Assembly: GCA_964453895.1 (NCBI GenBank)
Contig: CAYVRZ010000013.1
Coordinates: 3,975-67,974 of the forward strand
Reading direction: 5' to 3'
Length of the DNA: 64,000 bases
Source of the DNA: an uncultured Pseudobdellovibrionaceae bacterium
GTDB taxonomy: Bacteria > Bdellovibrionota > Bdellovibrionia > Bdellovibrionales > UBA1609
A program made the translations under genes and the position numbers. The notes beneath the pieces were generated by a model. That model was not told the DNA's origin and searched no databases. It worked only from the letters and a program-made list of their open reading frames with translations. Below are positions 1 to 64,000 of this stretch, one piece after another (the first letter of the stretch is position 1; each line of letters begins with the position of its first letter).

Positions 1-912
1 CGATGCATCTTGCATGACGTAGAAGTGAATGTTGTTGTGGCCGTTGTTAATCAGGTCATGCACTTGTTTTTGGCACCAGCGTTGGCCAATCTCGGACGCG
101 TGCCCGGGGTTGGCCGTGACTTCATCGACCAACTCGTCGGGAAGATCGACATGGAACGTTTTCGGAATGTTGCGCAGCTGAGTGGCGCTCTTTAGAATTT
201 TAATGCCTGGCACGATCGGAACATTAATTCCGGCCTCGCGACACTCTTTAACAAAGCTATAGAAGTGTTTATTGTCGAAGAACATCTGCGTGATGATGTA
301 TTCGGCGCCGGCATCAACTTTGGCTTTGAGATGAGCGATATCGATTTTTTTATTGGGTGATTCGAAATGTTTCTCCGGGTAGCCAGCCACGCCGATGCAA
401 AAATCGAGCGGCGAGGCTTCGCTTAAATCCTCGAGAAAATTGCCTTGGCGGAGATCCACCACCTGGCGAACCAAGTCGATGGCGAATTTATTAACCGATT
501 GGTGCTTCATCACGGTTTTGGCATGATCGGGTTCATCGCCGCGAAGAGCGAGAATATTTTCGCAACCGAGGAAGTTCAACTCGATCAATGCGTCTTCGGT
601 CTCTTCTCTGGTGAAGCCGAGACAAAGCACATGGGCCACGGTGTCGATCTTAAAGCGATTTTGAATAACGCCGCAGATGCCGATGGTGCCGGGGCGTTTT
701 TTAAAAATTTTGCGGCGAAGGGAGCCGTCTTTATTTTCGTGGAGGTGCGCGGAGGAGGAGTGCGAAGTGACATCAATCCAGCGTGGTTTTGCGGGGCCAA
801 GACATTCAACGACTTCGATCAGATCGCGAATGCTGCGGCCACGGGCCGGCGGAATAATTTCAGCAGAGAAAGCAGGGCCGCGAGCGGCTTGGATATGTTC
901 TATGACACGCAT
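1..912 (-). CDS. metF: 5,10-methylenetetrahydrofolate reductase, first ~304 codons (3' end beyond left edge)
   Basis: Absent from the ORF track because it is open at the window edge. My translation of the minus strand from the ATG (complement of 910-912) gives MRVIEHIQAARGPAFSAEIIPPARGRSIRDLIEVVECLG...AEYIITQMFFDNKHFYSFVKEC..., a typical MetF/MTHFR sequence. The + strand ORFs 445..1176 and 677..1051 are antisense shadows. Confidence 0.85.
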   Translation of the reverse strand, partial: MRVIEHIQAARGPAFSAEIIPPARGRSIRDLIEVVECLGPAKPRWIDVTSHSSSAHLHENKDGSLRRKIFKKRPGTIGICGVIQNRFKIDTVAHVLCLGFTREETEDALIELNFLGCENILALRGDEPDHAKTVMKHQSVNKFAIDLVRQVVDLRQGNFLEDLSEASPLDFCIGVAGYPEKHFESPNKKIDIAHLKAKVDAGAEYIITQMFFDNKHFYSFVKECREAGINVPIVPGIKILKSATQLRNIPKTFHVDLPDELVDEVTANPGHASEIGQRWCQKQVHDLINNGHNNIHFYVMQDAS

Positions 913-1020
913 GATTTATCGCCTAAATATGTGTTTTGCCGGGGAGAAGGGCAATTTTTTTGTAGGCGAGTGGCGCAGCGTGGCGAGAGAGGGGTGTCGG
1001 GCTTTGGCTTGGCCTTTGGA

Positions 1021-1066
1021 GCACTCCACTCGAAGTCAACCGATGGGGTGACTTCGAGTGGAGTGC
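1021..1066. repeat. Perfect 18-bp inverted repeat (stem-loop with 10-nt loop) in the metF / methyltransferase divergent intergenic region
   Basis: GCACTCCACTCGAAGTCA (1021-1038), accgatgggg, TGACTTCGAGTGGAGTGC (1049-1066). The arms are exact reverse complements. No T-tract follows on either strand. Confidence 0.6.
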
Positions 1067-1105
1067 GCGTTGACCTCGAGGCCCGCCCTCTGAGACAACC
1101 CGGGC

Positions 1106-1978
1106 ATGCAAATCTCTATCGAAAACGGACGCCTAGCCAATTTTATCGCCAAACGGCGATGGATTCGCCGACTTAAAGTATTTACTCTCCCCGAGATGGG
1201 CCGGGTCCGGTGGCGCGATAAAGAGATTTATGTCGACCTGCGCGATTGGAAGGGCCCGTCGTACCACGCGCTGAATTGGGGCGTGGATTCTTATGAAACT
1301 AAAAATTACGATAAATTAAAGTCCATCTGCCCGCCCAAGGGCGTGATGTTTGATATTGGCGCCAATATCGGGCTGTTTTCTTTGCGTTTAGGCGCTGAGC
1401 TGCCGAATCTCACCATTCACGCCTTTGAGCCTGAGCCGAAGACACAGGCCTGTTTGCAAAAATCCATTCAAGCCAATCAACTGCCGAACGTTCACTTACA
1501 CAAAGAGGCGCTGAGCGATCATCGCGGTACGGCCACGTTTTATGTGGATGAACAAAACCACGGTGGCCATTCGCTCAACGCAGAGGCGATTCGCGAAGAC
1601 GGCAACTCGATCAGCTCGCAAATTCAGGTGCCGCTGGTCACGGCCGATGAATTTGTGACAGAAAAAAATATTCAGCGACTGGATTTAATTAAACTCGATG
1701 TGCAGCGCCACGAAGAGAGCGTGCTTAAAGGCGCGCTGGCTACGATTCAAAAATTTCGGCCGATCGTGATGATGGAGTGTTATTTTGACGATCTGGATAA
1801 ACCCGAAAAACCCTTGTTCGCACCGTTTCTCGCGGCGGGTGGGTATCACTTGGTGGAGCCGGTGAGTGGTTTGAAAATTCGCCTTGAGAGTTTTTCTTCG
1901 AGCGGCGTGTTTCAAAAAACCAGCTCGCGCTATGTGGATTTATTTTTTGTACCCGCTGAGGCGATGGGTAAATTTTAG
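1106..1978 (+). CDS. FkbM-family SAM-dependent methyltransferase
   Basis: 290-aa ORF with the GVMFDIGANIGLFSL glycine-rich SAM motif followed by IHAFEPEP, characteristic of the FkbM family. It adjoins the glycan locus. The exact start is uncertain. Confidence 0.75.
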   Translation: MQISIENGRLANFIAKRRWIRRLKVFTLPEMGRVRWRDKEIYVDLRDWKGPSYHALNWGVDSYETKNYDKLKSICPPKGVMFDIGANIGLFSLRLGAELPNLTIHAFEPEPKTQACLQKSIQANQLPNVHLHKEALSDHRGTATFYVDEQNHGGHSLNAEAIREDGNSISSQIQVPLVTADEFVTEKNIQRLDLIKLDVQRHEESVLKGALATIQKFRPIVMMECYFDDLDKPEKPLFAPFLAAGGYHLVEPVSGLKIRLESFSSSGVFQKTSSRYVDLFFVPAEAMGKF

Positions 1979-2472
1979 GGAAACGATTCTACCGGTAAAA
2001 AGAGCGTCATCGGCTCGTCTCGCAATTCTAAAAAACCATATTTTTTATAGAAGTTTTTTGCAGCATCGTCTTTCGCATCGACAAGAAGCGCATAGACTCC
2101 CACCGAAGCGGCGGCCGCTTGCACCCTTTTCATCGCATCCACCAAAAGATACCGGCCCAAACCTTGCCCTTGCATGGAAAGGTCGACGGCGAGGCGGCCC
2201 ATTCGCGAGACGGGTACCGGATGTCGAGGCAATCGTTTTTGCAGATCCGATGGCAGTGATGAAAGGTCTATTTCTCCCATGCTGAGACTATAAAATCCGA
2301 GAACGCGGCGCTCGTAGTCGGCGCGCTGAATGGCCACGAAAGTTTTATTGAAGTTCGCGCTTTGATTCTGTCGAGCCCGCATCTTTAAATAGGCATTGAG
2401 CTCCGCGGATCCGCAATCAAAAGGTGTGCGATCGAAAGATTTGTCTAAAAGGTAAATATCAAAATGCAGCAA
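1975..2472 (-). CDS. GNAT-family acetyltransferase toxin (TacT/AtaT/KacT-like)
   Basis: 165-aa ORF with a GNAT acetyl-CoA motif (QGQGLGRYLL...AKNFYKKYGF). It lies immediately downstream of a DUF1778-type antitoxin gene (9-nt gap), the classic type II TA architecture. Confidence 0.8.
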   Translation of the reverse strand: MLHFDIYLLDKSFDRTPFDCGSAELNAYLKMRARQNQSANFNKTFVAIQRADYERRVLGFYSLSMGEIDLSSLPSDLQKRLPRHPVPVSRMGRLAVDLSMQGQGLGRYLLVDAMKRVQAAAASVGVYALLVDAKDDAAKNFYKKYGFLELRDEPMTLFLPVESFP

Positions 2473-2481
2473 GCTAGCGAA

Positions 2482-2796
2482 TCACTTTTTCTGCTTGTCG
2501 TAGTCTTTGAACGCGCGTTTTAAAGCTTCGTTCGGTTTGGGGGGCGAGATGACGGCCGAATAAAAGGTTTGCGCATCACGGACCGACAACGAAGTTCTCT
2601 CGATTTCGCTGAGTTCGCGGCGGGCCGCACGAATTGAGTTTTGCAGCATAAAAGCACTGACCGATAGCCCCTGACTTTGCGCCGCTCTTTCGATCAAAGA
2701 TTTATCGTCGGGCGCCGTGCGAATGTGAATTACATCGTCTTTAGCTTTATCTTCTTTGACCTTATCTTCTTGTTTCTTTTTTTTGAGTGCTGACAT
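2482..2796 (-). CDS. DUF1778 (RHH) antitoxin, TacA-like
   Basis: Contains IHIRTAPDDKSLIERAAQSQGLSVSAFMLQNSIRAARREL, a typical DUF1778 ribbon-helix-helix antitoxin. I prefer the internal ATG at 2796 (MSALKKKK...) over the track start at 2838. Confidence 0.75.
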   Translation of the reverse strand: MSALKKKKQEDKVKEDKAKDDVIHIRTAPDDKSLIERAAQSQGLSVSAFMLQNSIRAARRELSEIERTSLSVRDAQTFYSAVISPPKPNEALKRAFKDYDKQKK

Positions 2797-2815
2797 AGGA
2801 AATAATATAGCACGA

Positions 2816-2836
2816 GTGTGTAGCGTTTGTACACAC
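2816..2836 (-). promoter_or_regulatory. Candidate TA operator: 7-bp inverted repeat upstream of the antitoxin gene
   Basis: GTGTGTA (2816-2822) and TACACAC (2830-2836) are exact reverse complements, 20-40 nt upstream of the ATG at 2796. On the minus strand a TATATT -10-like hexamer sits 7 nt before that ATG. Confidence 0.3.
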
Positions 2837-2869
2837 ACAAAATAGGCTATAGTTTCAGGTGCTTATCTA

Positions 2870-4432
2870 CTATTCCCGCGTCCAGATTTCCCAGCCGCAT
2901 TTTTCGGTGGCGAGGGTACGCGTCCAGCGGCGGCCGCTGGGGTCGGTGGTTTCGGTTTTGCCCTCAGCAAATGTCAGATAAAACGCTTTGGATTCGGGCC
3001 AGTTGGGCACGTCGACTTTGGTGCCGTGGCGTGGTTCATCGGCTTGCGTGAAGCCCGCGGCGTAATTGCGGCTTAGCGCGAAGGCGGTCGCCTCGATCTC
3101 GTTTAACCGCGCCCAATTGTTGGCCCAGTTGGAGCTGGCTTTTTTGCCGGCCTGGTGGCGATCAAAGGCGATGTAAGGATCAAGCGCGACCACGCGGCCT
3201 TGTTCGACATATGAGCGAACGGCTTGCGAAATTTGCGCGGCCTCACTGCGGCAGCCGAGCGTGGGTGTAAGGCCGGCTTCGATGCTGGCCGGTACAAAAC
3301 CGATGGTTAAAAAAACTAGGGCCGCAAAATAAATCACCACGCGCGAGAAAGCTCGAGCTGGCAAAAAGCGCGTGAGCATTCCGCGCCCGTAGAGCGCGGC
3401 CCACGCTAGATTAATCGCCACGATCGGGATTAGATAATACGACATTTGATATTCGGTGTTCTGGCGAAAAATAATAATCAGTGGGAGTGCGGCGATGGCG
3501 AGCATCCGAAAGCGCCCGACTCGCGCGCTGACCAGCGGCGATACCAGGGCCAGGAGGAAAATCGCCAACAGCGGAAATAGCAACTGCGAGGTCAAGTGGT
3601 TGACCCAAGTCTCAAACGACTGTGCCGTCGGCGCGAGGCCGAACTTACTTTGATCGAGCAAAAAGCGAATCGAGCGGGGGAAATTAAAGCTTTGCGGAAA
3701 GCCGAGCAGCAAATAGCTGGGCAACATCCACAAATAAAACTCAAAAGCCGTGCGAGCATTTTGCCGGGTGAACGGCGGCATCCACATGAGCCAAATCACC
3801 GGCAGAAAAATCACAAAGGTGAGCTTGACCATACCGGCTGCACCCCACAGCAGGGCCGCGATTTTAAACCAAACCGATTGGGGCGCGTTCAACGCCTTGC
3901 TCGAGGTCACAAAGGCCGCGAGCACCACCAGACCAAATAGCATATCGGGGTGGGCGCGATAGACAAACTCGGCCCAAGTGGAGTTGCGCAAAAACAGCGC
4001 GGTGAGTGGCAGTGTAATACCCAAACGCGCGGGCCACGACGAAGTCAGCAAAGAGGCCAGCATTAGGGCAATGCCGTAAACACATAGCAAATTTAAAACC
4101 ATTAAAACTAAATGGGTCGCTCGCTCGCCGTTCTCGTACGGTGAAGCTTTATCAGCAAAGGTGCGACCGGTGAAAAAACTAAAGGTGTGCGCGACTCGAT
4201 AGAAAAAAGCGCCGTAGCCCGATTCGCCATTGTCTTTGTACCAGCGGGTTTTATAGGCGGTGCCCACAACGTGGGCGGCATCGGCATCGCGCGACGACAA
4301 TATAGAGCGCGGGTCGATATGAGAGCTAAACGCGGAGACAAAGCCGGAGAATTGAAAAATCAGCAGCAGGCCTAAAAAGCCGGTCAGAATCTTTTGACCA
4401 TTCTCGCGAAAAAAAACCTTAAGGTCTTGCAA
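2870..4432 (-). CDS. Polytopic membrane protein, possible GT-C-type (ArnT/PMT-like) glycosyltransferase
   Basis: 520-aa ORF with many hydrophobic segments followed by a ~130-aa soluble C-terminal domain. It is last in the operon that contains a polyprenyl-phosphate GT2. No diagnostic motif was recognised. Confidence 0.4.
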   Translation of the reverse strand: MQDLKVFFRENGQKILTGFLGLLLIFQFSGFVSAFSSHIDPRSILSSRDADAAHVVGTAYKTRWYKDNGESGYGAFFYRVAHTFSFFTGRTFADKASPYENGERATHLVLMVLNLLCVYGIALMLASLLTSSWPARLGITLPLTALFLRNSTWAEFVYRAHPDMLFGLVVLAAFVTSSKALNAPQSVWFKIAALLWGAAGMVKLTFVIFLPVIWLMWMPPFTRQNARTAFEFYLWMLPSYLLLGFPQSFNFPRSIRFLLDQSKFGLAPTAQSFETWVNHLTSQLLFPLLAIFLLALVSPLVSARVGRFRMLAIAALPLIIIFRQNTEYQMSYYLIPIVAINLAWAALYGRGMLTRFLPARAFSRVVIYFAALVFLTIGFVPASIEAGLTPTLGCRSEAAQISQAVRSYVEQGRVVALDPYIAFDRHQAGKKASSNWANNWARLNEIEATAFALSRNYAAGFTQADEPRHGTKVDVPNWPESKAFYLTFAEGKTETTDPSGRRWTRTLATEKCGWEIWTRE

Positions 4433-5024
4433 CCGTAGATTCCCACTTGGTGGCTTTGGTTTTTAGCGCCGGATGGCTGACGAGTAAATGCCACACCACT
4501 GCGCAAAGGCCTTCGGTGTGGGGCGTGATATGGTCAGCAAACATTGGGGGAATTACGGCGCAGGCCGTGGCCGTCTCGCGGGTGAAGCCGCCATCTTTGC
4601 CAACAATGCCAAAGATCGGCGCTTTGCGCTCGCGCGCCAGTTCAAGTGCCCGCACCAGATTCACCGAAATATTTTTGCCTTGATTGCCGCCGCCGACGCT
4701 AAAGACCAAAACTGCATCGCGCTCACTAAGGCGCGAGACTTTTAGCCATTCGATAAATGAGGTGTCCCACCCTTCGTCGTTAACTCGGGCGGTGAGCTCA
4801 CTCACGTTGTCTGTGGGCGTGTAGGCTTCAAAACCACAGATTTTACGAAAGTCATTCACTGCGTGACTGGCGTGGCCTGCAGATCCGCCCACACCTAAAA
4901 TAAATAAGCGCCCGCCGTTGTCGCGCACGCGACCGAGGCCCACCGCCATGTTCTCGATCTCTGATATAGGTAGAGATTTAATCAGCTCGACACTCTCGTT
5001 AAGAAATTTTTCGGTGAATGACAT
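4419..5024 (-). CDS. gmhA: SIS-domain sugar-phosphate isomerase, likely sedoheptulose-7-phosphate isomerase
   Basis: Contains the SIS-domain phosphosugar-binding motif RLFILGVGGSAGHASHAVNDF. Its neighbours are a GmhB-like phosphatase, a transaldolase and a nucleotidyltransferase. Confidence 0.65.
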   Translation of the reverse strand: MSFTEKFLNESVELIKSLPISEIENMAVGLGRVRDNGGRLFILGVGGSAGHASHAVNDFRKICGFEAYTPTDNVSELTARVNDEGWDTSFIEWLKVSRLSERDAVLVFSVGGGNQGKNISVNLVRALELARERKAPIFGIVGKDGGFTRETATACAVIPPMFADHITPHTEGLCAVVWHLLVSHPALKTKATKWESTVARP

Positions 5025-5027
5025 ACT

Positions 5028-5594
5028 CTATTTGCCTTTCTGTTGAACCAGCCACTGGGCGAAATCCATTAAACTTGCAAAAAATTGCGTGGGTTTTAAA
5101 TCGCGCTCCTCAAGCATGGCCAAGTGGTCGGACCGCTTGGGGCCGATATATGCCGTATTGAGTTTAAGCGCCGATCCGGCTTCGATATCGGTGATGCCGT
5201 CGCCGACCATCCAGGTGTCTTTTAAATTTGCGGGAGAAATATCGCCGAGCGCTTGTTCGAGAAGTCCCGTCGCGGGTTTGCGGCATAAGCATTTGTCTTC
5301 GCTCTTATGAAAGCAAATGTGCGACGACGAAACACTGCCGCCGTCGGCCCGCACCAACTCTAAAACTTTGGCGTGCACGGCCTCTAAGTTGGCCATGGTG
5401 GTGGTGCCTTTGGCCGCGGCCGGTTGATTGGTGGCAATACTGACTCGGTGGCCGGCTTGATTGAGCATGGCAATCGCTTCGCCCGCGCCGGGCACCAGTT
5501 TGACTTGCGAAGGATGTAAAGGCGAATTGACCGTGCCCTGTTCGGGGTCGACCACGAGGCGATTGATCACTCCGTCACGGTCTAGAATAATCAA
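5028..5594 (-). CDS. gmhB: HAD-IIIA phosphatase, D-glycero-D-manno-heptose 1,7-bisphosphate phosphatase-like
   Basis: Starts MIILDRDGVIN (the DxDG HAD motif I), then SIATNQ and GDGITD motifs. The size (188 aa) and context fit GmhB. Confidence 0.7.
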   Translation of the reverse strand: MIILDRDGVINRLVVDPEQGTVNSPLHPSQVKLVPGAGEAIAMLNQAGHRVSIATNQPAAAKGTTTMANLEAVHAKVLELVRADGGSVSSSHICFHKSEDKCLCRKPATGLLEQALGDISPANLKDTWMVGDGITDIEAGSALKLNTAYIGPKRSDHLAMLEERDLKPTQFFASLMDFAQWLVQQKGK

Positions 5595-6310
5595 AGCGTA
5601 AATCCTGATTTCACAGCGTCGTCGTAAAACATTTTAACGGTTTCGAGCGAATACTGCTCGGCGTCTTTGCCCATCAGCGGCAGTTTGCTTAAGAGCGAGG
5701 CCGGTGCGGTGATAATATGCGTGCCAGTTTGATCGGCCTGGTAAATATTTAAAACTTCGCGCGGCGAGGCCCAAAGAATTTTCGCGCCCGTAGCCCCGCG
5801 ATAAAGCTCAACCGCATCGCGCATCACCGGGATCGGATCCACGCCGGTGTCGGCCAAGCGGCCAGCAAAAATCGACACGATCACATTGTGTTTGGGCGAG
5901 ACAATTTCGCGAAGACCGCGGATTTGCGCTTGCGAGAGAATGGCGGTGACGTTGACCATAATGCCTTGGTCGAGCAATCGCTTAATCAAAGGCAAGCTCG
6001 ATTCACCGCGCGTGTTGGTGATCGGGATTTTAACATTGGCGTTGGGCCCCATGGCGACGATTTTCTCGGCTTGTTTTTCCATTTCAGAAAATTCGTCGGA
6101 GAAAACTTCAAAAGAAACAGGCAGATCTTTAATGTGTTTTAAAACCTCGCTCGCGAATTTGGCATAATCGCGAATGCCGGCTTTGGCCATCAGAGTTGGG
6201 TTGGTGGTGAAGCCTTTGACCCAGCCTTGTTCATAGCACTGGAGCATTTCTTTGAGGTCGGCGCCGTCGGCAAAGAGGGCCACTTTCAACTTGGAGGTAT
6301 ACTGTTTCAT
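5591..6310 (-). CDS. Transaldolase-family protein (fructose-6-P aldolase/transaldolase type)
   Basis: Contains GFTTNPTLM near the N-terminus and NVKIP, the Schiff-base lysine context. 239 aa. Its stop and start overlap the neighbouring genes. Confidence 0.8.
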   Translation of the reverse strand: MKQYTSKLKVALFADGADLKEMLQCYEQGWVKGFTTNPTLMAKAGIRDYAKFASEVLKHIKDLPVSFEVFSDEFSEMEKQAEKIVAMGPNANVKIPITNTRGESSLPLIKRLLDQGIMVNVTAILSQAQIRGLREIVSPKHNVIVSIFAGRLADTGVDPIPVMRDAVELYRGATGAKILWASPREVLNIYQADQTGTHIITAPASLLSKLPLMGKDAEQYSLETVKMFYDDAVKSGFTL

Positions 6311-7027
6311 TTATTTCTCCTTAAGGTGCTTGCTAGCATACTCGGTAAACTCATGCAAACCCTGTGGCGAGCCGATTTCATAGAAGCGCTCGAACACCTC
6401 AAGGCCGGCGAGTTGACCATTTTGACTTAAATTTTCATAGAGTCGGGCGAGATCGCCTTTTTGCCCGCGTTTGAAATTTATGTTGATCACATCTCGGCGC
6501 ATAATGCTGAGGCCATAGTCGATGTAGTCCATCGGCTCAACCCGGTGGGTTTTGCTATAAAACACCACTTTGCCATCGCGAAAGTTGGCGTTGCTTTTGT
6601 CGTAGCGGCCGTTGTTTTTAAAAACGGTCATCATGGCGGGAAGATCTTGATTTTTAAATTTGGCATCGACTTCGCCCACGTTGAGCGGAAGGTAAGAGTC
6701 GCCATATAAGAGCGCAAACGTCTCACTCATCGCATTTGAATCAAGTACGTGTCGGAGGGCCCCGCCGGTGCCGAGCAGATCGCCGCGCTCATAGACAAAA
6801 TTGACCGTTAAATTTTTAACGGGATGAGCTTTGATATACTCTTCGATTTTCTCACCCAAGTGGCCGAGCGAAAACGTGACATGAGTTACGCCGGTGCGGG
6901 CCAGCCACTCCAACTGATAGGTGACAAAGGCTTTGCCATGCACCGGAATCAGCGCTTTAGGCAAATCTTGCGAAATTTCTTTCATGCGGGTGCCGAGCCC
7001 ACCGGCGAGAATCACACATTGTAGCAT
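6311..7027 (-). CDS. Sugar-phosphate nucleotidyltransferase (heptose-1-P guanylyl/nucleotidyl-transferase-like)
   Basis: N-terminal ILAGGLGTRMKEISQDLPKALIPV, the nucleotidyltransferase G-x-G-T-R motif. 238 aa, comparable to HddC-type enzymes. Confidence 0.75.
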   Translation of the reverse strand: MLQCVILAGGLGTRMKEISQDLPKALIPVHGKAFVTYQLEWLARTGVTHVTFSLGHLGEKIEEYIKAHPVKNLTVNFVYERGDLLGTGGALRHVLDSNAMSETFALLYGDSYLPLNVGEVDAKFKNQDLPAMMTVFKNNGRYDKSNANFRDGKVVFYSKTHRVEPMDYIDYGLSIMRRDVININFKRGQKGDLARLYENLSQNGQLAGLEVFERFYEIGSPQGLHEFTEYASKHLKEK

Positions 7028-7956
7028 CAGGAGAATCCGACTTTCTTGTCGAGGATATATTTAGGTCGCTGTTTCACTTCGTCGTAAATTCGCCCCACGT
7101 ACTCGCCCAAAATTCCCACACTCATCAGCTGCACGCCGCCGAGAAATAGAACTAAAATCACAATGGTGGGATTGCCCATGGGGAACGGCTGGCCCTTGAG
7201 TTTGAGAATAAAATAAATAATCGCCATCACAAAGGAGCAAAAGGCGACGATAAAGCCGAACGTGGTCGATAGCCGCAGTAAGAAATTTGAAAAACACACC
7301 ACGCCGTTCATGCCGATCACGAGTGAACCTAGGAACCGGTTGTAGTTGCCTTGACCGGCGAAGCGCGCGGGGCGCTCAAAAACCACGGCGGTTTGCTTAA
7401 AGCCGACTAAAGCCACAAGTCCGCGCAAGAAACCATGACTCTCTTTAAGGGCGACCACATGGTCGACCACTCGGCGCGACATCAATCGAAAGTCGCCCGT
7501 GTTGCGGGGAATATTTACTTCGGCCACGCGGTTGATCAGTTTGTAGCCTAAGTAGGAAACTAATTTTTTTATAATCGTTTCGCCTTTGCGATTGGCCCGT
7601 TGGGCGTAAACGACGTCGTAGCCTTCTTTAAACTTCGCCAGCATTTCGAGCACCAACTCAGGCGGATCTTGCAAATCGACATCCATCACCACGACGGCGT
7701 CGCCTTGAGCGGACTCCATGCCGGCGATGGTGGCCATGGGTTGGCCCACGCGTTTGGAGAATTTAAGATATTTGACTCTTGGATCGGCGGCGTTGGCTTT
7801 TTGTAAGACCATTTCTGTCTCATCGGGCGATGGGTCCATAGCGAAAATCAGCTCGAACTCCGTAGTGACGGGCTCGAGCAGCGGGACCATTCGGCGCAAA
7901 TACTCTTCGATATTGCGCGCCTCTTTGTAGACGGGAATCACGACAGATAAAAACAT
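7027..7956 (-). CDS. Family 2 glycosyltransferase, polyprenyl-phosphate sugar synthase type (GtrB/ArnC/DPM1-like)
   Basis: VVIPVYKEARNI start, a DxD region (VVVMDVDLQD) and two C-terminal transmembrane helices ending GILGEYVGRIY, the hallmark architecture of this subfamily. Confidence 0.85.
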   Translation of the reverse strand: MFLSVVIPVYKEARNIEEYLRRMVPLLEPVTTEFELIFAMDPSPDETEMVLQKANAADPRVKYLKFSKRVGQPMATIAGMESAQGDAVVVMDVDLQDPPELVLEMLAKFKEGYDVVYAQRANRKGETIIKKLVSYLGYKLINRVAEVNIPRNTGDFRLMSRRVVDHVVALKESHGFLRGLVALVGFKQTAVVFERPARFAGQGNYNRFLGSLVIGMNGVVCFSNFLLRLSTTFGFIVAFCSFVMAIIYFILKLKGQPFPMGNPTIVILVLFLGGVQLMSVGILGEYVGRIYDEVKQRPKYILDKKVGFS

Positions 7957-8067
7957 GTGGGTGGACCATAAATTAAACCGGCGCCGCTGTCATGATCCCT
8001 CTGATAACGCAGGGCAAAATTGACATGATAGGTGCGGGTCCTTACGATGCCCCGATTTGGAGTTTAA

Positions 8068-9018
8068 ATGCAGTATTTAGTTACAGGTGGCGCGGGTTTT
8101 ATTGGCAGTCATTTGGTCGATGCGTTGCTTGCAAAAGGCCATTCGGTCCGCGCGATCGACAATTTGTCGACGGGGCTTGAGCCCAATCTCAAACTGGCGC
8201 TTAAAAATCCCAAATTTGAGTTTATTAAAAAAGATCTTTATAGCGAAGGTGAGGCCTGCATCCCGCACTTTAAGGGTGTGGATGTGGTGATTCATATGGC
8301 GGCCAACGCGGACGTGCGCTTTGGCACGGATCATCCGCGCCGCGATCTCGAGCAAAACACCATTGTGACCTGGCAAATTTTAGAGGCCATGCGGATGAAC
8401 GGTGTAAAACAAATCGCCTTTGCCTCGACCGGCTCAATTTACGGTGAGCCCGACGTTTTTCCCACTCCAGAGACGGCGCCGTTCCCCACGCAAACGTCGT
8501 TGTATGGCGCTTCGAAATTGGCGGCCGAGGGTATGATCTCGGCCTATTGTTATGGCTTTGATATGCGCTCGTGCATTTATCGGTTTGTTTCGTGTTTGGG
8601 GCCGCGCTACTCGCACGGACATGTGATTGATTTTGTGCGCCAGTTGAAAAAGCATCCCGGGCATCTTGACGTTCTGGGCGATGGCAATCAGCGAAAATCC
8701 TATATGCACGTGAGCGATTGCGTCGACGGCGTGCTGCTGGGTCTTGAGCGGGCTCGTGAAAAAGTGAATGTGTTTAACTTAGGCGTGGATGGCTCGTGCA
8801 CGGTGCGCGATTCGATTGGCTGGATTTGCGAAACTTTAGGTGTAAAGCCCGAGTTGCGTTTTACCGGTGGCACGCGCGGTTGGATTGGCGATTCGCCGCA
8901 CATTCATCTGGATGTAAAGAAAATTTCTGGGCTCGGGCACACGCCACGCCGGGGGATTTCGGAAAGTGTCGTCGATACGGTGAAATATCTTGAAGCCAAC
9001 GCGTGGATGCTCGAATGA
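8068..9018 (+). CDS. NAD-dependent nucleotide-sugar epimerase/dehydratase (extended SDR)
   Basis: Starts MQYLVTGGAGFIGSHLV (Rossmann GxxGxxG) and has YGASK (the YxxxK catalytic motif). 316 aa. Confidence 0.85.
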   Translation: MQYLVTGGAGFIGSHLVDALLAKGHSVRAIDNLSTGLEPNLKLALKNPKFEFIKKDLYSEGEACIPHFKGVDVVIHMAANADVRFGTDHPRRDLEQNTIVTWQILEAMRMNGVKQIAFASTGSIYGEPDVFPTPETAPFPTQTSLYGASKLAAEGMISAYCYGFDMRSCIYRFVSCLGPRYSHGHVIDFVRQLKKHPGHLDVLGDGNQRKSYMHVSDCVDGVLLGLERAREKVNVFNLGVDGSCTVRDSIGWICETLGVKPELRFTGGTRGWIGDSPHIHLDVKKISGLGHTPRRGISESVVDTVKYLEANAWMLE

Positions 9019-10010
9019 AGGTCGGCATTGTTGGCTGCGGCTTAATTGGCAAAAAACGCGCGCGCGCCTTGCAGAGTGATGATCAGCTGTTGGCGATTTG
9101 CGATAGCCAGGTTCAGTTTGCTGAAAGTTTAAATCGTGACTGTGGCGTTGCCGCTCAGGTTTATACCGAGTGGAAAGATCTGTTGGCGCACCCGGGCCTT
9201 GAGGCCGTTGTGATCGCGACTCCGCACAATATGCTGCCGATTATTACCGCAGCCGCCATTGAGAAGGGCTTGGCCGTTTTGGTTGAAAAACCCGCCGCCC
9301 GCAATCCGGGTGAGGTGCGCGAAGTGATAAGTGTGGCGGAGCGGAAAAAGGCCATTGTTCGAGTGGGATTTAATCACCGCTATCATCCGGCGTTTCGAAA
9401 AATCCGAGAACTGCAGTCGGTTGAGAAGTTTGGCCCACTGATGTTTATTCGCGGGCGCTATGGCCATGGCGGCCGCTTGGGGATGGAGAAAGAGTGGCGG
9501 GGCCGGCCTGAAATTTCGGGCGGTGGCGAGTTGATCGATCAGGGCGTGCATATGATCGACCTTTCGCGTTTGTGGTTGGGCCAGGTGAGCGAAGTGAACG
9601 GTTGGTCGCACAATTACTTTTGGCAGATGCCGGTGGAAGACAATGGCTTTTTGCTGTTGAAGAACAAAAACCAACAGGCCGCGTTTATTCAGGTGAGCTG
9701 CACGGAGTGGAAGAATCTGTTTAGTTTCGAAATTTATTTTCGCGATGTGAAGATAGACGTGAGTGGTCTGGGCGGCAGCTACGGCACGGAGACGTTGCGC
9801 TATTTTAAAATGCTGCCGCAAATGGGGCCGCCCGAGACCCAGGTGTTTGAGTTTGCGGGTCCCGATGACTCATGGAATTTTGAGTGGGCGGAATTCAAAA
9901 AAGATGTGGAATTGCGACGCCAGCCCGACGCCAATTTGGGCGATGCTTTGGCGGCGCTTGAAGTTGTGTATGAGACCTATCGGCAATCGGGTCAGGAGAT
10001 CAAATGTTAA
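9015..10010 (+). CDS. Gfo/Idh/MocA-family oxidoreductase
   Basis: Starts MKVGIVGCGLIGKKRA (Rossmann) and has an EKP motif (VLVEKPAA). The ATG at 9015 forms an ATGA overlap with the upstream stop, so I prefer it to the track start at 9003. Confidence 0.85.
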   Translation: MKVGIVGCGLIGKKRARALQSDDQLLAICDSQVQFAESLNRDCGVAAQVYTEWKDLLAHPGLEAVVIATPHNMLPIITAAAIEKGLAVLVEKPAARNPGEVREVISVAERKKAIVRVGFNHRYHPAFRKIRELQSVEKFGPLMFIRGRYGHGGRLGMEKEWRGRPEISGGGELIDQGVHMIDLSRLWLGQVSEVNGWSHNYFWQMPVEDNGFLLLKNKNQQAAFIQVSCTEWKNLFSFEIYFRDVKIDVSGLGGSYGTETLRYFKMLPQMGPPETQVFEFAGPDDSWNFEWAEFKKDVELRRQPDANLGDALAALEVVYETYRQSGQEIKC

Positions 10011-10984
10011 TCGTAAAGGCGCCTTTAAGAATTTCAATCGGCGGTGGCGGCACCGACTTGCCGTCGTACTATCAGAATCACGGCGCCTCGTTTATCAGCG
10101 CTGCGATCAATAAATATATCTACATCTCGTTACATAAGATTTTTATTCCCGATTACATTATTAAATATTCAGAAATGGAGCGGGTGCTGAACATCGACGA
10201 CATCAAACATCCGTTGGTGCGCGAGTGCTTGAAGGAAGTGAATGTCGGCCCGTCGCTTGAGATTTCAAGCTTTGCGGATATCCCGGCCGGCACTGGGCTT
10301 GGCTCCTCGGGCACGTTTACCGTGGCTTTGTTAAAGGCGCTTTATACCTACGCCGGGATTCGCCACGATGCCATGGGCTTGGCCGAGAAGGCGTGCGAAA
10401 TTGAAATCGACCGCTTAGGGTCGCCGATCGGCAAGCAAGATCAGTATATTTCTGCAGTGGGCGGTTTAACCCGCTTTACGATTGCCGGCGATGGCCGTGT
10501 AACGGCCGATCCGCTGCGAATGACGGAGCACGATCAAATTGATCTGGAAGAGCACTTGCTGCTGTTCTTTACCGGCTACTCGCGCTCGGCCTCGGACATT
10601 TTAAAAGAGCAAAACGATGCGACGAAAAAAGTCGACCAAGGGATGATCGACAATCTGCACTTTACCAAAGAGCTGGGAAATGAAATCGGCAAAGCTTTGG
10701 AAGCGGGCAAAATTGAAGAGTTTGGCCGCTTGCTGAATACGCATTGGGAACATAAGCGCAAACGCTCGAAGTCGATGAGCAATGAGAAAATCAATCAGTG
10801 GTACGACCTGGCCATGGAGAATGGGGCACTGGGCGGCAAGTTAATTGGAGCCGGTGGCGGCGGATTTTTAATGTTCTTGGCCGATGATAAGCGGCGCTTG
10901 CGCAAAACGATGCGCGAGGCGGGATTGGCCGACGTGCCGTTTAAGTTTGATCGCTTGGGTGCGCAGGTGGTTTTGCGTGACTAA
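10004..10984 (+). CDS. GHMP-family sugar kinase (D-glycero-D-manno-heptose 7-phosphate kinase-like)
   Basis: Contains PLRISIGGGGTDLPSYY near the N-terminus and the GHMP ATP motif PAGTGLGSSG. 326 aa, matching HddA-type kinases. Confidence 0.8.
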   Translation: MLIVKAPLRISIGGGGTDLPSYYQNHGASFISAAINKYIYISLHKIFIPDYIIKYSEMERVLNIDDIKHPLVRECLKEVNVGPSLEISSFADIPAGTGLGSSGTFTVALLKALYTYAGIRHDAMGLAEKACEIEIDRLGSPIGKQDQYISAVGGLTRFTIAGDGRVTADPLRMTEHDQIDLEEHLLLFFTGYSRSASDILKEQNDATKKVDQGMIDNLHFTKELGNEIGKALEAGKIEEFGRLLNTHWEHKRKRSKSMSNEKINQWYDLAMENGALGGKLIGAGGGGFLMFLADDKRRLRKTMREAGLADVPFKFDRLGAQVVLRD

Positions 10985-12182
10985 CTTTCAAGTCGCGGTG
11001 ATTGGCGATTGGCATTTGGCCTTTTGTACGGCCGTGAGTTTTAGCAAATCTGGAGTGGTGACGTTGCTGAAGCAGGCTCAAGGTCCGGCTAGCGTGTCGG
11101 CGGGGATCCCGCCGTGCCCGGTGAAAGAACCGTCGTTTGATGATTTTGTAGCCGAGGGTCGCCGTCGTGAATCGCTGTTTTCGACCGGCGCCTGGCAAGG
11201 GTGGGCGGCGCCGATTTGGTGGCTGGCCGTGGATACGCCAGTCGATGATGAAGATCGCCCCGATACGCGGGTGTTGCTCGACACTTTGGCTGAGGGATTT
11301 AAGTTGGGTGTGAAGCCTGAAATTTTAGCCGTGAGCAGCCAGGTGCCGCTTGGTTTTTGTAAGCGCGTGCAAGATCAATTTGGCGTGCCCGTTGTTTATG
11401 TGCCGGAGAATTTGCGGCTCGGGCAAGGGATTGAGACTTTTTTGCGAGCGGATCGCACGGTGATCGGCGCGGATGTGAGTGAAGCCGGAGAGCGGGTCAA
11501 GGGACTGATGAAGGGCTTTACAACTCAATTCTTGCACACCAACTTGGCCAGTGCAGAAATGGTTAAGCACGCGACCAATATTTTTTTAGCGACCAGCATC
11601 TCTTACGCCAACGAAATCGCCCGCGTCGGGCAAAAGTTTGGCGTGGATCACAATTTTGTAACCTCGGCCTTGAAGGCCGATAAACGCATTGGTCCTGCGG
11701 CGTACGTTAAGCCCGGACTGGGTTTTGCCGGCGGAACTTTGCCGCGCGATTTGCGGGTGCTCGAGACTTTGGGGAGCGAGCTCGGTGTGCCGGTGCCTTT
11801 GGTGAAAGCGGTTTTGCAAATCAACGACAGCGTTGACGATGTGATTGTTGAGCGGATTATGGGCATGGGCTTAGCGAATAAAAAAGTTCTGCTCGCGGGC
11901 TATAGTTATAAGGCCGATGTCGATACGGTTCGCCGGTCGCCGGCGGAGCGGTTGGCGAAGTTGTTGCGGGCCAAGGGTTTTACGGTTTTTGGTTTTGATC
12001 CGATGATGAACGGCAAGCCGCTTGAGACTTTAACGGATGTGGTTCAACATTGCGCGGATCTGAGTGAGGTGCCGAAGGATTGCGCGTTGGCTGTGATTGT
12101 AACTCCTCGCGCGAGTTTTAAAGATCTCAACTGGGGTCATTTGAAGACCTTCGATCTGGGCACGCAGTTGTGGGAGGTTTAG
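10977..12182 (+). CDS. Nucleotide-sugar dehydrogenase (UDP-glucose/GDP-mannose dehydrogenase family)
   Basis: Body matches the family (AEMVKHATNIFLATSISYANE, PGLGFAGGTLPRD, and a C-terminal domain with YKADVDTVRRSP). I place the start at GTG 10977 (VTNFQVAVIGDWHLA...) because the track start at 10884 overlaps the kinase by 100 nt. Confidence 0.7.
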   Translation: MTNFQVAVIGDWHLAFCTAVSFSKSGVVTLLKQAQGPASVSAGIPPCPVKEPSFDDFVAEGRRRESLFSTGAWQGWAAPIWWLAVDTPVDDEDRPDTRVLLDTLAEGFKLGVKPEILAVSSQVPLGFCKRVQDQFGVPVVYVPENLRLGQGIETFLRADRTVIGADVSEAGERVKGLMKGFTTQFLHTNLASAEMVKHATNIFLATSISYANEIARVGQKFGVDHNFVTSALKADKRIGPAAYVKPGLGFAGGTLPRDLRVLETLGSELGVPVPLVKAVLQINDSVDDVIVERIMGMGLANKKVLLAGYSYKADVDTVRRSPAERLAKLLRAKGFTVFGFDPMMNGKPLETLTDVVQHCADLSEVPKDCALAVIVTPRASFKDLNWGHLKTFDLGTQLWEV

Positions 12183-13022
12183 ATGTTGCTTAAAGATAAA
12201 GTTGTCGCCATCACCGGCGGCGGCCGCGGAATCGGACTCGCCATTGCCGAAACTCTGGCCGAACTCGGGGCGCGGGTTGCGGTGAGTGCGCGCACGCAGA
12301 GCGATTTGGACGCGGCCTTAAAATCTTTAAACGCCAAAGGTCCGGGCCCGCATTTGGCTTTCGTGTGTGATGTGCGCGAGACGGCGGCGGTTGAGAAATT
12401 TGCTGGCGCGGTTCGCGCGCAGCTGGGCCCGGTGTACGGGCTGGTGGCGGCGGCCGGCGTGTATGGTGAGATCAGTCCGTTTATCGATAGTTCGCTCGAA
12501 AAATGGGAAGAATCTTTAGACATTAATATTATGGGCGTGGTGCGCACGGTGCACATTTTTGCCCGTGAGATGAAGCCAACCGGCGGCCGCATGATTTTGT
12601 TCTCAGGCGGTGGCCAGGCGGCCATGCCCAACTTCGCACCGTACGTGACCGCCAAAGGCGGATTGTGGCGATTTACTGAGACGGTGGCTAAAGAATTGGC
12701 TGAGCATAAAATTTATCTGAATGCCCTTGCGCCTGGAGCGGTAAACACCAAACTTCTGGATGATTTATTGGCGGCGGGTCCAGAAAAAGTTGGCCGAGAA
12801 ATATATGAAAAGAGCCTTAAGCAGCGCGACTCGGGCGGCGAATCGCCGGTGAAGGCGGCCAAGTTGGTGCAATATTTTTTATCTGAGAAGTCCGATGGTA
12901 TTTTTGGCAAAACACTAAGCGCGGTTTGGGATGACTATGAAAATCTTAAAAGCGAAGTGAGCCGCTCGGATATTTATACCTATAAGCGCGTGGTGCGCGC
13001 CGACGGACACACGAAGCCCTAG
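12183..13022 (+). CDS. Short-chain dehydrogenase/reductase (SDR)
   Basis: Contains VVAITGGGRGIGLAIA (TGxxxGxG) and YVTAK (YxxxK). 279 aa. Confidence 0.85.
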   Translation: MLLKDKVVAITGGGRGIGLAIAETLAELGARVAVSARTQSDLDAALKSLNAKGPGPHLAFVCDVRETAAVEKFAGAVRAQLGPVYGLVAAAGVYGEISPFIDSSLEKWEESLDINIMGVVRTVHIFAREMKPTGGRMILFSGGGQAAMPNFAPYVTAKGGLWRFTETVAKELAEHKIYLNALAPGAVNTKLLDDLLAAGPEKVGREIYEKSLKQRDSGGESPVKAAKLVQYFLSEKSDGIFGKTLSAVWDDYENLKSEVSRSDIYTYKRVVRADGHTKP

Positions 13023-13744
13023 TTTCTGCGAAGGTGCAGCAGCACCGAGGTGCCAATGGGCTCGGGCAAAGCTTTCTGCAACTGGCAGGCGGCGCGGAAC
13101 AACGATTGCTTCCACGGCTTGGCCGTGACCGCCCCGACCGGATAGGGCTTTTGCATCCACTTTGAAAACATCAACGTGACCGGAATAAAAAACGAGCCGT
13201 AGTAGCGCGAGTTGAGGATGGTGAAATCTTTCTCGAACAATTCGATCATCCGGCTTTTTGTGTAGCGGCGGTAGTGGCCGAGCTGCACGTCGTGATAACC
13301 AAACAGCCAATTGTAGGCCGGGACGCTGATCACGGCCTCGCCGCCGCTCTTGACCAGCTGAGAAATATTTGTGACGGCGTCGGATTCGTCTTCGATGTGC
13401 TCAAGCACGTCGTGCATCACCAGTAAATCTACGGGCGCATATTTTTTGGTGAAGTCTTCGAGACCGATATTTTCAACTTGGATTTTGCCGCTCGCTGGGG
13501 CTTTGGCTAAGGCCGATTGAAAGGCGTTGGTCTCGGGCTCGCAGGCCAAGACTTTGGCGCCGGTGGCGGCGAGGCGCAGATTGTATTCGCCACTTCCGCA
13601 GCCGACATTGGCCACGGTTTTCTGGCGACCCGAGGCGAGCGCCTTTGCGAGCCATTGGCTGGTGATATCGTATTTGGCATTGGCGTACTCGTCGCGGCTG
13701 CGAAATTGGTGGTCTTGGCTCTTATATTCGAGATTTTCAGACAT
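13019..13744 (-). CDS. Class I SAM-dependent methyltransferase
   Basis: Contains VANVGCGSGEYNL (motif I) and a DLLVMHDVLEHIED motif. I prefer the start at ATG 13744 (MSENLEYK) over the extended track ORF. Confidence 0.8.
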   Translation of the reverse strand: MSENLEYKSQDHQFRSRDEYANAKYDITSQWLAKALASGRQKTVANVGCGSGEYNLRLAATGAKVLACEPETNAFQSALAKAPASGKIQVENIGLEDFTKKYAPVDLLVMHDVLEHIEDESDAVTNISQLVKSGGEAVISVPAYNWLFGYHDVQLGHYRRYTKSRMIELFEKDFTILNSRYYGSFFIPVTLMFSKWMQKPYPVGAVTAKPWKQSLFRAACQLQKALPEPIGTSVLLHLRRN

Positions 13745-13795
13745 TTTTAAGGCTGTAGCCTTGCCTCTTCGGGGCGTCAACCTTATACAAAATGA

Positions 13796-14461
13796 ATGGA
13801 TGAAATTGAGCGGATTCGGGAGACGTACAAAAAGCGCAGCCTTGATGGGCTTGAGGCGCGTTACCCCAAATTTTCGGCCTTTCAGCATCATAGCCGGTGC
13901 GAGCGTGAGTATTGGCTCGATTACTTTTTAACTTCACACTTTAGCAATTTTGATCAAGTTCGCTTTCTCGAGGTCGGTGCGGGCGCCGGGGGCAATCTGT
14001 CGAGTTTTTTTCGCCTTGGGATTCGCCGCGAGAATGTGTTTGCCAACGAGTTGATTGCTGAGCGCGCCCAGTCGCTTTTGACCTGGTTGCCCGAGAGCAA
14101 TATCGATATTGGCGATGCCTGCCGCCTGCGCTGGAACGATTTTGACGTGATCTATCAGTCGATGGTGTTCACTTCGATCTTGGATGATGGCGTGCGCCGC
14201 GAGCTGGCGCAAGTGTTGTGGCGGGCGCTTAAGCCCGGTGGGTTGTTCCTATGGTACGACATGCTTTTTAATAATCCCTCCAATCCCGATATTCGCGGCA
14301 TTAAAGTTAAAGAAATCCATGAACTGTTTCCTGAAGCCAAAATAGTGAGCCGGCGCATTACGCTTGCGCCGCCGCTGGGTCGTAAGCTCGGTCGGCTTTA
14401 TCCTTTTTTGAACTTTCCCTTCCTTCGGACGCACACGCTTTCGGCTTTGAAGAAGCCCTAA
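13796..14461 (+). CDS. Class I SAM-dependent methyltransferase
   Basis: Contains FLEVGAGAGGNL (motif I) and a later LKPGGLFLWYD block. 221 aa. Confidence 0.7.
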   Translation: MDEIERIRETYKKRSLDGLEARYPKFSAFQHHSRCEREYWLDYFLTSHFSNFDQVRFLEVGAGAGGNLSSFFRLGIRRENVFANELIAERAQSLLTWLPESNIDIGDACRLRWNDFDVIYQSMVFTSILDDGVRRELAQVLWRALKPGGLFLWYDMLFNNPSNPDIRGIKVKEIHELFPEAKIVSRRITLAPPLGRKLGRLYPFLNFPFLRTHTLSALKKP

Positions 14462-14502
14462 GGGCGTGCCAGAATAACGCTGACATTTAACAGGGAGTTT
14501 TT

Positions 14503-15666
14503 ATGGGACGTTCGACGTTTTTATCTTTTTCTCCCCCGATGGTTGGCGATGAAGAACTAGATTCGGTGGCGAGCGTTCTGAGAGCCAGTGAGTGGCTGTC
14601 TTCGGGCCCCAAAACCAAAGAGTTTGAAGAGAAATTTTGTGGAGTGGTGGGCGCCCATTCGGCCTTGGCGCTAAATTCGTGCACGGCGGGGTTGCACTTA
14701 GGTCTGGTGGCCCATGGAGTAAAGCCGGGGGATGAAGTCATCACCACGCCCATGACTTTTTGCGCGACGGCGAATGTGGTTGAGCATTGCGGCGGCACCA
14801 CGGTGTTGGCGGATGTGGAGCCCGATACTCTTTTGATTGACTGCAAAGAGGTTGAGAAAAAAGTTTCGCAGAAGACGAAGGTGATAATGCCGGTGCACTA
14901 CGCTGGGCACCCGGTGGATATGGAAAAAATCAACTCGATCGCGCGCGCTTCGAAAGTCGCGGTGATTGAAGACGCGGCTCACTGTATGCCGTCTAAAATC
15001 GGCAGTCGCTGGATCGGCAGCGGCGACAATTTGTGTGCGTTTAGTTTTTATGCCACTAAAAATATGACCACCGGTGAGGGCGGAATGCTCACTGGCCCGG
15101 CCGACTTGATTGATAAGTGTCGAATGATGGCGTTGCATGGCATGAGCAAGGGTGCCTATGACCGCTTTAAAAAAGGCGGCAATTGGCGTTACGATGTGCC
15201 GGCGCCGGGATTTAAATATAATTTGACGGATATCGCCTCGGCCCTTGGGCTGATTCAGCTCTCGCGGATTGATGAGCTCTATCAGCTGCGGCTGAAGGTT
15301 GTGGAATTTTACGACAAGGCTTTTAAGAATTCTCCGAATCTAGAAACCCTGCGGGTGAAACCGGGCTACCAGACCTCGTACCATTTGTATCCGATCTTCT
15401 TGCAGCTCGATAAACTGAAAATTGATCGCGATGAGTTTATTGTTCAGCTCACCGAGCGAAATATCGGCAGCGGTGTGCACTACCAGCCGGTGCATATGCA
15501 CTCATACTACGCCAAAAAATACGGCTGGAAGCCGGAGTCGTTTCCCAATGCGGCGCGGGCGTTTGAGCGCATGCTGAGCTTGCCTCTCAGTTCTCGGCAT
15601 ACGGTTGAAGACGCCGCCGACGTGGTTCAGGCCGTTGAAGATATTTTTAAAAAATTTAAGCGATGA
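14503..15666 (+). CDS. DegT/DnrJ/EryC1/StrS-family sugar aminotransferase (PLP-dependent)
   Basis: Family-typical sequence including FSFYATKNMTTGEGG, which carries the PLP lysine in the ATKN context. 387 aa. Confidence 0.9.
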   Translation: MGRSTFLSFSPPMVGDEELDSVASVLRASEWLSSGPKTKEFEEKFCGVVGAHSALALNSCTAGLHLGLVAHGVKPGDEVITTPMTFCATANVVEHCGGTTVLADVEPDTLLIDCKEVEKKVSQKTKVIMPVHYAGHPVDMEKINSIARASKVAVIEDAAHCMPSKIGSRWIGSGDNLCAFSFYATKNMTTGEGGMLTGPADLIDKCRMMALHGMSKGAYDRFKKGGNWRYDVPAPGFKYNLTDIASALGLIQLSRIDELYQLRLKVVEFYDKAFKNSPNLETLRVKPGYQTSYHLYPIFLQLDKLKIDRDEFIVQLTERNIGSGVHYQPVHMHSYYAKKYGWKPESFPNAARAFERMLSLPLSSRHTVEDAADVVQAVEDIFKKFKR

Positions 15667-16310
15667 TACTAAAGCGCCTTTTTGATTTTTGGGTCAGCTT
15701 TTTTGGACTGGTCTTGCTCAGTCCGTTTTTGCTCTTATGCGCGCTGCTTGTGAAGGCCTTTGACCGCGGGCCGGTATTTTTTGTGCAGGAGCGAGTGGGC
15801 TACAACGGCGAGTCGTTTCGGATGTTTAAGTTTCGCACCATGCGGGTGAACAACTCTGGCTCCGCCATCACCATCGGGAGCGATCAGAGAATCACTTCGA
15901 TCGGGCGAGTTTTGCGCCGCTTTAAAATCGATGAACTGCCCCAGCTGTGGAACGTGCTGCGCGGTGAAATGAGCTTTGTCGGACCACGGCCTGAGGTGCG
16001 CAAATATGTCGAGATGTACAATAGCAAACAACTTGAGGTCTTATTGCTGAAGCCTGGCATCACCGACCTCGCGTCGTTTGCGTTTTTTGACGAGAGTGAT
16101 TTGCTGGCCAGTGCGCCGAACCCAGAGGCGTTCTATATTCAAGAAGTGATGCCTGAGAAAATCCGCATTAACTTAGAGTACGCCGACCGCGCTAATTTTT
16201 TTGTCGATTTGTATTTGATCTTAGCCACTGTGCTGCGTTCGGTGGGGATTAAATTTAACTTGTTCCGCCGCTTGGATGTGCGGCCCCCGCTGTTGAGGAT
16301 TCAGGCGTGA
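15663..16310 (+). CDS. Small monotopic phosphoglycosyl transferase (bacterial sugar transferase, PglC/WbaP C-terminal type)
   Basis: N-terminal re-entrant helix, then FKFRTM, DELPQLWNVLRGEMSFVGPRP, the signature of the family. 215 aa. Confidence 0.9.
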   Translation: MILKRLFDFWVSFFGLVLLSPFLLLCALLVKAFDRGPVFFVQERVGYNGESFRMFKFRTMRVNNSGSAITIGSDQRITSIGRVLRRFKIDELPQLWNVLRGEMSFVGPRPEVRKYVEMYNSKQLEVLLLKPGITDLASFAFFDESDLLASAPNPEAFYIQEVMPEKIRINLEYADRANFFVDLYLILATVLRSVGIKFNLFRRLDVRPPLLRIQA

Positions 16311-17512
16311 AGCGCGTTCTGCCGATCCTTTTATTTTTGTATGTGCTGGCTTTGCATACGTCGATCGCTGGTATGGAGCTGTTTGGTTGGCTGCTCGGCG
16401 TTTTCGGAGTGGTGCTGGTGGTCACCGCCAAAGTCGACGCGAAGGGCTTTGTTAAGACGTATTTTTCTCTATTGTTGATGTTGCTTTTGCTTTTGCTTTG
16501 GGTGGCGGTGAGTTTGCTGTCGTCTGAGCTGCTCAGGCCCTTTCTCGAGCAGTGGGGTTTTCAACGGTGGACATTATTGCTGCCACTGTTGACCTTGGTG
16601 TTTGTGCATTTATGGTCGGCGGATTTTGAAAAGCGACTCTTGCAGGTTTGGGCGGTGGTGGCGTTGGTTACCGCGGGATACGCGATTTTGCAATTTCTGA
16701 CCGGCGTTGATTTTGTTCGTCCGGGCCAAGGCGCGGTGAACGCGCAAGACGGTGGAATTTTTAAAGCGGTTGGTTTTTTCTCGATGTCGTTGTCATTTTC
16801 GTATGTGATCGGGCAGTCGGCGTTCCCGATGGTGCGGTCTTTGTGGGCGCGGTATGGAGCCAAAATCGGCTTGGGCGCGGCATTGGTGATGGCCGCGGGA
16901 ATTGTCTCTGGTATGTCGCGCGGGGCTTGGTTTGCGGGTTTACTGGCGCTCGGGTTTTTTGTGGCCTGTGTGAAGCGGCGGTGGATTGTTCCGATGGTGG
17001 TGATCACCGCGCTGGGATTATTTGCGGCCTCACGTATGAACAGCGCGATTGGGCACAAAATCTCTGGTCTCGCTCAAGGTAAGGTCGATCATAGCTCGGC
17101 CGTGCGCTTTGATTTGTGGCGCTCCTATACGCGCATGTATTTAAACCACCCGGTGGTGGGAGTGGGAATTTTCGAGGGCGATAAGGTTTTGCCGGTCTAC
17201 TACAAACGGCTTAAGATTCAACAGACGTTCAAATCGCACGCGCACAATAATTTGCTGCAATGGTTGGCGGGGACGGGCACTCCCGGATTTTTATTGTTCC
17301 TTGGGATTAGTTTTTCGTTTTTATTTATGGCCTGGGAGTTGCGGCAGGTGACGCCGTGGGGCTGGGGATTGTTGCTTTCGCATATATATTGGCATTTGGG
17401 TGGGTTGACGGAGTGCAATTTCTTCGATGGCGAAGTGAACCATTTTATAATTTTCGGTTGGGCCCTGACCTGGGCGTTGCATTTTAAAAAAATCAGTCCT
17501 ACAACCCGTTAA
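16307..17512 (+). CDS. O-antigen ligase / O-antigen polymerase family (Wzy_C domain) membrane protein
   Basis: 401 aa, multi-pass membrane protein with a periplasmic loop containing SRGAW...H..HNNLLQWLAGTG, a pattern typical of the WaaL/Wzy_C family. Confidence 0.75.
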   Translation: MKRVLPILLFLYVLALHTSIAGMELFGWLLGVFGVVLVVTAKVDAKGFVKTYFSLLLMLLLLLLWVAVSLLSSELLRPFLEQWGFQRWTLLLPLLTLVFVHLWSADFEKRLLQVWAVVALVTAGYAILQFLTGVDFVRPGQGAVNAQDGGIFKAVGFFSMSLSFSYVIGQSAFPMVRSLWARYGAKIGLGAALVMAAGIVSGMSRGAWFAGLLALGFFVACVKRRWIVPMVVITALGLFAASRMNSAIGHKISGLAQGKVDHSSAVRFDLWRSYTRMYLNHPVVGVGIFEGDKVLPVYYKRLKIQQTFKSHAHNNLLQWLAGTGTPGFLLFLGISFSFLFMAWELRQVTPWGWGLLLSHIYWHLGGLTECNFFDGEVNHFIIFGWALTWALHFKKISPTTR

Positions 17513-17527
17513 CTCGGGGGGTCTGAA

Positions 17528-18064
17528 ATGTCTAAATCTATACTAGTATCTTTGGTTTTGTTGCTGTCGTCGTGGAATGTATTTGGCGCCAAGCTGCCGG
17601 TCACCAATGGCGTGCCGAATTTGCACAAACTCACCGACTCGATTTATCGCGGTGGGCGTGCCAATGAAGAAGGGATCGCCTATTTGGCGAGCCTGGGCAC
17701 AAAGACCATAATCAATTTCGAGTTTGATGAGGCGGCCATTAAATGGGAGCGGGCCGAGGCGAAAAAATACGGCATCAAGTACATCAGCCGACCGATGCAA
17801 TATAAAGTTGCGCCGACCGATGCGGAGATCGATAAAATTTTAGGAATGATGCAGGATCCGAAAAATTATCCGCTCTACATTCACTGCCGTCATGGCAAAG
17901 ACCGCACGGGGATCGTGTCGGCCATTTTCAATGTGGAAGTGCTCGGCTGGACGCCGGAGCGAGCTTATAAAGATATGCTCGACAAAGGTTTTGCCCGTTG
18001 GCACCGGGCGCTTGAGGCTTATTTTAAAAATAGAGCGGCACAGGTGCGAAAGAATGCGGCGTAA
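17528..18064 (+). CDS. Secreted dual-specificity/tyrosine phosphatase-family protein
   Basis: Signal peptide (MSKSILVSLVLLLSSWNVFGA) and the catalytic loop HCRHGKDRTG (HCx5R). Confidence 0.8.
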   Translation: MSKSILVSLVLLLSSWNVFGAKLPVTNGVPNLHKLTDSIYRGGRANEEGIAYLASLGTKTIINFEFDEAAIKWERAEAKKYGIKYISRPMQYKVAPTDAEIDKILGMMQDPKNYPLYIHCRHGKDRTGIVSAIFNVEVLGWTPERAYKDMLDKGFARWHRALEAYFKNRAAQVRKNAA

Positions 18065-18083
18065 ACTGGCCCACTTTCCTGTG
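18063..18083. repeat. IS terminal inverted repeat (left)
   Basis: AAACTGGCCCACTTTCCTGTG. It pairs with 19050-19070 (20/21). Confidence 0.8.
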
Positions 18084-18113
18084 TTTGTTTGGCCTTTACG
18101 ATGAGACTTCACG

Positions 18114-18995
18114 CTAGTTTTTAGTCAGTCGCTGATTGTGAAAATCCATGTAAAGCCACAGGTGGTCGGTCAAAGCTTCGGCTTTCTTGGTTGTGCACCA
18201 GGTTTTACGAAAAAGTCTGTTCACGTTTGCGCGAATCATCGCGCACGTGTGGTTTAAAGAGAATAGTGGATCGAAGACAACTTTTTTGAGTTCTCCCTGA
18301 CCCGTGATCGCGCCGCGCCGTCCTTTGGTGGTTTTGTGGCTATAAGAACTCGGATGTAGCCAGCCAGGATATTTCGGATTTTGGTCCGACGTCAGTTGCG
18401 CGTTCGGATCCAAAATAGTTGCAACTTCTCTAAATAACTTTCTCATCGCCATTCGACGATCGTCACGTCGAGGCCCGTATTTTTTAACTGCCTTTTTAGC
18501 CAAAAGCCCTTTAGCCGGCATAGAACTCACCTCGAAACCGAGGATCTTTCGTGTACCCTCCTCCACCATAAGAGCAATACTTAAGGGCTTTAGTTTTGTG
18601 TGCTCGTGAGTTTCCATTTCGTCGAACTGGACGCGAGTCACCGGTTTCCACGCGAATTGGCTAAGGTAGCGAATTTGCCGGAACCTCGCCTGCAACGCTA
18701 AAAATTTAAGTTTCCGTGCAACAGTGGTTCGCGAAATTTTCATTAAGAAACTGATTCGCCTTTGCGACTTGCCCGAGCACAAGTCCTCCTCGATCGTGCG
18801 GTTCAGGTGCCGTTTATTCTGACCGAACTCGGGAAGCCCAGTGGCTTCAGAGAAAGTTTTTGAGCAGTCACAGCATCGCCACCTGAGGATCCATTTTCGC
18901 TGAGATTTTCTGTAAAATCGGCCGTGCCGGATCTTATCTCCGAGATGCGGACACGGGTGAAGCTCAACTGCATTTAACTGTGGACAGGGATGCAT
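18114..18995 (-). CDS. Transposase (N-terminal Cys/His zinc-finger-like region, HTH, DDE-like core), IS1-family-like
   Basis: CPHLGDKIRHG...WRCCDCSKTF zinc-finger-like N-terminus. RISFLMKISRTTVARKL HTH. FDEMETH and TSDQNPKY acidic motifs. The C-terminal RANVNRLFRKTWCTTKK resembles the IS1 RLxRKTLxFSK block. Confidence 0.7.
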   Translation of the reverse strand: MHPCPQLNAVELHPCPHLGDKIRHGRFYRKSQRKWILRWRCCDCSKTFSEATGLPEFGQNKRHLNRTIEEDLCSGKSQRRISFLMKISRTTVARKLKFLALQARFRQIRYLSQFAWKPVTRVQFDEMETHEHTKLKPLSIALMVEEGTRKILGFEVSSMPAKGLLAKKAVKKYGPRRDDRRMAMRKLFREVATILDPNAQLTSDQNPKYPGWLHPSSYSHKTTKGRRGAITGQGELKKVVFDPLFSLNHTCAMIRANVNRLFRKTWCTTKKAEALTDHLWLYMDFHNQRLTKN

Positions 18996-19049
18996 TCAGG
19001 AAAACAAAAGCAATATCTCTGCCGAATCAAAATGTTATCGCCAACCGGC

Positions 19050-19070
19050 CACAGGAAAGTGGGTCAGTTT
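19050..19070. repeat. IS terminal inverted repeat (right)
   Basis: CACAGGAAAGTGGGTCAGTTT. It is the reverse complement of the left repeat with one mismatch. Confidence 0.8.
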
Positions 19071-20278
19071 TAAAACAGCAGACGAAACTGTCCGGCGCCG
19101 CCTTCCCAAGTCTCGCCTGAGCCGAAGCGGTCGCCGTCGAAGGTGAAGAGCAGGGCGAGTTCGCCGGCTTTAGAGAATTTCATAAGATATTTAATATTGA
19201 GCCGATGTTCGATTTCGCGATCGTCGCCGCGGGTGGTGGAGTCGCGGTTAAAGACCGTGCCGTCGTAACCGACGGACCAGGCCCGCTCGCCCCAAGCTTT
19301 GGCTTGGGCCGGAAAGTCGACCCAAAATACCGGCAATACTTCGCGATAGTATTCGCGCGCGTGATCGAGGTGAATTTCGCGGTAAAACACGTTGAGCCCG
19401 GGCCGAAGTTTAAGTGGACCGGCGTAAACTCCGTATTCAAATTGATTGAGTGAACGCAAGCGGGAATTGTTGGTGAGGGCCGCGTGATTTACGTCCCAGG
19501 CCCGGTCGAGCAAAATGCGGTAGCCGCAGGTGGAGCCGAGACCGAAAGTTTTAAGTCCGCTTAGGTACACGGAGCTATAGGACATGGTTCGCGTGGCGAC
19601 GCCACCGGTGGAGCGGACGGATTCGGGCTCGTAGTGAATCTCGAAACGGCCGAAGTCGGCGGGCGCTTTAACGGTGGTGCCGGTTAAGGTCCACGCCACG
19701 GGAGCTCGCGACCATTGATCGGCGAGCAAATTGCGTTCGTTGCGTTGAAAGTCTCCCCATAGGCCGACCAGTTGAACTTCTTTGTCTGGGTCGGGCTTAA
19801 AGGCAAGGGCGAGGCCCATATCATCTTCGCTCTTATATAGAGATGTTTGGCCGAGCATTGAGAAGAACCATTGCTCGCTTAGGCGAAATCGCAACTCAAG
19901 CGGCATGGCCACGCGGTCTTGCTCAAAATCCCGCTCTTGCAACCAGTGCAGGCGAAACTCCACAGACTCGCTCAGCGGCGCGTAGAGTTTTAACCGCTGG
20001 TAATTTAAAAATTGTTTGGACGAGACACTGCCCACCGAAAGGTCAAAGGCGCGATTCGAATTCCACCAAGTGCCGTCCCACTCGAGCGGCCGTTGATACA
20101 CTATAAAGTCACTTGAGGCTTCGGAGTCCCAATGCGTGTAGGAATCGAGCAGCAAAGCTTCGGGCTCGGTGGCGATATGATATTGCGAGTCGGTGATAAA
20201 GGCCGCGGCGGGGCTGGTGGTGAATCCGGCCACTACGGCGAGAAGGAATATAATTGCGGAGCCAGATAAATAACGCAT
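19070..20278 (-). CDS. Hypothetical outer-membrane beta-barrel-like protein
   Basis: Start preferred at ATG 20278 (MRYLSGSAIIFLLAVVAGFTTSPAAA, a signal peptide). Alternating aromatic/polar pattern and a C-terminal ...GQFRLLF ending in Phe, as in many OMPs. No family recognised. Confidence 0.45.
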   Translation of the reverse strand: MRYLSGSAIIFLLAVVAGFTTSPAAAFITDSQYHIATEPEALLLDSYTHWDSEASSDFIVYQRPLEWDGTWWNSNRAFDLSVGSVSSKQFLNYQRLKLYAPLSESVEFRLHWLQERDFEQDRVAMPLELRFRLSEQWFFSMLGQTSLYKSEDDMGLALAFKPDPDKEVQLVGLWGDFQRNERNLLADQWSRAPVAWTLTGTTVKAPADFGRFEIHYEPESVRSTGGVATRTMSYSSVYLSGLKTFGLGSTCGYRILLDRAWDVNHAALTNNSRLRSLNQFEYGVYAGPLKLRPGLNVFYREIHLDHAREYYREVLPVFWVDFPAQAKAWGERAWSVGYDGTVFNRDSTTRGDDREIEHRLNIKYLMKFSKAGELALLFTFDGDRFGSGETWEGGAGQFRLLF

Positions 20279-20306
20279 TGAATGACAAAAAATGCTTGGA
20301 GACCTT

Positions 20307-21464
20307 TTAGCCACCTAACTCGACTTTCGCGATGGTTTGCAGCTGCATGTTGGAGGTGCCCTCGTAAATTTGCCCGATTTTGCAATCGCGGAAGAATTTT
20401 TCGACCGGGTACTCTTTGGTGAAGCCGTTGCCGCCAAATAAATCGACGGCCAGCGAGCAAATGCGCTCGGCATTGCGCGAAGAGATCAATTTGCAAATCG
20501 CGGCGTCTTGCGTGAATGGCTGCTTGCTGTCTTTTAAGCGGGCCGCGTTGTACACATGCAGCCGTGAGCTTTCGAGTAGGCAGCGCATTTCGGCCAGCTG
20601 AAATTGCACACCCTGAAATTGGCCGATGGCTTTGCCGAATTGTTCGCGCGTTTTGACGTAATTGAGAGTGGCATCGTACGCGCCTTGCGAAATCCCCACC
20701 ATTTGCGCGCCAATCCCGATGCGGCCTTCATTGAGCGTTTCGATGGCGATTTTGTAGCCTTTGCCCACTTCGCCGATCATATTTTCTTTCGGCACTTGGC
20801 AATTTTCAAACAGCAGTTCGCAGGTCGAAGAGGCGCGAATGCCGAGCTTGTCTTCTTTTTTGCCGACTTTAAAGCCGGGGAAGCCGCGCTCGACAAAAAA
20901 GCCGGTGATGCCCTTATAACCTTTGCTGAAGTCGGTGTTGGCGAAGACTAAAAAGAGGTCGGCCTCGTGGGCGTTGGTGATCCATAATTTATGGCCGTTC
21001 AAAACAAAGTGCGAGCCTTTGTCTTCGGCTTTAAGTTTAAGCGCGAAGGCGTCGGAGCCGCTGCCACTTTCTGAAAGAGCGTAGGCGCCGATCTTTTGCT
21101 GCGCCAATTGCGGCAGATATTTTTTCTTTAAAGTGTCGGTGGCCCAATAATTTAAAGCATTGGTCACCAACGTATTTTGCACGTCGACCAAAACGCTCAC
21201 CGAGGCGTCGACCCGGCCCAGCTCTTCAATGGCCAGGCACGCCATCATAAAGGTGCCGCCGGCCCCGCCTAAGCTTTCAGGGGTTTCGATGCCCATGATG
21301 CCCATTTCGAACAGCTTTTTAATTAAACCCTTATCCATCTCGGCGTCGTGGTCCATTTTCGACACGAGGGGCTTGATTTCGCCCTCGGCAAATTCGCGAA
21401 TGGCGTTGCGAAAGGCGGTTTCGTCATCGGTCAGGGTGGTGAGTGCAAAACGTTGATCGCTCAT
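20307..21464 (-). CDS. Acyl-CoA dehydrogenase (short/branched-chain type)
   Basis: 385 aa. Family-typical blocks include TEPGSGSD-like LSESGSGSDAFAL, WITNA, and the C-terminal YEGTSNMQLQTIAK. Confidence 0.9.
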   Translation of the reverse strand: MSDQRFALTTLTDDETAFRNAIREFAEGEIKPLVSKMDHDAEMDKGLIKKLFEMGIMGIETPESLGGAGGTFMMACLAIEELGRVDASVSVLVDVQNTLVTNALNYWATDTLKKKYLPQLAQQKIGAYALSESGSGSDAFALKLKAEDKGSHFVLNGHKLWITNAHEADLFLVFANTDFSKGYKGITGFFVERGFPGFKVGKKEDKLGIRASSTCELLFENCQVPKENMIGEVGKGYKIAIETLNEGRIGIGAQMVGISQGAYDATLNYVKTREQFGKAIGQFQGVQFQLAEMRCLLESSRLHVYNAARLKDSKQPFTQDAAICKLISSRNAERICSLAVDLFGGNGFTKEYPVEKFFRDCKIGQIYEGTSNMQLQTIAKVELGG

Positions 21465-21517
21465 AGAGGCTCCTATGCGGCTTGACTGAATTAATTGTTA
21501 GGTTAAATTCTTGTGGA

Positions 21518-21907
21518 ATGCAAACGCCCTCTCGAGTCCTTATAGCTAAACCCGGATTGGACGGCCACGATCGTGGCGCCAAGGTTGTGGCCCGTGCTCT
21601 GCGCGATGCCGGCTTTGAGGTGATCTACACCGGTCTTCACCAAACCCCGCAAATGGTGGTGGAGGCCGCGGTTCAGGAGGATGTGGATATCGTGGGCTTG
21701 AGCATTTTGTCGGGCGCCCATGTACCGCTGGTGACCGCGGTTCTTGAGCTGTTCAAAACCCGGGGTGTTTCGACGCCGGTTTTTGTGGGCGGCATTATTC
21801 CGGACGATGATGCGAAGCTTCTAAAGTCTAAGGGTGTGGCGGCCGTGTTCGGGCCGGGTACGACCATGGTGGATATTGTTAAAAAAATTAAGACCGTGTT
21901 GGCCTAG
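21518..21907 (+). CDS. Cobalamin (B12)-binding domain protein, methylmalonyl-CoA mutase C-terminal/small-subunit type
   Basis: Contains [34 protein letters not shown], with the DxHxxG B12-binding motif, and GLSILSGAH. Start taken at ATG 21518. Confidence 0.85.
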
Positions 21908-22297
21908 GTCGGTCTTTTGGGTCCCAATTCAAAATTTTAGGGGAATTCCTATGGCTCAGAGGCCGGATTGGTTTCGCTATGTCTCTGCATTTTTGATCCG
22001 TTGGGCGCGATTGAACCTAAGGGGGCTTTTGATTAAGTAAGCTTTCTGCGCCACGCAAATATAAATAATATTTGACGATGGTTTGCACGATCCACCTCTT
22101 GCCGTGAGCCTGCCTTTTGATTTTATCACCAAGCTTCATTCGATGATATCGCAAGCCGCCCATATGCAATCGTGCCGCGTTTAATTGTCTTTTGAAGAGT
22201 CATCTTGATGTTCAACTACACTTTAGAAATCTGCAAAAATGTTGGTTTTGAAACCTGTGATATGAATTTGGCGGACGCATTCCAAGGGAGGGTTAAA

Positions 22298-23242
22298 ATG
22301 AATCTCAAAAATATTTCAGATCAAGTTCTGCTCGAGCGAACAGAAAAATTGGTTCAGCGTGAACGCGAACTGCTCGGCGAAGTTTTGCATCACTTAAAAG
22401 AGATTGAACGGCGGCGGTTGTTTTCTCAGCTTGGGTACAAATCTATTTTTGACTACGCTACAAAGAAATTGGGCTACGCAGAAGATCAAGCTGCGCGTCG
22501 GATTTCAGCAATGCGACTGTTAAAAGAATTGCCAGAGATAGAATCTAAGATCGCCGATGGCTCGTTGACGCTGACCAATCTGAGTATGGCGCAGACTTTG
22601 TTTCGGCAAGAGAGTAAAAGAATGTCAGCCGGCATGGGCGATAGCGGTTTTAGCAAAAATGAAAAATTAGAGGTCTTATCTAAGATCGAGAACAAGTCCA
22701 AGCGCGAGGCGGAGAAAGTGATCATCGCTCATTCTTCTGAGCCCGCGCAGTTAACGGGCGAACGCATCCGGGCGGTGACCGAGACGCATGTCGAAATCAA
22801 ATTTATAGCCAACAATGAGTTGCAGCAAAAGCTAAGCAAGATCAAAGGGCTTCTCGCGCATTCACATCCGAGTTTAAGCATGGCTGAAGCGATCGATTTG
22901 CTTTGTGATATGGCCATTCAGAAGCTAGATCCGGCCGAGAAAGCAAAGAAAATGGTGGTACGAAAAACGGGAGTAACCGCAAAATCACCCGCGCCGGACA
23001 TTAAACGTCGCATCACCGCCGGTGAGCGTCGGCAAGTTTGGACGCGCGCTGGTAGCCAATGCCAAAACTGCGGCTCGACTCACGCACTTCAAATTGACCA
23101 CATTCAGCCAAAAGCTTTGGGGGGATCCGATGAGACAAAAAACCTCAGGCTCTTGTGCCGACCCTGCAACCAAAGGTCAGCGATTGATAGTTTAGGCCTG
23201 ACTAAAATGCAGCGCTATTTAGATTGGCCATCGGGCGGCTGA
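22298..23242 (+). CDS. HNH endonuclease-domain protein (DUF222-like N-terminal region)
   Basis: C-terminal CQNCGSTHALQIDHIQPKALGGSDETKNLRLLCRPCN (HNH motif). N-terminus LLERTEKLVQRERELLGEVLHHLKEIERRRLF. The ATG at 22298 is preceded by GGGAGGG. Confidence 0.8.
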   Translation: MNLKNISDQVLLERTEKLVQRERELLGEVLHHLKEIERRRLFSQLGYKSIFDYATKKLGYAEDQAARRISAMRLLKELPEIESKIADGSLTLTNLSMAQTLFRQESKRMSAGMGDSGFSKNEKLEVLSKIENKSKREAEKVIIAHSSEPAQLTGERIRAVTETHVEIKFIANNELQQKLSKIKGLLAHSHPSLSMAEAIDLLCDMAIQKLDPAEKAKKMVVRKTGVTAKSPAPDIKRRITAGERRQVWTRAGSQCQNCGSTHALQIDHIQPKALGGSDETKNLRLLCRPCNQRSAIDSLGLTKMQRYLDWPSGG

Positions 23243-23328
23243 TATTCCCTTGTTGACCATGGATTTGACGCCGAGAACTGCCAAATGTATCGTTACTTAG
23301 GACCTCAAGCTTAATTAAGGAAATAAAA

Positions 23329-23724
23329 ATGGAAACATTTAAGGCGACTACTGCGTTCTACGATGTGCAAGACATGGATAGGGCCGTAAAGTTTTATACA
23401 GAAAAGCTAGGATTCCCATTAAAGGTCCGTTTTGGTGATAACTGGGCGGAAGTTGATGCGGGTTCCATTTCAATAGGACTGCACCCAACCGAAGATGGCG
23501 CTCCGGTTTCAAGCGAGGGCGGAGCTACTGTCTCCTTTGCGGTGAGTGATCTCGAGGCTGTGGTTAAGCAGCTCAAAGGCCGCGGCGTCGAAGTTGGAGA
23601 AATTCGAAACCCCCCTCGGGGAAAGTTTGCAATGGTGAAAGACTCCGAGGGCAATTACCTTCACATGATCGAGTTCGCGAAAAAGTGGAAAGACGAAAAT
23701 AGCTATAAGCCTGGCGCCAATTAA
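23329..23724 (+). CDS. VOC-family (glyoxalase/bleomycin-resistance fold) protein
   Basis: 131 aa. Contains DMDRAVKFYTEKLGF and paired beta-alpha-beta-beta-beta module pattern sequences. Confidence 0.75.
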   Translation: METFKATTAFYDVQDMDRAVKFYTEKLGFPLKVRFGDNWAEVDAGSISIGLHPTEDGAPVSSEGGATVSFAVSDLEAVVKQLKGRGVEVGEIRNPPRGKFAMVKDSEGNYLHMIEFAKKWKDENSYKPGAN

Positions 23725-23752
23725 ATAATCAGGGCTTCTGGCGGTTGCGGCA

Positions 23753-25165
23753 CTATTCCCAACTCATCGAGTGCATTTTTTCGAGCACGCCTTTTTTCTC
23801 TAATTTCTCATAGGTCTCGGTACCCAAATACACCCGCGGGATAAAATTGCGGTACTGCGAGAGCACCTTCATCAAAGATTGCGAGACATCGACCAGTAAG
23901 CGCAGCTCACCATGGCGGGTGAGCACTTTGACCGTATCGCTTGAGTTGATCGGGTCTTTTTTATCTTTTTTGAACGAATCCGAATTGCGGGTAAACATCA
24001 CGTCGCGGGTCGGGATGTCGTCAATCACCCAGGCGTTTTTGTCGACCGCGCGCACTTCGTCTTTGATCCAGGCGACGGCGCGCTGGCACTGGGCCACGAG
24101 CGAGCGCCTGTGTTCTTCGTCGCGCACGACGGTGGGCTTTAGCGGCGCGATGCGAATCTGTGCCGGTGGCATACGGCGCGCGAGCATATCGCTGAGTTCA
24201 CCGATCATGGGATGCTTGACTCGCCCGGCGAGGTATTCGTGCAGTTTGGCCATAAAATAGGAGTCATTGAACGTAAAGTACTCGTTCGGGTTCATGGCCA
24301 CTTTGTCCATCAAGGTTTCAAACGAGTAGCTGAGCTTGTTCTCGAGAAAGTACTCTTGAATTTTTGCGGCGATGAGATCGAATTTGTAGCCCGTGCCCTC
24401 GTGAATAATTTGCGAATACCAAAAGTAGCGGGCGACGAGAAAGGAATCGACCACGTTGATGCCGTCTTCGTGAATGCACAACATCGATTTGCCGTTGCTG
24501 CTGTGAAGGCGTAGCGCCCGAATCAAAAAATCCAGGTCGAACAAGCCGATTTTTACGCCCGAGTGATAGGCGTCGCGAATTAAATAGTCCATGCGATCGG
24601 CATCCACATCGGCGTGCATCAGTTGATTGGCCAAGATGTTGTCGCTTTTTCCGGCGATAATGCGCGAGAGCTCGAGGGGATCAATGCCCTCTTCTTTAAG
24701 AATCCGCGTGAGGCCGCCGTCGAAGTCGGTGTTGAGCAAAATGTGCGAGCCGAGCACTTCGTGGTTGGCTACGTACTTGGGCTTAGTCTCTTGCGATTGA
24801 TGCCGCCAAAAATTGATGTAGCCCATTTCGACCGAGTGGGAAAACGGGAAAGTCCCTATATCATGTAGCATGGCCGCGAGCCGCATCATGCGGTGAAAGG
24901 TGGTTTTTTCGTCGCGGGCTTTGGGGTCGAAAAGTTTTTCTTCGCTGGCGGCGATGCCGAGGCCGCGCAAGATGCGATCCATCACATGCGAAACGCCGAG
25001 CGCGTGGGCATGACGGGTGTGGGTTGCGCCGGGAAAAATATAAAAGCTAAAGCCCAGCTGCCGAATCCACCTTAGGCGCTGGTAGTACAGGGTTTCTAAG
25101 ATACGGGTTTCGACGCGGTTGAGCGTGATGTAGCCGTGGATGTTGTCAAAGATGACCTTCTTCAC
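23753..25165 (-). CDS. HD-domain phosphohydrolase (dNTP triphosphohydrolase/SAMHD1-like family)
   Basis: Contains NIHGYITL...RLRWIRQLGF...THTRHAHALGVSHV...MLHDIGTFPFSH...DADRMDYL, the canonical H..HD..D pattern of COG1078-type HD proteins. 470 aa. Confidence 0.8.
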   Translation of the reverse strand: MKKVIFDNIHGYITLNRVETRILETLYYQRLRWIRQLGFSFYIFPGATHTRHAHALGVSHVMDRILRGLGIAASEEKLFDPKARDEKTTFHRMMRLAAMLHDIGTFPFSHSVEMGYINFWRHQSQETKPKYVANHEVLGSHILLNTDFDGGLTRILKEEGIDPLELSRIIAGKSDNILANQLMHADVDADRMDYLIRDAYHSGVKIGLFDLDFLIRALRLHSSNGKSMLCIHEDGINVVDSFLVARYFWYSQIIHEGTGYKFDLIAAKIQEYFLENKLSYSFETLMDKVAMNPNEYFTFNDSYFMAKLHEYLAGRVKHPMIGELSDMLARRMPPAQIRIAPLKPTVVRDEEHRRSLVAQCQRAVAWIKDEVRAVDKNAWVIDDIPTRDVMFTRNSDSFKKDKKDPINSSDTVKVLTRHGELRLLVDVSQSLMKVLSQYRNFIPRVYLGTETYEKLEKKGVLEKMHSMSWE

Positions 25166-25283
25166 TCTTTGATTATCGGCTTAAATCGCCGCAATGATTC
25201 GCTCTTAATGACTCTCCTGGACGTAGGACCTAGTAGTCAGGGCCAGGGACTCAAGCTAAAGTCGGGAGAATGGTGGTGTGAGA

Positions 25284-27137
25284 ATGAAATGGCTGCTGCT
25301 TGGACTAATTTCTTTTAATGCCAATGCCCGTTGGTTGAGCATTAATGAGGCGCCCAGTGTGGTGCTGAAACTGGACATGGCTTTTGATGTGCGCAAAGAC
25401 GGCACGTACGATCAAGAGGTTCACTACATAATTAAAGTGCAGTCCGAAGACGCGAAAGTGAACGCCAGCATTTTTACCATCGACTACAATGCCGCCACTG
25501 ACAAAGTGGAAGTGATCGAGGCCTACACTAAAAATGGCGGGCAAAAATTTGTGGTGGAAAAATCGGCCATTGAAGATCGCGACAAAGGGGATTCGCGCGA
25601 CTACGACGCCATGAAGGTGCGCTCGGTGGTTTATCCGCAAGTGCAGGTCGGCTCGGAGTTGCACATTAAGTATCGGATGAAGACCGAGAAGCCGCTGCTT
25701 AAGGACCGCTGGTCGACGCAATTTGCATTTGCGCCGTCGGTGCATGTTAAGAAACTGCGCGCGCGCGTGCGCTCGGAAGTCCCGCTTTATGTCGAGACTC
25801 GAGACTACAATAAATTTCTATCAGTCCGCCACAAGGGCAAGATGGTGGAAATCACCAATAAAAAAACTCTGCCCGGCTGGGTGCACGCCGAGAAAGATGT
25901 CTACTTTCATCCAATGAGCGGCAGCGAAGTGTGGATTTCGACCGAAAAAACCTGGGCTCCGTTTATGAGCGAAATTGAAAAGGATTACGAACGGATTATC
26001 AACGCCGGCTTACCCGAAAAATTGCGGCCGTGGGTGACCGAGTTAAATGCGAAGATCACGGCTGAAGAAAAGATTAAACTGGTCTTAGAGAAGATGTCGC
26101 AGTCGTTTCGCTACTTCGGAGATTGGCGTCGCCATGATGGCGGGTATACACCCCGCGCGATTGCCGAGATCGAGGCCTCGCGCTACGGCGATTGCAAAGA
26201 CCTTTCGGCCTTACTGGTGGCGCTCTTGCGGGCGATGAAAGTGGACGCCCATGTGGCCTTGATCCGACGCGGAGAAAACCCCTATGGCGCGGAGCCCGAT
26301 TATAACCTTCCGGCCTCGAACCGCTTCAATCACGCGATTGTGCGCGCCCGCGTGGGCGAGCAGTCGTATTGGCTGGATCCGACCAATCCGGTGGCGTCGC
26401 TGAGGCCTTATCCGGATATCTCGGGCCGCCCAGCTTGGGTGATGAGCGATAAAGGCGGCGCTTTCGAACGGCTGCCTGAGCCCACCGTCGTGGACTTTGA
26501 GCATGTTCACGATTACGTCTACCGCTTTAAAACCAACGACGATGTGGCGGTCAAAGTGAGCGCGCATTGGAAGAAGTTGGCCCCCTACCGCGTCGCCAAT
26601 GAATTGCTTCTCACCAGCAAATCCGAAGTGCTATCGAACACCCTCGACTATTTTGCTGAGGGCGCCGAGGTGCAAAAGTTCGACTATAAAAAAGAGCCCA
26701 GCACCGGGCGAACGTTAAAAGATATGAATATTGAACTTGAGTACACGGCCGGCCAAGTGGCCTACAATGCGGGCAAGTCGATGTTTTGGGTGATTCCCGA
26801 CGGCGTGCTTGAGGGGCCGTTTTACGAAACCGCTCAGCGCGAAAGTGATTTGCGACTGGCGGAAATGCCATTTTCTTTTCGCGGAACACGCCGGCTGCTG
26901 GCGACGCGGCTCGCGCAAGAGGCGCCGCCGGCCTGCAAAGTGGAGTCGGCGTGGATGGATATGGAGCGCAAAGTCAGGTCGGACGGCAAAGATGTGGTGA
27001 TTGAACAGCGTTTTGACCTTAAGCGACCCTATATCACTCGCGAGGAGTTTCGCTCCCCGGCCTTTCGAAAACTGCAAGGGGAGACCAAACGCTGTTTCCA
27101 TCGGGCGGGGGTTTTGATACAGTCCGACCATGGGTAA
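25284..27137 (+). CDS. Secreted DUF3857-like N-terminal domain plus transglutaminase-like cysteine-protease-fold domain protein
   Basis: Signal peptide MKWLLLGLISFNANA. The transglutaminase core motif RYGDCKDLSALLVALLR has downstream H (FNHAIV) and D (WLDPT). Confidence 0.7.
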   Translation: MKWLLLGLISFNANARWLSINEAPSVVLKLDMAFDVRKDGTYDQEVHYIIKVQSEDAKVNASIFTIDYNAATDKVEVIEAYTKNGGQKFVVEKSAIEDRDKGDSRDYDAMKVRSVVYPQVQVGSELHIKYRMKTEKPLLKDRWSTQFAFAPSVHVKKLRARVRSEVPLYVETRDYNKFLSVRHKGKMVEITNKKTLPGWVHAEKDVYFHPMSGSEVWISTEKTWAPFMSEIEKDYERIINAGLPEKLRPWVTELNAKITAEEKIKLVLEKMSQSFRYFGDWRRHDGGYTPRAIAEIEASRYGDCKDLSALLVALLRAMKVDAHVALIRRGENPYGAEPDYNLPASNRFNHAIVRARVGEQSYWLDPTNPVASLRPYPDISGRPAWVMSDKGGAFERLPEPTVVDFEHVHDYVYRFKTNDDVAVKVSAHWKKLAPYRVANELLLTSKSEVLSNTLDYFAEGAEVQKFDYKKEPSTGRTLKDMNIELEYTAGQVAYNAGKSMFWVIPDGVLEGPFYETAQRESDLRLAEMPFSFRGTRRLLATRLAQEAPPACKVESAWMDMERKVRSDGKDVVIEQRFDLKRPYITREEFRSPAFRKLQGETKRCFHRAGVLIQSDHG

Positions 27138-27798
27138 CATGAATTTGATCGAACTCGGCTACAAGATCAGCCTGATCTTTGTGCCATTTTTATTTTCGCT
27201 GTGTTTTCACGAATTCGCGCATGGACTGGTCGCCAAATGGAAGGGCGACCGCACCGCCGAGTTGCAGGGTCGCCTTACGTTAAATCCCATGGCGCACGCC
27301 GACCCGATCGGGACGTGGGCGTTGCCGCTGATCGCAATCGTTTTTAACGCCGGCTTTTTCTTTGGCTGGGCCAAGCCGGTTCCGGTGGATACCCGCAATT
27401 TGAGAGGCCGCTTCGATATGTTTTGGATCGCGGCCGCGGGTCCGTTGTCGAACGTTCTTTTGGCCGTGGTCGCGGCGATTGGCTTAGGGTTTGTTGCGGC
27501 CTATGTTCATTCTTCGTCGGGTGGAATGGTGATCGAACTGGTGAATTCATTTATCGGGATCAATCTTTTTCTGGCCGTCTTTAACTTGATCCCCATTCAT
27601 CCGCTCGACGGCGGCAAGATTGTGGAGCCGTTTTTGCCGAACAATTGGAACACCTGGCTGATGGAGAATCAGATGCAGCTGAATATGTTTCTTCTGCTGA
27701 TCTTGATTCTGGGCGGAGGCTTCTTGGCGATGCCGGTGATGTTGGCGAAGGGTGTGCTCCTGCAACTATCTAGTTTTATTGCACAAAATCTCGTTTGA
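27130..27798 (+). CDS. Site-2 protease family (peptidase M50) membrane metalloprotease
   Basis: Contains HEFAHGLVA (HExxH) in a transmembrane helix and NLIPIHPLDGGKI (the LDG motif). 222 aa. Confidence 0.8.
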   Translation: MGNMNLIELGYKISLIFVPFLFSLCFHEFAHGLVAKWKGDRTAELQGRLTLNPMAHADPIGTWALPLIAIVFNAGFFFGWAKPVPVDTRNLRGRFDMFWIAAAGPLSNVLLAVVAAIGLGFVAAYVHSSSGGMVIELVNSFIGINLFLAVFNLIPIHPLDGGKIVEPFLPNNWNTWLMENQMQLNMFLLLILILGGGFLAMPVMLAKGVLLQLSSFIAQNLV

Positions 27799-27859
27799 CG
27801 GGCCGCCTAAACTTTGGTGCAATTCGGGAAGTCGCAGCGGTTGAATCCGGAGTCTTGAT

Positions 27860-28942
27860 TTGAGTATACATGTACACTTAGACCGATTTGAAGGCCCTCT
27901 CGGGCTCTTGCTTCACCTTATCCGTGAGCAAGAGATGGATATTTTTAATATCAATATCCATCCCATTACACGCCAGTACCTTGAGTACATCAAAACCATG
28001 CGCCGCTTGGATTTGGAAGTGGCCGGCGAATTTATCGCCATGGCGGCGACACTTTTGCACATCAAATCAAAAATGCTTTTGCCGTCGTATGATGAAGACG
28101 GGCAAGAGATTGTTGAAGATCCGCGCAAGGAGCTGGTGCAGAAGCTGCTTGAGTATAAAAAAATTAAAGAGCTGTCGGTGGACCTTTATAAGCTGCCGCT
28201 TCTCGATCGCGATGTTTTTGCCCGCGGCTTTCGCGAGGACGTGGAGTCGGCCGAAGAGGGCGAGCTGATTTTAGAAGAAAAGCCGCTGTTCAGTTTGATT
28301 GCCGCTTACCGCTTTGCCATGAAGAACGCCAAAAAAGCCGTGCACACGGTTGGCGATGCCCTGCAAAGTATTTCGATGCGGATTATGGAGATGAAAGATC
28401 TCCTTGAAGTCGGCAAGCGCGTGATCTTTCGCCAGTTTATCACCGAAGAAGCCCCTGGCGAAAAACGCAGCGGGCAGATTTTGCTGACGTTTTTGTCGCT
28501 GCTTGAGTTGGCAAAAATGGGTTTTGTGTCGTTGTTTCAGAGCGAAAATTTTGCTGATATTCATGTCGAAGCGCGCAAGCCCATCGACCGCGATGTGATT
28601 GCGTCCCAGGCCGAGAGCTATGATTCGGTCAATGCCGAGGCCAAAGCCGATGCGATTTTTGCCAAGCAAATGAGTTTAAATGAATCGGCCGTGATGTCGG
28701 AAGATATGCCCGACGAAGACGTGTCGGAGGCTTTGGGTGAGAGTGTGCAGGGCGAGCTGGATATGGCCGCGGCGGCTGTGCCTGAGGCCGATCTGCCGTT
28801 TGAAGAAATCGCGACCGACGAAGATATCGCCGCCGAAGAATTGAAAATTGCTGAAGAAGAGGCGGCGGCCAAGCCCGCGGAGCCCATGAACAATGTACTT
28901 TCCTTTTTAACCACTCCAACGCCGGATGGAACTGAAGCATGA
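27860..28942 (+). CDS. scpA: Segregation and condensation protein A (kleisin) with acidic C-terminal extension
   Basis: Contains LDRFEGPLGLLLHLIREQEMDIFNINIHPITRQYLEYI, a typical ScpA N-terminus. TTG start at 27860. The last ~110 aa are D/E/A-rich. Confidence 0.8.
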   Translation: MSIHVHLDRFEGPLGLLLHLIREQEMDIFNINIHPITRQYLEYIKTMRRLDLEVAGEFIAMAATLLHIKSKMLLPSYDEDGQEIVEDPRKELVQKLLEYKKIKELSVDLYKLPLLDRDVFARGFREDVESAEEGELILEEKPLFSLIAAYRFAMKNAKKAVHTVGDALQSISMRIMEMKDLLEVGKRVIFRQFITEEAPGEKRSGQILLTFLSLLELAKMGFVSLFQSENFADIHVEARKPIDRDVIASQAESYDSVNAEAKADAIFAKQMSLNESAVMSEDMPDEDVSEALGESVQGELDMAAAAVPEADLPFEEIATDEDIAAEELKIAEEEAAAKPAEPMNNVLSFLTTPTPDGTEA

Positions 28943-30165
28943 GCAAAAAGAAAAAAGCCGCACCTGTCGTGGAAGAGTTACCTGTCGTCGAAGAGTTTAA
29001 CGAAGAAGAGCTGGCCGCCGCGGCCGCACTCGATGAAGATGTTAGCGAAGATGTGATCGATGATGAAGACCTCGGTGATGACGAAGACAGCGAAGTACCG
29101 GAAGTCGCCGAGGCCGAATTTGCAGGTTCGGAGCTTGAGGCCTTTGAGTCGGCTGAGATTGAAGATGTCGAAAAACTGAGCCCAGAGCAAATTCGCTCGA
29201 TTGTCGAGAGCGTGTTGTTCGCCACCGATAAACCGCTCAGCATCGCGGTGATCAAGCAGTCGTTTAAAGGCACGCAGGTGCGCTCAAAAGATATTCGTGA
29301 AGCGCTGACCGAGCTTTCAACCGAGTACAATGAGTCGTTTCGCGGTTTCAGCCTTGATGAAGTGGGCGGTGGTTTTCAGCTGCGCACCAAAGTCGACAAT
29401 ATGAAGTACTTGCGCCAATCGGTAAAGGCGCGCGCGTTTCGATTGAGTGGTCCGGCCTTAGAAGTGATGTCGATCGTGGCCTACAAGCAGCCGGTGACCA
29501 AAGCTCAGATTGATGAGATTCGCGGTGTGGAGAGCGGCCATTTGCTTCGCGCTTTGATGGAGAAAAATCTGGTTACGTTCGGCGAGCGCAGTGAGTTGCC
29601 GGGCAAGCCGATGTTTTATGAATCGACCCGTAAGTTTTTAGAGATTTTCGGCTTGCGCAATTTAAATGAGTTGCCCTCTTTGCATGAGATCGACCAGCTG
29701 ATCCCCGAGGGCATTGGCGAGATTGAAGATAAAGAAACTTTGAGCGATTTGACCGAAGGGTTGTCGGAAGAGATTAAGTCTTCGTATTCGGTGGGCGAAG
29801 AAGAGCTTTTAAAAATCACCGATGAGTTGCAAAGCATTTCGACATCGTCCGACTTTTTTGAAAAAGAAAAAGAGCGTATGCGCGAGCAACGCGACCAAGA
29901 ACGCGCGCAGGATATTCGAGAAGCGTTGGCGGTGGGCGAAGTGGTTGAAGAAAAAGACAAGCGTTGGCTTGAGCGTTACGATAGCGCGGCCGCGGAATCT
30001 CGTCAGGCCCTAGAAGAAGTGGCCATGGTCACCGAAGGTTTTGAGGGCAATGTGCCCGAGGCCCATGCCGAGGGTTCCACAATCGTGAACTTGTCGAGCG
30101 ATGAGCTGCCACCGGTCGAGGCGCCGGTTGAAGGCGCGCAGGCCGACGACGCGACCGCGGACTAA
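28939..30165 (+). CDS. scpB: Segregation and condensation protein B with long acidic N- and C-terminal extensions
   Basis: Core IVESVLFATDKPLSI...GFQLRTK...SGPALEVMSIVAYKQPVTKAQIDEIRGV...LMEKNLV is typical ScpB. 408 aa. ATGA-type overlap with scpA. Confidence 0.85.
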   Translation: MSKKKKAAPVVEELPVVEEFNEEELAAAAALDEDVSEDVIDDEDLGDDEDSEVPEVAEAEFAGSELEAFESAEIEDVEKLSPEQIRSIVESVLFATDKPLSIAVIKQSFKGTQVRSKDIREALTELSTEYNESFRGFSLDEVGGGFQLRTKVDNMKYLRQSVKARAFRLSGPALEVMSIVAYKQPVTKAQIDEIRGVESGHLLRALMEKNLVTFGERSELPGKPMFYESTRKFLEIFGLRNLNELPSLHEIDQLIPEGIGEIEDKETLSDLTEGLSEEIKSSYSVGEEELLKITDELQSISTSSDFFEKEKERMREQRDQERAQDIREALAVGEVVEEKDKRWLERYDSAAAESRQALEEVAMVTEGFEGNVPEAHAEGSTIVNLSSDELPPVEAPVEGAQADDATAD

Positions 30166-30213
30166 GTCAACCAACCTTGGAGCTCGCACCCGGGCCTAAG
30201 AGCCATTGCAGGG

Positions 30214-30310
30214 AAAGTTTCCAAATCTGGAAACCTTAGACGCCATAGGGCGTTGTCAAATCAGAGGCTAGAGTCCTATGGCGTCTAAAGTTGCCGAATT
30301 TGGAAACTTT
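30214..30310. repeat. 97-bp imperfect palindrome (compound stem-loop) between convergent scpB and the AT-rich cassette
   Basis: Outer arms AAAGTTTCCAAAT (30214-30226) and ATTTGGAAACTTT (30298-30310). Inner arms TTAGACGCCATAGG (30236-30249) and CCTATGGCGTCTAA (30275-30288). Both pairs are exact complements, with a 25-nt central loop. Confidence 0.7.
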
Positions 30311-30498
30311 GGCCGCAGTAGCTGAGAGGCCCGGCCGTTGGTGGAATAGGTCGATATGTTTAAATGGAAATTGAAGCTTGGTCCGAGATTCGGAGCGCGA
30401 TTGCGTCCGCCACGCGGATTCCGTCACACGCGGCACTCGTGATTCGGCTTAGCGTCGGCCTCACCAAATTTTTTTGACGACGCGACTCCGGATTGAGG

Positions 30499-31002
30499 TT
30501 ATTGGAAATCAGGTTCAATCCAGTATCCCTTCGCATGTTTGACTCGGTTTATAATCCAAAGGGAGGCAGATCGATTGCCTATGTTGTCTAGATTTTGCAG
30601 AAACGCGGCGAAAAAACATACTTGTGGATTTGAGCGCAAAATTTCGTCCCATTCGCGGGCAATTTTATCGAAATCGTAGTTTGCATGGGAACTAATTGCG
30701 AACTCATAAGCATGATTGTTTGAATCAGCATCAAATTGCGGGATTAGCTTTTGTTCCCCTTCGTAAAGCACTCCAACTCGATTGACGCTTACCTTCGCTG
30801 TTGGAAAACAGATCCATCGATTGAATGACTCCCAGTATGGCTTGGTTCCCGGTGCGGAAGATAGCGCCGGGACACCAGCTCTTCCTTGTTTTTCGAGAGC
30901 GTGATCCGACCAAGATAAAATTTGGTCGCTTTCTGAAAGGGTGGGCGTGGAGTAGGACAGTAAAAATACCAGACTAGTGGCCCAGGAGATTTTACTGTTC
31001 AT
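30499..31002 (-). CDS. Hypothetical secreted protein, third gene of the MNT / HepT-SLT cassette
   Basis: 167 aa with an N-terminal signal-like segment (MNSKISWATSLVFLLSYSTPTLS). Its start overlaps the upstream stop by 11 nt. AT-rich codon composition like the two upstream genes. No family recognised. Confidence 0.5.
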   Translation of the reverse strand: MNSKISWATSLVFLLSYSTPTLSESDQILSWSDHALEKQGRAGVPALSSAPGTKPYWESFNRWICFPTAKVSVNRVGVLYEGEQKLIPQFDADSNNHAYEFAISSHANYDFDKIAREWDEILRSNPQVCFFAAFLQNLDNIGNRSASLWIINRVKHAKGYWIEPDFQ

Positions 31003-32056
31003 GTTTTGCCTCTTTTAGTTTTTTAAGGTAGCCGCGATAGTCATCCATTCCCTTTTGGCGTTGATTAGGGTTTTTAAGTTTTCGCCTAAGATAGTCTTTG
31101 TATTCTGCGACTGTCTCCTCCCATGTAGCAGGGCGGTTCAAGCGTGCGGATGCGGTTTCTTTTTTTCTAAAAAGCCATCGGATTCCGCTGGCAATATTCA
31201 AGCTTGGATCAAATACCTCGTCGGATTCGAAGATAAAAATATAGTCCTTAAGCTCTTCCCGCTCGCCTTTGAGGTAACGAATCGTGGCAGGCATTAGCTG
31301 AAGTAAACCCTTTGCCGCACTTCGCTTCCCCTTGCCGGCGTCGGGATTGAATGACGACTCTGAGGCCATTAGGGCCTTTACAACATCTGGATCTAAAGGA
31401 TCATCTGGTTTAAGAGTTTCATTCCAAAATTTAGTCCACCCCCTAATCAGGGAATCAAACTTCGTTCCATTTTTTTTAAATCCAAGAGGATCACTGGATG
31501 GCCCGCCATTAAGATCTTGGAAGTTAAATCGCACTATGTCGTCGATCTCTTGGCGCGTCAGGAGGTTTTTGATCGAACTCTTGCTCTCTCTGCAGTGGTC
31601 TCGTCGCGGATGGTTTCGAACGATGTATCCTGATCTAGAGTGTTCATCAACGTCGGCTCCGCTTACATAATACTCGCCGGGTGGACAGACCTTCCATGAA
31701 TGTACCGAGGTCTGATATCTAGAGTTGAGTTGCTCGAGATCGATTATAAGTTTGGGAAGGTCATTTTTAATGGTCGTCCAAATTATTTCGGAGTCAGTTC
31801 CAAAGTATTCGTGAACAAGAATATTTCGCATGCCTTTGATCTGCTTCCAGGGGATGTTCGAAAGTTCACGCTGAATTTCAGTTGGAATATTTTTGGCAGC
31901 ATCTCCGAGAATTTGGAGATTTCGGATACAGGCATCGATAGTCTTTTGGTCGTTTGAGAAAGCATCTGAATTTTCAAGGCTGTTGGAATACTCGACGACC
32001 TTTCTTGCGGCCTCTTCCATCTCCTTCAAACGAAGTTTCCAGCTCTCTCTACGCAA
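30992..32056 (-). CDS. Fusion protein: N-terminal HepT/DUF86 HEPN toxin domain plus C-terminal lytic transglycosylase (SLT-like) module
   Basis: Residues ~1-115 look like HepT, with an RX4HXY motif (MRNILVHEY, R77/H82/Y84, nt 31805-31828). Residues ~226-300 carry SLT-type motifs ALMASESSFNP (E233, nt 31358-31360) and GLLQLMP. One uninterrupted 354-codon ORF with no signal peptide or TM segment. Confidence 0.7.
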   Translation of the reverse strand: MRRESWKLRLKEMEEAARKVVEYSNSLENSDAFSNDQKTIDACIRNLQILGDAAKNIPTEIQRELSNIPWKQIKGMRNILVHEYFGTDSEIIWTTIKNDLPKLIIDLEQLNSRYQTSVHSWKVCPPGEYYVSGADVDEHSRSGYIVRNHPRRDHCRESKSSIKNLLTRQEIDDIVRFNFQDLNGGPSSDPLGFKKNGTKFDSLIRGWTKFWNETLKPDDPLDPDVVKALMASESSFNPDAGKGKRSAAKGLLQLMPATIRYLKGEREELKDYIFIFESDEVFDPSLNIASGIRWLFRKKETASARLNRPATWEETVAEYKDYLRRKLKNPNQRQKGMDDYRGYLKKLKEAKHEQ

Positions 32057-32351
32057 CTCTTACGGACTCTTTCTCAATACGTGCCATCATTCGTTCTTTA
32101 ATGGCAGCTCGTGTTACCAAGTCAACCTTCACCTTTAGAAGAGATTCGAGGAAAAATTTTAAATCTGCAAACTCAAATAGCCCTACAGATTTCGAACTGA
32201 ACTCGATTAAGAGATCAACGTCACTTTTCTTCGAGGCTTTGCCCGTAGCAACTGACCCAAAAACATAGATGGCAGAAACACAATACTTTTCTTCTAAAGT
32301 TTTCTTTTCCTTTTGAATCAATTTTTTTAGTTGAGCGAGTTTCATAGGCAT
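32049..32351 (-). CDS. MNT-type nucleotidyltransferase antitoxin (MntA-like)
   Basis: Contains YVFGSVATGKASKKSDVDLLIEF (the GSx10DxD minimal nucleotidyltransferase motif). 100 aa. It overlaps the HepT-domain gene by 8 nt, the usual MNT-HepT arrangement. Confidence 0.8.
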   Translation of the reverse strand: MPMKLAQLKKLIQKEKKTLEEKYCVSAIYVFGSVATGKASKKSDVDLLIEFSSKSVGLFEFADLKFFLESLLKVKVDLVTRAAIKERMMARIEKESVRVA

Positions 32352-32352
32352 T

Positions 32353-32380
32353 ATTATACCCGAATTTATTGTGATGGCAA
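32353..32380 (-). promoter_or_regulatory. Candidate sigma70-type promoter of the MNT cassette (TTGCCA-N16-TATAAT)
   Basis: The minus strand reads TTGCCA (32380-32375), a 16-nt spacer, then TATAAT (32358-32353). The -10 ends 1 nt before the first ATG and 7 nt before the second in-frame ATG (32345). No Shine-Dalgarno is visible. Confidence 0.45.
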
Positions 32381-32444
32381 AATGTTTAGTTCCCCCTCAT
32401 TGACCGTCGTGGCCGATATTCGGACTGCGAACTAAGGGCTGCTA

Positions 32445-34040
32445 CTAACGCACAGATTCAGGGGCGCCCATGGTAGGGGCGCGTTGAAAGATTTCCGCAA
32501 TCGCATCCGCAACGCGGATGCCATCGCAAGCCGCGCTGGTGATCCCACCGGCATAACCTGCACCCTCGCCGGTTGGATATAGCCCTGCGTGCGAGATCGA
32601 TTGCAAGGTCGCTTCATCGCGCGGAACGCGGATCGGGCACGAGGTGCGCGACTCTACACCATGCAGTAGCGCCCTTGGTGAAATAAACCCTTTCATATTG
32701 GCATTGAAGTTTTCGAGCGCGCGAATCAAATGCGTTTTAAATTCCGCACCCATTAAACTATCTAAGCGAGTCGCCACCACGCCCGACGGGCAGGAGGTGT
32801 CGCCCACGGGGGCTGCGCGGCCGTCGATAAACGCCATTAGGTTTTGCGCGGGCAGTTGGTGGGTGCCGCCGGCTTTTCGAACCAGCTCAAGGCCTTCGGC
32901 CTCGACCCGGCGGCGAAATTCGAGACCGCCAAACACGTCGGCTTCGCCAAAATTTTTCTTGTGATCGATGGTCATGACGATGGCCGCATTGGCAAAGCGC
33001 GAATTGCGCTTAAAATTGCTCATGCCGTTTGAGACCACGCCCAGTCCATCGGTCGAGCACGACAGCACATAGCCGCCCGGGCACATGCAAAAAGAATAAA
33101 CGCCAACGTCGTCGCTCTTATCATGAAAGGCGAGTTTGTAATTGGCGGCGCCGAGTTTGGGGTGGTCTTTGTACTCGCGAAATTGAATTTCGTTGATCAA
33201 GCTTTGCGGATGCTCGACGCGTAATCCGATGGCGAAGGATTTGCCCTCGATCGCCACGCCGATTTCGTGAAGGTGGGCGAACATATCTTCGCTGGAGTGG
33301 CCGCAGGCGAGAATCAATTGCTCGCAGTCGATGGTATCACCGTTAGTGAGCCGCACGCCGGTTATCGTTTGCGCCGGCGTGCTCGCAGCCGCTTGCGAAC
33401 TCGTCAAAATCTCCGCCACTTTAGAATGAAAACGAATCTCGCAGCCGAGCTTAAGCAGATGCTCGCGCATCACTGGGATCACGCGACGGATTTTATCGGA
33501 GCCGACGTGAGGGTTAGAGAGATACTCAATCTCAGGCGGCGCGCCGAATTGCACCAGGCGCTGCATAACGTACGGGATGTGTGAGGACTTAATGCGCGTG
33601 ATGAGTTTTCCGTCGGAGAAAAGTCCGGCGCCACCTTCGCCAAAGCCCACGTTGTTTAACGGATCAAGTTCTCCGCGCCGCCAAAACTTACCAATGGCAA
33701 TCACGCGTTTCTCGGTGGGCCCACCTTGCTCAAGAAGAATGCACTTTACCCCGCGCTCGCTTAAGCGCAGGGCCGCGAACAATCCGGCAGGTCCCGCACC
33801 AACCACCACCACGGGTCGACCCGAGTGTGGAACCGGATCGACCTCAATGTGGGGTTTGCCGATCGCCTCGCCAGGATCGAAAACTTCGACCGAATAGACC
33901 ATTTTGGGCTGGTGTCTGCGGCGGGCGTCGACACTTTGGCGTAGAATGCGAAAGTCGCCGTAGCCGGGCTGGAGCCAGGCCAAATGCTCTTCGAGCGACT
34001 CATCGATCCCAAGTTCTATATTGCGCAGAGTGCGACTCAT
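32445..34040 (-). CDS. FAD-dependent oxidoreductase (COG2509-like uncharacterised FAD-dependent dehydrogenase)
   Basis: Contains VVVGAGPAGLFAALRL (GxGxxG dinucleotide motif) and C-terminal GLYPTGEGAGYAGGITSAACDG, typical of this family. 531 aa. Confidence 0.8.
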   Translation of the reverse strand: MSRTLRNIELGIDESLEEHLAWLQPGYGDFRILRQSVDARRRHQPKMVYSVEVFDPGEAIGKPHIEVDPVPHSGRPVVVVGAGPAGLFAALRLSERGVKCILLEQGGPTEKRVIAIGKFWRRGELDPLNNVGFGEGGAGLFSDGKLITRIKSSHIPYVMQRLVQFGAPPEIEYLSNPHVGSDKIRRVIPVMREHLLKLGCEIRFHSKVAEILTSSQAAASTPAQTITGVRLTNGDTIDCEQLILACGHSSEDMFAHLHEIGVAIEGKSFAIGLRVEHPQSLINEIQFREYKDHPKLGAANYKLAFHDKSDDVGVYSFCMCPGGYVLSCSTDGLGVVSNGMSNFKRNSRFANAAIVMTIDHKKNFGEADVFGGLEFRRRVEAEGLELVRKAGGTHQLPAQNLMAFIDGRAAPVGDTSCPSGVVATRLDSLMGAEFKTHLIRALENFNANMKGFISPRALLHGVESRTSCPIRVPRDEATLQSISHAGLYPTGEGAGYAGGITSAACDGIRVADAIAEIFQRAPTMGAPESVR

Positions 34041-34080
34041 AGACTGTCTTGTAACGACCTTCTACAGTGCAAGCAAGACC

Positions 34081-34911
34081 ATGAAAGCGTTTAAGAACTT
34101 CTTTTTTAGTTGGATCTTTCCTTGGGTGCCCAAACGCCTGCTGAGCCGGGCTACGGGCATGTTTATGCGGATTCCGTTGATCTGGCCGCTCAACGCGCTG
34201 TTGATTCCATTGTTCGCGTGGTTTTTTAAGATCGACCGCAGCCTTGCCTTCCCGCGCTCGTACCGAAGTTTTGACGATTTTTTTACTCGCAAACTTAAAG
34301 TCGGCGCGAGACCCATTCAGGGCGATTTTGTGCACCCGTGCGATGGCGTTCTGTCAGCCAAGGGGCCGGTGCGCGAGGGGCAACTGGTGCAAGCCAAGGG
34401 TTGGCTTTACGACCTAAAAGAATTTTTGGGGTCCGAAGTGCTGGCCCAAGAGTATGAAGGTGGGCACTTTGCCACTTATTATTTGTGCCCGGCCGATTAT
34501 CATCGGGTGCACTCTCCTCTGAGTGGCGCCTTAACCGGAGCGAGGCATATTCCTGGCCTGCTCTGGCCGGTGAATGAGTGGAGCGTGAACAATATCAAAC
34601 GGCTGTTTAATTTAAACGAGCGCGTGGTGATGGATTTTCAATCGCCGCGCGGAAAGTTTTCGGTGGTCTTGGTGGGCGCCACCAATGTTGGCCATATGAC
34701 CATCACCCATGACCCATCGATCGTGACCAATCGGTGGATGTGGCATGCCCCGACCGACCGGCTGTATTCACCGCCAGTGCCGATCGCGGCGGGGGATGAG
34801 CTTGGCATCTTTCATTTGGGCAGTACGGTCGTATGTTTGTTCGATAAGTCCTATTCCCCCGGCGTTCAATCGCCCCTCGGGCCGGTGACCATCGGCAGTC
34901 GGACCTCGTAA
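34081..34911 (+). CDS. psd: Phosphatidylserine decarboxylase proenzyme
   Basis: Contains YLCPADYHRVHSP and FHLGSTVV (the LGST self-cleavage motif). Start taken at ATG 34081 (MKAFKNFFF). Confidence 0.85.
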   Translation: MKAFKNFFFSWIFPWVPKRLLSRATGMFMRIPLIWPLNALLIPLFAWFFKIDRSLAFPRSYRSFDDFFTRKLKVGARPIQGDFVHPCDGVLSAKGPVREGQLVQAKGWLYDLKEFLGSEVLAQEYEGGHFATYYLCPADYHRVHSPLSGALTGARHIPGLLWPVNEWSVNNIKRLFNLNERVVMDFQSPRGKFSVVLVGATNVGHMTITHDPSIVTNRWMWHAPTDRLYSPPVPIAAGDELGIFHLGSTVVCLFDKSYSPGVQSPLGPVTIGSRTS

Positions 34912-35012
34912 AAGCTTTAGACGTCGTCGTCCGCGAAAGGGCATAGGCCCTCTAATGGGGTTATAAGCTCGATTTTAGAGCATTTAGACTGGCTTTTGCC
35001 CTGCATTTCTAG

Positions 35013-35741
35013 ATGCTTATGCGCCTTTTGCTGATTGCGATAGCCTTAACCTTTCCCGCCTATGTGGCGGGGGCGGAACCGGTCAAATGCCGGCCGGCCT
35101 CGGTCCGCCTTTCGGACGCTGAAAACCGCCAGGCACAAGCGTTTAGCCAGGCCATTGCCGCTCAGAAAAGCAAAATCATGCAGCTCTATCCGAAATTTGT
35201 AACCAGCGAGCAGTACGACCGCCTGAGTGAGCTCGCATTCTCATTGATGGCTCCCGAAACTCGCTATGGTCAGAGTCGATGGTATTTTGTGAAAAAGTGG
35301 TCGCCGCCGCTTGCTCTTCGCGCCGTCAAGTGCGCCGTTCGTGGCGTTTGTAGTTCGAAAATTCCGCTCAGTGCGGGGCCCACACAGATTAAAGAAATTC
35401 CAGCCGTGGTCGCACTCGAATACGGAATTTCGCCCGCGTCCTTGGACCGCGATCCGGCGCACGCGGGTATCGCCACCATCGCATTTTTAATTGAATTGCG
35501 TTCTGAACTTATTGAGCGGCGCATGACGGACCCGCAAGATTTGCCGTACTTGAATGAAAGCACAATGCTCGACCATTTGGTTTACTTCTACCAAGGCAAA
35601 GGCCGCCGCGTTTTGCGAGGCGAGCGTCCGCATCGGGATAACAATTGTTATTTGCGGGTGGTGCGCGAGCAACTTGAGGGGCGTTTTTCTGTTGGGTTGG
35701 TTGGCGCGGCGTCTGACTCGGACGTTGAGACTTCGCGCTGA
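35013..35741 (+). CDS. Hypothetical secreted protein, possible divergent lysozyme/SLT-like fold
   Basis: Signal peptide MLMRLLLIAIALTFPAYVAGA. Motif order APETRYG ... SAGPTQIK ... LVYFYQG loosely mirrors the SLT E-S / G-x-x-Q / Y-x-x-G blocks. This is a weak call. Confidence 0.4.
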   Translation: MLMRLLLIAIALTFPAYVAGAEPVKCRPASVRLSDAENRQAQAFSQAIAAQKSKIMQLYPKFVTSEQYDRLSELAFSLMAPETRYGQSRWYFVKKWSPPLALRAVKCAVRGVCSSKIPLSAGPTQIKEIPAVVALEYGISPASLDRDPAHAGIATIAFLIELRSELIERRMTDPQDLPYLNESTMLDHLVYFYQGKGRRVLRGERPHRDNNCYLRVVREQLEGRFSVGLVGAASDSDVETSR

Positions 35742-35746
35742 TCGCG

Positions 35747-35980
35747 CTACTCGCCGTTATTGCCGATCGCCTCGACGGGGCAGCCTTCCATCGCTTCACG
35801 ACATTGCGACTCTTCGGTTTCGTTGGCGGGCTGTTTGACGACAAAGGCATGGCCGTCTTCATCGTGCATTTTAAAATGATCGGGCGCTGCTAAAACGCAA
35901 GCGTCACAGGCAATGCACTCTTTATCGACGTAAAATCGTCCGGGGATATTATCCGGGAACTTTTTGCTTTTATCGGCCAT
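35747..35980 (-). CDS. Ferredoxin (single [4Fe-4S]/[3Fe-4S] cluster type)
   Basis: Contains FYVDKECIACDACVLAAPDHF ... CPVEAI, a typical small ferredoxin Cys pattern. Start at ATG 35980 (MADKSKKF). Confidence 0.8.
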   Translation of the reverse strand: MADKSKKFPDNIPGRFYVDKECIACDACVLAAPDHFKMHDEDGHAFVVKQPANETEESQCREAMEGCPVEAIGNNGE

Positions 35981-36002
35981 ACAGATGACATATACCAGCA
36001 CG

Positions 36003-37577
36003 ATGACCTTTGAACAAGAAGTTGAGCGCCGGCGCACGTTTGCGATTATCTCTCACCCCGATGCCGGTAAAACGACCATCACAGAGCAGATCCTTTGGCT
36101 GGGACAAATTATTCGCGAAGCCGGGGCCGTGCACGGGAAAAAGGGCACCAAGGCCGCCACATCGGACTGGATGAAGATGGAGCAGCAGCGCGGGGTCTCG
36201 ATCACTTCATCGGTGATGCAATTTGATTTTAAGGGTCTACGCGTAAACTTACTCGATACTCCTGGCCACAAAGACTTTGGTGAAGACACCTACCGCACCT
36301 TGATCGCCGCTGACTGCGCCGCCATGTTGATTGATGCCGCCAAGGGCGTTGAGGCGCAAACCAGAAAACTCTATGAAGTCTGCCGTCTGCGCCGCACGCC
36401 GATTTTTACCTTTGCCAATAAAATGGACCGCGAGGGCAAAGACCCACTGGCGTTGATCGATGATGTGGAGACCACTTTAGGAATTAAGTGTTACCCGGTC
36501 ACGTGGCCGATCGGGATCGGCGACCGCTTTAAGGGCCTTTATCACCGCCTGCGCAAAGAGCTGCTGCTCTATGAACGGGGCCGAGTCGAAGCCGAAGTGG
36601 TGAAGGTCAGCGGCTGGGACGACGACATCATTCGCCAGCGCGTGGGCGACGAATTTTTTGCGCAGCTGCAAGAAGAGATGGAGCTTCTTGAAGTCGCCAT
36701 CGGTGATTTTGAACACGCGGAGTTTATGGCCGGCAAAGTTTCGCCAATGACCTTTGGTTCGGCCAAACACAACTGGGGTGTGGATATTTTCTTGGAGCTG
36801 TTCGCCGACTATGCGCCGCCGCCGGGTCCGCGCAACTCCACTAAAGGATTGGTCGAGCCGAAAGACAAAAACTTTTCGGGCTTCGTTTTTAAAATTCAAG
36901 CCAATATGGATCGCAAGCACCGCGATCGAGTGGCCTTTATTCGCATTTGCAGCGGGCAGTTCGAGCGGGGAATGAAAGTTTACCTTCCGCGCTTGAGCCG
37001 TGAAATCCGTTTGGCCTACGCCAATCAATTTTTGGCGCGCGAACGAGAAACTGTGGATGAAGCTTTTGCCGGCGATATCGTGGGGATTATTGACACCGGC
37101 TACTTTCAAATCGGCGACGCTCTGACTTCGGGCAAAGACCTGCAGTTTGATCCGATTCCGCGTTTTAGCCCCGAAATTTTTGGCCGGTTATTTATCAAAG
37201 ATCCCCTCAAACGTAAGACGCTGCAAAAGGGTGTGCAGCAGCTGGCCGAAGAGGGGACGATTCAGCTGCTCTTTGATCCCGTGGTGGGGAAGCAAGATCC
37301 CATTGTCGGCGTGGTGGGCGAGCTGCAGTTTGATGTGCTTTTGTTCCGGTTGAACGATGAGTACCAACTTGATGTGCGTCTGGATCGACTCCCATTTACT
37401 GCCGCGCGGTGGCCGGTGGGCAAGGATGGGCAGCCTCCCAAAGCCTCTATACAAGGGGGCGCCAGGATTTTTTACGACGACAAAGAGCGTCCAGTGATTC
37501 TGCTTGAAAAAGAGTGGGATTTGAATTGGCTTAAGAAAGAGAATCCAGATTTAGAGTTTCGAATCACGGGGAATTAG
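36003..37577 (+). CDS. prfC: Peptide chain release factor 3
   Basis: Contains RRRTFAIISHPDAGKTTITEQIL (G1), DTPGHKDF (G3) and NKMDREG (G4), with overall RF3-typical sequence. Start at ATG 36003. Confidence 0.92.
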   Translation: MTFEQEVERRRTFAIISHPDAGKTTITEQILWLGQIIREAGAVHGKKGTKAATSDWMKMEQQRGVSITSSVMQFDFKGLRVNLLDTPGHKDFGEDTYRTLIAADCAAMLIDAAKGVEAQTRKLYEVCRLRRTPIFTFANKMDREGKDPLALIDDVETTLGIKCYPVTWPIGIGDRFKGLYHRLRKELLLYERGRVEAEVVKVSGWDDDIIRQRVGDEFFAQLQEEMELLEVAIGDFEHAEFMAGKVSPMTFGSAKHNWGVDIFLELFADYAPPPGPRNSTKGLVEPKDKNFSGFVFKIQANMDRKHRDRVAFIRICSGQFERGMKVYLPRLSREIRLAYANQFLARERETVDEAFAGDIVGIIDTGYFQIGDALTSGKDLQFDPIPRFSPEIFGRLFIKDPLKRKTLQKGVQQLAEEGTIQLLFDPVVGKQDPIVGVVGELQFDVLLFRLNDEYQLDVRLDRLPFTAARWPVGKDGQPPKASIQGGARIFYDDKERPVILLEKEWDLNWLKKENPDLEFRITGN

Positions 37578-37580
37578 GGA

Positions 37581-38231
37581 GTGATTGACACTAAGCGTTC
37601 ATCGGTCCTTGTGATCGGTGTGGCCGGCGGGAGTGGATCGGGTAAGTCGACCTTCTGCCGTATGCTACAAGCCAATTTGACGGAGAGTTTTTGCGGAATC
37701 CTGGCGCAGGATTCCTATTACCGTGATTTGCACGAATATTTTGACCGCGATGGCGGAGCCGTAAACTTCGATCACCCGAACTCGGTCGAGTTTGAGTTGT
37801 TGATACGGCATTTGCAGGATTTGCGGCAGGGTCGCGATATCTCAGTTCCGCGCTACGAATTTTCGAGCCACAAGCGGCTTTTAGAATCCACCCCGTTTCA
37901 CTGCCGGCCCGTGGTGATTGTGGATGGGACTTTGCTGCTGACCCAGAGTGAAATCCGGCCGCTGCTCGATTTTGCGTTCTTTATCGACACGCAAGAGGAT
38001 TTACGCTTTCAGCGTCGACTGGCGCGTGATGTGCGCGAGCGCGGGCGAACCAGCGATGGCGTGCGCGAGCAGTTCTTGCGCCATGTGAAGCCCATGCATG
38101 ATTTGTTTGTAAATCCGAGCCAGCGCTTTGCCGACCGGATTATTTCGGGCGAGAAAAGCTTCGGGCCGGTGATTGAAGAGATCGTTTACGGACTGAGAAC
38201 GCCGTCGATGGACACGACCTCGTTTCTTTAA
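37581..38231 (+). CDS. udk: Uridine kinase
   Basis: Contains IGVAGGSGSGKST (P-loop), DSYY and VDGTLLL blocks. GTG start 4 nt after the prfC stop. Confidence 0.85.
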   Translation: MIDTKRSSVLVIGVAGGSGSGKSTFCRMLQANLTESFCGILAQDSYYRDLHEYFDRDGGAVNFDHPNSVEFELLIRHLQDLRQGRDISVPRYEFSSHKRLLESTPFHCRPVVIVDGTLLLTQSEIRPLLDFAFFIDTQEDLRFQRRLARDVRERGRTSDGVREQFLRHVKPMHDLFVNPSQRFADRIISGEKSFGPVIEEIVYGLRTPSMDTTSFL

Positions 38232-38240
38232 GCCGCTCGT

Positions 38241-39125
38241 TCAAGGGCTGCCTTTGGTCGACATTCTAAATTTGTCGGTTTTATTCTGAAACTCTTTGTA
38301 GAGCTCGTTCAAACTGAATGAGGCCCGCTCCGATTCAGAAACGACCCGCTGCACTTCGCTCCAATTGGGCGACGTGGACGAGACCTTGCTCTGGCCGCCC
38401 GCGAGATTGGTCATTTGGTTGTTTAAGGTGCCCAGGTGCTCGGCCTTTTTATTGTGGTCTGAAGCCGCATTGGCCATGCCTTGATAGAGGGCATCGGCCA
38501 CGGTGCGAGATTCGCCGTCAAAGGAGTTTACAATCTTTTCGGCGCGCTCCAGCTCTTGATCCATAAATTTCGCATTGCTTTTCGCCGACTTCAGACTTTT
38601 CTGAACTTTCGTTTGGAAGTCGCCCACGTCAAAATTAAAAAACAGCTTTTTCTGCGCGACCATTTCGGCGAGCGTGTTGCTCTCGCGAGAATAATTTCCG
38701 GCGGCGGTGTTAAACTCCTTGGCCGCGGTTTCAAAATCTTTAACGTGTTCTTCGACCCTGGCGTATTCGGGCTCATCGCCGGCAATTTTCTTTTTTGAAT
38801 AGCCGAGCGCCGTAATCTGACCCCGGGCTTCCGTCATTTTTTTTCGGGCCTTGCTCATCTGCCCGGCCAAAGTCTCCATGGCCTTTAGCTTGGCCAGAAT
38901 TTGTGGCTCGGACTGCGTGTACTCGGCGGTTTTGCCCTTGGCCAGAGACTCTTGCAGCGCCTTTTTCTCGTTCAAATCGGCTTGGACTTTGCCGGCGATC
39001 TCTTCAGAACTTTGAAAGGCCGACGAGAGTTCGCCTTCGACCTTCGGCATGTTGAATGTTTTTACGCTGGCGCAGGCGGCCAGGGTGCTTGCGAAAATAC
39101 CCACACATACTTGGCGCATGTTCAT
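38241..39125 (-). CDS. Hypothetical lipoprotein
   Basis: Signal peptide with a lipobox (GIFASTLAAC). The rest is K/E/A-rich and predicted helical. No family recognised. Confidence 0.45.
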   Translation of the reverse strand: MNMRQVCVGIFASTLAACASVKTFNMPKVEGELSSAFQSSEEIAGKVQADLNEKKALQESLAKGKTAEYTQSEPQILAKLKAMETLAGQMSKARKKMTEARGQITALGYSKKKIAGDEPEYARVEEHVKDFETAAKEFNTAAGNYSRESNTLAEMVAQKKLFFNFDVGDFQTKVQKSLKSAKSNAKFMDQELERAEKIVNSFDGESRTVADALYQGMANAASDHNKKAEHLGTLNNQMTNLAGGQSKVSSTSPNWSEVQRVVSESERASFSLNELYKEFQNKTDKFRMSTKGSP

Positions 39126-39169
39126 TTGCTTTTTCCTCCAACTGCTTCCTAAAATGGTACGCGAAACAA

Positions 39170-40360
39170 ATGGAGTTACAAATGTTATCTATTCTTCTCA
39201 GTGCCATCACCCTTCTACTGGTAATTTCTGGATGTAAATCCGCAGACAAGGCTCAGGTCTCCGCCGCCGGATCGACGTGGTCAGGCCCGATGCAAAATAT
39301 GGCCGAAGACGTAAAAAAACTTTTGCCTTATGTCTACGACGCCGAGGCCTATCGAAATCCGCAAAACAAAGCGAAGATTCTCACTTACCTCAGAGAATTC
39401 TCAACGGCCGCCCACCTACTTAAGCCGGTCGCGGGCAAACCGTTTATCGGCGATGATTTGCTGATCGAGTATTCGATCAAAAATTTGCGCGAGGACCTCA
39501 ACCGCTCGGCCTACGCCTTAGAGCTCGGGCAAGTGGAATACTCGCGCACGCAGACTAAAGCGAGTTTGGGCCATTGCTTTCGCTGTCACTCGGTGACGCA
39601 AGAGGGGAGCTCGGCCCACTGGAATTTAGATCAAGTGCACAATTTGGAATTGGCGCCGCTTGAAAAGGCCGATCTTTTGGTCGCGACTCGCAAATACAAA
39701 GAGGCTTTAAGTTACATGGAGAATCTGCTCAATACAGGGGAGTTGCACAAGACCCGCGCGTTCGACTTTGAGTCTTTGCTTCGTCGCTATTTGGCGCTAA
39801 TTATTCGCGTTGAAAACGCTCCGCAGCGAGCGCTTAAAGAAATGGAACGTGTTTTGAGTCGCGAAGATACGCCGCATTATATCGCCGAGCAGGGTGCGGG
39901 ATGGACGAGATCGCTTAGAGATTGGGCAAATGAGGAAAAGGGCAAAAAGAAGTTTAAGATTTCAACAAGCAAAGACATGTTTGCCGAGGTTGAAAAAAGA
40001 TTTAAGAAAGCCGAGTCTATTCAGCACTATGAAAAAGATCATGCCGGCGACGTGGAGTATCTTCGGGCCACAGCTGCCTTACATCAAGGCATGAAGTTTG
40101 TTAAAAATCCGAGTGAACATGCACGTGCGCTTTTTCTTTTGGGTAAGGCCTATGAGGTGCTCGATGAGTTGGGCAGCTGGACCTTACATGAGAGCTATTA
40201 CGAAGCCTGCTTACTCAAGGATCCAAAATCTCAGGTGGCCAAGAGTTGCTTTAACCGCCTAGAGGCTTCGCTCTATATGGGCTACTCGGGCAGTTCGGGG
40301 ACCCATCTTCCACCCGAAGAGCGCGAGCGCCTGCGAAAACTCAGGGCGGTAATTCAGTAG
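39170..40360 (+). CDS. Hypothetical lipoprotein with a single CXXCH motif (possible c-type haem site)
   Basis: Start at ATG 39170 (MELQMLSILLSAITLLLVISGC, lipobox). CFRCH at nt 39575-39589. TPR-like helical C-terminal half. Confidence 0.45.
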   Translation: MELQMLSILLSAITLLLVISGCKSADKAQVSAAGSTWSGPMQNMAEDVKKLLPYVYDAEAYRNPQNKAKILTYLREFSTAAHLLKPVAGKPFIGDDLLIEYSIKNLREDLNRSAYALELGQVEYSRTQTKASLGHCFRCHSVTQEGSSAHWNLDQVHNLELAPLEKADLLVATRKYKEALSYMENLLNTGELHKTRAFDFESLLRRYLALIIRVENAPQRALKEMERVLSREDTPHYIAEQGAGWTRSLRDWANEEKGKKKFKISTSKDMFAEVEKRFKKAESIQHYEKDHAGDVEYLRATAALHQGMKFVKNPSEHARALFLLGKAYEVLDELGSWTLHESYYEACLLKDPKSQVAKSCFNRLEASLYMGYSGSSGTHLPPEERERLRKLRAVIQ

Positions 40361-40441
40361 ACAACCTTTAGGAGCAGTCTTACCCTTTTTAATGTATCAA
40401 TTTTGGTACATGCATGTGAGCGAAAATAAGGAGGCTTCAAC

Positions 40442-40681
40442 ATGACAAAGGTAATTCTCGCAGCTCTATTGGTGTTTAGTTTCTCGGCTTTGGCTGACGA
40501 CACCCACGGCACTACAGATGCTACGACCACTGAAACCACTATGCCCGCAGAAGGTGCAACAACAGACGACGCCCATGGCAAAATGGACAAAGGCACCAAA
40601 ATGGCCAAAAAAGCCGCGAAGGGCATGAAAGACGGCAAAGGCATGAAGAAAAAAGAGAAAAAAGAAGAGCATGCTCACTAG
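40442..40681 (+). CDS. Small secreted Thr/Asp-, Lys-, Met- and His-containing protein
   Basis: 79 aa. AAGGAGG Shine-Dalgarno 7 nt upstream, signal peptide MTKVILAALLVFSFSALA, and an intrinsic terminator downstream. Confidence 0.5.
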   Translation: MTKVILAALLVFSFSALADDTHGTTDATTTETTMPAEGATTDDAHGKMDKGTKMAKKAAKGMKDGKGMKKKEKKEEHAH

Positions 40682-40721
40682 CCGCGAGCTAGTTTTTGCT
40701 TTTCTAATTTTTTCTTAACGG

Positions 40722-40747
40722 AAAAAGGGGTTTATAACCCCTTTTTT
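40722..40747 (+). terminator. Rho-independent terminator
   Basis: AAAAA GGGGTT tat AACCCC TTTTTT. A GC-rich 6-bp stem is flanked by an A-run and a T-run, so it may be bidirectional. Confidence 0.7.
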
Positions 40748-40797
40748 CTTTCTGTATACTTCTCCGCGAAGACCATCCGCCGAGGGGAGCCCCAGCC

Positions 40798-43700
40798 ATG
40801 CATATTTCTGAGTTGTCGATCCGCAGGCCGGTCTTTGCCTGGATGTTGATGCTTTCACTGATCTTGTTTGGTGGCATCGGCTTTTACCGCATGGGCGTAT
40901 CGCAGTTTCCGGATGTGGACTTTCCCTATGTGAGTATCCAGCTGGTCTATGAAGGCGCGGCGCCCGAGGTTATGGAGAAAGACGTGATTGACCCCGTTGA
41001 GGGCGCGATCGTGTCGATTCAAGGGATTAAAAATATCTCGTCGCGAGCCGCCTCGGGCCGCGCTTCGATCAATGTGGAATTTGAACTCAGCAAAGATGTC
41101 GACGTGGCCGTGCAGGAGGTGCAGACCGCCATTGCCCGCGCGCAAAGAAATTTGCCCGACGATATCGAGCCGCCCATTATCACCAAAGCCAATATCGAAG
41201 ATCAGCCGATTATGTGGCTCGCGGTGCGCAGTGATAAATTGTCGCGCGAAGAGTTGATGTACCTGGTGCGTGGGCAGATTCGCGATCAGCTCTCAACCGT
41301 GAATGGCGTGTCCGAAGTCATTTTGGGCGGCTATGTGGAGCCGGCGCTCCGGGTCGATATCAATGCGGCCCTGCTCAATCGTTATCAGCTCACCGTCGAC
41401 GACATCATCAACTCCATCCAGCGCGAACATAAAGAAGAACCCGCAGGTCATATCGATACGGCCGAGACCGAATCCTCAGTGCGCGTGATGGGTGAAGCCG
41501 CCAATGTCGACGAATTTAAAACCGTCGTGATTAAGCGCCGGGGCGGCGGGCCCAACTACGCGCCGCTGGCCATTTCGCAAGTCGCTGAAATTAGCGAAGG
41601 GCTCAATGATGTGCGGCGGATTTCTCGGGTCGGCGGCGAGACGGCCGTGGGTTTAGGGATTCGCAAGCAACGCGGTTCGAACGCCGTGCAGGTCGGCGAG
41701 AACGTAAAGAAAAAGCTGGCGCAGTTGCAAAAGCAACTGCCGCCGGGAGTGCAGATGTCGGTGAATTTCGACACCACTCCGCACATTCAAGAAACCGTAC
41801 ATGAACTGCTCTTCACCATTTTGCTCGCCGCTTTGCTCACGGCCATTGTGTGCTGGACATTTTTGGGGTCGATCTCAAGCACCATCAACGTGCTGCTGGC
41901 CATCCCCACGTCGATCATCGGCGCGTTTTGGATTATGCAGGCGCTGGGCTTTACGCTGAACACGTTTTCGTTGCTGGGTCTATCACTGGCGATCGGAATC
42001 GTGGTCGACGATGCGATTATTGTTTTAGAGAATATTATGCGCCACGCGGAGATGGGCAAAACCCGCCTGCGGGCCGCGATCGAAGGGTCCAAAGAAATTT
42101 CATTCGCGGTTCTGGCCACGACCTTTTCTTTAACGGCGATTTTTTTGCCGGTGGCTTTTCTGCAAGGGATTATCGGCAAATTTTTCTTTCAGTTCGCACT
42201 CACTTTGTGCGTGGCGGTTTTGCTGTCGTGCTTAGAGGCGCTCACTTTGGCGCCGATGCGCTGTTCGCAATTTTTGGCCACGGGGCATCGCACAACCAAA
42301 ATCGGGCGCGCCGTGGAATGGATTTTAGGCTCGGCCACCGAGCGCTACGCACGGTCGCTGCCGTTTTTTTTACTGCATAGATGGAAGACTTTAATTTTTA
42401 CCGGACTCTTTTTCGCCGCTTCGATGTCGTTGATCTTTGTGGTGCCCAGAGAATTTACTCCGGCCGAGGATCAGGGCAGTTTGTTTGTGCAGGTCAAAGC
42501 CAAGCAGGGCTCGAGCATGGCCCACACCGACGGCAAAATGCGCGAGGTCGAAAAAATCGTGACCGAGGACCCGAGTGTGGAGCGCTACTTTTCTGGCGTC
42601 GGCGGTTTTACCGGTGGAGAAAGCAACTCGGGTTTTGTCTTTATCACTTTAAAAGACCGCAAGGTGCGTAAGCTCAGTCAAGCCAAAGTGGCCGACGGCT
42701 TACGTGAAAAATTAAAGGCGGTAAAAGACGTGCGCGCGTTTATCCCCAGCGGCAGCGGCGGTATTTTTGGTGGCGGCAGCAATTATGCGGTGAACTTTGG
42801 TGTGCGTGGTCCCGATTGGGACAAGCTCGGCGGCTATGCGGAGCAGATTGTAAAAGAGATGAACGAGACCGGGCGCTTTACCGACGTGCAGATTCCCGAT
42901 GTGAAGGGCGCGCCGGAGATTCATATTATTCCCGATCGGCAAAAGGCGCTGCAACTGGGTGTAGAGATATCTGAAATTTCGCGGGCGGTGAGGGTGCTGG
43001 TGGGCGGGTTTCCCGCCGCGTTGTACGCCAAAGGTGGGCTGCGCTATGATGTGGTCGTGCAGCTCCGTGAGGCCGACCGAAAATCCATCGACCAAATTCG
43101 CTCGATCTTGGTGCGCAACACGCGGGGTGAGTTGGTGTCGCTCGCGCAATTGGTGAAAATCGAGAATAAAACCACGGCCCCGGTGATCACGCGTGAGAAT
43201 CGCGTGCGCTCGATCACGGTGAGTGGCAATCCGGCTAAAGACGTGCCGCAAGAGGACGCGTTGAATGAAGCGCAGTCCATCGCGCGAAAAATTTTGCCCG
43301 AAGGTTACTTTGTGGCTTTGTCGGGGAGTTCTGAAGAGTTTAAAAACGCCACGTTTAGTTTGGTGTTCGCGCTCGTGCTGGGGATTTTAGTGGCCTATAT
43401 GGTGCTGGGTTCGCAATTCAATAGCTTTATCGATCCGCTGATCGTACTCGCGGCGCTGCCATTTGCTTTTACGGGTGCGTTGTTTGGCTTGTTGGCCTTT
43501 GGCCAATCGTTGAACGTGTACTCCTTTATCGGAATTATTTTGCTGATCGGAATTGTGAAGAAAAATTCGATTCTGCTGGTCGATTTCGCCAATCAATTGC
43601 GCGATGAGGGGCTGCAAAAAGATCCCGCCTTGATCAAGGCCTGCCCACAAAGGCTGCGCCCGATCTTAATGACCACCTTCGCGACGCTGGCCGCGGCGGT

Positions 43701-43905
43701 TCCGGGTTCGTTAAATTTTGGCCCCGGCGCTGAGTCGCGGATCCCGATGTCGGTGGTGGTGATCGGCGGTGTTTTGGTGTCGACGTTCTTCACTTTGTTC
43801 GTAGTGCCGTGTTTGTACTCGGTCATCGCGCGGCCGCGCCGGCATTTTGACCTCAATGCGCCCGACGAAAAAGAAGCGCCCCATACAGAACTGACGGTGC
43901 ACTAG
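40798..43905 (+). CDS. RND-family efflux transporter permease (AcrB/HAE-type)
   Basis: 1035 aa. N-terminus SIRRPVFAWMLMLSLILFGGIGFYRMGVSQFPDVDFP, 12-TM/two-large-loop organisation, and conserved VDDAIIVLENI and KKNSILLVDFA blocks. Confidence 0.9.
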   Translation: MHISELSIRRPVFAWMLMLSLILFGGIGFYRMGVSQFPDVDFPYVSIQLVYEGAAPEVMEKDVIDPVEGAIVSIQGIKNISSRAASGRASINVEFELSKDVDVAVQEVQTAIARAQRNLPDDIEPPIITKANIEDQPIMWLAVRSDKLSREELMYLVRGQIRDQLSTVNGVSEVILGGYVEPALRVDINAALLNRYQLTVDDIINSIQREHKEEPAGHIDTAETESSVRVMGEAANVDEFKTVVIKRRGGGPNYAPLAISQVAEISEGLNDVRRISRVGGETAVGLGIRKQRGSNAVQVGENVKKKLAQLQKQLPPGVQMSVNFDTTPHIQETVHELLFTILLAALLTAIVCWTFLGSISSTINVLLAIPTSIIGAFWIMQALGFTLNTFSLLGLSLAIGIVVDDAIIVLENIMRHAEMGKTRLRAAIEGSKEISFAVLATTFSLTAIFLPVAFLQGIIGKFFFQFALTLCVAVLLSCLEALTLAPMRCSQFLATGHRTTKIGRAVEWILGSATERYARSLPFFLLHRWKTLIFTGLFFAASMSLIFVVPREFTPAEDQGSLFVQVKAKQGSSMAHTDGKMREVEKIVTEDPSVERYFSGVGGFTGGESNSGFVFITLKDRKVRKLSQAKVADGLREKLKAVKDVRAFIPSGSGGIFGGGSNYAVNFGVRGPDWDKLGGYAEQIVKEMNETGRFTDVQIPDVKGAPEIHIIPDRQKALQLGVEISEISRAVRVLVGGFPAALYAKGGLRYDVVVQLREADRKSIDQIRSILVRNTRGELVSLAQLVKIENKTTAPVITRENRVRSITVSGNPAKDVPQEDALNEAQSIARKILPEGYFVALSGSSEEFKNATFSLVFALVLGILVAYMVLGSQFNSFIDPLIVLAALPFAFTGALFGLLAFGQSLNVYSFIGIILLIGIVKKNSILLVDFANQLRDEGLQKDPALIKACPQRLRPILMTTFATLAAAVPGSLNFGPGAESRIPMSVVVIGGVLVSTFFTLFVVPCLYSVIARPRRHFDLNAPDEKEAPHTELTVH

Positions 43906-44340
43906 ATGAAACGCGGAAAGCTGCAAATCATCGGTTGGCGCGAGTGGATTGGACTGCCCGATTTGAATGTTTCGCGCATCAAGGTGAAGGTCGACTCGGG
44001 CGCGCGCACCTGCGCCCTGCATGCCTCAAGAATCAAGTATTCCGAAGACAAACACGGGCAAACCTGGGTTTCGTTTTTGGTGCACGCGAGTAAAAAACCG
44101 CAACGGGCCAAAGCGCCGTTGCTTACACAACGAATCGTTAAGAGCTCCATGGGCCACGCCACTTTGCGGCCGGTGATTGTCACCCGGATCGCGATCGGTG
44201 GGGAGGAATGGCTCACCGAGGTGACTCTGGTGAACCGAGATCCCATGGGTTTTCGCATGTTGATTGGCCGTCAGGCGTTGAAACGTCGCTTTTTAATTCA
44301 TCCTTCCCGTAGCTTTATCCAGTCAAAGGACGAAACATGA
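43906..44340 (+). CDS. RimK-associated retropepsin-like protease (ATP-dependent zinc protease/RimB family, COG4067)
   Basis: Contains [12 protein letters not shown]...[16 protein letters not shown], a D-S-G-A aspartic-protease-like signature. 144 aa, directly upstream of rimK. Confidence 0.7.
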
Positions 44341-45242
44341 AAATCGCGATCTTGTCGCAGAACTCGCATTTGTATTCGACCGCGCGCCTTGTGCAGGCCG
44401 CAGAAAAGCGCGGCCACCAAGTGACGGTGATCGATCCGCTGATCTGTTATATGGATATCACGTCGCACCGACCGACGGTGTACTATCGCAGCAAAAAGCT
44501 CGACGACATCGACGCCGTAATTCCGCGGGTCGGCGCCTCGGTCACCTTTTACGCCACCGCGGTGATTCGGCAGTTTGAAATGATGGGCGTTTATTGCCTC
44601 AATGAATCCGTCGCGATTTCGCGCTCGCGCGATAAATTGCGGGCGTTGCAGATTCTCGCGCGCAAAGGCGTAGGTATGCCTGTGACCGGCTTCGCTCACT
44701 CGACCAAAATGTCGGCCGAGCTGATTAAGCTCGTGGGTGGGGCGCCGCTGGTGATCAAATTGCTTGAGGGCACGCAAGGCAAAGGCGTGGTGTTGGCTGA
44801 GACGGAGGCCGCGGCCGAGAGCGTGATCGATGCCTTTCGCGACCTAGATGAATACTTTTTGGTGCAAGAATTTATTAAAGAAGCTCAGGGTGCCGACATT
44901 CGCTGTTTTGTAATTGGCAATAAAGTGGTCGCGGCCATGATGCGAAAGGCGAAACCGGGTGAGTTCCGCTCGAATCTGCATCGGGGGGGCTCGGCCGTAG
45001 AGGTGAAACTCACGCCGGAAGAGCGCAAAACCGCGACTCGCGCGGCGGGCGCCATGGGCTTGAATGTTTCGGGTGTGGACATTATTCGTTCGAAGCACGG
45101 CCCGTTGGTGATTGAAGTGAATTCTTCGCCGGGCTTAGAAGGAATTGAGAAGGCCACCAACGTTGACGTGGCCGATGCGATTATTCAATATATTGAGAAG
45201 AACGCAAAACCGCACAAGACCAAAACCAAGGGCAAAGGCTAA
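44337..45242 (+). CDS. rimK: RimK-family ATP-grasp ligase (ribosomal protein S6--L-glutamate ligase type)
   Basis: Starts [27 protein letters not shown]. Also [25 protein letters not shown] and [26 protein letters not shown], classic RimK blocks. Confidence 0.9.
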
Positions 45243-46210
45243 TGGCTTGGGATTCAATCGAAACGGCGTGGAATAAACTCAAAGAGCAGCCGCGGCCGCA
45301 TTGGGCCCGTTATGCGGGATTTTATTCGAGCTGGCTCGGTGGCTATTTTAAAGAGCCGTGGGCCATGACGGTGCCCATGGACGACCACGGCTTTCACCGA
45401 GGCGACGGTGTGTTTGAGGCCGTGCGCATTCACGAGCGGGCGTATTTTGATCTGACTTCGCACCTTGAGAGAATTGTCAGTTCGGCGCAAATGATCGGGA
45501 TGACCGAGTTGCCGTGGACGGTGGCGGTCCTGCAAAAAATTTGCGTGGAGTTGGCCCGACGCTGTGATTTGAACACAGGAATTTTGCGTCTATATATCAC
45601 GCGCGGGCCCGGCGGCTTTTCGCCCTCGCCCGGTGAAAGTGTCGGACCGCAGCTCTACGCGGCCATCACCAAGCTTTCGCCGCCCGACATGGACCTTTAT
45701 AAATCTGGCGTTCGCACCATGCTCAGCACAGTGGCGGCCAAGGACCCTTGGTACGCCAAAATCAAATCGCTCAATTATTTGCAAAACGTGTTGATGAAGC
45801 AGGAGTGCGTGGGCGCGGGCTTTGATATTGCCGTTTGCCAGGATGGGAATGGAAAAATCTGCGAGGGCGCAACCGAGAATATTATGGTTATCACCCCGGG
45901 CCGCGAGATGGTGGTGCCGCGCTTTGACTATACTTTGCGTGGGACGACCATCCGTCAGGTTATGAAGATCGCCGAGGAAATGGCCGGCACGTTGGGCCTA
46001 CGGGGTGTTCGCTTTGGCGATTTGACCGTGAAAGATCTGCGCGAGTCGGCGGAGGCGGCGTTTGTGGGCACCACACTCGGGGTTTTGCCCATTCAATCGC
46101 TCAATGATGAGGCACTTGCCTCGGCCAAAGGGGCTCCGATCTGTTTGGCCTTGAATGCCGAACTGATGCGCCGAATGGCGAGTGACCCGGCGGTTCGAAC
46201 AACATTCTAG
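45242..46210 (+). CDS. Class IV (branched-chain / D-amino-acid) aminotransferase-fold protein
   Basis: Contains HGFHRGDGVFEAVR and AKIKSLNYLQNVL (PLP lysine context), then EGATENIMVI. 322 aa. Confidence 0.75.
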   Translation: MAWDSIETAWNKLKEQPRPHWARYAGFYSSWLGGYFKEPWAMTVPMDDHGFHRGDGVFEAVRIHERAYFDLTSHLERIVSSAQMIGMTELPWTVAVLQKICVELARRCDLNTGILRLYITRGPGGFSPSPGESVGPQLYAAITKLSPPDMDLYKSGVRTMLSTVAAKDPWYAKIKSLNYLQNVLMKQECVGAGFDIAVCQDGNGKICEGATENIMVITPGREMVVPRFDYTLRGTTIRQVMKIAEEMAGTLGLRGVRFGDLTVKDLRESAEAAFVGTTLGVLPIQSLNDEALASAKGAPICLALNAELMRRMASDPAVRTTF

Positions 46211-46274
46211 TTCGCATTCTAGTTGGCCCACTGCACAACGCTTATAGATAGTCTAATTTTTCTGACTGCCATCG

Positions 46275-46289
46275 TTGACACAGTGTCAA
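46275..46289. promoter_or_regulatory. Palindrome TTGACAC-a-GTGTCAA upstream of the pyrophosphatase gene
   Basis: 7-bp arms are exact complements around a single central base. It lies 58 nt upstream of the ATG at 46347 and contains a TTGACA -35-like hexamer. Confidence 0.25.
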
Positions 46290-46346
46290 TTCTCGCTCAA
46301 TTTAGCCCCGCACAACACAATGTCAAATTCCCTAGGAGCATGATTC

Positions 46347-48767
<2,421 letters not shown>

Positions 48768-48823
48768 GGGTACGCCGTACCTTTTCAGTACGCGTCATAA
48801 ATTTTGGTCGTTAGAATTCGAAA

Positions 48824-48855
48824 GGCTCGGTGGAAACCGGGCCTTTTTTATTTTT
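48824..48855 (+). terminator. Rho-independent terminator after hppA
   Basis: GGCTCGG tggaaa CCGGGCC (a 7-bp stem with one G-U pair) followed by TTTTTTATTTTT. Confidence 0.7.
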
Positions 48856-48864
48856 GGCGTGCGG

Positions 48865-49776
48865 CTAAATGCGGTGGCGCTTGCGCTGTTCAGCGAGATG
48901 AGGGCGGCGGGAGTTGGAGCCGAGGCGTGCATGGTTGGCGCAATTTTTTGAGCACGTGGTGACACCCTGGTTGGTGCAGTGGTGGCAGACGATGCCTGTG
49001 GCCGAGCACATGCTGCAGTTCACTGTGGCCGTCGCGGGTTGGCCGCAATGGGCGCAGAGCTTGTAGGCTTGAGTGGCTTTCAGATCTTGATCAACGGCCA
49101 CTCGGTAATCAAAGACAAAGCATTCGCCCTCGAACTGCTGGTTGGGGAACTCTTTTATATAGTTTAAAATTCCGCCGTCGAGTTGCGAGACGCGCTCATA
49201 ACCCTGACGTTTCATTTCTAAAATAGCCTTTTCACAACGAATGCCGCCTGTGCAGTAGATCAAAACCTCGCGGTCTTTGGAGATGCCGGAGTCCTCGAGC
49301 TTTTTCGGAAACTCGTGAAATTCTTTAATTTGCAAATCAACCGCATTTTTAAATTTGCCGATCTCGACTTCATAGTCGTTGCGCGTATCTAGCACGACGG
49401 CTTCGCCAGAGAGCATTTTATCGTGCCACTCTTGCGGCGAGATGTGATTGCACGGCCCGCTGGGCACCAAGGCCGGGTCGCCAATGCTGACAATTTCTTT
49501 TTTAATTTTCACCTTAAAGACATGAAACGGATGCTTGGTGGTGAACGAATCTTTAAATTTGGGGTCGGTGAGGTCCATGCGGGTCGACAGCCAGGACTTA
49601 AAAGCCGAGATGCCGACCTCGGGTCCCGAAACCGTAAAATTGATCCCTTCGCGGCCAAGCAAAACCAAGCCGCGTACCGATTGGATTTCGGCCATCTGCT
49701 CGAGTTCGAGCTTCAATTGCCGGACCATGTCCGCAGTCAGCGGTTTAAAAGCGTAAAAGGCAGAGACTTGAATCAT
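48865..49776 (-). CDS. trhO: Rhodanese-domain protein, UPF0176/TrhO (tRNA uridine-34 hydroxylase) family
   Basis: Starts MIQVSAFYAFKPL, has the rhodanese loop LIYCTGGIRCEKA, and a Cys-rich C-terminal tail. Confidence 0.8.
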   Translation of the reverse strand: MIQVSAFYAFKPLTADMVRQLKLELEQMAEIQSVRGLVLLGREGINFTVSGPEVGISAFKSWLSTRMDLTDPKFKDSFTTKHPFHVFKVKIKKEIVSIGDPALVPSGPCNHISPQEWHDKMLSGEAVVLDTRNDYEVEIGKFKNAVDLQIKEFHEFPKKLEDSGISKDREVLIYCTGGIRCEKAILEMKRQGYERVSQLDGGILNYIKEFPNQQFEGECFVFDYRVAVDQDLKATQAYKLCAHCGQPATATVNCSMCSATGIVCHHCTNQGVTTCSKNCANHARLGSNSRRPHLAEQRKRHRI

Positions 49777-49935
49777 GAAGTTGCCAACTTACTCCAGGCC
49801 GGCCCGGATTCCAAGATGGGCCTATCGAACGTGGTCTGGGCCACTTTTGGCCATGTTTCTCACGGTGGGACAGACCTAAATATATGAAACATAACGGTTT
49901 ATTGGCCACCGTGAGATTTAACAATAATTTTAATG

Positions 49936-49972
49936 AATTTGAAACTAAATTCAAATAACCTGAATTTGAAGT
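49936..49972. promoter_or_regulatory. Candidate TetR operator: palindrome ATTTGAA-N6-TTCAAAT plus a third GAATTTGAA half-site
   Basis: ATTTGAA (49938-49944) and TTCAAAT (49951-49957) are exact complements. GAATTTGAA recurs at 49963-49971. The region lies 12-48 nt upstream of the TetR start at 49984. Confidence 0.4.
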
Positions 49973-49983
49973 AAGGCGGGGAA

Positions 49984-50628
49984 ATGACAGACAAAACACG
50001 TGGCAAAAAGACGGATCACTCTTCAGAAGACGTGCGCTTAAGCATTATGAACGCCGCTCGTAAGCTGTTTGCCACACACGGCTTTCAGGGCGCGAATTTG
50101 AAGGATATTGCGGCCGAGGCGGGAGTCGCGAACTCACTGATCAATTACCACTTCACCGACAAAGAAGGCCTTTTTAACGCCTGCATGGAGCCCTTTGCCC
50201 GGGGCCGGATGGAAGCGATTTTGCGGATCCTTGGAGAGCCCGAGAGTCGCGATGACATCCGCGTGCGCATTCAGTTGTTTGCCGAAGAGATGATCGTCGG
50301 CTTCGTCAACGACCCCTATAGCTTTGAAATTGTGGATCGCGAGATGCGCGCTGGAAATCCGGTGATCTTTAAAATTTTCGAAAAAACCATGCTCCTCGCC
50401 TTCAATGGCGTGGTCGAGTTTTTTCAACAAGCCAAAAAGAATGGACTGCTGCGTGAGGACTTCGAGCCGATGATCGCGTCCATCATTCTTTTTACTTCGT
50501 GTTGCGACGCCGCTCGCAAGGACGTGATTGGTCAAAAATTTTTGGGCCACACGTTCAGTGATCCGGAATGGCGCAAGAACTACGCTCGCCACATTGTGAA
50601 TATTTTCACCCACGGGGTTCTTAAATGA
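49984..50628 (+). CDS. TetR/AcrR-family transcriptional regulator
   Basis: N-terminal HTH ILNAARKLFATHGFQGANLKDIAAEAGVANSLINYHF. 214 aa. Confidence 0.9.
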   Translation: MTDKTRGKKTDHSSEDVRLSIMNAARKLFATHGFQGANLKDIAAEAGVANSLINYHFTDKEGLFNACMEPFARGRMEAILRILGEPESRDDIRVRIQLFAEEMIVGFVNDPYSFEIVDREMRAGNPVIFKIFEKTMLLAFNGVVEFFQQAKKNGLLREDFEPMIASIILFTSCCDAARKDVIGQKFLGHTFSDPEWRKNYARHIVNIFTHGVLK

Positions 50629-52031
50629 AACGCTCACTTATTGCCGCTGCAATCGCATTGGTCTTTCATCCCGCAGCCTTCGGGCTCACGCTGGCCGAGT
50701 ATCTCGAGCAAGTAAAGGCCAACAATCCCGAGGCTCGCGCCGCGGTTTTGAATGCGCGCGCCACGGAACTCAGACTTAAGGAGGCGGGCTCGAATTTAAT
50801 TCCGGAACTTTATGCCAGTTACGACCGCTTTGACCGCAAATTGGATCAGGTGAGCAATTTTGCGCAAAGCCGGGTCGAAGGCGATCAGTGGCGCACCGGC
50901 GTGAGGAAGCAATGGTCCATGGGGTTGCAAAGCGATCTCTATTTTAACGCCATTCGCTCGCATCTGCACGATGCCCCATCCTTCGCGTTTCGCAGCACCA
51001 ACTATATGGAATCGACTGTGAATCTCGAGCTGGCGCAACCGTTGTGGCGCAATGGATTTGGTGACAGCACCCGCGCGAACAATGACGCTGCCTTGGCGCG
51101 CATCCGCGCTGAAAATCTGCAAGCTCGGTACAAGCTTAAGGCGCTGATGGTTAAGGCCGAGGACACCTATTGGAGCCTGGTCTCGCAAAACCAAATTATC
51201 AAACTGCAAGAAGAGAACGTCGACCGCTCGGCGAAGATGCGCGATCTGATGCGCCGAAAATTTGCCCAGCGTTTGGTGGACGATGTGGAATCTTTGCAGG
51301 CGCTGGCCGCGTTTGAGACGCGTGAAATGGAGCTGCTGAGTTCACTCGATGAGCGGGCGGCGGTGGCCCGGCAATTTAATACTCTGCGCGGCTTAAACGC
51401 AGATCACGTGAGCGAAGTTTTGGCGCCCTTTCCGGAGAAAGAACTGACTCGCAAGTTTGCAGAAAAAGCGGGTGTGACGCGCGAAGATTTTCAGGGGCTT
51501 TTAGAAGAGGCTAAGGCGATGGAATTTAAGGCCCGAGCTTCGAAGTCCGACATCCAACCCAAGCTCGATCTGGTGGCCAGCATGGGCTCAAACGGCATCG
51601 ACGGGAAGACGGCCACGGCGTATTCAGAAGCCACAGAACTCGAGCATCCGTTTTGGTCGGTCGGTTTGCGGTTTAGCGTGGCCTTGGATGTTGGAAAAAT
51701 TCACGACATCCGAAAAGGCTATGAGGCCTCACGTCAGGCCGCCAAGAATCTGCAACAAAATGTCGAGTTTACCTTCGAGAGAACGTATCGCGATATTCTC
51801 GACAAATATGCGGAGGCGCAAAAGCGCTTCGCTAAAGCGCAGAGCCTCGAGGCCACACAGACCGATTTGGTCAAGCGCGAACGGCAACGTCTTATGAACG
51901 GCCGCACCACCACATTTCAAGCCATGACTCAGGAACAAAATCTCGCCATTGCGCAAATTCAGCGGGTCAAAACCCAACAGGCGCTGGTGCAGTTTTACAA
52001 TGTATTGAAAACTTTTGAGGTGCAGCCATGA
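50625..52031 (+). CDS. TolC-family outer-membrane efflux protein
   Basis: Signal peptide, LTLAEYLEQVKANNPEARAA start and a two-repeat helical/beta organisation typical of TolC/OEP proteins. 468 aa. Confidence 0.8.
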   Translation: MKRSLIAAAIALVFHPAAFGLTLAEYLEQVKANNPEARAAVLNARATELRLKEAGSNLIPELYASYDRFDRKLDQVSNFAQSRVEGDQWRTGVRKQWSMGLQSDLYFNAIRSHLHDAPSFAFRSTNYMESTVNLELAQPLWRNGFGDSTRANNDAALARIRAENLQARYKLKALMVKAEDTYWSLVSQNQIIKLQEENVDRSAKMRDLMRRKFAQRLVDDVESLQALAAFETREMELLSSLDERAAVARQFNTLRGLNADHVSEVLAPFPEKELTRKFAEKAGVTREDFQGLLEEAKAMEFKARASKSDIQPKLDLVASMGSNGIDGKTATAYSEATELEHPFWSVGLRFSVALDVGKIHDIRKGYEASRQAAKNLQQNVEFTFERTYRDILDKYAEAQKRFAKAQSLEATQTDLVKRERQRLMNGRTTTFQAMTQEQNLAIAQIQRVKTQQALVQFYNVLKTFEVQP

Positions 52032-55000
52032 ACTTGCCAAAACTCTCGATCGATCGGCCCGTGTTTATAACCTGCTTGCTTTTGCTGATTATGGTGCTGG
52101 GACTTTTCTCGTTTAAAAAGCTCCCCGTCGATCTTTTTCCAGACATCACCTTTCCGATTGTAACGGTGTCGGTGCCCTATCCCGGTGCCGGCCCGAAGGA
52201 AGTTGAAACATTGGTGGCTAAGCCACTTGAAGAAGAGCTGGGCACGATTTCAGGAATGAAAACGCTGCGCTCGACCAATCGCGAAGGTCTTGCCATCGTG
52301 ATGGCTGAATTCACCTTAGAAACAGATGTTAAGTACGCCGAGCAGCAAGTGCGCGATAAAGTTTCGAGCGCCCGGCGTAAGCTGCCGACCGATATCGAAG
52401 AACCCGTGATCCGGCGGATTGATCCGTCGGATCAGCCGATCTTAATGATCACCCTTTCTGCCGATTTGCCAATGGCCCAGCACTTTGATTTGGCCAATGA
52501 AGTTGTGCGGCCGAAAATTGAAACCATAGACAATGTGGGTTTGGTGGAGGTGCTTGGCGGGCGCAAGCGCGAAATCCATGTCGAGCTCGATCGGGAAAAA
52601 CTGTCGCGCGCCAATTTGTCGGTGAGTGCGATCGCACGCCGCCTTGGGCAGACCGGTCAGAATATTCCGGCCGGGTCGGTGAGCCGCGAATCTGCGGGCC
52701 AAGATATGGTCTTTCGCACGGTGGGTGAATTCGAGTCGGTGAACTCGATCAAAGAGGCGGCCGTCAATTTTTTCGGCAACGACCGCGCTCTTACATTGAG
52801 CGATGTGGGCACGGTGAGCGACACGCTGGCGGATCCGGCCAGCTACACGCTGATCAACGGCGAGCCGACCCTGCTGCTCTACGTTTTTAAGCAAAGCGGG
52901 TCGAATACAATTGCCGTCGCTGAAGCAATCAAAGAGCGGGTGGCAAAGATCAACGAGGAACTCGCGGTTTCGCACAAAGATGTTAAAGCTTCGCTGAATA
53001 TAGTCAGCAATCAGGCGCGCTACATTTCGCTCAACGTCCTCGACGTGCAAGAGTCGATCATCATCGGTATTTTGCTGACCATTTTGGTGGTTTATTTTTT
53101 CTTAGGCAGCATGCGCTCCACATTGATCACCGGGGTCGCGATTCCGGTCTCTTTGATCGGCGCTTTTGCGCTGATGCAGGTGGCTGGGTTTAGCATTAAT
53201 ATTATGAGCCTGCTCGCATTTTCGCTGGCGGTGGGTCTATTGATCGACGATGCCATCGTGGTGCGCGAAAATATATTTCGCCATATGGAGATGGGTAAGA
53301 GTGCTCGTAGGGCCGCACTCGAGGGTACGCTTGAAGTCACCATGGCCGTGATCGCGGTCACGGCCACGATCATCGCCGTGTTTATGCCCATTGGGTTTTT
53401 GAGCGGAGTGGTGGGCCAGTTCTTTAAACAGTTCGGTCTGACGGTGTGTTTTATTATGGCGATCAGTTTGTTTGACGCCCTGACCAACGCACCCATGATG
53501 AGTGCATATTTTGGTGGCACGCACAGTAAAGTCGAATCGAAAAACCCCATTATTTGGTTTCTTCGCATTCCGGTGCGAACTTTCGATCGCGCGTATGCGG
53601 TTGTGCAGTCGGGCTATGCCAACTTCTTGCGTATTCTGATGAAGCGGCCATGGATGGGAATTGTCTTTGCATTTGCGGTGGCGGCGTCGAGCTATTTTCC
53701 GCTCGTGGAAGTTCCCAAGACTTTTTTGCCCGCGCAAGACTCGGGGGAATTTTCAGTCGGTCTAGATATGGCGCCGGGGACGTCGCTTGAGAAAATGCGT
53801 GATCGCGCTTTGGAAATCGACAAAGTGATCCGCGCGAATCCAGACGTCGTGAACGCGGTATTGACCGTGGGTAGCCGGCAAAACGAAAAAAATAAAGCGG
53901 AGTTTTATGTTTTCTTAAGACCGTTTGGCGTTCGCCACAAGTCGACTTCAGACGTAAAGGCTGAGATTCGCACGGCGCTTAAGGAGTTCAAAGATGCCAA
54001 CCCCACCGTAAAGGATATCGATTATGTGGGTGGAGGAATGCGGCCGTTCACCCTGAATCTTGCGGGCCAGGATTTGCCGCAGGTTGAGGCTCTCGCCGTG
54101 AAACTCAAAGAAAAGCTGGCAAATCATCCAGCGCTTCTCGATGTGGACACCACCTTCCGACCGGGGAAGCCGGAGTTTCAGGTCGAGGTGAATCTCGACG
54201 CCGCCCAACGTTTGGGCGTGAGCTCGAGCGCCGTCGGGCAAGAATTGCGCGCGCAAGTGGAGGGTCTAACGCCCGCCGTGTTTCGTGAAAAGGGGCTTGA
54301 GTACGACATTCGCGTGCGCCTAAAGCCCGAGCAGCGCGATCTTGAAAAAGACTATCGCAACATTCTGGTGCCGAATATGAATGATCGTCTTGTGCAACTG
54401 AGTTCGGTGGCCAAGTCGCAGGCGACATCGGGGCCTGCCACGATCGACCGCGAAAACCGCGGTCGATATGTGCAGATTGTGGCTGATCTGGCGCCCACGG
54501 GACCAGGCATGGGCGGCGCGATTGAAGACATTAATAAATGGCTCGGGCCGGGCGGGGAGCTGGCGCTGCCCGAAGGCGTGACCTATCGCTTTGTCGGTCA
54601 GGCCGAGAACTTTCAAGAGCTGCAGAACAGTATGATCATGGCGGCGCTTCTGGGTCTGATTTTTATTTATTTGGTACTCGCTTCACTCTATGAGTCGTTC
54701 TTTATTCCGCTGACCATTATGATGGTGATCCCGATGGCGACGTTCGGAGCGTTCTTTGGCCTCTATGCGTTTGGCAAATCTCTCGATCTCTACTCGATGA
54801 TCGGTTGTATTATGCTAATGGGGCTTGCGACCAAAAATTCGATTATCTTGATTGATTACATCAATCAGCTGATTGAGAAGGGAATGTCACGCGTGGACGC
54901 CATCGTCGAGGCCGGCAGCACGCGCTTACGCCCGATTTTGATGACCAGCTTTGCGTTGGTCGCGGGTATGATTCCGATCGCGGTCGGCTTAAACGAGGTC

Positions 55001-55243
55001 TCGAATCAGCGGAGCTCTCTCGGTGCTGCGGTGATTGGCGGAGTGTTAAGTTCGACTTTGCTGACGCTGATTTTAATACCGGCGGTGTTTATTTATATGG
55101 ATCAGCTGCGCAACTACTTAATGAAGGAGTTCGGCCGGCGGATGGTCACTCAAGATTCTCATTCCGCCAGTAATGGCAATTATAACCATCGGGATTCTTT
55201 TGCAAATAGTCCTGATGATAAGCCTCAGCCGAATAGAATCTAG
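52028..55243 (+). CDS. RND-family efflux transporter permease
   Basis: 1071 aa. Contains SIDRPVFITCLLLLIMVLGLFSFKKLPVDLFPDITFP, IDDAIVVRENI and TKNSIILIDYIN blocks. ATGA-type overlap with the TolC gene. Confidence 0.9.
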   Translation: MNLPKLSIDRPVFITCLLLLIMVLGLFSFKKLPVDLFPDITFPIVTVSVPYPGAGPKEVETLVAKPLEEELGTISGMKTLRSTNREGLAIVMAEFTLETDVKYAEQQVRDKVSSARRKLPTDIEEPVIRRIDPSDQPILMITLSADLPMAQHFDLANEVVRPKIETIDNVGLVEVLGGRKREIHVELDREKLSRANLSVSAIARRLGQTGQNIPAGSVSRESAGQDMVFRTVGEFESVNSIKEAAVNFFGNDRALTLSDVGTVSDTLADPASYTLINGEPTLLLYVFKQSGSNTIAVAEAIKERVAKINEELAVSHKDVKASLNIVSNQARYISLNVLDVQESIIIGILLTILVVYFFLGSMRSTLITGVAIPVSLIGAFALMQVAGFSINIMSLLAFSLAVGLLIDDAIVVRENIFRHMEMGKSARRAALEGTLEVTMAVIAVTATIIAVFMPIGFLSGVVGQFFKQFGLTVCFIMAISLFDALTNAPMMSAYFGGTHSKVESKNPIIWFLRIPVRTFDRAYAVVQSGYANFLRILMKRPWMGIVFAFAVAASSYFPLVEVPKTFLPAQDSGEFSVGLDMAPGTSLEKMRDRALEIDKVIRANPDVVNAVLTVGSRQNEKNKAEFYVFLRPFGVRHKSTSDVKAEIRTALKEFKDANPTVKDIDYVGGGMRPFTLNLAGQDLPQVEALAVKLKEKLANHPALLDVDTTFRPGKPEFQVEVNLDAAQRLGVSSSAVGQELRAQVEGLTPAVFREKGLEYDIRVRLKPEQRDLEKDYRNILVPNMNDRLVQLSSVAKSQATSGPATIDRENRGRYVQIVADLAPTGPGMGGAIEDINKWLGPGGELALPEGVTYRFVGQAENFQELQNSMIMAALLGLIFIYLVLASLYESFFIPLTIMMVIPMATFGAFFGLYAFGKSLDLYSMIGCIMLMGLATKNSIILIDYINQLIEKGMSRVDAIVEAGSTRLRPILMTSFALVAGMIPIAVGLNEVSNQRSSLGAAVIGGVLSSTLLTLILIPAVFIYMDQLRNYLMKEFGRRMVTQDSHSASNGNYNHRDSFANSPDDKPQPNRI

Positions 55244-55649
55244 TCAATGGTTCGACCGAAGTGGTGATGGGGCGGCCCCATTTGCCCGAGCCTTCAATGC
55301 GGCCGATAGCGTTGCGGGCGGCTTCTTTTTGCGTGTCGTCGGTGTAGAAAATGGCCGAGCGGTATTGGGTGCCGATGTCATTGCCCTGTCGGTTTAGCGT
55401 GGTCGGGTCGTGCAGTTGAAAAAATAATTGCAGCAGTTTGTCTAAGGTTACTTTGGACGAATCAAAAATAATCCGCACGGCTTCGGCGTGGCCGGTGCGC
55501 CCGGTCTTCACGTGTTCGTAAGTGGGGTTTTCGAGACTGCCCCCGGTGTAGCCGACTTCGGTCTCTAAGACGCCGGGCACCTTGCGAATCAATTCTTCAA
55601 CACCCCAAAAGCATCCGCCGGCAAGCACGATCGACTGTATGGTGGCCAT
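55146..55649 (-). CDS. msrA: Peptide-methionine (S)-S-oxide reductase
   Basis: Contains VLAGGCFWGVEE (the GCFWG active site) and ...YHQDYLQKNPDGY. Start at ATG 55649, preceded by GGGAGG. Confidence 0.9.
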   Translation of the reverse strand: MATIQSIVLAGGCFWGVEELIRKVPGVLETEVGYTGGSLENPTYEHVKTGRTGHAEAVRIIFDSSKVTLDKLLQLFFQLHDPTTLNRQGNDIGTQYRSAIFYTDDTQKEAARNAIGRIEGSGKWGRPITTSVEPLTRFYSAEAYHQDYLQKNPDGYNCHYWRNENLE

Positions 55650-55672
55650 AAGCACCTCCCGAAAAAGATGTA

Positions 55673-57103
55673 TCAGTTGGGCAGGAGATAAATCAAGTAG
55701 GAGGATTCGTCTTCCGCCACGATCTTCCATTGGGGCAAGGGCGAGAGAATATGGTAAAAATACTTATAGGCGCCGTGTTTCTCGACGAGCAGCATGGTCC
55801 AATTGTATTTGGCGGCCAGTTCAAGAAAACGCTGTTGCGATTTGAATACTCCGATCACGTCGTTCTCGTAAAACTCCATGTCCGTGACAAAGCCGTGGTG
55901 AAAAATCGGCAGTTCGCGCTGCCACACCAAATAGCTGCCGAAGTCATGGGTGTTATAAACATTGCCCTGAATTCGCTTTTCGCGCAGAAACTCAACCGTC
56001 TTAACCGGAAAAAACTTCGGGTCGAGAGTCCATTGCGGAAGCCGCTCTCCGCTCGAGGCGGTGTAGCCGTAGGTAAAATTTTTCGCGGCGATCAGTATTA
56101 AAAATCCGGCCAGAATGGCGGACTGCCACCTTCGAGGGTGGACGAGAACAAAGTTCAGCTGGCTCCACGGTTTTATGCAAATTAAAATCGCAAACGATGC
56201 CCATGGAACAAAGCGCACCGTTTGCGTCGCCACAGCGATGCAGAACAGCGCGAAGATTCCCCTTAAAGTGGTCCAACCTTTGGCTCGCGCGATTATGACT
56301 AAGGTGCTTAAGCTCAATAGCCAAAAGGCGATGGTCTCGGGCGCCGCCCAAAATAGGCGGCTGTACGATGGCATCCACTCAAAGTTATATTTTTTAAAAG
56401 TCGCGGCTTCACCGAGCGCGAACTGAAAAGGGTAAAGCAGGCCGGAGATCCCTTCGGGATTGATTGTGATTACAGCCACCGGCGCGAGCAGCCAGAGCGC
56501 GCGTTTCGCGCCAAGATTTTTTGTCCAAACCATGTGATAGGCGGCCCAAATGCCGAGGAGCAAAAGCCCCATGGCGAATCCGGGGTGGAGCTGCACCCAG
56601 ACCAAGAAAACCGCGCTCAGTATCATAATCATTTTGCGATCCAGTCGATCGCGCGCGAGCAAATAAGACACGAGCCAAACGCAGAGCAGGTCCGAAAACA
56701 TACTTGAGCGTTCGATAAAGCGAAATGAGCCAGCGAGCACGGCGAGCAGCCACAGCGCAATCCACAGCCAAGACATATTTTGCTCGCGCGGTTTAGCTCT
56801 TAAGGTAATAAAAAAAATCGCGCCCCAAGCCAGGACCTTGAGCAATATCAAGCCGGGCACACCGAGCAGTCGATGAAATCCAGCAAACAAAATGTAACTG
56901 AGATATTCGTGCGTCCACACCAGCGTGGCGTTGGGTAGGGCGTAGAGATAGGGGTCCTGCGACTCGGACCAGCGTCCGGAAAAAATAAAATCCCGGGCTA
57001 ACGCCAAGTACATCATCACGTCGCCCGATTGCACAGCGAAGACAGTGAACGAGAGCGCCACGAGGGCGAGTAGACTTGAAAAAACACGGGCTTGAGTCAC
57101 CAT
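55673..57103 (-). CDS. Polytopic membrane protein with soluble C-terminal domain (possible GT-C-like glycosyltransferase)
   Basis: 476 aa with ~11 hydrophobic segments followed by a ~130-aa domain. The architecture resembles ORF 2870..4432. No diagnostic motif was found. Confidence 0.4.
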   Translation of the reverse strand: MVTQARVFSSLLALVALSFTVFAVQSGDVMMYLALARDFIFSGRWSESQDPYLYALPNATLVWTHEYLSYILFAGFHRLLGVPGLILLKVLAWGAIFFITLRAKPREQNMSWLWIALWLLAVLAGSFRFIERSSMFSDLLCVWLVSYLLARDRLDRKMIMILSAVFLVWVQLHPGFAMGLLLLGIWAAYHMVWTKNLGAKRALWLLAPVAVITINPEGISGLLYPFQFALGEAATFKKYNFEWMPSYSRLFWAAPETIAFWLLSLSTLVIIARAKGWTTLRGIFALFCIAVATQTVRFVPWASFAILICIKPWSQLNFVLVHPRRWQSAILAGFLILIAAKNFTYGYTASSGERLPQWTLDPKFFPVKTVEFLREKRIQGNVYNTHDFGSYLVWQRELPIFHHGFVTDMEFYENDVIGVFKSQQRFLELAAKYNWTMLLVEKHGAYKYFYHILSPLPQWKIVAEDESSYLIYLLPN

Positions 57104-57126
57104 AAAAAGTGTGTCAGACTTTCCCC

Positions 57127-57915
57127 ATGAGATTCAATATCATTCTGATCCCATTGGCATTACTGGGTCTCACCGCCCAGGTCCAGGCGTTGACGTGCTT
57201 GGCGAATGGCGCCGAGGTCTGCTCAGGAGCCGAGTTTAAGTTTTCGGCGGTGGCCGCCAACGAATTTGAGAAATCTTTCGACTCACGCCAAGAAAAGTTC
57301 GTCGCCTGGATGAAGCCGGTCGCCATGTATGTTCACGCGACCACCGGGCTGCCGCTGTCGATCACCATTGCCCAGGCGGGCTTAAGTTCCGAGTGGGGCA
57401 CCAGTTTGGCTTTCACCAAACACAACAATATTTTTAAAATCACCTGTTGGCAGCCAAAGACATTGTTGAATGGGGAAGTGGTGCTCGGTGGCAAGAAGTT
57501 CACCTACTCCGGCCGTTGCTCGACCGATAAGGCCGCGGGCCAGGTCGGTAAAATTATGACCTTTGCCAGCCGCGAAGAATCATTCTTGGCCTACTTGGGC
57601 ATGCTGCTCAATTCACACTCCAAGCTTTTTAAGCCCGTGCAGGACCATCTTAAGCATGCCTTGGCCACGGTTCCGCCGCGCCCGCCGAGTTTTCGCGGGG
57701 TCGGCTCAATGCTCGCCGCTTTTTCGCCGGATCCAAGTTATGTGGCCGCTCTCCACCGCTCGATACAGATGAACAAAATTGACGAAAACGAGGGTGTGCC
57801 GTGCTGGGTGTGCCTGCGCGATAAGTCGCGGCCTTCGGCATCACCAACCCCGGTCGCAGCGCCACCGGCGGCCTCGCAACCGCCAGCGGCGGCAAAGCAC
57901 AAGGCGGACCAATGA
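57127..57915 (+). CDS. Secreted glucosaminidase-domain (FlgJ/muramidase-like) peptidoglycan hydrolase
   Basis: Signal peptide MRFNIILIPLALLGLTAQVQA. SITIAQAGLSSEWGTSLAFTKHNNIFKI matches the mannosyl-glycoprotein endo-beta-N-acetylglucosaminidase domain core (AQAxLESGWG...NNxFGIK). Pro/Ala-rich tail. Confidence 0.6.
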   Translation: MRFNIILIPLALLGLTAQVQALTCLANGAEVCSGAEFKFSAVAANEFEKSFDSRQEKFVAWMKPVAMYVHATTGLPLSITIAQAGLSSEWGTSLAFTKHNNIFKITCWQPKTLLNGEVVLGGKKFTYSGRCSTDKAAGQVGKIMTFASREESFLAYLGMLLNSHSKLFKPVQDHLKHALATVPPRPPSFRGVGSMLAAFSPDPSYVAALHRSIQMNKIDENEGVPCWVCLRDKSRPSASPTPVAAPPAASQPPAAAKHKADQ

Positions 57916-58484
57916 AATTTTTAAAATTGGCCATTGTGCTGTTCTTCTCTCCCGTCGCACTCGCCCAGTTGGTGCAGAGCGATTGTCTTCCGGCGGAGCA
58001 AAAGATTTTGCGGAGTGCGGAGTTTAGCAGGCAGTTTGTGATCCATGGATTTTTGCCGGTGCAAGACTGCACGCCAATCAAGGGGCTCGATAAGGAATTG
58101 CTTTTAATTAATGTGGTGGCTAGCACCACGGCGGGTCTAGAGAGTTACATCTCATTGTTTGAGCGCAAAGGTTTTTCGGAGAATGCGGTGGCCGTGTTTA
58201 AGAGTCCCGCCCTGGCCTTCGACACCTTTCCGGTGTTGGTCAAAAATGTTCAGCGGCTGGCCTTTGTTCACCCGGCCTCCGATAAAAGCAAATTGATATT
58301 GTATATGTCCATGCAGACCGGGCCCGCAGCCGCGCGGCTGGCGCGGTGGGAGTATACCTACGATAAGAAAGAGCTGCATGAGACCAATCGCAACTGGCCT
58401 TTTGAGGCGGGGATTATCGCGAAGATTTACGAGGACGCGACGACTTGGCGGGCGTTGATTGAGGTTCGCTCGGTGGAGCTATGA
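57912..58484 (+). CDS. Hypothetical secreted protein
   Basis: Signal peptide MKFLKLAIVLFFSPVALAQ. ATGA-type overlap with the upstream hydrolase gene. No family recognised. Confidence 0.45.
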   Translation: MKFLKLAIVLFFSPVALAQLVQSDCLPAEQKILRSAEFSRQFVIHGFLPVQDCTPIKGLDKELLLINVVASTTAGLESYISLFERKGFSENAVAVFKSPALAFDTFPVLVKNVQRLAFVHPASDKSKLILYMSMQTGPAAARLARWEYTYDKKELHETNRNWPFEAGIIAKIYEDATTWRALIEVRSVEL

Positions 58485-59483
58485 GCGAACTCCTGAGATC
58501 CCGGCATTGAACATTTCGACCAATGCGCCCAAAAATTCTTTATCTAAGAGTTCAAAATAGTTCGCCGTTATCTCTTGAATGGCGTCGAGCGGTTCTACGC
58601 CTTCGGAATCGGGCGTGCGCATGATTCGGTAGCAGAATTCATCGGCCACCGATAGAACCTTGGCCATGGGATGAATGGCGCTCTTTTTCGTTTGAAAGGG
58701 AAACCCTTTGCCGGCGCAGTTTTCGTGATGCTGTCTTACAATTTGCCGCACATCTTCGGGGATGGACTTCACATCCTCGAGCATTTCGTAGCCAAGAAGC
58801 ACGTGAGTCTCAAAGGCCTTCCGGTCCTCCACGGTCCATTTGTTTTTAGGCGTGGACAAAATATGCTGGCTGATTTCTTTTTCGCCCACGTCATGCAGCA
58901 GTCCCGCTACAGCGAGCTTAAATTTGTTGGTCGGCAGATTCCACTTAAGGTGCTGACTAATCAGTACGGCGTATACGCTTGCGCCTAAACTGTGGGCGAA
59001 GGCGTGGTCGGAATGGTTTTTAAGACTATCGAGCAAATTCATGGCTTTGCGGTCGTCGGTCAGAACGTCCATGCTGGCCTCGACAAATGCGGCGGCGTTG
59101 GCAAAAGTCTGGTCATTAAGTCCCTCGTGACGGACTCGGCTGTGCAAGATCTCCGCGGCGTGCTTGAGCAGGTGGATCTTTCTCTCTAGGCTGGCTTGAT
59201 CGCGTTCTTTGGACATGGCCGAGAAGTCGATCTCAAAGCCGACAAATTTGCGAAAATCCTCTATGCGCAGATAGAGAAATGAAAGGCCCTTCTGCTTATA
59301 GGCGCGAATCCGATCCACGGATATATCCTCGCCTTGATGGGCCACTTTGACAAAGCGGTCGTCGGTGACGCGTATGTAAATATTAAATTTCGTTTTGCGG
59401 CCGGTGGCAAAGTCGTCGATGCCGAGCTTGCAATAGTCGTCGGACGAGTCGGCTCGGCCTATGGGACCTAGGGCTTTTGACAT
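58479..59483 (-). CDS. HD-GYP-type domain protein (putative cyclic-di-GMP phosphodiesterase or sensor)
   Basis: Contains FAHSLGASVYA ... LLHDVGE ... HHENCAGKGFPFQ. This is the HD-GYP layout with GFP in place of GYP. Confidence 0.7.
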   Translation of the reverse strand: MSKALGPIGRADSSDDYCKLGIDDFATGRKTKFNIYIRVTDDRFVKVAHQGEDISVDRIRAYKQKGLSFLYLRIEDFRKFVGFEIDFSAMSKERDQASLERKIHLLKHAAEILHSRVRHEGLNDQTFANAAAFVEASMDVLTDDRKAMNLLDSLKNHSDHAFAHSLGASVYAVLISQHLKWNLPTNKFKLAVAGLLHDVGEKEISQHILSTPKNKWTVEDRKAFETHVLLGYEMLEDVKSIPEDVRQIVRQHHENCAGKGFPFQTKKSAIHPMAKVLSVADEFCYRIMRTPDSEGVEPLDAIQEITANYFELLDKEFLGALVEMFNAGISGVRS

Positions 59484-59582
59484 GAACTTATGTTTATAGA
59501 TTTAAAGTTATTTAGATAGAGATAGTTGTCGCGGAGTCTTGCTTTTAGACCTTTAGCCGGACCTAGCCGGCCTGGCCGTTAT

Positions 59583-60428
59583 TTATTGACAGACCACGCC
59601 GGGTACGATGACCAAATCACTGATCAAGAAGGCGTTGCCCGTCGGGTTGACGTTGGTGTCGAGAAAGTTGCCGCCACCGGTTTGCGCCATCATTTGCAGG
59701 CGGTCATGAGCATCTTGATTGCTGTCGCCGTAGTAAACGGTATTAAAGCTCACTTGGCCACCGGCGCCCGCGGCATTTTTAATGGCCGTGACTTTTTGGT
59801 TCAAAATCATATCGGATACAGACGGGTTCGGCATACCGTCGGACAAGAACACGACGATGTATTTGGTGTTGGGCAGTCGGCCCGTGTCGCTCGAGATTGT
59901 AGCTTCAGCGGCGTCCAGCGCGGCCACATAGGGCGTGTTGCCTTGGTCATTCATGCCGTTAAAGGCGGTAATCGCACCTTGCATGGCGGCCGCATTGGCA
60001 TTGGCGATCAGCGTGTTGGCTGAAGTATTGGCAAAGGTTGTAAAGCCCCAAGAGAAATTCGTCTTTGCTGCGTAGCTATTGTAAAAGCGCTGGATCGATC
60101 CACCGCGCACGGCTTTTTGCGGGTCGGTTCCGTTGTTGCCGGTGTTCGAGCCCGAGACATCCACCACAAAGACCATTTTTACGGGTGTGGTGAGTGCTTT
60201 AAGTTCATCGCGGCAGTTGGGTCCACCCGTTTGGGTGACTACGCCTGTGGCTTCATCATCACTGTTACCTAAATTTACGGGGCCGCCGGCACCGGGTGTG
60301 TTGCTGCCATCGCCACTTGAGCTGAATTTTTGGTCAGCGCAGTTTTGAAAGGAGACAATTAGGCCTAAAGCGGCGACGCTTAGACCAAGCTTCTTCATAA
60401 ACGTTTTCAAGCTGTTCATATTACCCAT
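59583..60428 (-). CDS. von Willebrand factor type A (VWA) domain lipoprotein
   Basis: Lipobox LIVSFQNC. MIDAS motif VFVVDVSGSNTG (DxSxS), then VVFLSDGMPN. Start at ATG 60428, preceded by GGGGG. Confidence 0.7.
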   Translation of the reverse strand: MGNMNSLKTFMKKLGLSVAALGLIVSFQNCADQKFSSSGDGSNTPGAGGPVNLGNSDDEATGVVTQTGGPNCRDELKALTTPVKMVFVVDVSGSNTGNNGTDPQKAVRGGSIQRFYNSYAAKTNFSWGFTTFANTSANTLIANANAAAMQGAITAFNGMNDQGNTPYVAALDAAEATISSDTGRLPNTKYIVVFLSDGMPNPSVSDMILNQKVTAIKNAAGAGGQVSFNTVYYGDSNQDAHDRLQMMAQTGGGNFLDTNVNPTGNAFLISDLVIVPGVVCQ

Positions 60429-60575
60429 GTCAGACCCCCGCCCATACGAATTGCAACCCATGGGCCCAGGAGATCTTCACTGGTTGCAATAGAATACGGA
60501 ATGGACACTAAGCAGGGCCGAGTCCACTGTCGAACTCAAAAAAATGCCTATAAGTTAGTGTCTCAAATTGAAATG

Positions 60576-60872
60576 CTATCGCCGCTCGAGGGGGCTAAGC
60601 TCGACGTTGCAGCGTCGGTCGACAAATACGATAAATGTGGCCCAGGAGTCGCGGCCGTCCCAAGTTCGCACTCGGCCTGTGATCAATCCCTCAAACGTAC
60701 CACCACCTAAATTCGCAAACTCCTTCACCTGGCCGCCCAGGCTCTGCGCTTCGTCCGCGACGCGGCGATAGGCGGTCTCTTCGCCACAGGCGAATGCCAA
60801 AGGTCCGACCACAGCTAAACAAACAGCTAAATAAAAAATTAGGGCGGCTTTCACAGGAACCCCTTTTGACAT
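60576..60872 (-). CDS. Small hypothetical lipoprotein
   Basis: 98 aa. Hydrophobic N-terminus with PLAFAC. No family recognised. Coding status is not certain. Confidence 0.3.
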   Translation of the reverse strand: MSKGVPVKAALIFYLAVCLAVVGPLAFACGEETAYRRVADEAQSLGGQVKEFANLGGGTFEGLITGRVRTWDGRDSWATFIVFVDRRCNVELSPLERR

Positions 60873-60971
60873 GGGGTTTATTAGCGTTTCAGAATGGGAA
60901 GGGCAAGCCGGAATAGTTCGCGCTGAATCCGACCTCGTGTTCTAATTTAAGATGGTAGGTTAGGGGGTCAT

Positions 60972-62561
60972 ATGGATAAACGATTTCTAGCGTCGATGGG
61001 CGCAGTCGTAGCCATTTTTACAATGGTCGTCGTTTTTCAAAACTGCTCCAGTTTAGACTCCCCCGGCTCCAGTGGCGGCGGAAATTTTTCATCGTATGAG
61101 GCCAACGTGTCCATCGCCGATGTCGCGATTGCCCCGGGACAAGTGGCCAACGTACTCGTGGTGCTCGATCAACCGTTGGCCAATTCGGTGACGGTCAGTT
61201 TTAGAACTTTAGACGACACTGCGATCGCCGGAACCCACTATCAGACGACCGACAGTACGATCGAACTTCCCGCCGGTCAGACCACCTTTCAATTTGCCAT
61301 CACGACTTTGGTCTCGGCCGCCGACTTCAATAACAAACGTTTTCGCGTGCAAGTGAGTTTCGCCGGCAACGTGGCCCCCACGGTCACTTCCTATGTGTCG
61401 TTCACGGCGGGGAATTCGGGATTAACTTTTTCGCAAAGAAGTTCCAACTCCGGACTTCTTTCGGCCGGTCAGTTTCACTCCTGCGCCATTAAAAACGACG
61501 CTCTTTCTTGCTGGGGCCGAAACACCGAAGGGCAACTCGGTCAGGGCAACAACACCAACCGCACCTTTCCTGGTACGGTCGCATCGATGGAAACCGGAGT
61601 TTCGGCCGTCTCCGCCGGGCGCTTGCACACCTGTGCGATCAAGAGTGGGGCGCTCTATTGCTGGGGCTTTAATTCGGGTTATCAGCTGGGGGATGGCACC
61701 GCCACCAACTCGACCTTCGCACGCGCGGTTTTTGATATGGGAAGCGGCGTTCAGGCGGTGTCTGCGGGTTACGATCATACCTGCGCGATCAAGAACGGCG
61801 CTCTGTATTGCTGGGGCACCAATAATATGGCCCAGGTCGGGCACAACAACGGCGCGAACCAACAGGTCCCCTTGTTGGTCCCAAATTTCACAACCGGCGT
61901 GACAGCGGTGGCCGCCGGCTATCAACACACCTGCGCCATTAAGAATGGCGGACTTTATTGTTGGGGTCTCAATTCGCAAGGGCAGTTGGCCTTGGGCAAT
62001 ACCACCAACGACCCCAATCGCAATCCGGCCAATCCCGCGGTCACGATCGCGCCGATCACGGGTTTTGAAACTGGGGTTCTTGCGGTGAGCGCCACCTCGC
62101 ACACCACGTGCGCGAGCAAAGGCGCCGGCGCCCTATATTGCTGGGGTTACAATGCCAGTGGTCAACTGGGTCTTGGCAACGCCACCAACACTTCGGCTCC
62201 CAATTTGATCAATGGCTTTGATCTCGGCGTTAGCCATTTCTCGTCGGCGGTCTCGCACACCTGCGCGATTAAGACCACGGGGCTCCATTGCTGGGGCTAC
62301 AATGGCAACGGTCAGCTCGGCAACAACACGGCGGTGTCAAGTACGGCACCCGCTGCGACGCCGGTGAGTGTGACTCTAAATGCCGGTGAGTCGTTTGTGC
62401 ATGTGGTGTCGGGCGGTCATGGTGACACGGTCAATCGTCAATCGCACACGTGCGGTCGCACCAACCAAAATCGCGTGTTCTGCTGGGGCTACAATGGCTT
62501 CGGTGAGGTGGGCGACAACACTGTGGTCCAGAAATTGGTGCCAACTCTAATTGGTCTCTAA
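60972..62561 (+). CDS. Lipoprotein with Calx-beta-like domain and seven RCC1 (beta-propeller) repeats
   Basis: Lipobox VVFQNC. VSFRTLDDTAIAGTHYQTTDSTIELPAGQTTFQFAI is Calx-beta-like. There are seven H(T/S)CAIK...L(Y/S/H/F)CWG.N..GQ(L/V)G repeats, one per CWG motif. Confidence 0.8.
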   Translation: MDKRFLASMGAVVAIFTMVVVFQNCSSLDSPGSSGGGNFSSYEANVSIADVAIAPGQVANVLVVLDQPLANSVTVSFRTLDDTAIAGTHYQTTDSTIELPAGQTTFQFAITTLVSAADFNNKRFRVQVSFAGNVAPTVTSYVSFTAGNSGLTFSQRSSNSGLLSAGQFHSCAIKNDALSCWGRNTEGQLGQGNNTNRTFPGTVASMETGVSAVSAGRLHTCAIKSGALYCWGFNSGYQLGDGTATNSTFARAVFDMGSGVQAVSAGYDHTCAIKNGALYCWGTNNMAQVGHNNGANQQVPLLVPNFTTGVTAVAAGYQHTCAIKNGGLYCWGLNSQGQLALGNTTNDPNRNPANPAVTIAPITGFETGVLAVSATSHTTCASKGAGALYCWGYNASGQLGLGNATNTSAPNLINGFDLGVSHFSSAVSHTCAIKTTGLHCWGYNGNGQLGNNTAVSSTAPAATPVSVTLNAGESFVHVVSGGHGDTVNRQSHTCGRTNQNRVFCWGYNGFGEVGDNTVVQKLVPTLIGL

Positions 62562-62642
62562 TTCTCCCTGCTCCTAGCGTCATAGGCTTCCCAACCGCAT
62601 CTCTCTGATCTATCGTTTTTCTTTAGATATTAGGGGGATAGG

Positions 62643-64000
62643 TGGTTACTTGCCACAATTACATCAATGGGGAATGGGTCGTGGGTCTCAGCGGCGGCCA
62701 CGATATTTTTGCGCCGGCGTCGGGCAAAAAAATTGGTGAGTTCACTGCGCCAAGCAAAACGCAAATCGATCAAGCCATAGAACATGCGGCCGCTTCGCAA
62801 ATCGAATGGGCTAAATTGCCCATCAAAGAGCGCAGCAAAGTCTTGTTTAACTTTCGCAATATTTTGCTGCGCGAACTCAATGCGATCGCTGAGTTGAAAA
62901 GTTCTGAGTGCGGCAAAACCGTGGATGAAGGCAAGGCGGGCCTGTTGAAGGGCATTGAAGTCTTGGAGTTCGCGCTGAGCATACAAAATTTGGATTTAGG
63001 CGGGCGCCTTGAGATCTCGCGAGGTGTGTCGTGCGAATATCGGCGTGAGCCACTCGGCGTGATTGCCAATATCACGCCGTTTAACTTTCCGGCCATGGTG
63101 CCCATGTGGACCATTCCCATAGCGCTGGCGCTTGGCAATGCCTATGTGTGGAAGCCGTCTGATAAAACTCCGCTGACGGCATTCAAGTTGGCCAACGCTT
63201 TGGCGGAGGCAGGTCTCCCGGCGGGAGTGTTTACGGTTCTGCATGGCGCGCAGGCGACGGTGGAAGCGATTATTGATCATGCAAAAGTTAAGGCTGTAGG
63301 TTTTGTCGGGTCCACCAAGGTCGCGAAGCTCGTCTATCAGCGCGCCACTCACTCGGGTAAACGTGCGCTGGCATTGGGCGGAGCAAAAAATCATATTGTG
63401 CTATTGCCCGACGCCAATGCGGAGTTGAGTGGGGTTGGAATTTCGGATTCCTTTACCGGTTGTGCGGGTCAGCGCTGCATGGCCGCTTCGGTTTTGCTCG
63501 CCGTCGGCGATGTGGATACGCATATTCAAAAGGTCGTGCAGCGCGCCTCATCGCTCGAGCTCGGCAAAGATATGGGCGCGATGATTAGCAAAGAGCAGGT
63601 GGCGTTTTTAAAAGACGCGATTGGGCGGGCCGAGAAGGCCGGGGCTCGATTGTTGCTTGATGGCCGCAAAGCCAAAGCCCCTCCCGGTTTGGACGGTGGC
63701 AATTGGCTGGGGCCGACCATTTTGGACAACGTTCAACCCGGCTCTGAGGCGGCCACGGTTGAATTGTTCGGGCCGATTTTAAGTGTGGTTCGCTGCAAAG
63801 ATTTGACTGAGGCCTTGAAAATCGAGAACAGCGTCGACTATGGCAATGCCTGTAGTGTGTTCACTTCGAGCGGCCCGTTGGCCGAGCGGGTGGTGCGCGA
63901 GGCCTCGACCGGAATGGTCGGCGTGAATATCGGAGTCCCGGTGCCGCGCGAGCCTTTTAGCTTTGGCGGCATCAATGCTTCGAAGTTCGGGCATGGCGAT
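62643..64000 (+). CDS. mmsA: CoA-acylating methylmalonate-semialdehyde dehydrogenase (ALDH superfamily), 3' end beyond right edge
   Basis: Absent from the track because it is open at the edge. My translation from GTG 62643 gives VVTCHNYINGEWV...ITPFNFPAMVPMW...WKPSDKTP...GGAKNH...FTGCAGQRCMA...VGVNIGVPVPREPFSFGG, a typical MmsA sequence including the GQRCMA catalytic Cys block. Confidence 0.85.

What the first reader, a model, noticed from the sequence alone, without database searches (positions are those of the whole stretch)
4419..10984. Complete nucleotide-activated heptose pathway with its own transaldolase, split across a divergent promoter
The divergent operons around 7957-8067 together encode five functions:
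- a transaldolase-family enzyme (5591-6310), a potential source of sedoheptulose-7-P
- a SIS isomerase (GmhA-like)
- a GHMP kinase (HddA-like, 10004-10984)
- a HAD-IIIA phosphatase (GmhB-like)
- a nucleotidyltransferase (HddC-like)

In established pathways this five-function set makes GDP-D-glycero-alpha-D-manno-heptose, as in S-layer glycan and Campylobacter capsule systems. The bifunctional HldE route, which makes ADP-heptose for the LPS core, is different. The surrounding epimerase/dehydratase, Gfo/Idh/MocA oxidoreductase, SDR and three methyltransferases (1106-1978, 13019-13744, 13796-14461) suggest a modified, probably O-methylated, heptose in a surface glycan. The nucleotide specificity and final sugar cannot be read from the sequence.
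Basis: partly seen in the sequence, partly recalled or inferred. Interest (0 to 1): 0.55.

Follow-up and report, generated by a model that had tools for sequence, protein, structure and literature searches.

The report
Transaldolase-primed higher-sugar nucleotide cassette
The genes are real, but they are one copy of a widespread, undescribed ten-gene cassette whose enzyme set matches the lincomycin eight-carbon-sugar pathway better than the classical heptose pathway, so it may put an octose-type sugar on bacterial surfaces.

Summary
Two tightly packed divergent operons (2870-7956 minus strand, 8068-13022 plus strand) encode a SIS isomerase, HAD-IIIA phosphatase, transaldolase, nucleotidyltransferase and GHMP kinase.

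- None of the four "heptose" enzymes reaches the NCBIfam equivalog cut-offs for GmhA, HddA, GmhB or HddC.
- The established GDP-heptose route has no transaldolase. S7P is normally made by transketolase.
- The only characterised pathway with all five functions is the lincomycin GDP-octose route (LmbR/N/P/K/O). Its tailoring enzymes LmbM, LmbL and LmbZ belong to the same families as the adjacent epimerase, UDP-glucose-dehydrogenase-like protein and Gfo/Idh/MocA protein.

The set is a conserved cassette, usually ordered GT2-epimerase-UGDlike-SDR-Gfo-kinase-NTPtransferase-SIS-HAD-transaldolase. It occurs in soil and freshwater metagenomes, Rhizobium jaguaris and Lawsonia intracellularis. The transaldolase is present in 42 of 46 evaluable loci. 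The UGD-like protein has Thr in place of the catalytic Cys in all 29 copies examined.

A polyprenyl-phosphate GT2 and a GT-C-fold membrane protein suggest periplasmic delivery of the sugar.

I favour an NDP-octose derivative (about 0.5) over a heptose (about 0.33). I could not obtain Lmb sequences, so orthology is untested.

The parts
2870..4432 (-). 520-aa multi-pass membrane protein with a GT-C-fold glycosyltransferase (ArnT/PMT_2-like). It is the presumed periplasmic transferase that uses the polyprenyl-phosphate-linked sugar.
   Evidence: There is no Pfam hit for the window protein itself. About 9 hydrophobic segments are followed by a C-terminal soluble domain. Only 6 homologues were found, one of which hits PF13231 PMT_2 at E=3.8e-7. 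The AF2 model has pLDDT 72 and pTM 0.74. Its top 15 PDB fold matches are all GT-C enzymes: STT3, ALG12, ArnT (TM 0.50), AftA, ALG6, PimE and Emb.
4419..5024 (-). SIS-domain ketose/aldose phosphate isomerase. It is a distinct, highly conserved subfamily only remotely like GmhA, and is the LmbN-type step.
   Evidence: GmhA TIGR00441 scores 40 bits against a cut-off of 209. PDB GmhA structures match at E=1.6e-6 to 1.5e-3. The protein is 55-71% identical across cassettes from different phyla. There are 391 representative clusters at E<1e-30.
5028..5594 (-). HAD-IIIA sugar-bisphosphate phosphatase. This is the GmhB/LmbK-type step.
   Evidence: PRK08942 scores 118 bits against a cut-off of 178. TIGR01662 HAD-IIIA scores 80 bits against a cut-off of 44.6. 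It is only about 30% identical to the HADs of most other cassettes.
5591..6310 (-). Short transaldolase of the TIGR02134 type. It is translationally coupled to the phosphatase and the nucleotidyltransferase. Its proposed role is to make the ketose phosphate that enters the pathway.
   Evidence: TIGR02134 scores 317 bits against a cut-off of 282. In the alignment to T. maritima transaldolase 1vpx, the Schiff-base Lys ('vKIP'), the Glu ('fEVf') and the Phe ('sFvGR') are all kept. It is present in 42 of 46 evaluable cassette loci.
6311..7027 (-). Sugar-1-phosphate nucleotidyltransferase. This is the HddC/LmbO-type step. Nucleotide specificity is unknown.
   Evidence: Pfam NTP_transferase and NTP_transf_3 match. 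The best NCBIfam hit is HddC at 82 bits against a cut-off of 300, with MurU next at 75 bits.
7027..7956 (-). GT2 polyprenyl-phosphate glycosyltransferase (ArnC/GtrB/PgfS-like) with two C-terminal transmembrane helices.
   Evidence: Glycos_transf_2 E=2e-27. PgfS scores 251 bits and ArnC 157 bits, both below their cut-offs. Hydrophobic segments lie at about 226-252 and 260-283. Orthologues at 50-66% identity head the operon in L017, L039, L064, L076, L077, L083 and L089.
7957..8067 (.). Divergent intergenic region with one sigma-70-like hexamer pair on each strand.
   Evidence: One search found TTGACA-17-TACGAT on the plus strand at 8020-8048. It found ATGACA-17-TATGGT on the minus strand at 7993-7965. 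These are consensus matches only.
8068..9018 (+). Extended-SDR NDP-sugar epimerase/dehydratase (LmbM-type family).
   Evidence: Pfam Epimerase E=1e-47. It is 49-63% identical across cassettes.
9003..10010 (+). Gfo/Idh/MocA oxidoreductase (LmbZ-type family).
   Evidence: Pfam GFO_IDH_MocA plus the C-terminal domain match. It is 47-59% identical across cassettes and almost always lies immediately upstream of the kinase.
10004..10984 (+). GHMP anomeric sugar-phosphate kinase (HddA/LmbP-type).
   Evidence: HddA NF049969 scores 170 bits against a cut-off of 600. The PDB heptokinases 3k85, 4usk and 4n3o match at E=1e-38 to 1e-47. More than 8000 homologues were found, 56-92% identical within the cassette family.
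10977..12182 (+). UDP-glucose/GDP-mannose-dehydrogenase-family protein that lacks the catalytic cysteine (LmbL-type family). It is not expected to make a uronic acid.
   Evidence: All three UDPG_MGDP_dh domains are present. The window reads 'GFAGGTLPRD' where UDP-glucose dehydrogenase has 'GFGGSCFPKD'. Thr replaces Cys in all 29 cassette copies. The N-terminal GxGxxG motif is replaced by 'GDWHLA' or 'GLWHLG'.
12183..13022 (+). Classical short-chain dehydrogenase. It is a conserved cassette member and the presumed ketoreductase.
   Evidence: adh_short E=2.5e-44. It follows the UGD-like gene in nearly all loci.
13019..13744 (-). Class I SAM methyltransferase, a lineage-specific accessory gene.
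   Evidence: Methyltransf_11, Methyltransf_12 and Methyltransf_25 match. It is also present in L003.
14503..17512 (+). DegT aminotransferase, small Bac_transf phosphoglycosyl transferase and Wzy_C ligase/polymerase-like protein. Together they indicate a surface-glycan locus.
   Evidence: DegT E=1e-109, Bac_transf E=7e-57 and Wzy_C E=8e-20. The best NCBIfam hits for the DegT protein are ArnB and PseC, both below their cut-offs.

Best explanation
The region is one copy of a conserved, previously undescribed cassette that builds a nucleotide-activated higher-carbon sugar and hands it to a lipid carrier for attachment outside the cytoplasm.

Proposed steps (all inferred; none shown biochemically):
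1. The operon-encoded transaldolase transfers a C3 unit from F6P or S7P onto an aldose phosphate. The acceptor is most likely ribose-5-P, which would give octulose-8-P as LmbR does.
2. The SIS protein isomerises this to the aldose 8-phosphate.
3. The GHMP kinase phosphorylates C1.
4. The HAD-IIIA phosphatase removes the terminal phosphate.
5. The nucleotidyltransferase makes the NDP-octose.
6. The epimerase, the Cys-less UGD-like protein and the Gfo/Idh/MocA protein act as LmbM, LmbL and LmbZ do (epimerisation and 6,8-dehydration). The conserved SDR then reduces the keto group. The result would be an 8-deoxy-octose-type sugar, possibly O-methylated in this genome.
7. The GT2 loads the sugar onto polyprenyl phosphate, and the GT-C protein transfers it to a surface glycan on the periplasmic side.
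For: Gene content and packing are shown directly.

Cassette conservation:
- The usual order is GT2-EPI-UGDlike-SDR-GFO-KIN-NTP-SIS-HAD-TAL. It is seen in dozens of metagenome loci, on Rhizobium jaguaris pRCCGE525c and on Lawsonia intracellularis plasmid 3.
- The transaldolase is present in 42 of 46 evaluable loci.

Distance from the canonical heptose enzymes:
- All four core enzymes miss the heptose equivalog cut-offs by wide margins.
- The SIS protein is only remotely GmhA-like (E about 1e-6), yet it is 55-71% conserved within the cassette. That points to a distinct, constrained specificity.

Parallels with the lincomycin pathway:
- The only characterised pathway combining transaldolase, isomerase, kinase, phosphatase and nucleotidyltransferase is the lincomycin C8 route. 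Its tailoring enzymes LmbM (epimerase), LmbL (dehydrogenase family) and LmbZ (oxidoreductase) belong to the same three families found here (PMC4351081 Table 2; PMC12945683; PMC5854111).
- The lmb genes run K-L-M-N-Z-P-O-S-R, as shown by the sequential accessions ABX00607-ABX00615. They share the Z-P-O run with the cassette's GFO-KIN-NTP.
- The closest non-lincosamide homologues reported for CcbK, CcbZ, CcbO, CcbN and CcbP come from Acidobacteria and Sorangium at 37-49% identity, under generic names. I suspect, but did not show, that these soil lineages carry the cassette.

Other support:
- The UGD-like protein cannot do the canonical four-electron oxidation, because Cys is replaced by Thr in 29 of 29 copies.
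- Delivery module: the GT2 has C-terminal transmembrane helices and the adjacent membrane protein has a GT-C fold.
Against: - No Lmb or Ccb sequence could be obtained, so orthology is untested.
- CcbR is 222 aa and its nearest reported relative is a Cellulomonas transaldolase. The cassette enzyme is a 239-aa TIGR02134-type protein. The two transaldolases are therefore probably independent recruitments, and acceptor specificity cannot be transferred from one to the other.
- TIGR02134 is annotated as an ordinary transaldolase, and the window protein passes its cut-off.
- Four long loci lack the transaldolase (L005, L057, L073, L078). Some transaldolase-containing loci lack the UGD-like or Gfo genes (L026, L033). 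Chain extension and 6,8-dehydration are therefore not strictly coupled.
- The best characterised hits of every core enzyme are heptose enzymes.
- I know of no aldo-octose reported from a bacterial surface glycan (own knowledge; literature searches found none).
Confidence: 0.5

Rival explanations
1. The cassette makes an NDP-heptose from sedoheptulose-7-P through divergent GmhA, HddA, GmhB and HddC paralogues. The transaldolase only boosts or buffers the S7P pool. The UGD-like, Gfo, epimerase and SDR enzymes modify the heptose side chain, for example at C6 or C7.
For: The best characterised matches of the four core enzymes are heptose enzymes. JGI automatic names for family members are 'D-sedoheptulose 7-phosphate isomerase' and 'heptose-7-phosphate kinase'. 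The transaldolase passes the TIGR02134 'transaldolase' cut-off. Four loci manage without a linked transaldolase. Heptoses are well known in surface glycans (PMC10680097, listed).
Against: All four enzymes are far below the equivalog cut-offs. By textbook knowledge, S7P is made by transketolase, so a dedicated transaldolase adds little. The held literature describes no heptose cluster with its own transaldolase. The transaldolase is retained in 91% of loci across phyla. A Cys-less UGD-like protein paired with a Gfo protein has no known role on a heptose. On an octose, the same family pair performs the 6,8-dehydration.
Confidence: 0.33
2. The transaldolase uses another acceptor, such as arabinose-5-P or a hexose-6-P. 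The cassette then makes a different octose epimer or a nonose. In another version the product is not a surface-glycan sugar at all, but for example a soluble metabolite or a protein modification.
For: Transaldolases accept various aldose phosphates (PMC5854111). Nothing in the sequence fixes chain length. The GT-C acceptor is unknown. The cassette also occurs in Solirubrobacterales (Actinomycetota; names), which by general knowledge are expected to lack LPS.
Against: There is no precedent for a kinase, phosphatase and nucleotidyltransferase route to a C9 aldose. In the window the cassette sits beside a Bac_transf initiating transferase, a Wzy_C protein, a GT-C protein and methyltransferases. 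That is a typical surface-glycan context.
Confidence: 0.12
3. The co-localisation is fortuitous. The transaldolase is a housekeeping pentose-phosphate enzyme that happens to sit in the operon.
For: TIGR02134 is regarded as the housekeeping transaldolase of Staphylococcus and Coxiella. This comes from my recollection of the model's description.
Against: It is linked in 42 of 46 loci from many phyla and usually sits at a fixed position after the HAD gene. In the window it overlaps the HAD gene by 4 nt and abuts the nucleotidyltransferase gene.
Confidence: 0.05

Closest known systems
Lincomycin/celesticetin GDP-octose and GDP-lincosamide sub-pathway (LmbR, N, P, K, O, then LmbM, L, Z, S) of Streptomyces lincolnensis and S. 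caelestis
   Same: It uses the same nine enzyme families in one cluster: transaldolase, SIS isomerase, GHMP kinase, HAD phosphatase, nucleotidyltransferase, SDR epimerase, UDPG-dehydrogenase-family protein, Gfo/Idh/MocA protein and, in this window, a DegT aminotransferase. It is the same kind of route, from a transaldolase-made ketose phosphate to an NDP-sugar. It shares the gene run Z-P-O, equivalent to GFO-KIN-NTP here. Protein lengths are similar: CcbN 202, CcbP 323, CcbO 232 and CcbK 185 aa, against 201, 326, 238 and 188 aa in the window.
   Different: Sequence orthology was not tested. The transaldolase is probably from a different subfamily (TIGR02134-type, 239 aa, against CcbR at 222 aa). 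The cassette carries an extra conserved classical SDR, and the aminotransferase is not part of the conserved core. There are no carrier-protein fusions, no thiol-conjugation genes and no amino-acid condensation genes. The context is a surface-glycan locus with a GT2 and a GT-C, not an antibiotic cluster. The cassette is found across many phyla rather than in a few Streptomyces.
GDP-D-glycero-alpha-D-manno-heptose pathway (GmhA, HddA, GmhB, HddC) of Aneurinibacillus S-layer glycan, Campylobacter and Burkholderia capsules
   Same: It follows the same four-step logic, and its enzymes are the closest characterised relatives of each core protein. The PDB heptokinases 3k85, 4usk and 4n3o match the kinase, and GmhA structures match the SIS protein.
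   Different: None of the four proteins reaches the curated equivalog score. The heptose pathway has no transaldolase. Its known tailoring uses SDR dehydratases, epimerases and reductases, not a Cys-less UGD-like protein with a Gfo partner.
ArnC/ArnT and GtrB/GtrC-type lipid-carrier-mediated periplasmic glycosylation
   Same: It pairs a GT2 polyprenyl-phosphate glycosyltransferase carrying C-terminal transmembrane helices with a GT-C-fold membrane transferase encoded beside the sugar-nucleotide genes.
   Different: The scores are below the ArnC and PgfS cut-offs. No flippase (ArnEF or GtrA) was identified in the window. The GT-C protein has only six detectable homologues, and its acceptor is unknown.

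Membership tests
GDP-D-glycero-alpha-D-manno-heptose pathway (GmhA/HddA/GmhB/HddC) | Isomerase scores as a GmhA equivalog (TIGR00441, cut-off 209.45 bits) | tested here: not met
   It scores 40.4 bits. PDB GmhA structures match only at E=1.6e-6 or weaker.
GDP-D-glycero-alpha-D-manno-heptose pathway (GmhA/HddA/GmhB/HddC) | Kinase scores as an HddA equivalog (NF049969, cut-off 600 bits) | tested here: not met
   It scores 170.5 bits. HddA is still the best-scoring family, and heptokinase structures are the best PDB matches.
GDP-D-glycero-alpha-D-manno-heptose pathway (GmhA/HddA/GmhB/HddC) | Nucleotidyltransferase scores as an HddC equivalog (NF049965, cut-off 300 bits) | tested here: not met
   It scores 81.7 bits, and MurU scores almost the same at 75.2 bits.
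GDP-D-glycero-alpha-D-manno-heptose pathway (GmhA/HddA/GmhB/HddC) | Phosphatase scores as GmhB (alpha-type NF050049 cut-off 250; beta-type NF006506 cut-off 178) | tested here: not met
   It scores 38.3 and 118.4 bits respectively. Only the generic HAD-IIIA domain model is passed.
GDP-D-glycero-alpha-D-manno-heptose pathway (GmhA/HddA/GmhB/HddC) | Substrate is sedoheptulose-7-phosphate | not testable with these tools
   This needs enzyme assays.
Lincosamide-type NDP-octose pathway (LmbR/N/P/K/O + M/L/Z/S) | All enzyme families of the pathway are encoded together, including a pathway-dedicated transaldolase | tested here: met
   Searches show the families in the window. The transaldolase is linked in 42 of 46 loci. 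The family list for Lmb comes from PMC4351081.
Lincosamide-type NDP-octose pathway (LmbR/N/P/K/O + M/L/Z/S) | Proteins are closer in sequence to Lmb/Ccb enzymes than to heptose enzymes | not tested
   Lmb and Ccb sequences could not be retrieved. The genome scan with an lmbZ primer gave only a chance hit, and the key papers are not held. The only indirect lead is the reported nearest homologues of the Ccb proteins, from Acidobacteria and Sorangium.
Lincosamide-type NDP-octose pathway (LmbR/N/P/K/O + M/L/Z/S) | Transaldolase is of the LmbR/CcbR type and uses ribose-5-P as acceptor | tested here: inconclusive
   CcbR is 222 aa and its nearest reported relative is a Cellulomonas transaldolase. 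The window enzyme is 239 aa and of the TIGR02134 type. The subfamily is probably different. Acceptor specificity cannot be tested here.
Lincosamide-type NDP-octose pathway (LmbR/N/P/K/O + M/L/Z/S) | Embedded in a lincosamide antibiotic cluster (carrier-protein fusions, LmbC/D/E/F/T/V, resistance genes) | tested here: not met
   None of these families is present in the 17-kb locus. It works like the sugar half of the pathway at most and is not a lincosamide cluster.
UDP-glucose/GDP-mannose 6-dehydrogenase (for 10977-12182) | Catalytic cysteine nucleophile in the GGxCxxKD motif and an N-terminal GxGxxG motif | tested here: not met
   The protein reads 'GGTLPRD', with Thr at the Cys position in 29 of 29 cassette homologues. 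Its N-terminus reads 'GDWHLA' or 'GLWHLG'. All three Pfam domains of the family are present.
TIGR02134 short transaldolase | Score above the curated cut-off, with the Schiff-base lysine and transaldolase-type Glu and Phe retained | tested here: met
   It scores 317.2 bits against a cut-off of 281.95. The residues were seen in the alignment to 1vpx.
Polyprenyl-phosphate GT2 plus GT-C periplasmic glycosylation (ArnC/ArnT-like) | GT2 with C-terminal transmembrane helices related to ArnC/PgfS, and a partner with a GT-C fold | tested here: met
   Searches cover the GT2. Searches cover the GT-C protein. The model is of moderate confidence (pLDDT 72), and the GT2 is below the equivalog cut-offs.
Polyprenyl-phosphate GT2 plus GT-C periplasmic glycosylation (ArnC/ArnT-like) | Dedicated flippase (GtrA or ArnE/F-like) | not tested
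   Small ORFs in the window were not examined. A GtrA gene is present in the related locus L005.

The most novel reading that the evidence does not exclude
A transaldolase-primed NDP-octose pathway, probably giving an 8-deoxy-octose, is widespread in environmental and host-associated bacteria. Lineages include Bdellovibrionota, soil lineages that may include Acidobacteria, Solirubrobacterales, Rhizobium and Lawsonia. The sugar decorates their surface glycans through a polyprenyl-phosphate/GT-C route. The lincosamide antibiotic sugar genes would then be a specialised offshoot of this primary-glycan cassette. This would be the first aldo-octose in bacterial cell-surface glycans, and the Cys-less UGD-like plus Gfo pair would be a general 6,8-dehydratase.
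Probability: 0.4. Interest if true: 0.8.

Novelty: new variant of a known kind. Interest (0 to 1): 0.6.

Why it matters
If the cassette makes an octose, an eight-carbon aldose known only from lincosamide antibiotics would become a common building block of bacterial surfaces.

It would give an evolutionary origin for the lincomycin sugar genes. It would also define a function for a large Cys-less branch of the UDP-glucose-dehydrogenase family.

Thousands of genes are currently auto-named 'sedoheptulose-7-phosphate isomerase', 'heptose-7-phosphate kinase' or 'galactokinase'. Those names would need correcting.

Even if the product is a heptose, the conserved ten-gene cassette with its own transaldolase and an Und-P/GT-C delivery arm appears undescribed. 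It is present in a veterinary pathogen (Lawsonia intracellularis) and in a cultivable Rhizobium, where it can be tested directly.

Tried and rejected
1. Retrieving the S. lincolnensis lmb locus. I scanned genome contigs with the published lmbZ RT-PCR primer taken from the supplement of PMC7014725. The only match was a chance 22-mer in an unrelated Deltaproteobacteria MAG contig that encodes a 1058-aa protein.

2. Reading the three primary Liu-lab papers (JACS 2012, JACS 2014, PNAS 2020). None is held.

3. Looking for LmbN among the relatives of the SIS protein.
- The representative search gave 150 hits, all above 43% identity. None has a recognisable carrier-protein fusion.
- The N-terminal extensions look like miscalled starts or frameshifts.
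- Cluster look-ups returned no names.
- A homologue search seeded with a high-GC member returned Solirubrobacterales proteins, not Streptomyces.

4. Translating the lmb RT-PCR primers and matching the 6-7-aa peptides to window proteins. The method has no discriminating power. Target scores were about equal to the best off-target scores, apart from a generic SDR motif.

5. Literature searches for a transaldolase inside heptose or O-antigen clusters, or for octoses in surface glycans. Nothing relevant was found.

6. Naming the source organism. Exact look-ups show only that the window's proteins sit on a 100-kb NCBI contig without names. The nearest named relatives are Bdellovibrionales, Bdellovibrionota and Oligoflexia MAGs.

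7. Rfam scan of the window. It gave no hits.

8. Fortuitous linkage of the transaldolase. I rejected this because of the 42 of 46 linkage.

Full report
**Observation**

On the minus strand, in order of transcription:
- a GT2 (7027-7956);
- a nucleotidyltransferase (6311-7027);
- a transaldolase (5591-6310);
- a HAD-IIIA phosphatase (5028-5594);
- a SIS protein (4419-5024);
- a 520-aa membrane protein (2870-4432).

On the plus strand:
- an SDR epimerase (8068-9018);
- a Gfo/Idh/MocA oxidoreductase (9003-10010);
- a GHMP kinase (10004-10984);
- a UDP-glucose/GDP-mannose-dehydrogenase-family protein (10977-12182);
- a classical SDR (12183-13022).

Stops and starts overlap or abut throughout, so these are two tightly packed operons. 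The 111-bp gap between them has one sigma-70-like hexamer pair on each strand. This is weak evidence. Base composition is flat across the window. The rest of the window is ordinary Gram-negative chromosome: ScpAB, RF3, RND efflux pumps and H+-PPase. The closest named relatives are Bdellovibrionales and Oligoflexia MAGs.

**How the enzymes compare with the heptose pathway**

The closest characterised relatives of the kinase, isomerase, phosphatase and nucleotidyltransferase are heptose enzymes. None comes near the curated equivalog thresholds:

| Enzyme | Score (bits) | Cut-off (bits) |
|---|---|---|
| GmhA | 40 | 209 |
| HddA | 170 | 600 |
| HddC | 82 | 300 |
| GmhB, beta type | 118 | 178 |
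| GmhB, alpha type | 38 | 250 |

PDB searches agree. The heptokinases 3k85, 4usk and 4n3o match at E=1e-38 to 1e-47. GmhA structures match only at about 1e-6. These proteins are paralogous families, not the known enzymes.

The transaldolase passes the TIGR02134 cut-off (317 against 282 bits). It keeps the Schiff-base lysine and the Glu and Phe that distinguish transaldolases from fructose-6-P aldolases.

**It is a conserved cassette**

I anchored on the kinase and collected loci from several sources:
- the assemblies collection;
- a metagenome scan that gave 80 loci with kinases 56-61% identical;
- the plasmid collection.

I mapped all window proteins onto these loci with tblastn. A single co-directional operon recurs: (GT2)-epimerase-UGDlike-SDR-Gfo-kinase-NTPtransferase-SIS-HAD-transaldolase. 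It occurs on the Rhizobium jaguaris chromid pRCCGE525c and on Lawsonia intracellularis plasmid 3. RefSeq names the Lawsonia genes generically, as 'SIS domain-containing protein', 'galactokinase' and 'transaldolase'.

The divergent split in the window is a rearrangement. The window shares it with its 90%-identical relative L003.

The transaldolase is present in 42 of 46 loci where its presence can be judged. The four exceptions are L005, L057, L073 and L078. L057 has an HpcH/HpaI aldolase on the opposite strand after the HAD gene.

The SIS protein is the most conserved member, at 55-71% identity across phyla. Its family is large, with 391 representative clusters at E<1e-30. It extends into Solirubrobacterales.

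**The UGD-like protein is not a uronic-acid-forming dehydrogenase**

Aligned to UDP-glucose dehydrogenases, the window reads 'GFAGGTLPRD' where they have 'GFGGSCFPKD'. Thr replaces the catalytic Cys in all 29 cassette homologues. The N-terminal GxGxxG motif is 'GDWHLA' or 'GLWHLG'. The canonical thiohemiacetal/thioester mechanism is therefore excluded for this whole subfamily.

**Comparison with what is known**

The established GDP-heptose route has four enzymes and no transaldolase. By textbook knowledge, S7P comes from transketolase, so 'S7P supply' is a weak reason for a dedicated transaldolase.

The one characterised pathway that combines all five functions is the lincomycin C8 route:
- LmbR transfers a C3 unit from F6P or S7P to ribose-5-P to give octulose-8-P (PMC5854111).
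- LmbN is the isomerase, LmbP the kinase, LmbK the phosphatase and LmbO the guanylyltransferase.
- LmbM (epimerase), LmbL (dehydrogenase family), LmbZ (oxidoreductase) and LmbS (aminotransferase) then convert GDP-octose to GDP-lincosamide (PMC4351081 Table 2; PMC12945683).

Every one of these families is in the window's locus. All but the aminotransferase belong to the conserved cassette, which adds a classical SDR instead. The window's DegT protein scores best against ArnB and PseC and sits next to the initiating transferase, so it may serve another sugar.

The lmb gene order is K-L-M-N-Z-P-O-S-R, as shown by the sequential accessions ABX00607-ABX00615. It shares the Z-P-O run with the cassette's Gfo-kinase-NTPtransferase.

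The supplement of PMC4351081 lists the nearest non-lincosamide homologues of the Ccb proteins. CcbK, CcbZ, CcbO, CcbN and CcbP match proteins from Solibacter, an uncultured acidobacterium, Acidobacterium capsulatum and Sorangium, at 37-49% identity and under generic names. These are soil lineages of the kind I suspect carry the cassette, but I did not show that. This is a lead, not a test.

CcbR, by contrast, is 222 aa and is closest to a Cellulomonas transaldolase. The two transaldolases are probably independent recruitments.

**Delivery**

The GT2 is ArnC/PgfS-like and has two C-terminal transmembrane helices. Its orthologues head the operon in many loci.

The 520-aa protein has only six detectable homologues. 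One of them hits PMT_2. Its AF2 model (pLDDT 72, pTM 0.74) matches only GT-C glycosyltransferases at the top of a PDB fold search: STT3, ALG12, ArnT, AftA, ALG6, PimE and Emb.

Together they suggest this route: NDP-sugar to polyprenyl-P-sugar, then a flip across the membrane, then GT-C transfer onto a surface glycan. The neighbouring Bac_transf, Wzy_C and methyltransferase genes fit a surface-glycan locus.

**Verdict**

My best explanation is a transaldolase-primed NDP-octose pathway with LmbL/Z/M-like tailoring (about 0.5). The main rival is a divergent NDP-heptose pathway (about 0.33).

The decisive sequence comparison with the Lmb and Ccb proteins could not be run, because I could not obtain those sequences. 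All biochemical steps are inferred.

Literature searches found no description of this cassette. I rate it a new variant of a known kind, of moderate-to-high interest because it is directly testable in cultivable hosts.

Noticed in passing
window 1975-2838 (-): A TacA-like antitoxin (PF08681, 2482-2838) sits next to a GNAT acetyltransferase (1975-2472). This is a TacAT-type toxin-antitoxin pair wedged between the FkbM methyltransferase and the GT-C gene. The 90%-identical relative L003 has an MTHFR gene at this position instead, so the pair looks like a recent insertion.
   Followed up: partly
window 5028-5594 compared with loci L008-L087: The window's HAD phosphatase is only about 27-36% identical to the HADs of most cassettes, while the neighbouring SIS protein is 55-71% identical. 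Exceptions are L003 (81%) and L022 (52%). The Oligoflexia locus L001 has no HAD in its cassette at all. The phosphatase step seems to have been replaced or to evolve freely.
   Followed up: partly
L057 14172-14993 (-): In one of the four cassettes without a transaldolase, an HpcH/HpaI-family aldolase lies just after the HAD gene on the opposite strand. It could be unrelated, or it could be an alternative carbon-carbon bond-forming enzyme.
   Followed up: no
L088 (Lawsonia intracellularis plasmid 3, NC_008014.1 about 14.5-31.9 kb) and L089 (Rhizobium jaguaris pRCCGE525c about 969.7-983.5 kb): The complete cassette is present in a pig pathogen and in a cultivable rhizobium. RefSeq annotates it only generically ('galactokinase', 'SIS domain-containing protein', 'transaldolase'). 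In Lawsonia a gene for a lysylphosphatidylglycerol-synthase-TM-domain protein is inserted after the transaldolase.
   Followed up: partly
window 30992-32056 (-): A single 354-aa ORF combines an N-terminal HepT-like RNase toxin domain with a C-terminal SLT lytic-transglycosylase domain. This is either an unusual fusion or two genes merged by the ORF caller. An upstream 167-aa ORF (30499-31002) overlaps it.
   Followed up: no
window 22205-25165: An HNH endonuclease ORF (22205-23242) and a 470-aa HD-domain protein (23753-25165) lie in the lowest-GC stretch of the window (0.47 at 22-24 kb). This may be a small mobile or defence-related island.
   Followed up: no
window 13019-13891 (-) and 13796-14461 (+): The longest ORF of the second methyltransferase (start at 13891) overlaps the third methyltransferase ORF by about 95 nt. 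The third 'methyltransferase' has only a weak Methyltransf_11 match (28 bits) and no NCBIfam hit.
   Followed up: partly
L005/L006 8604-13497: A Bacteroidota-like variant, flanked by a TonB-dependent receptor, keeps Gfo, kinase, NTP-transferase, SIS and HAD (kinase 61% identical). It has no transaldolase, UGD-like protein or SDR. It carries a GtrA-family gene and two DegT genes nearby. It may make a different sugar from a central-metabolite ketose phosphate.
   Followed up: no
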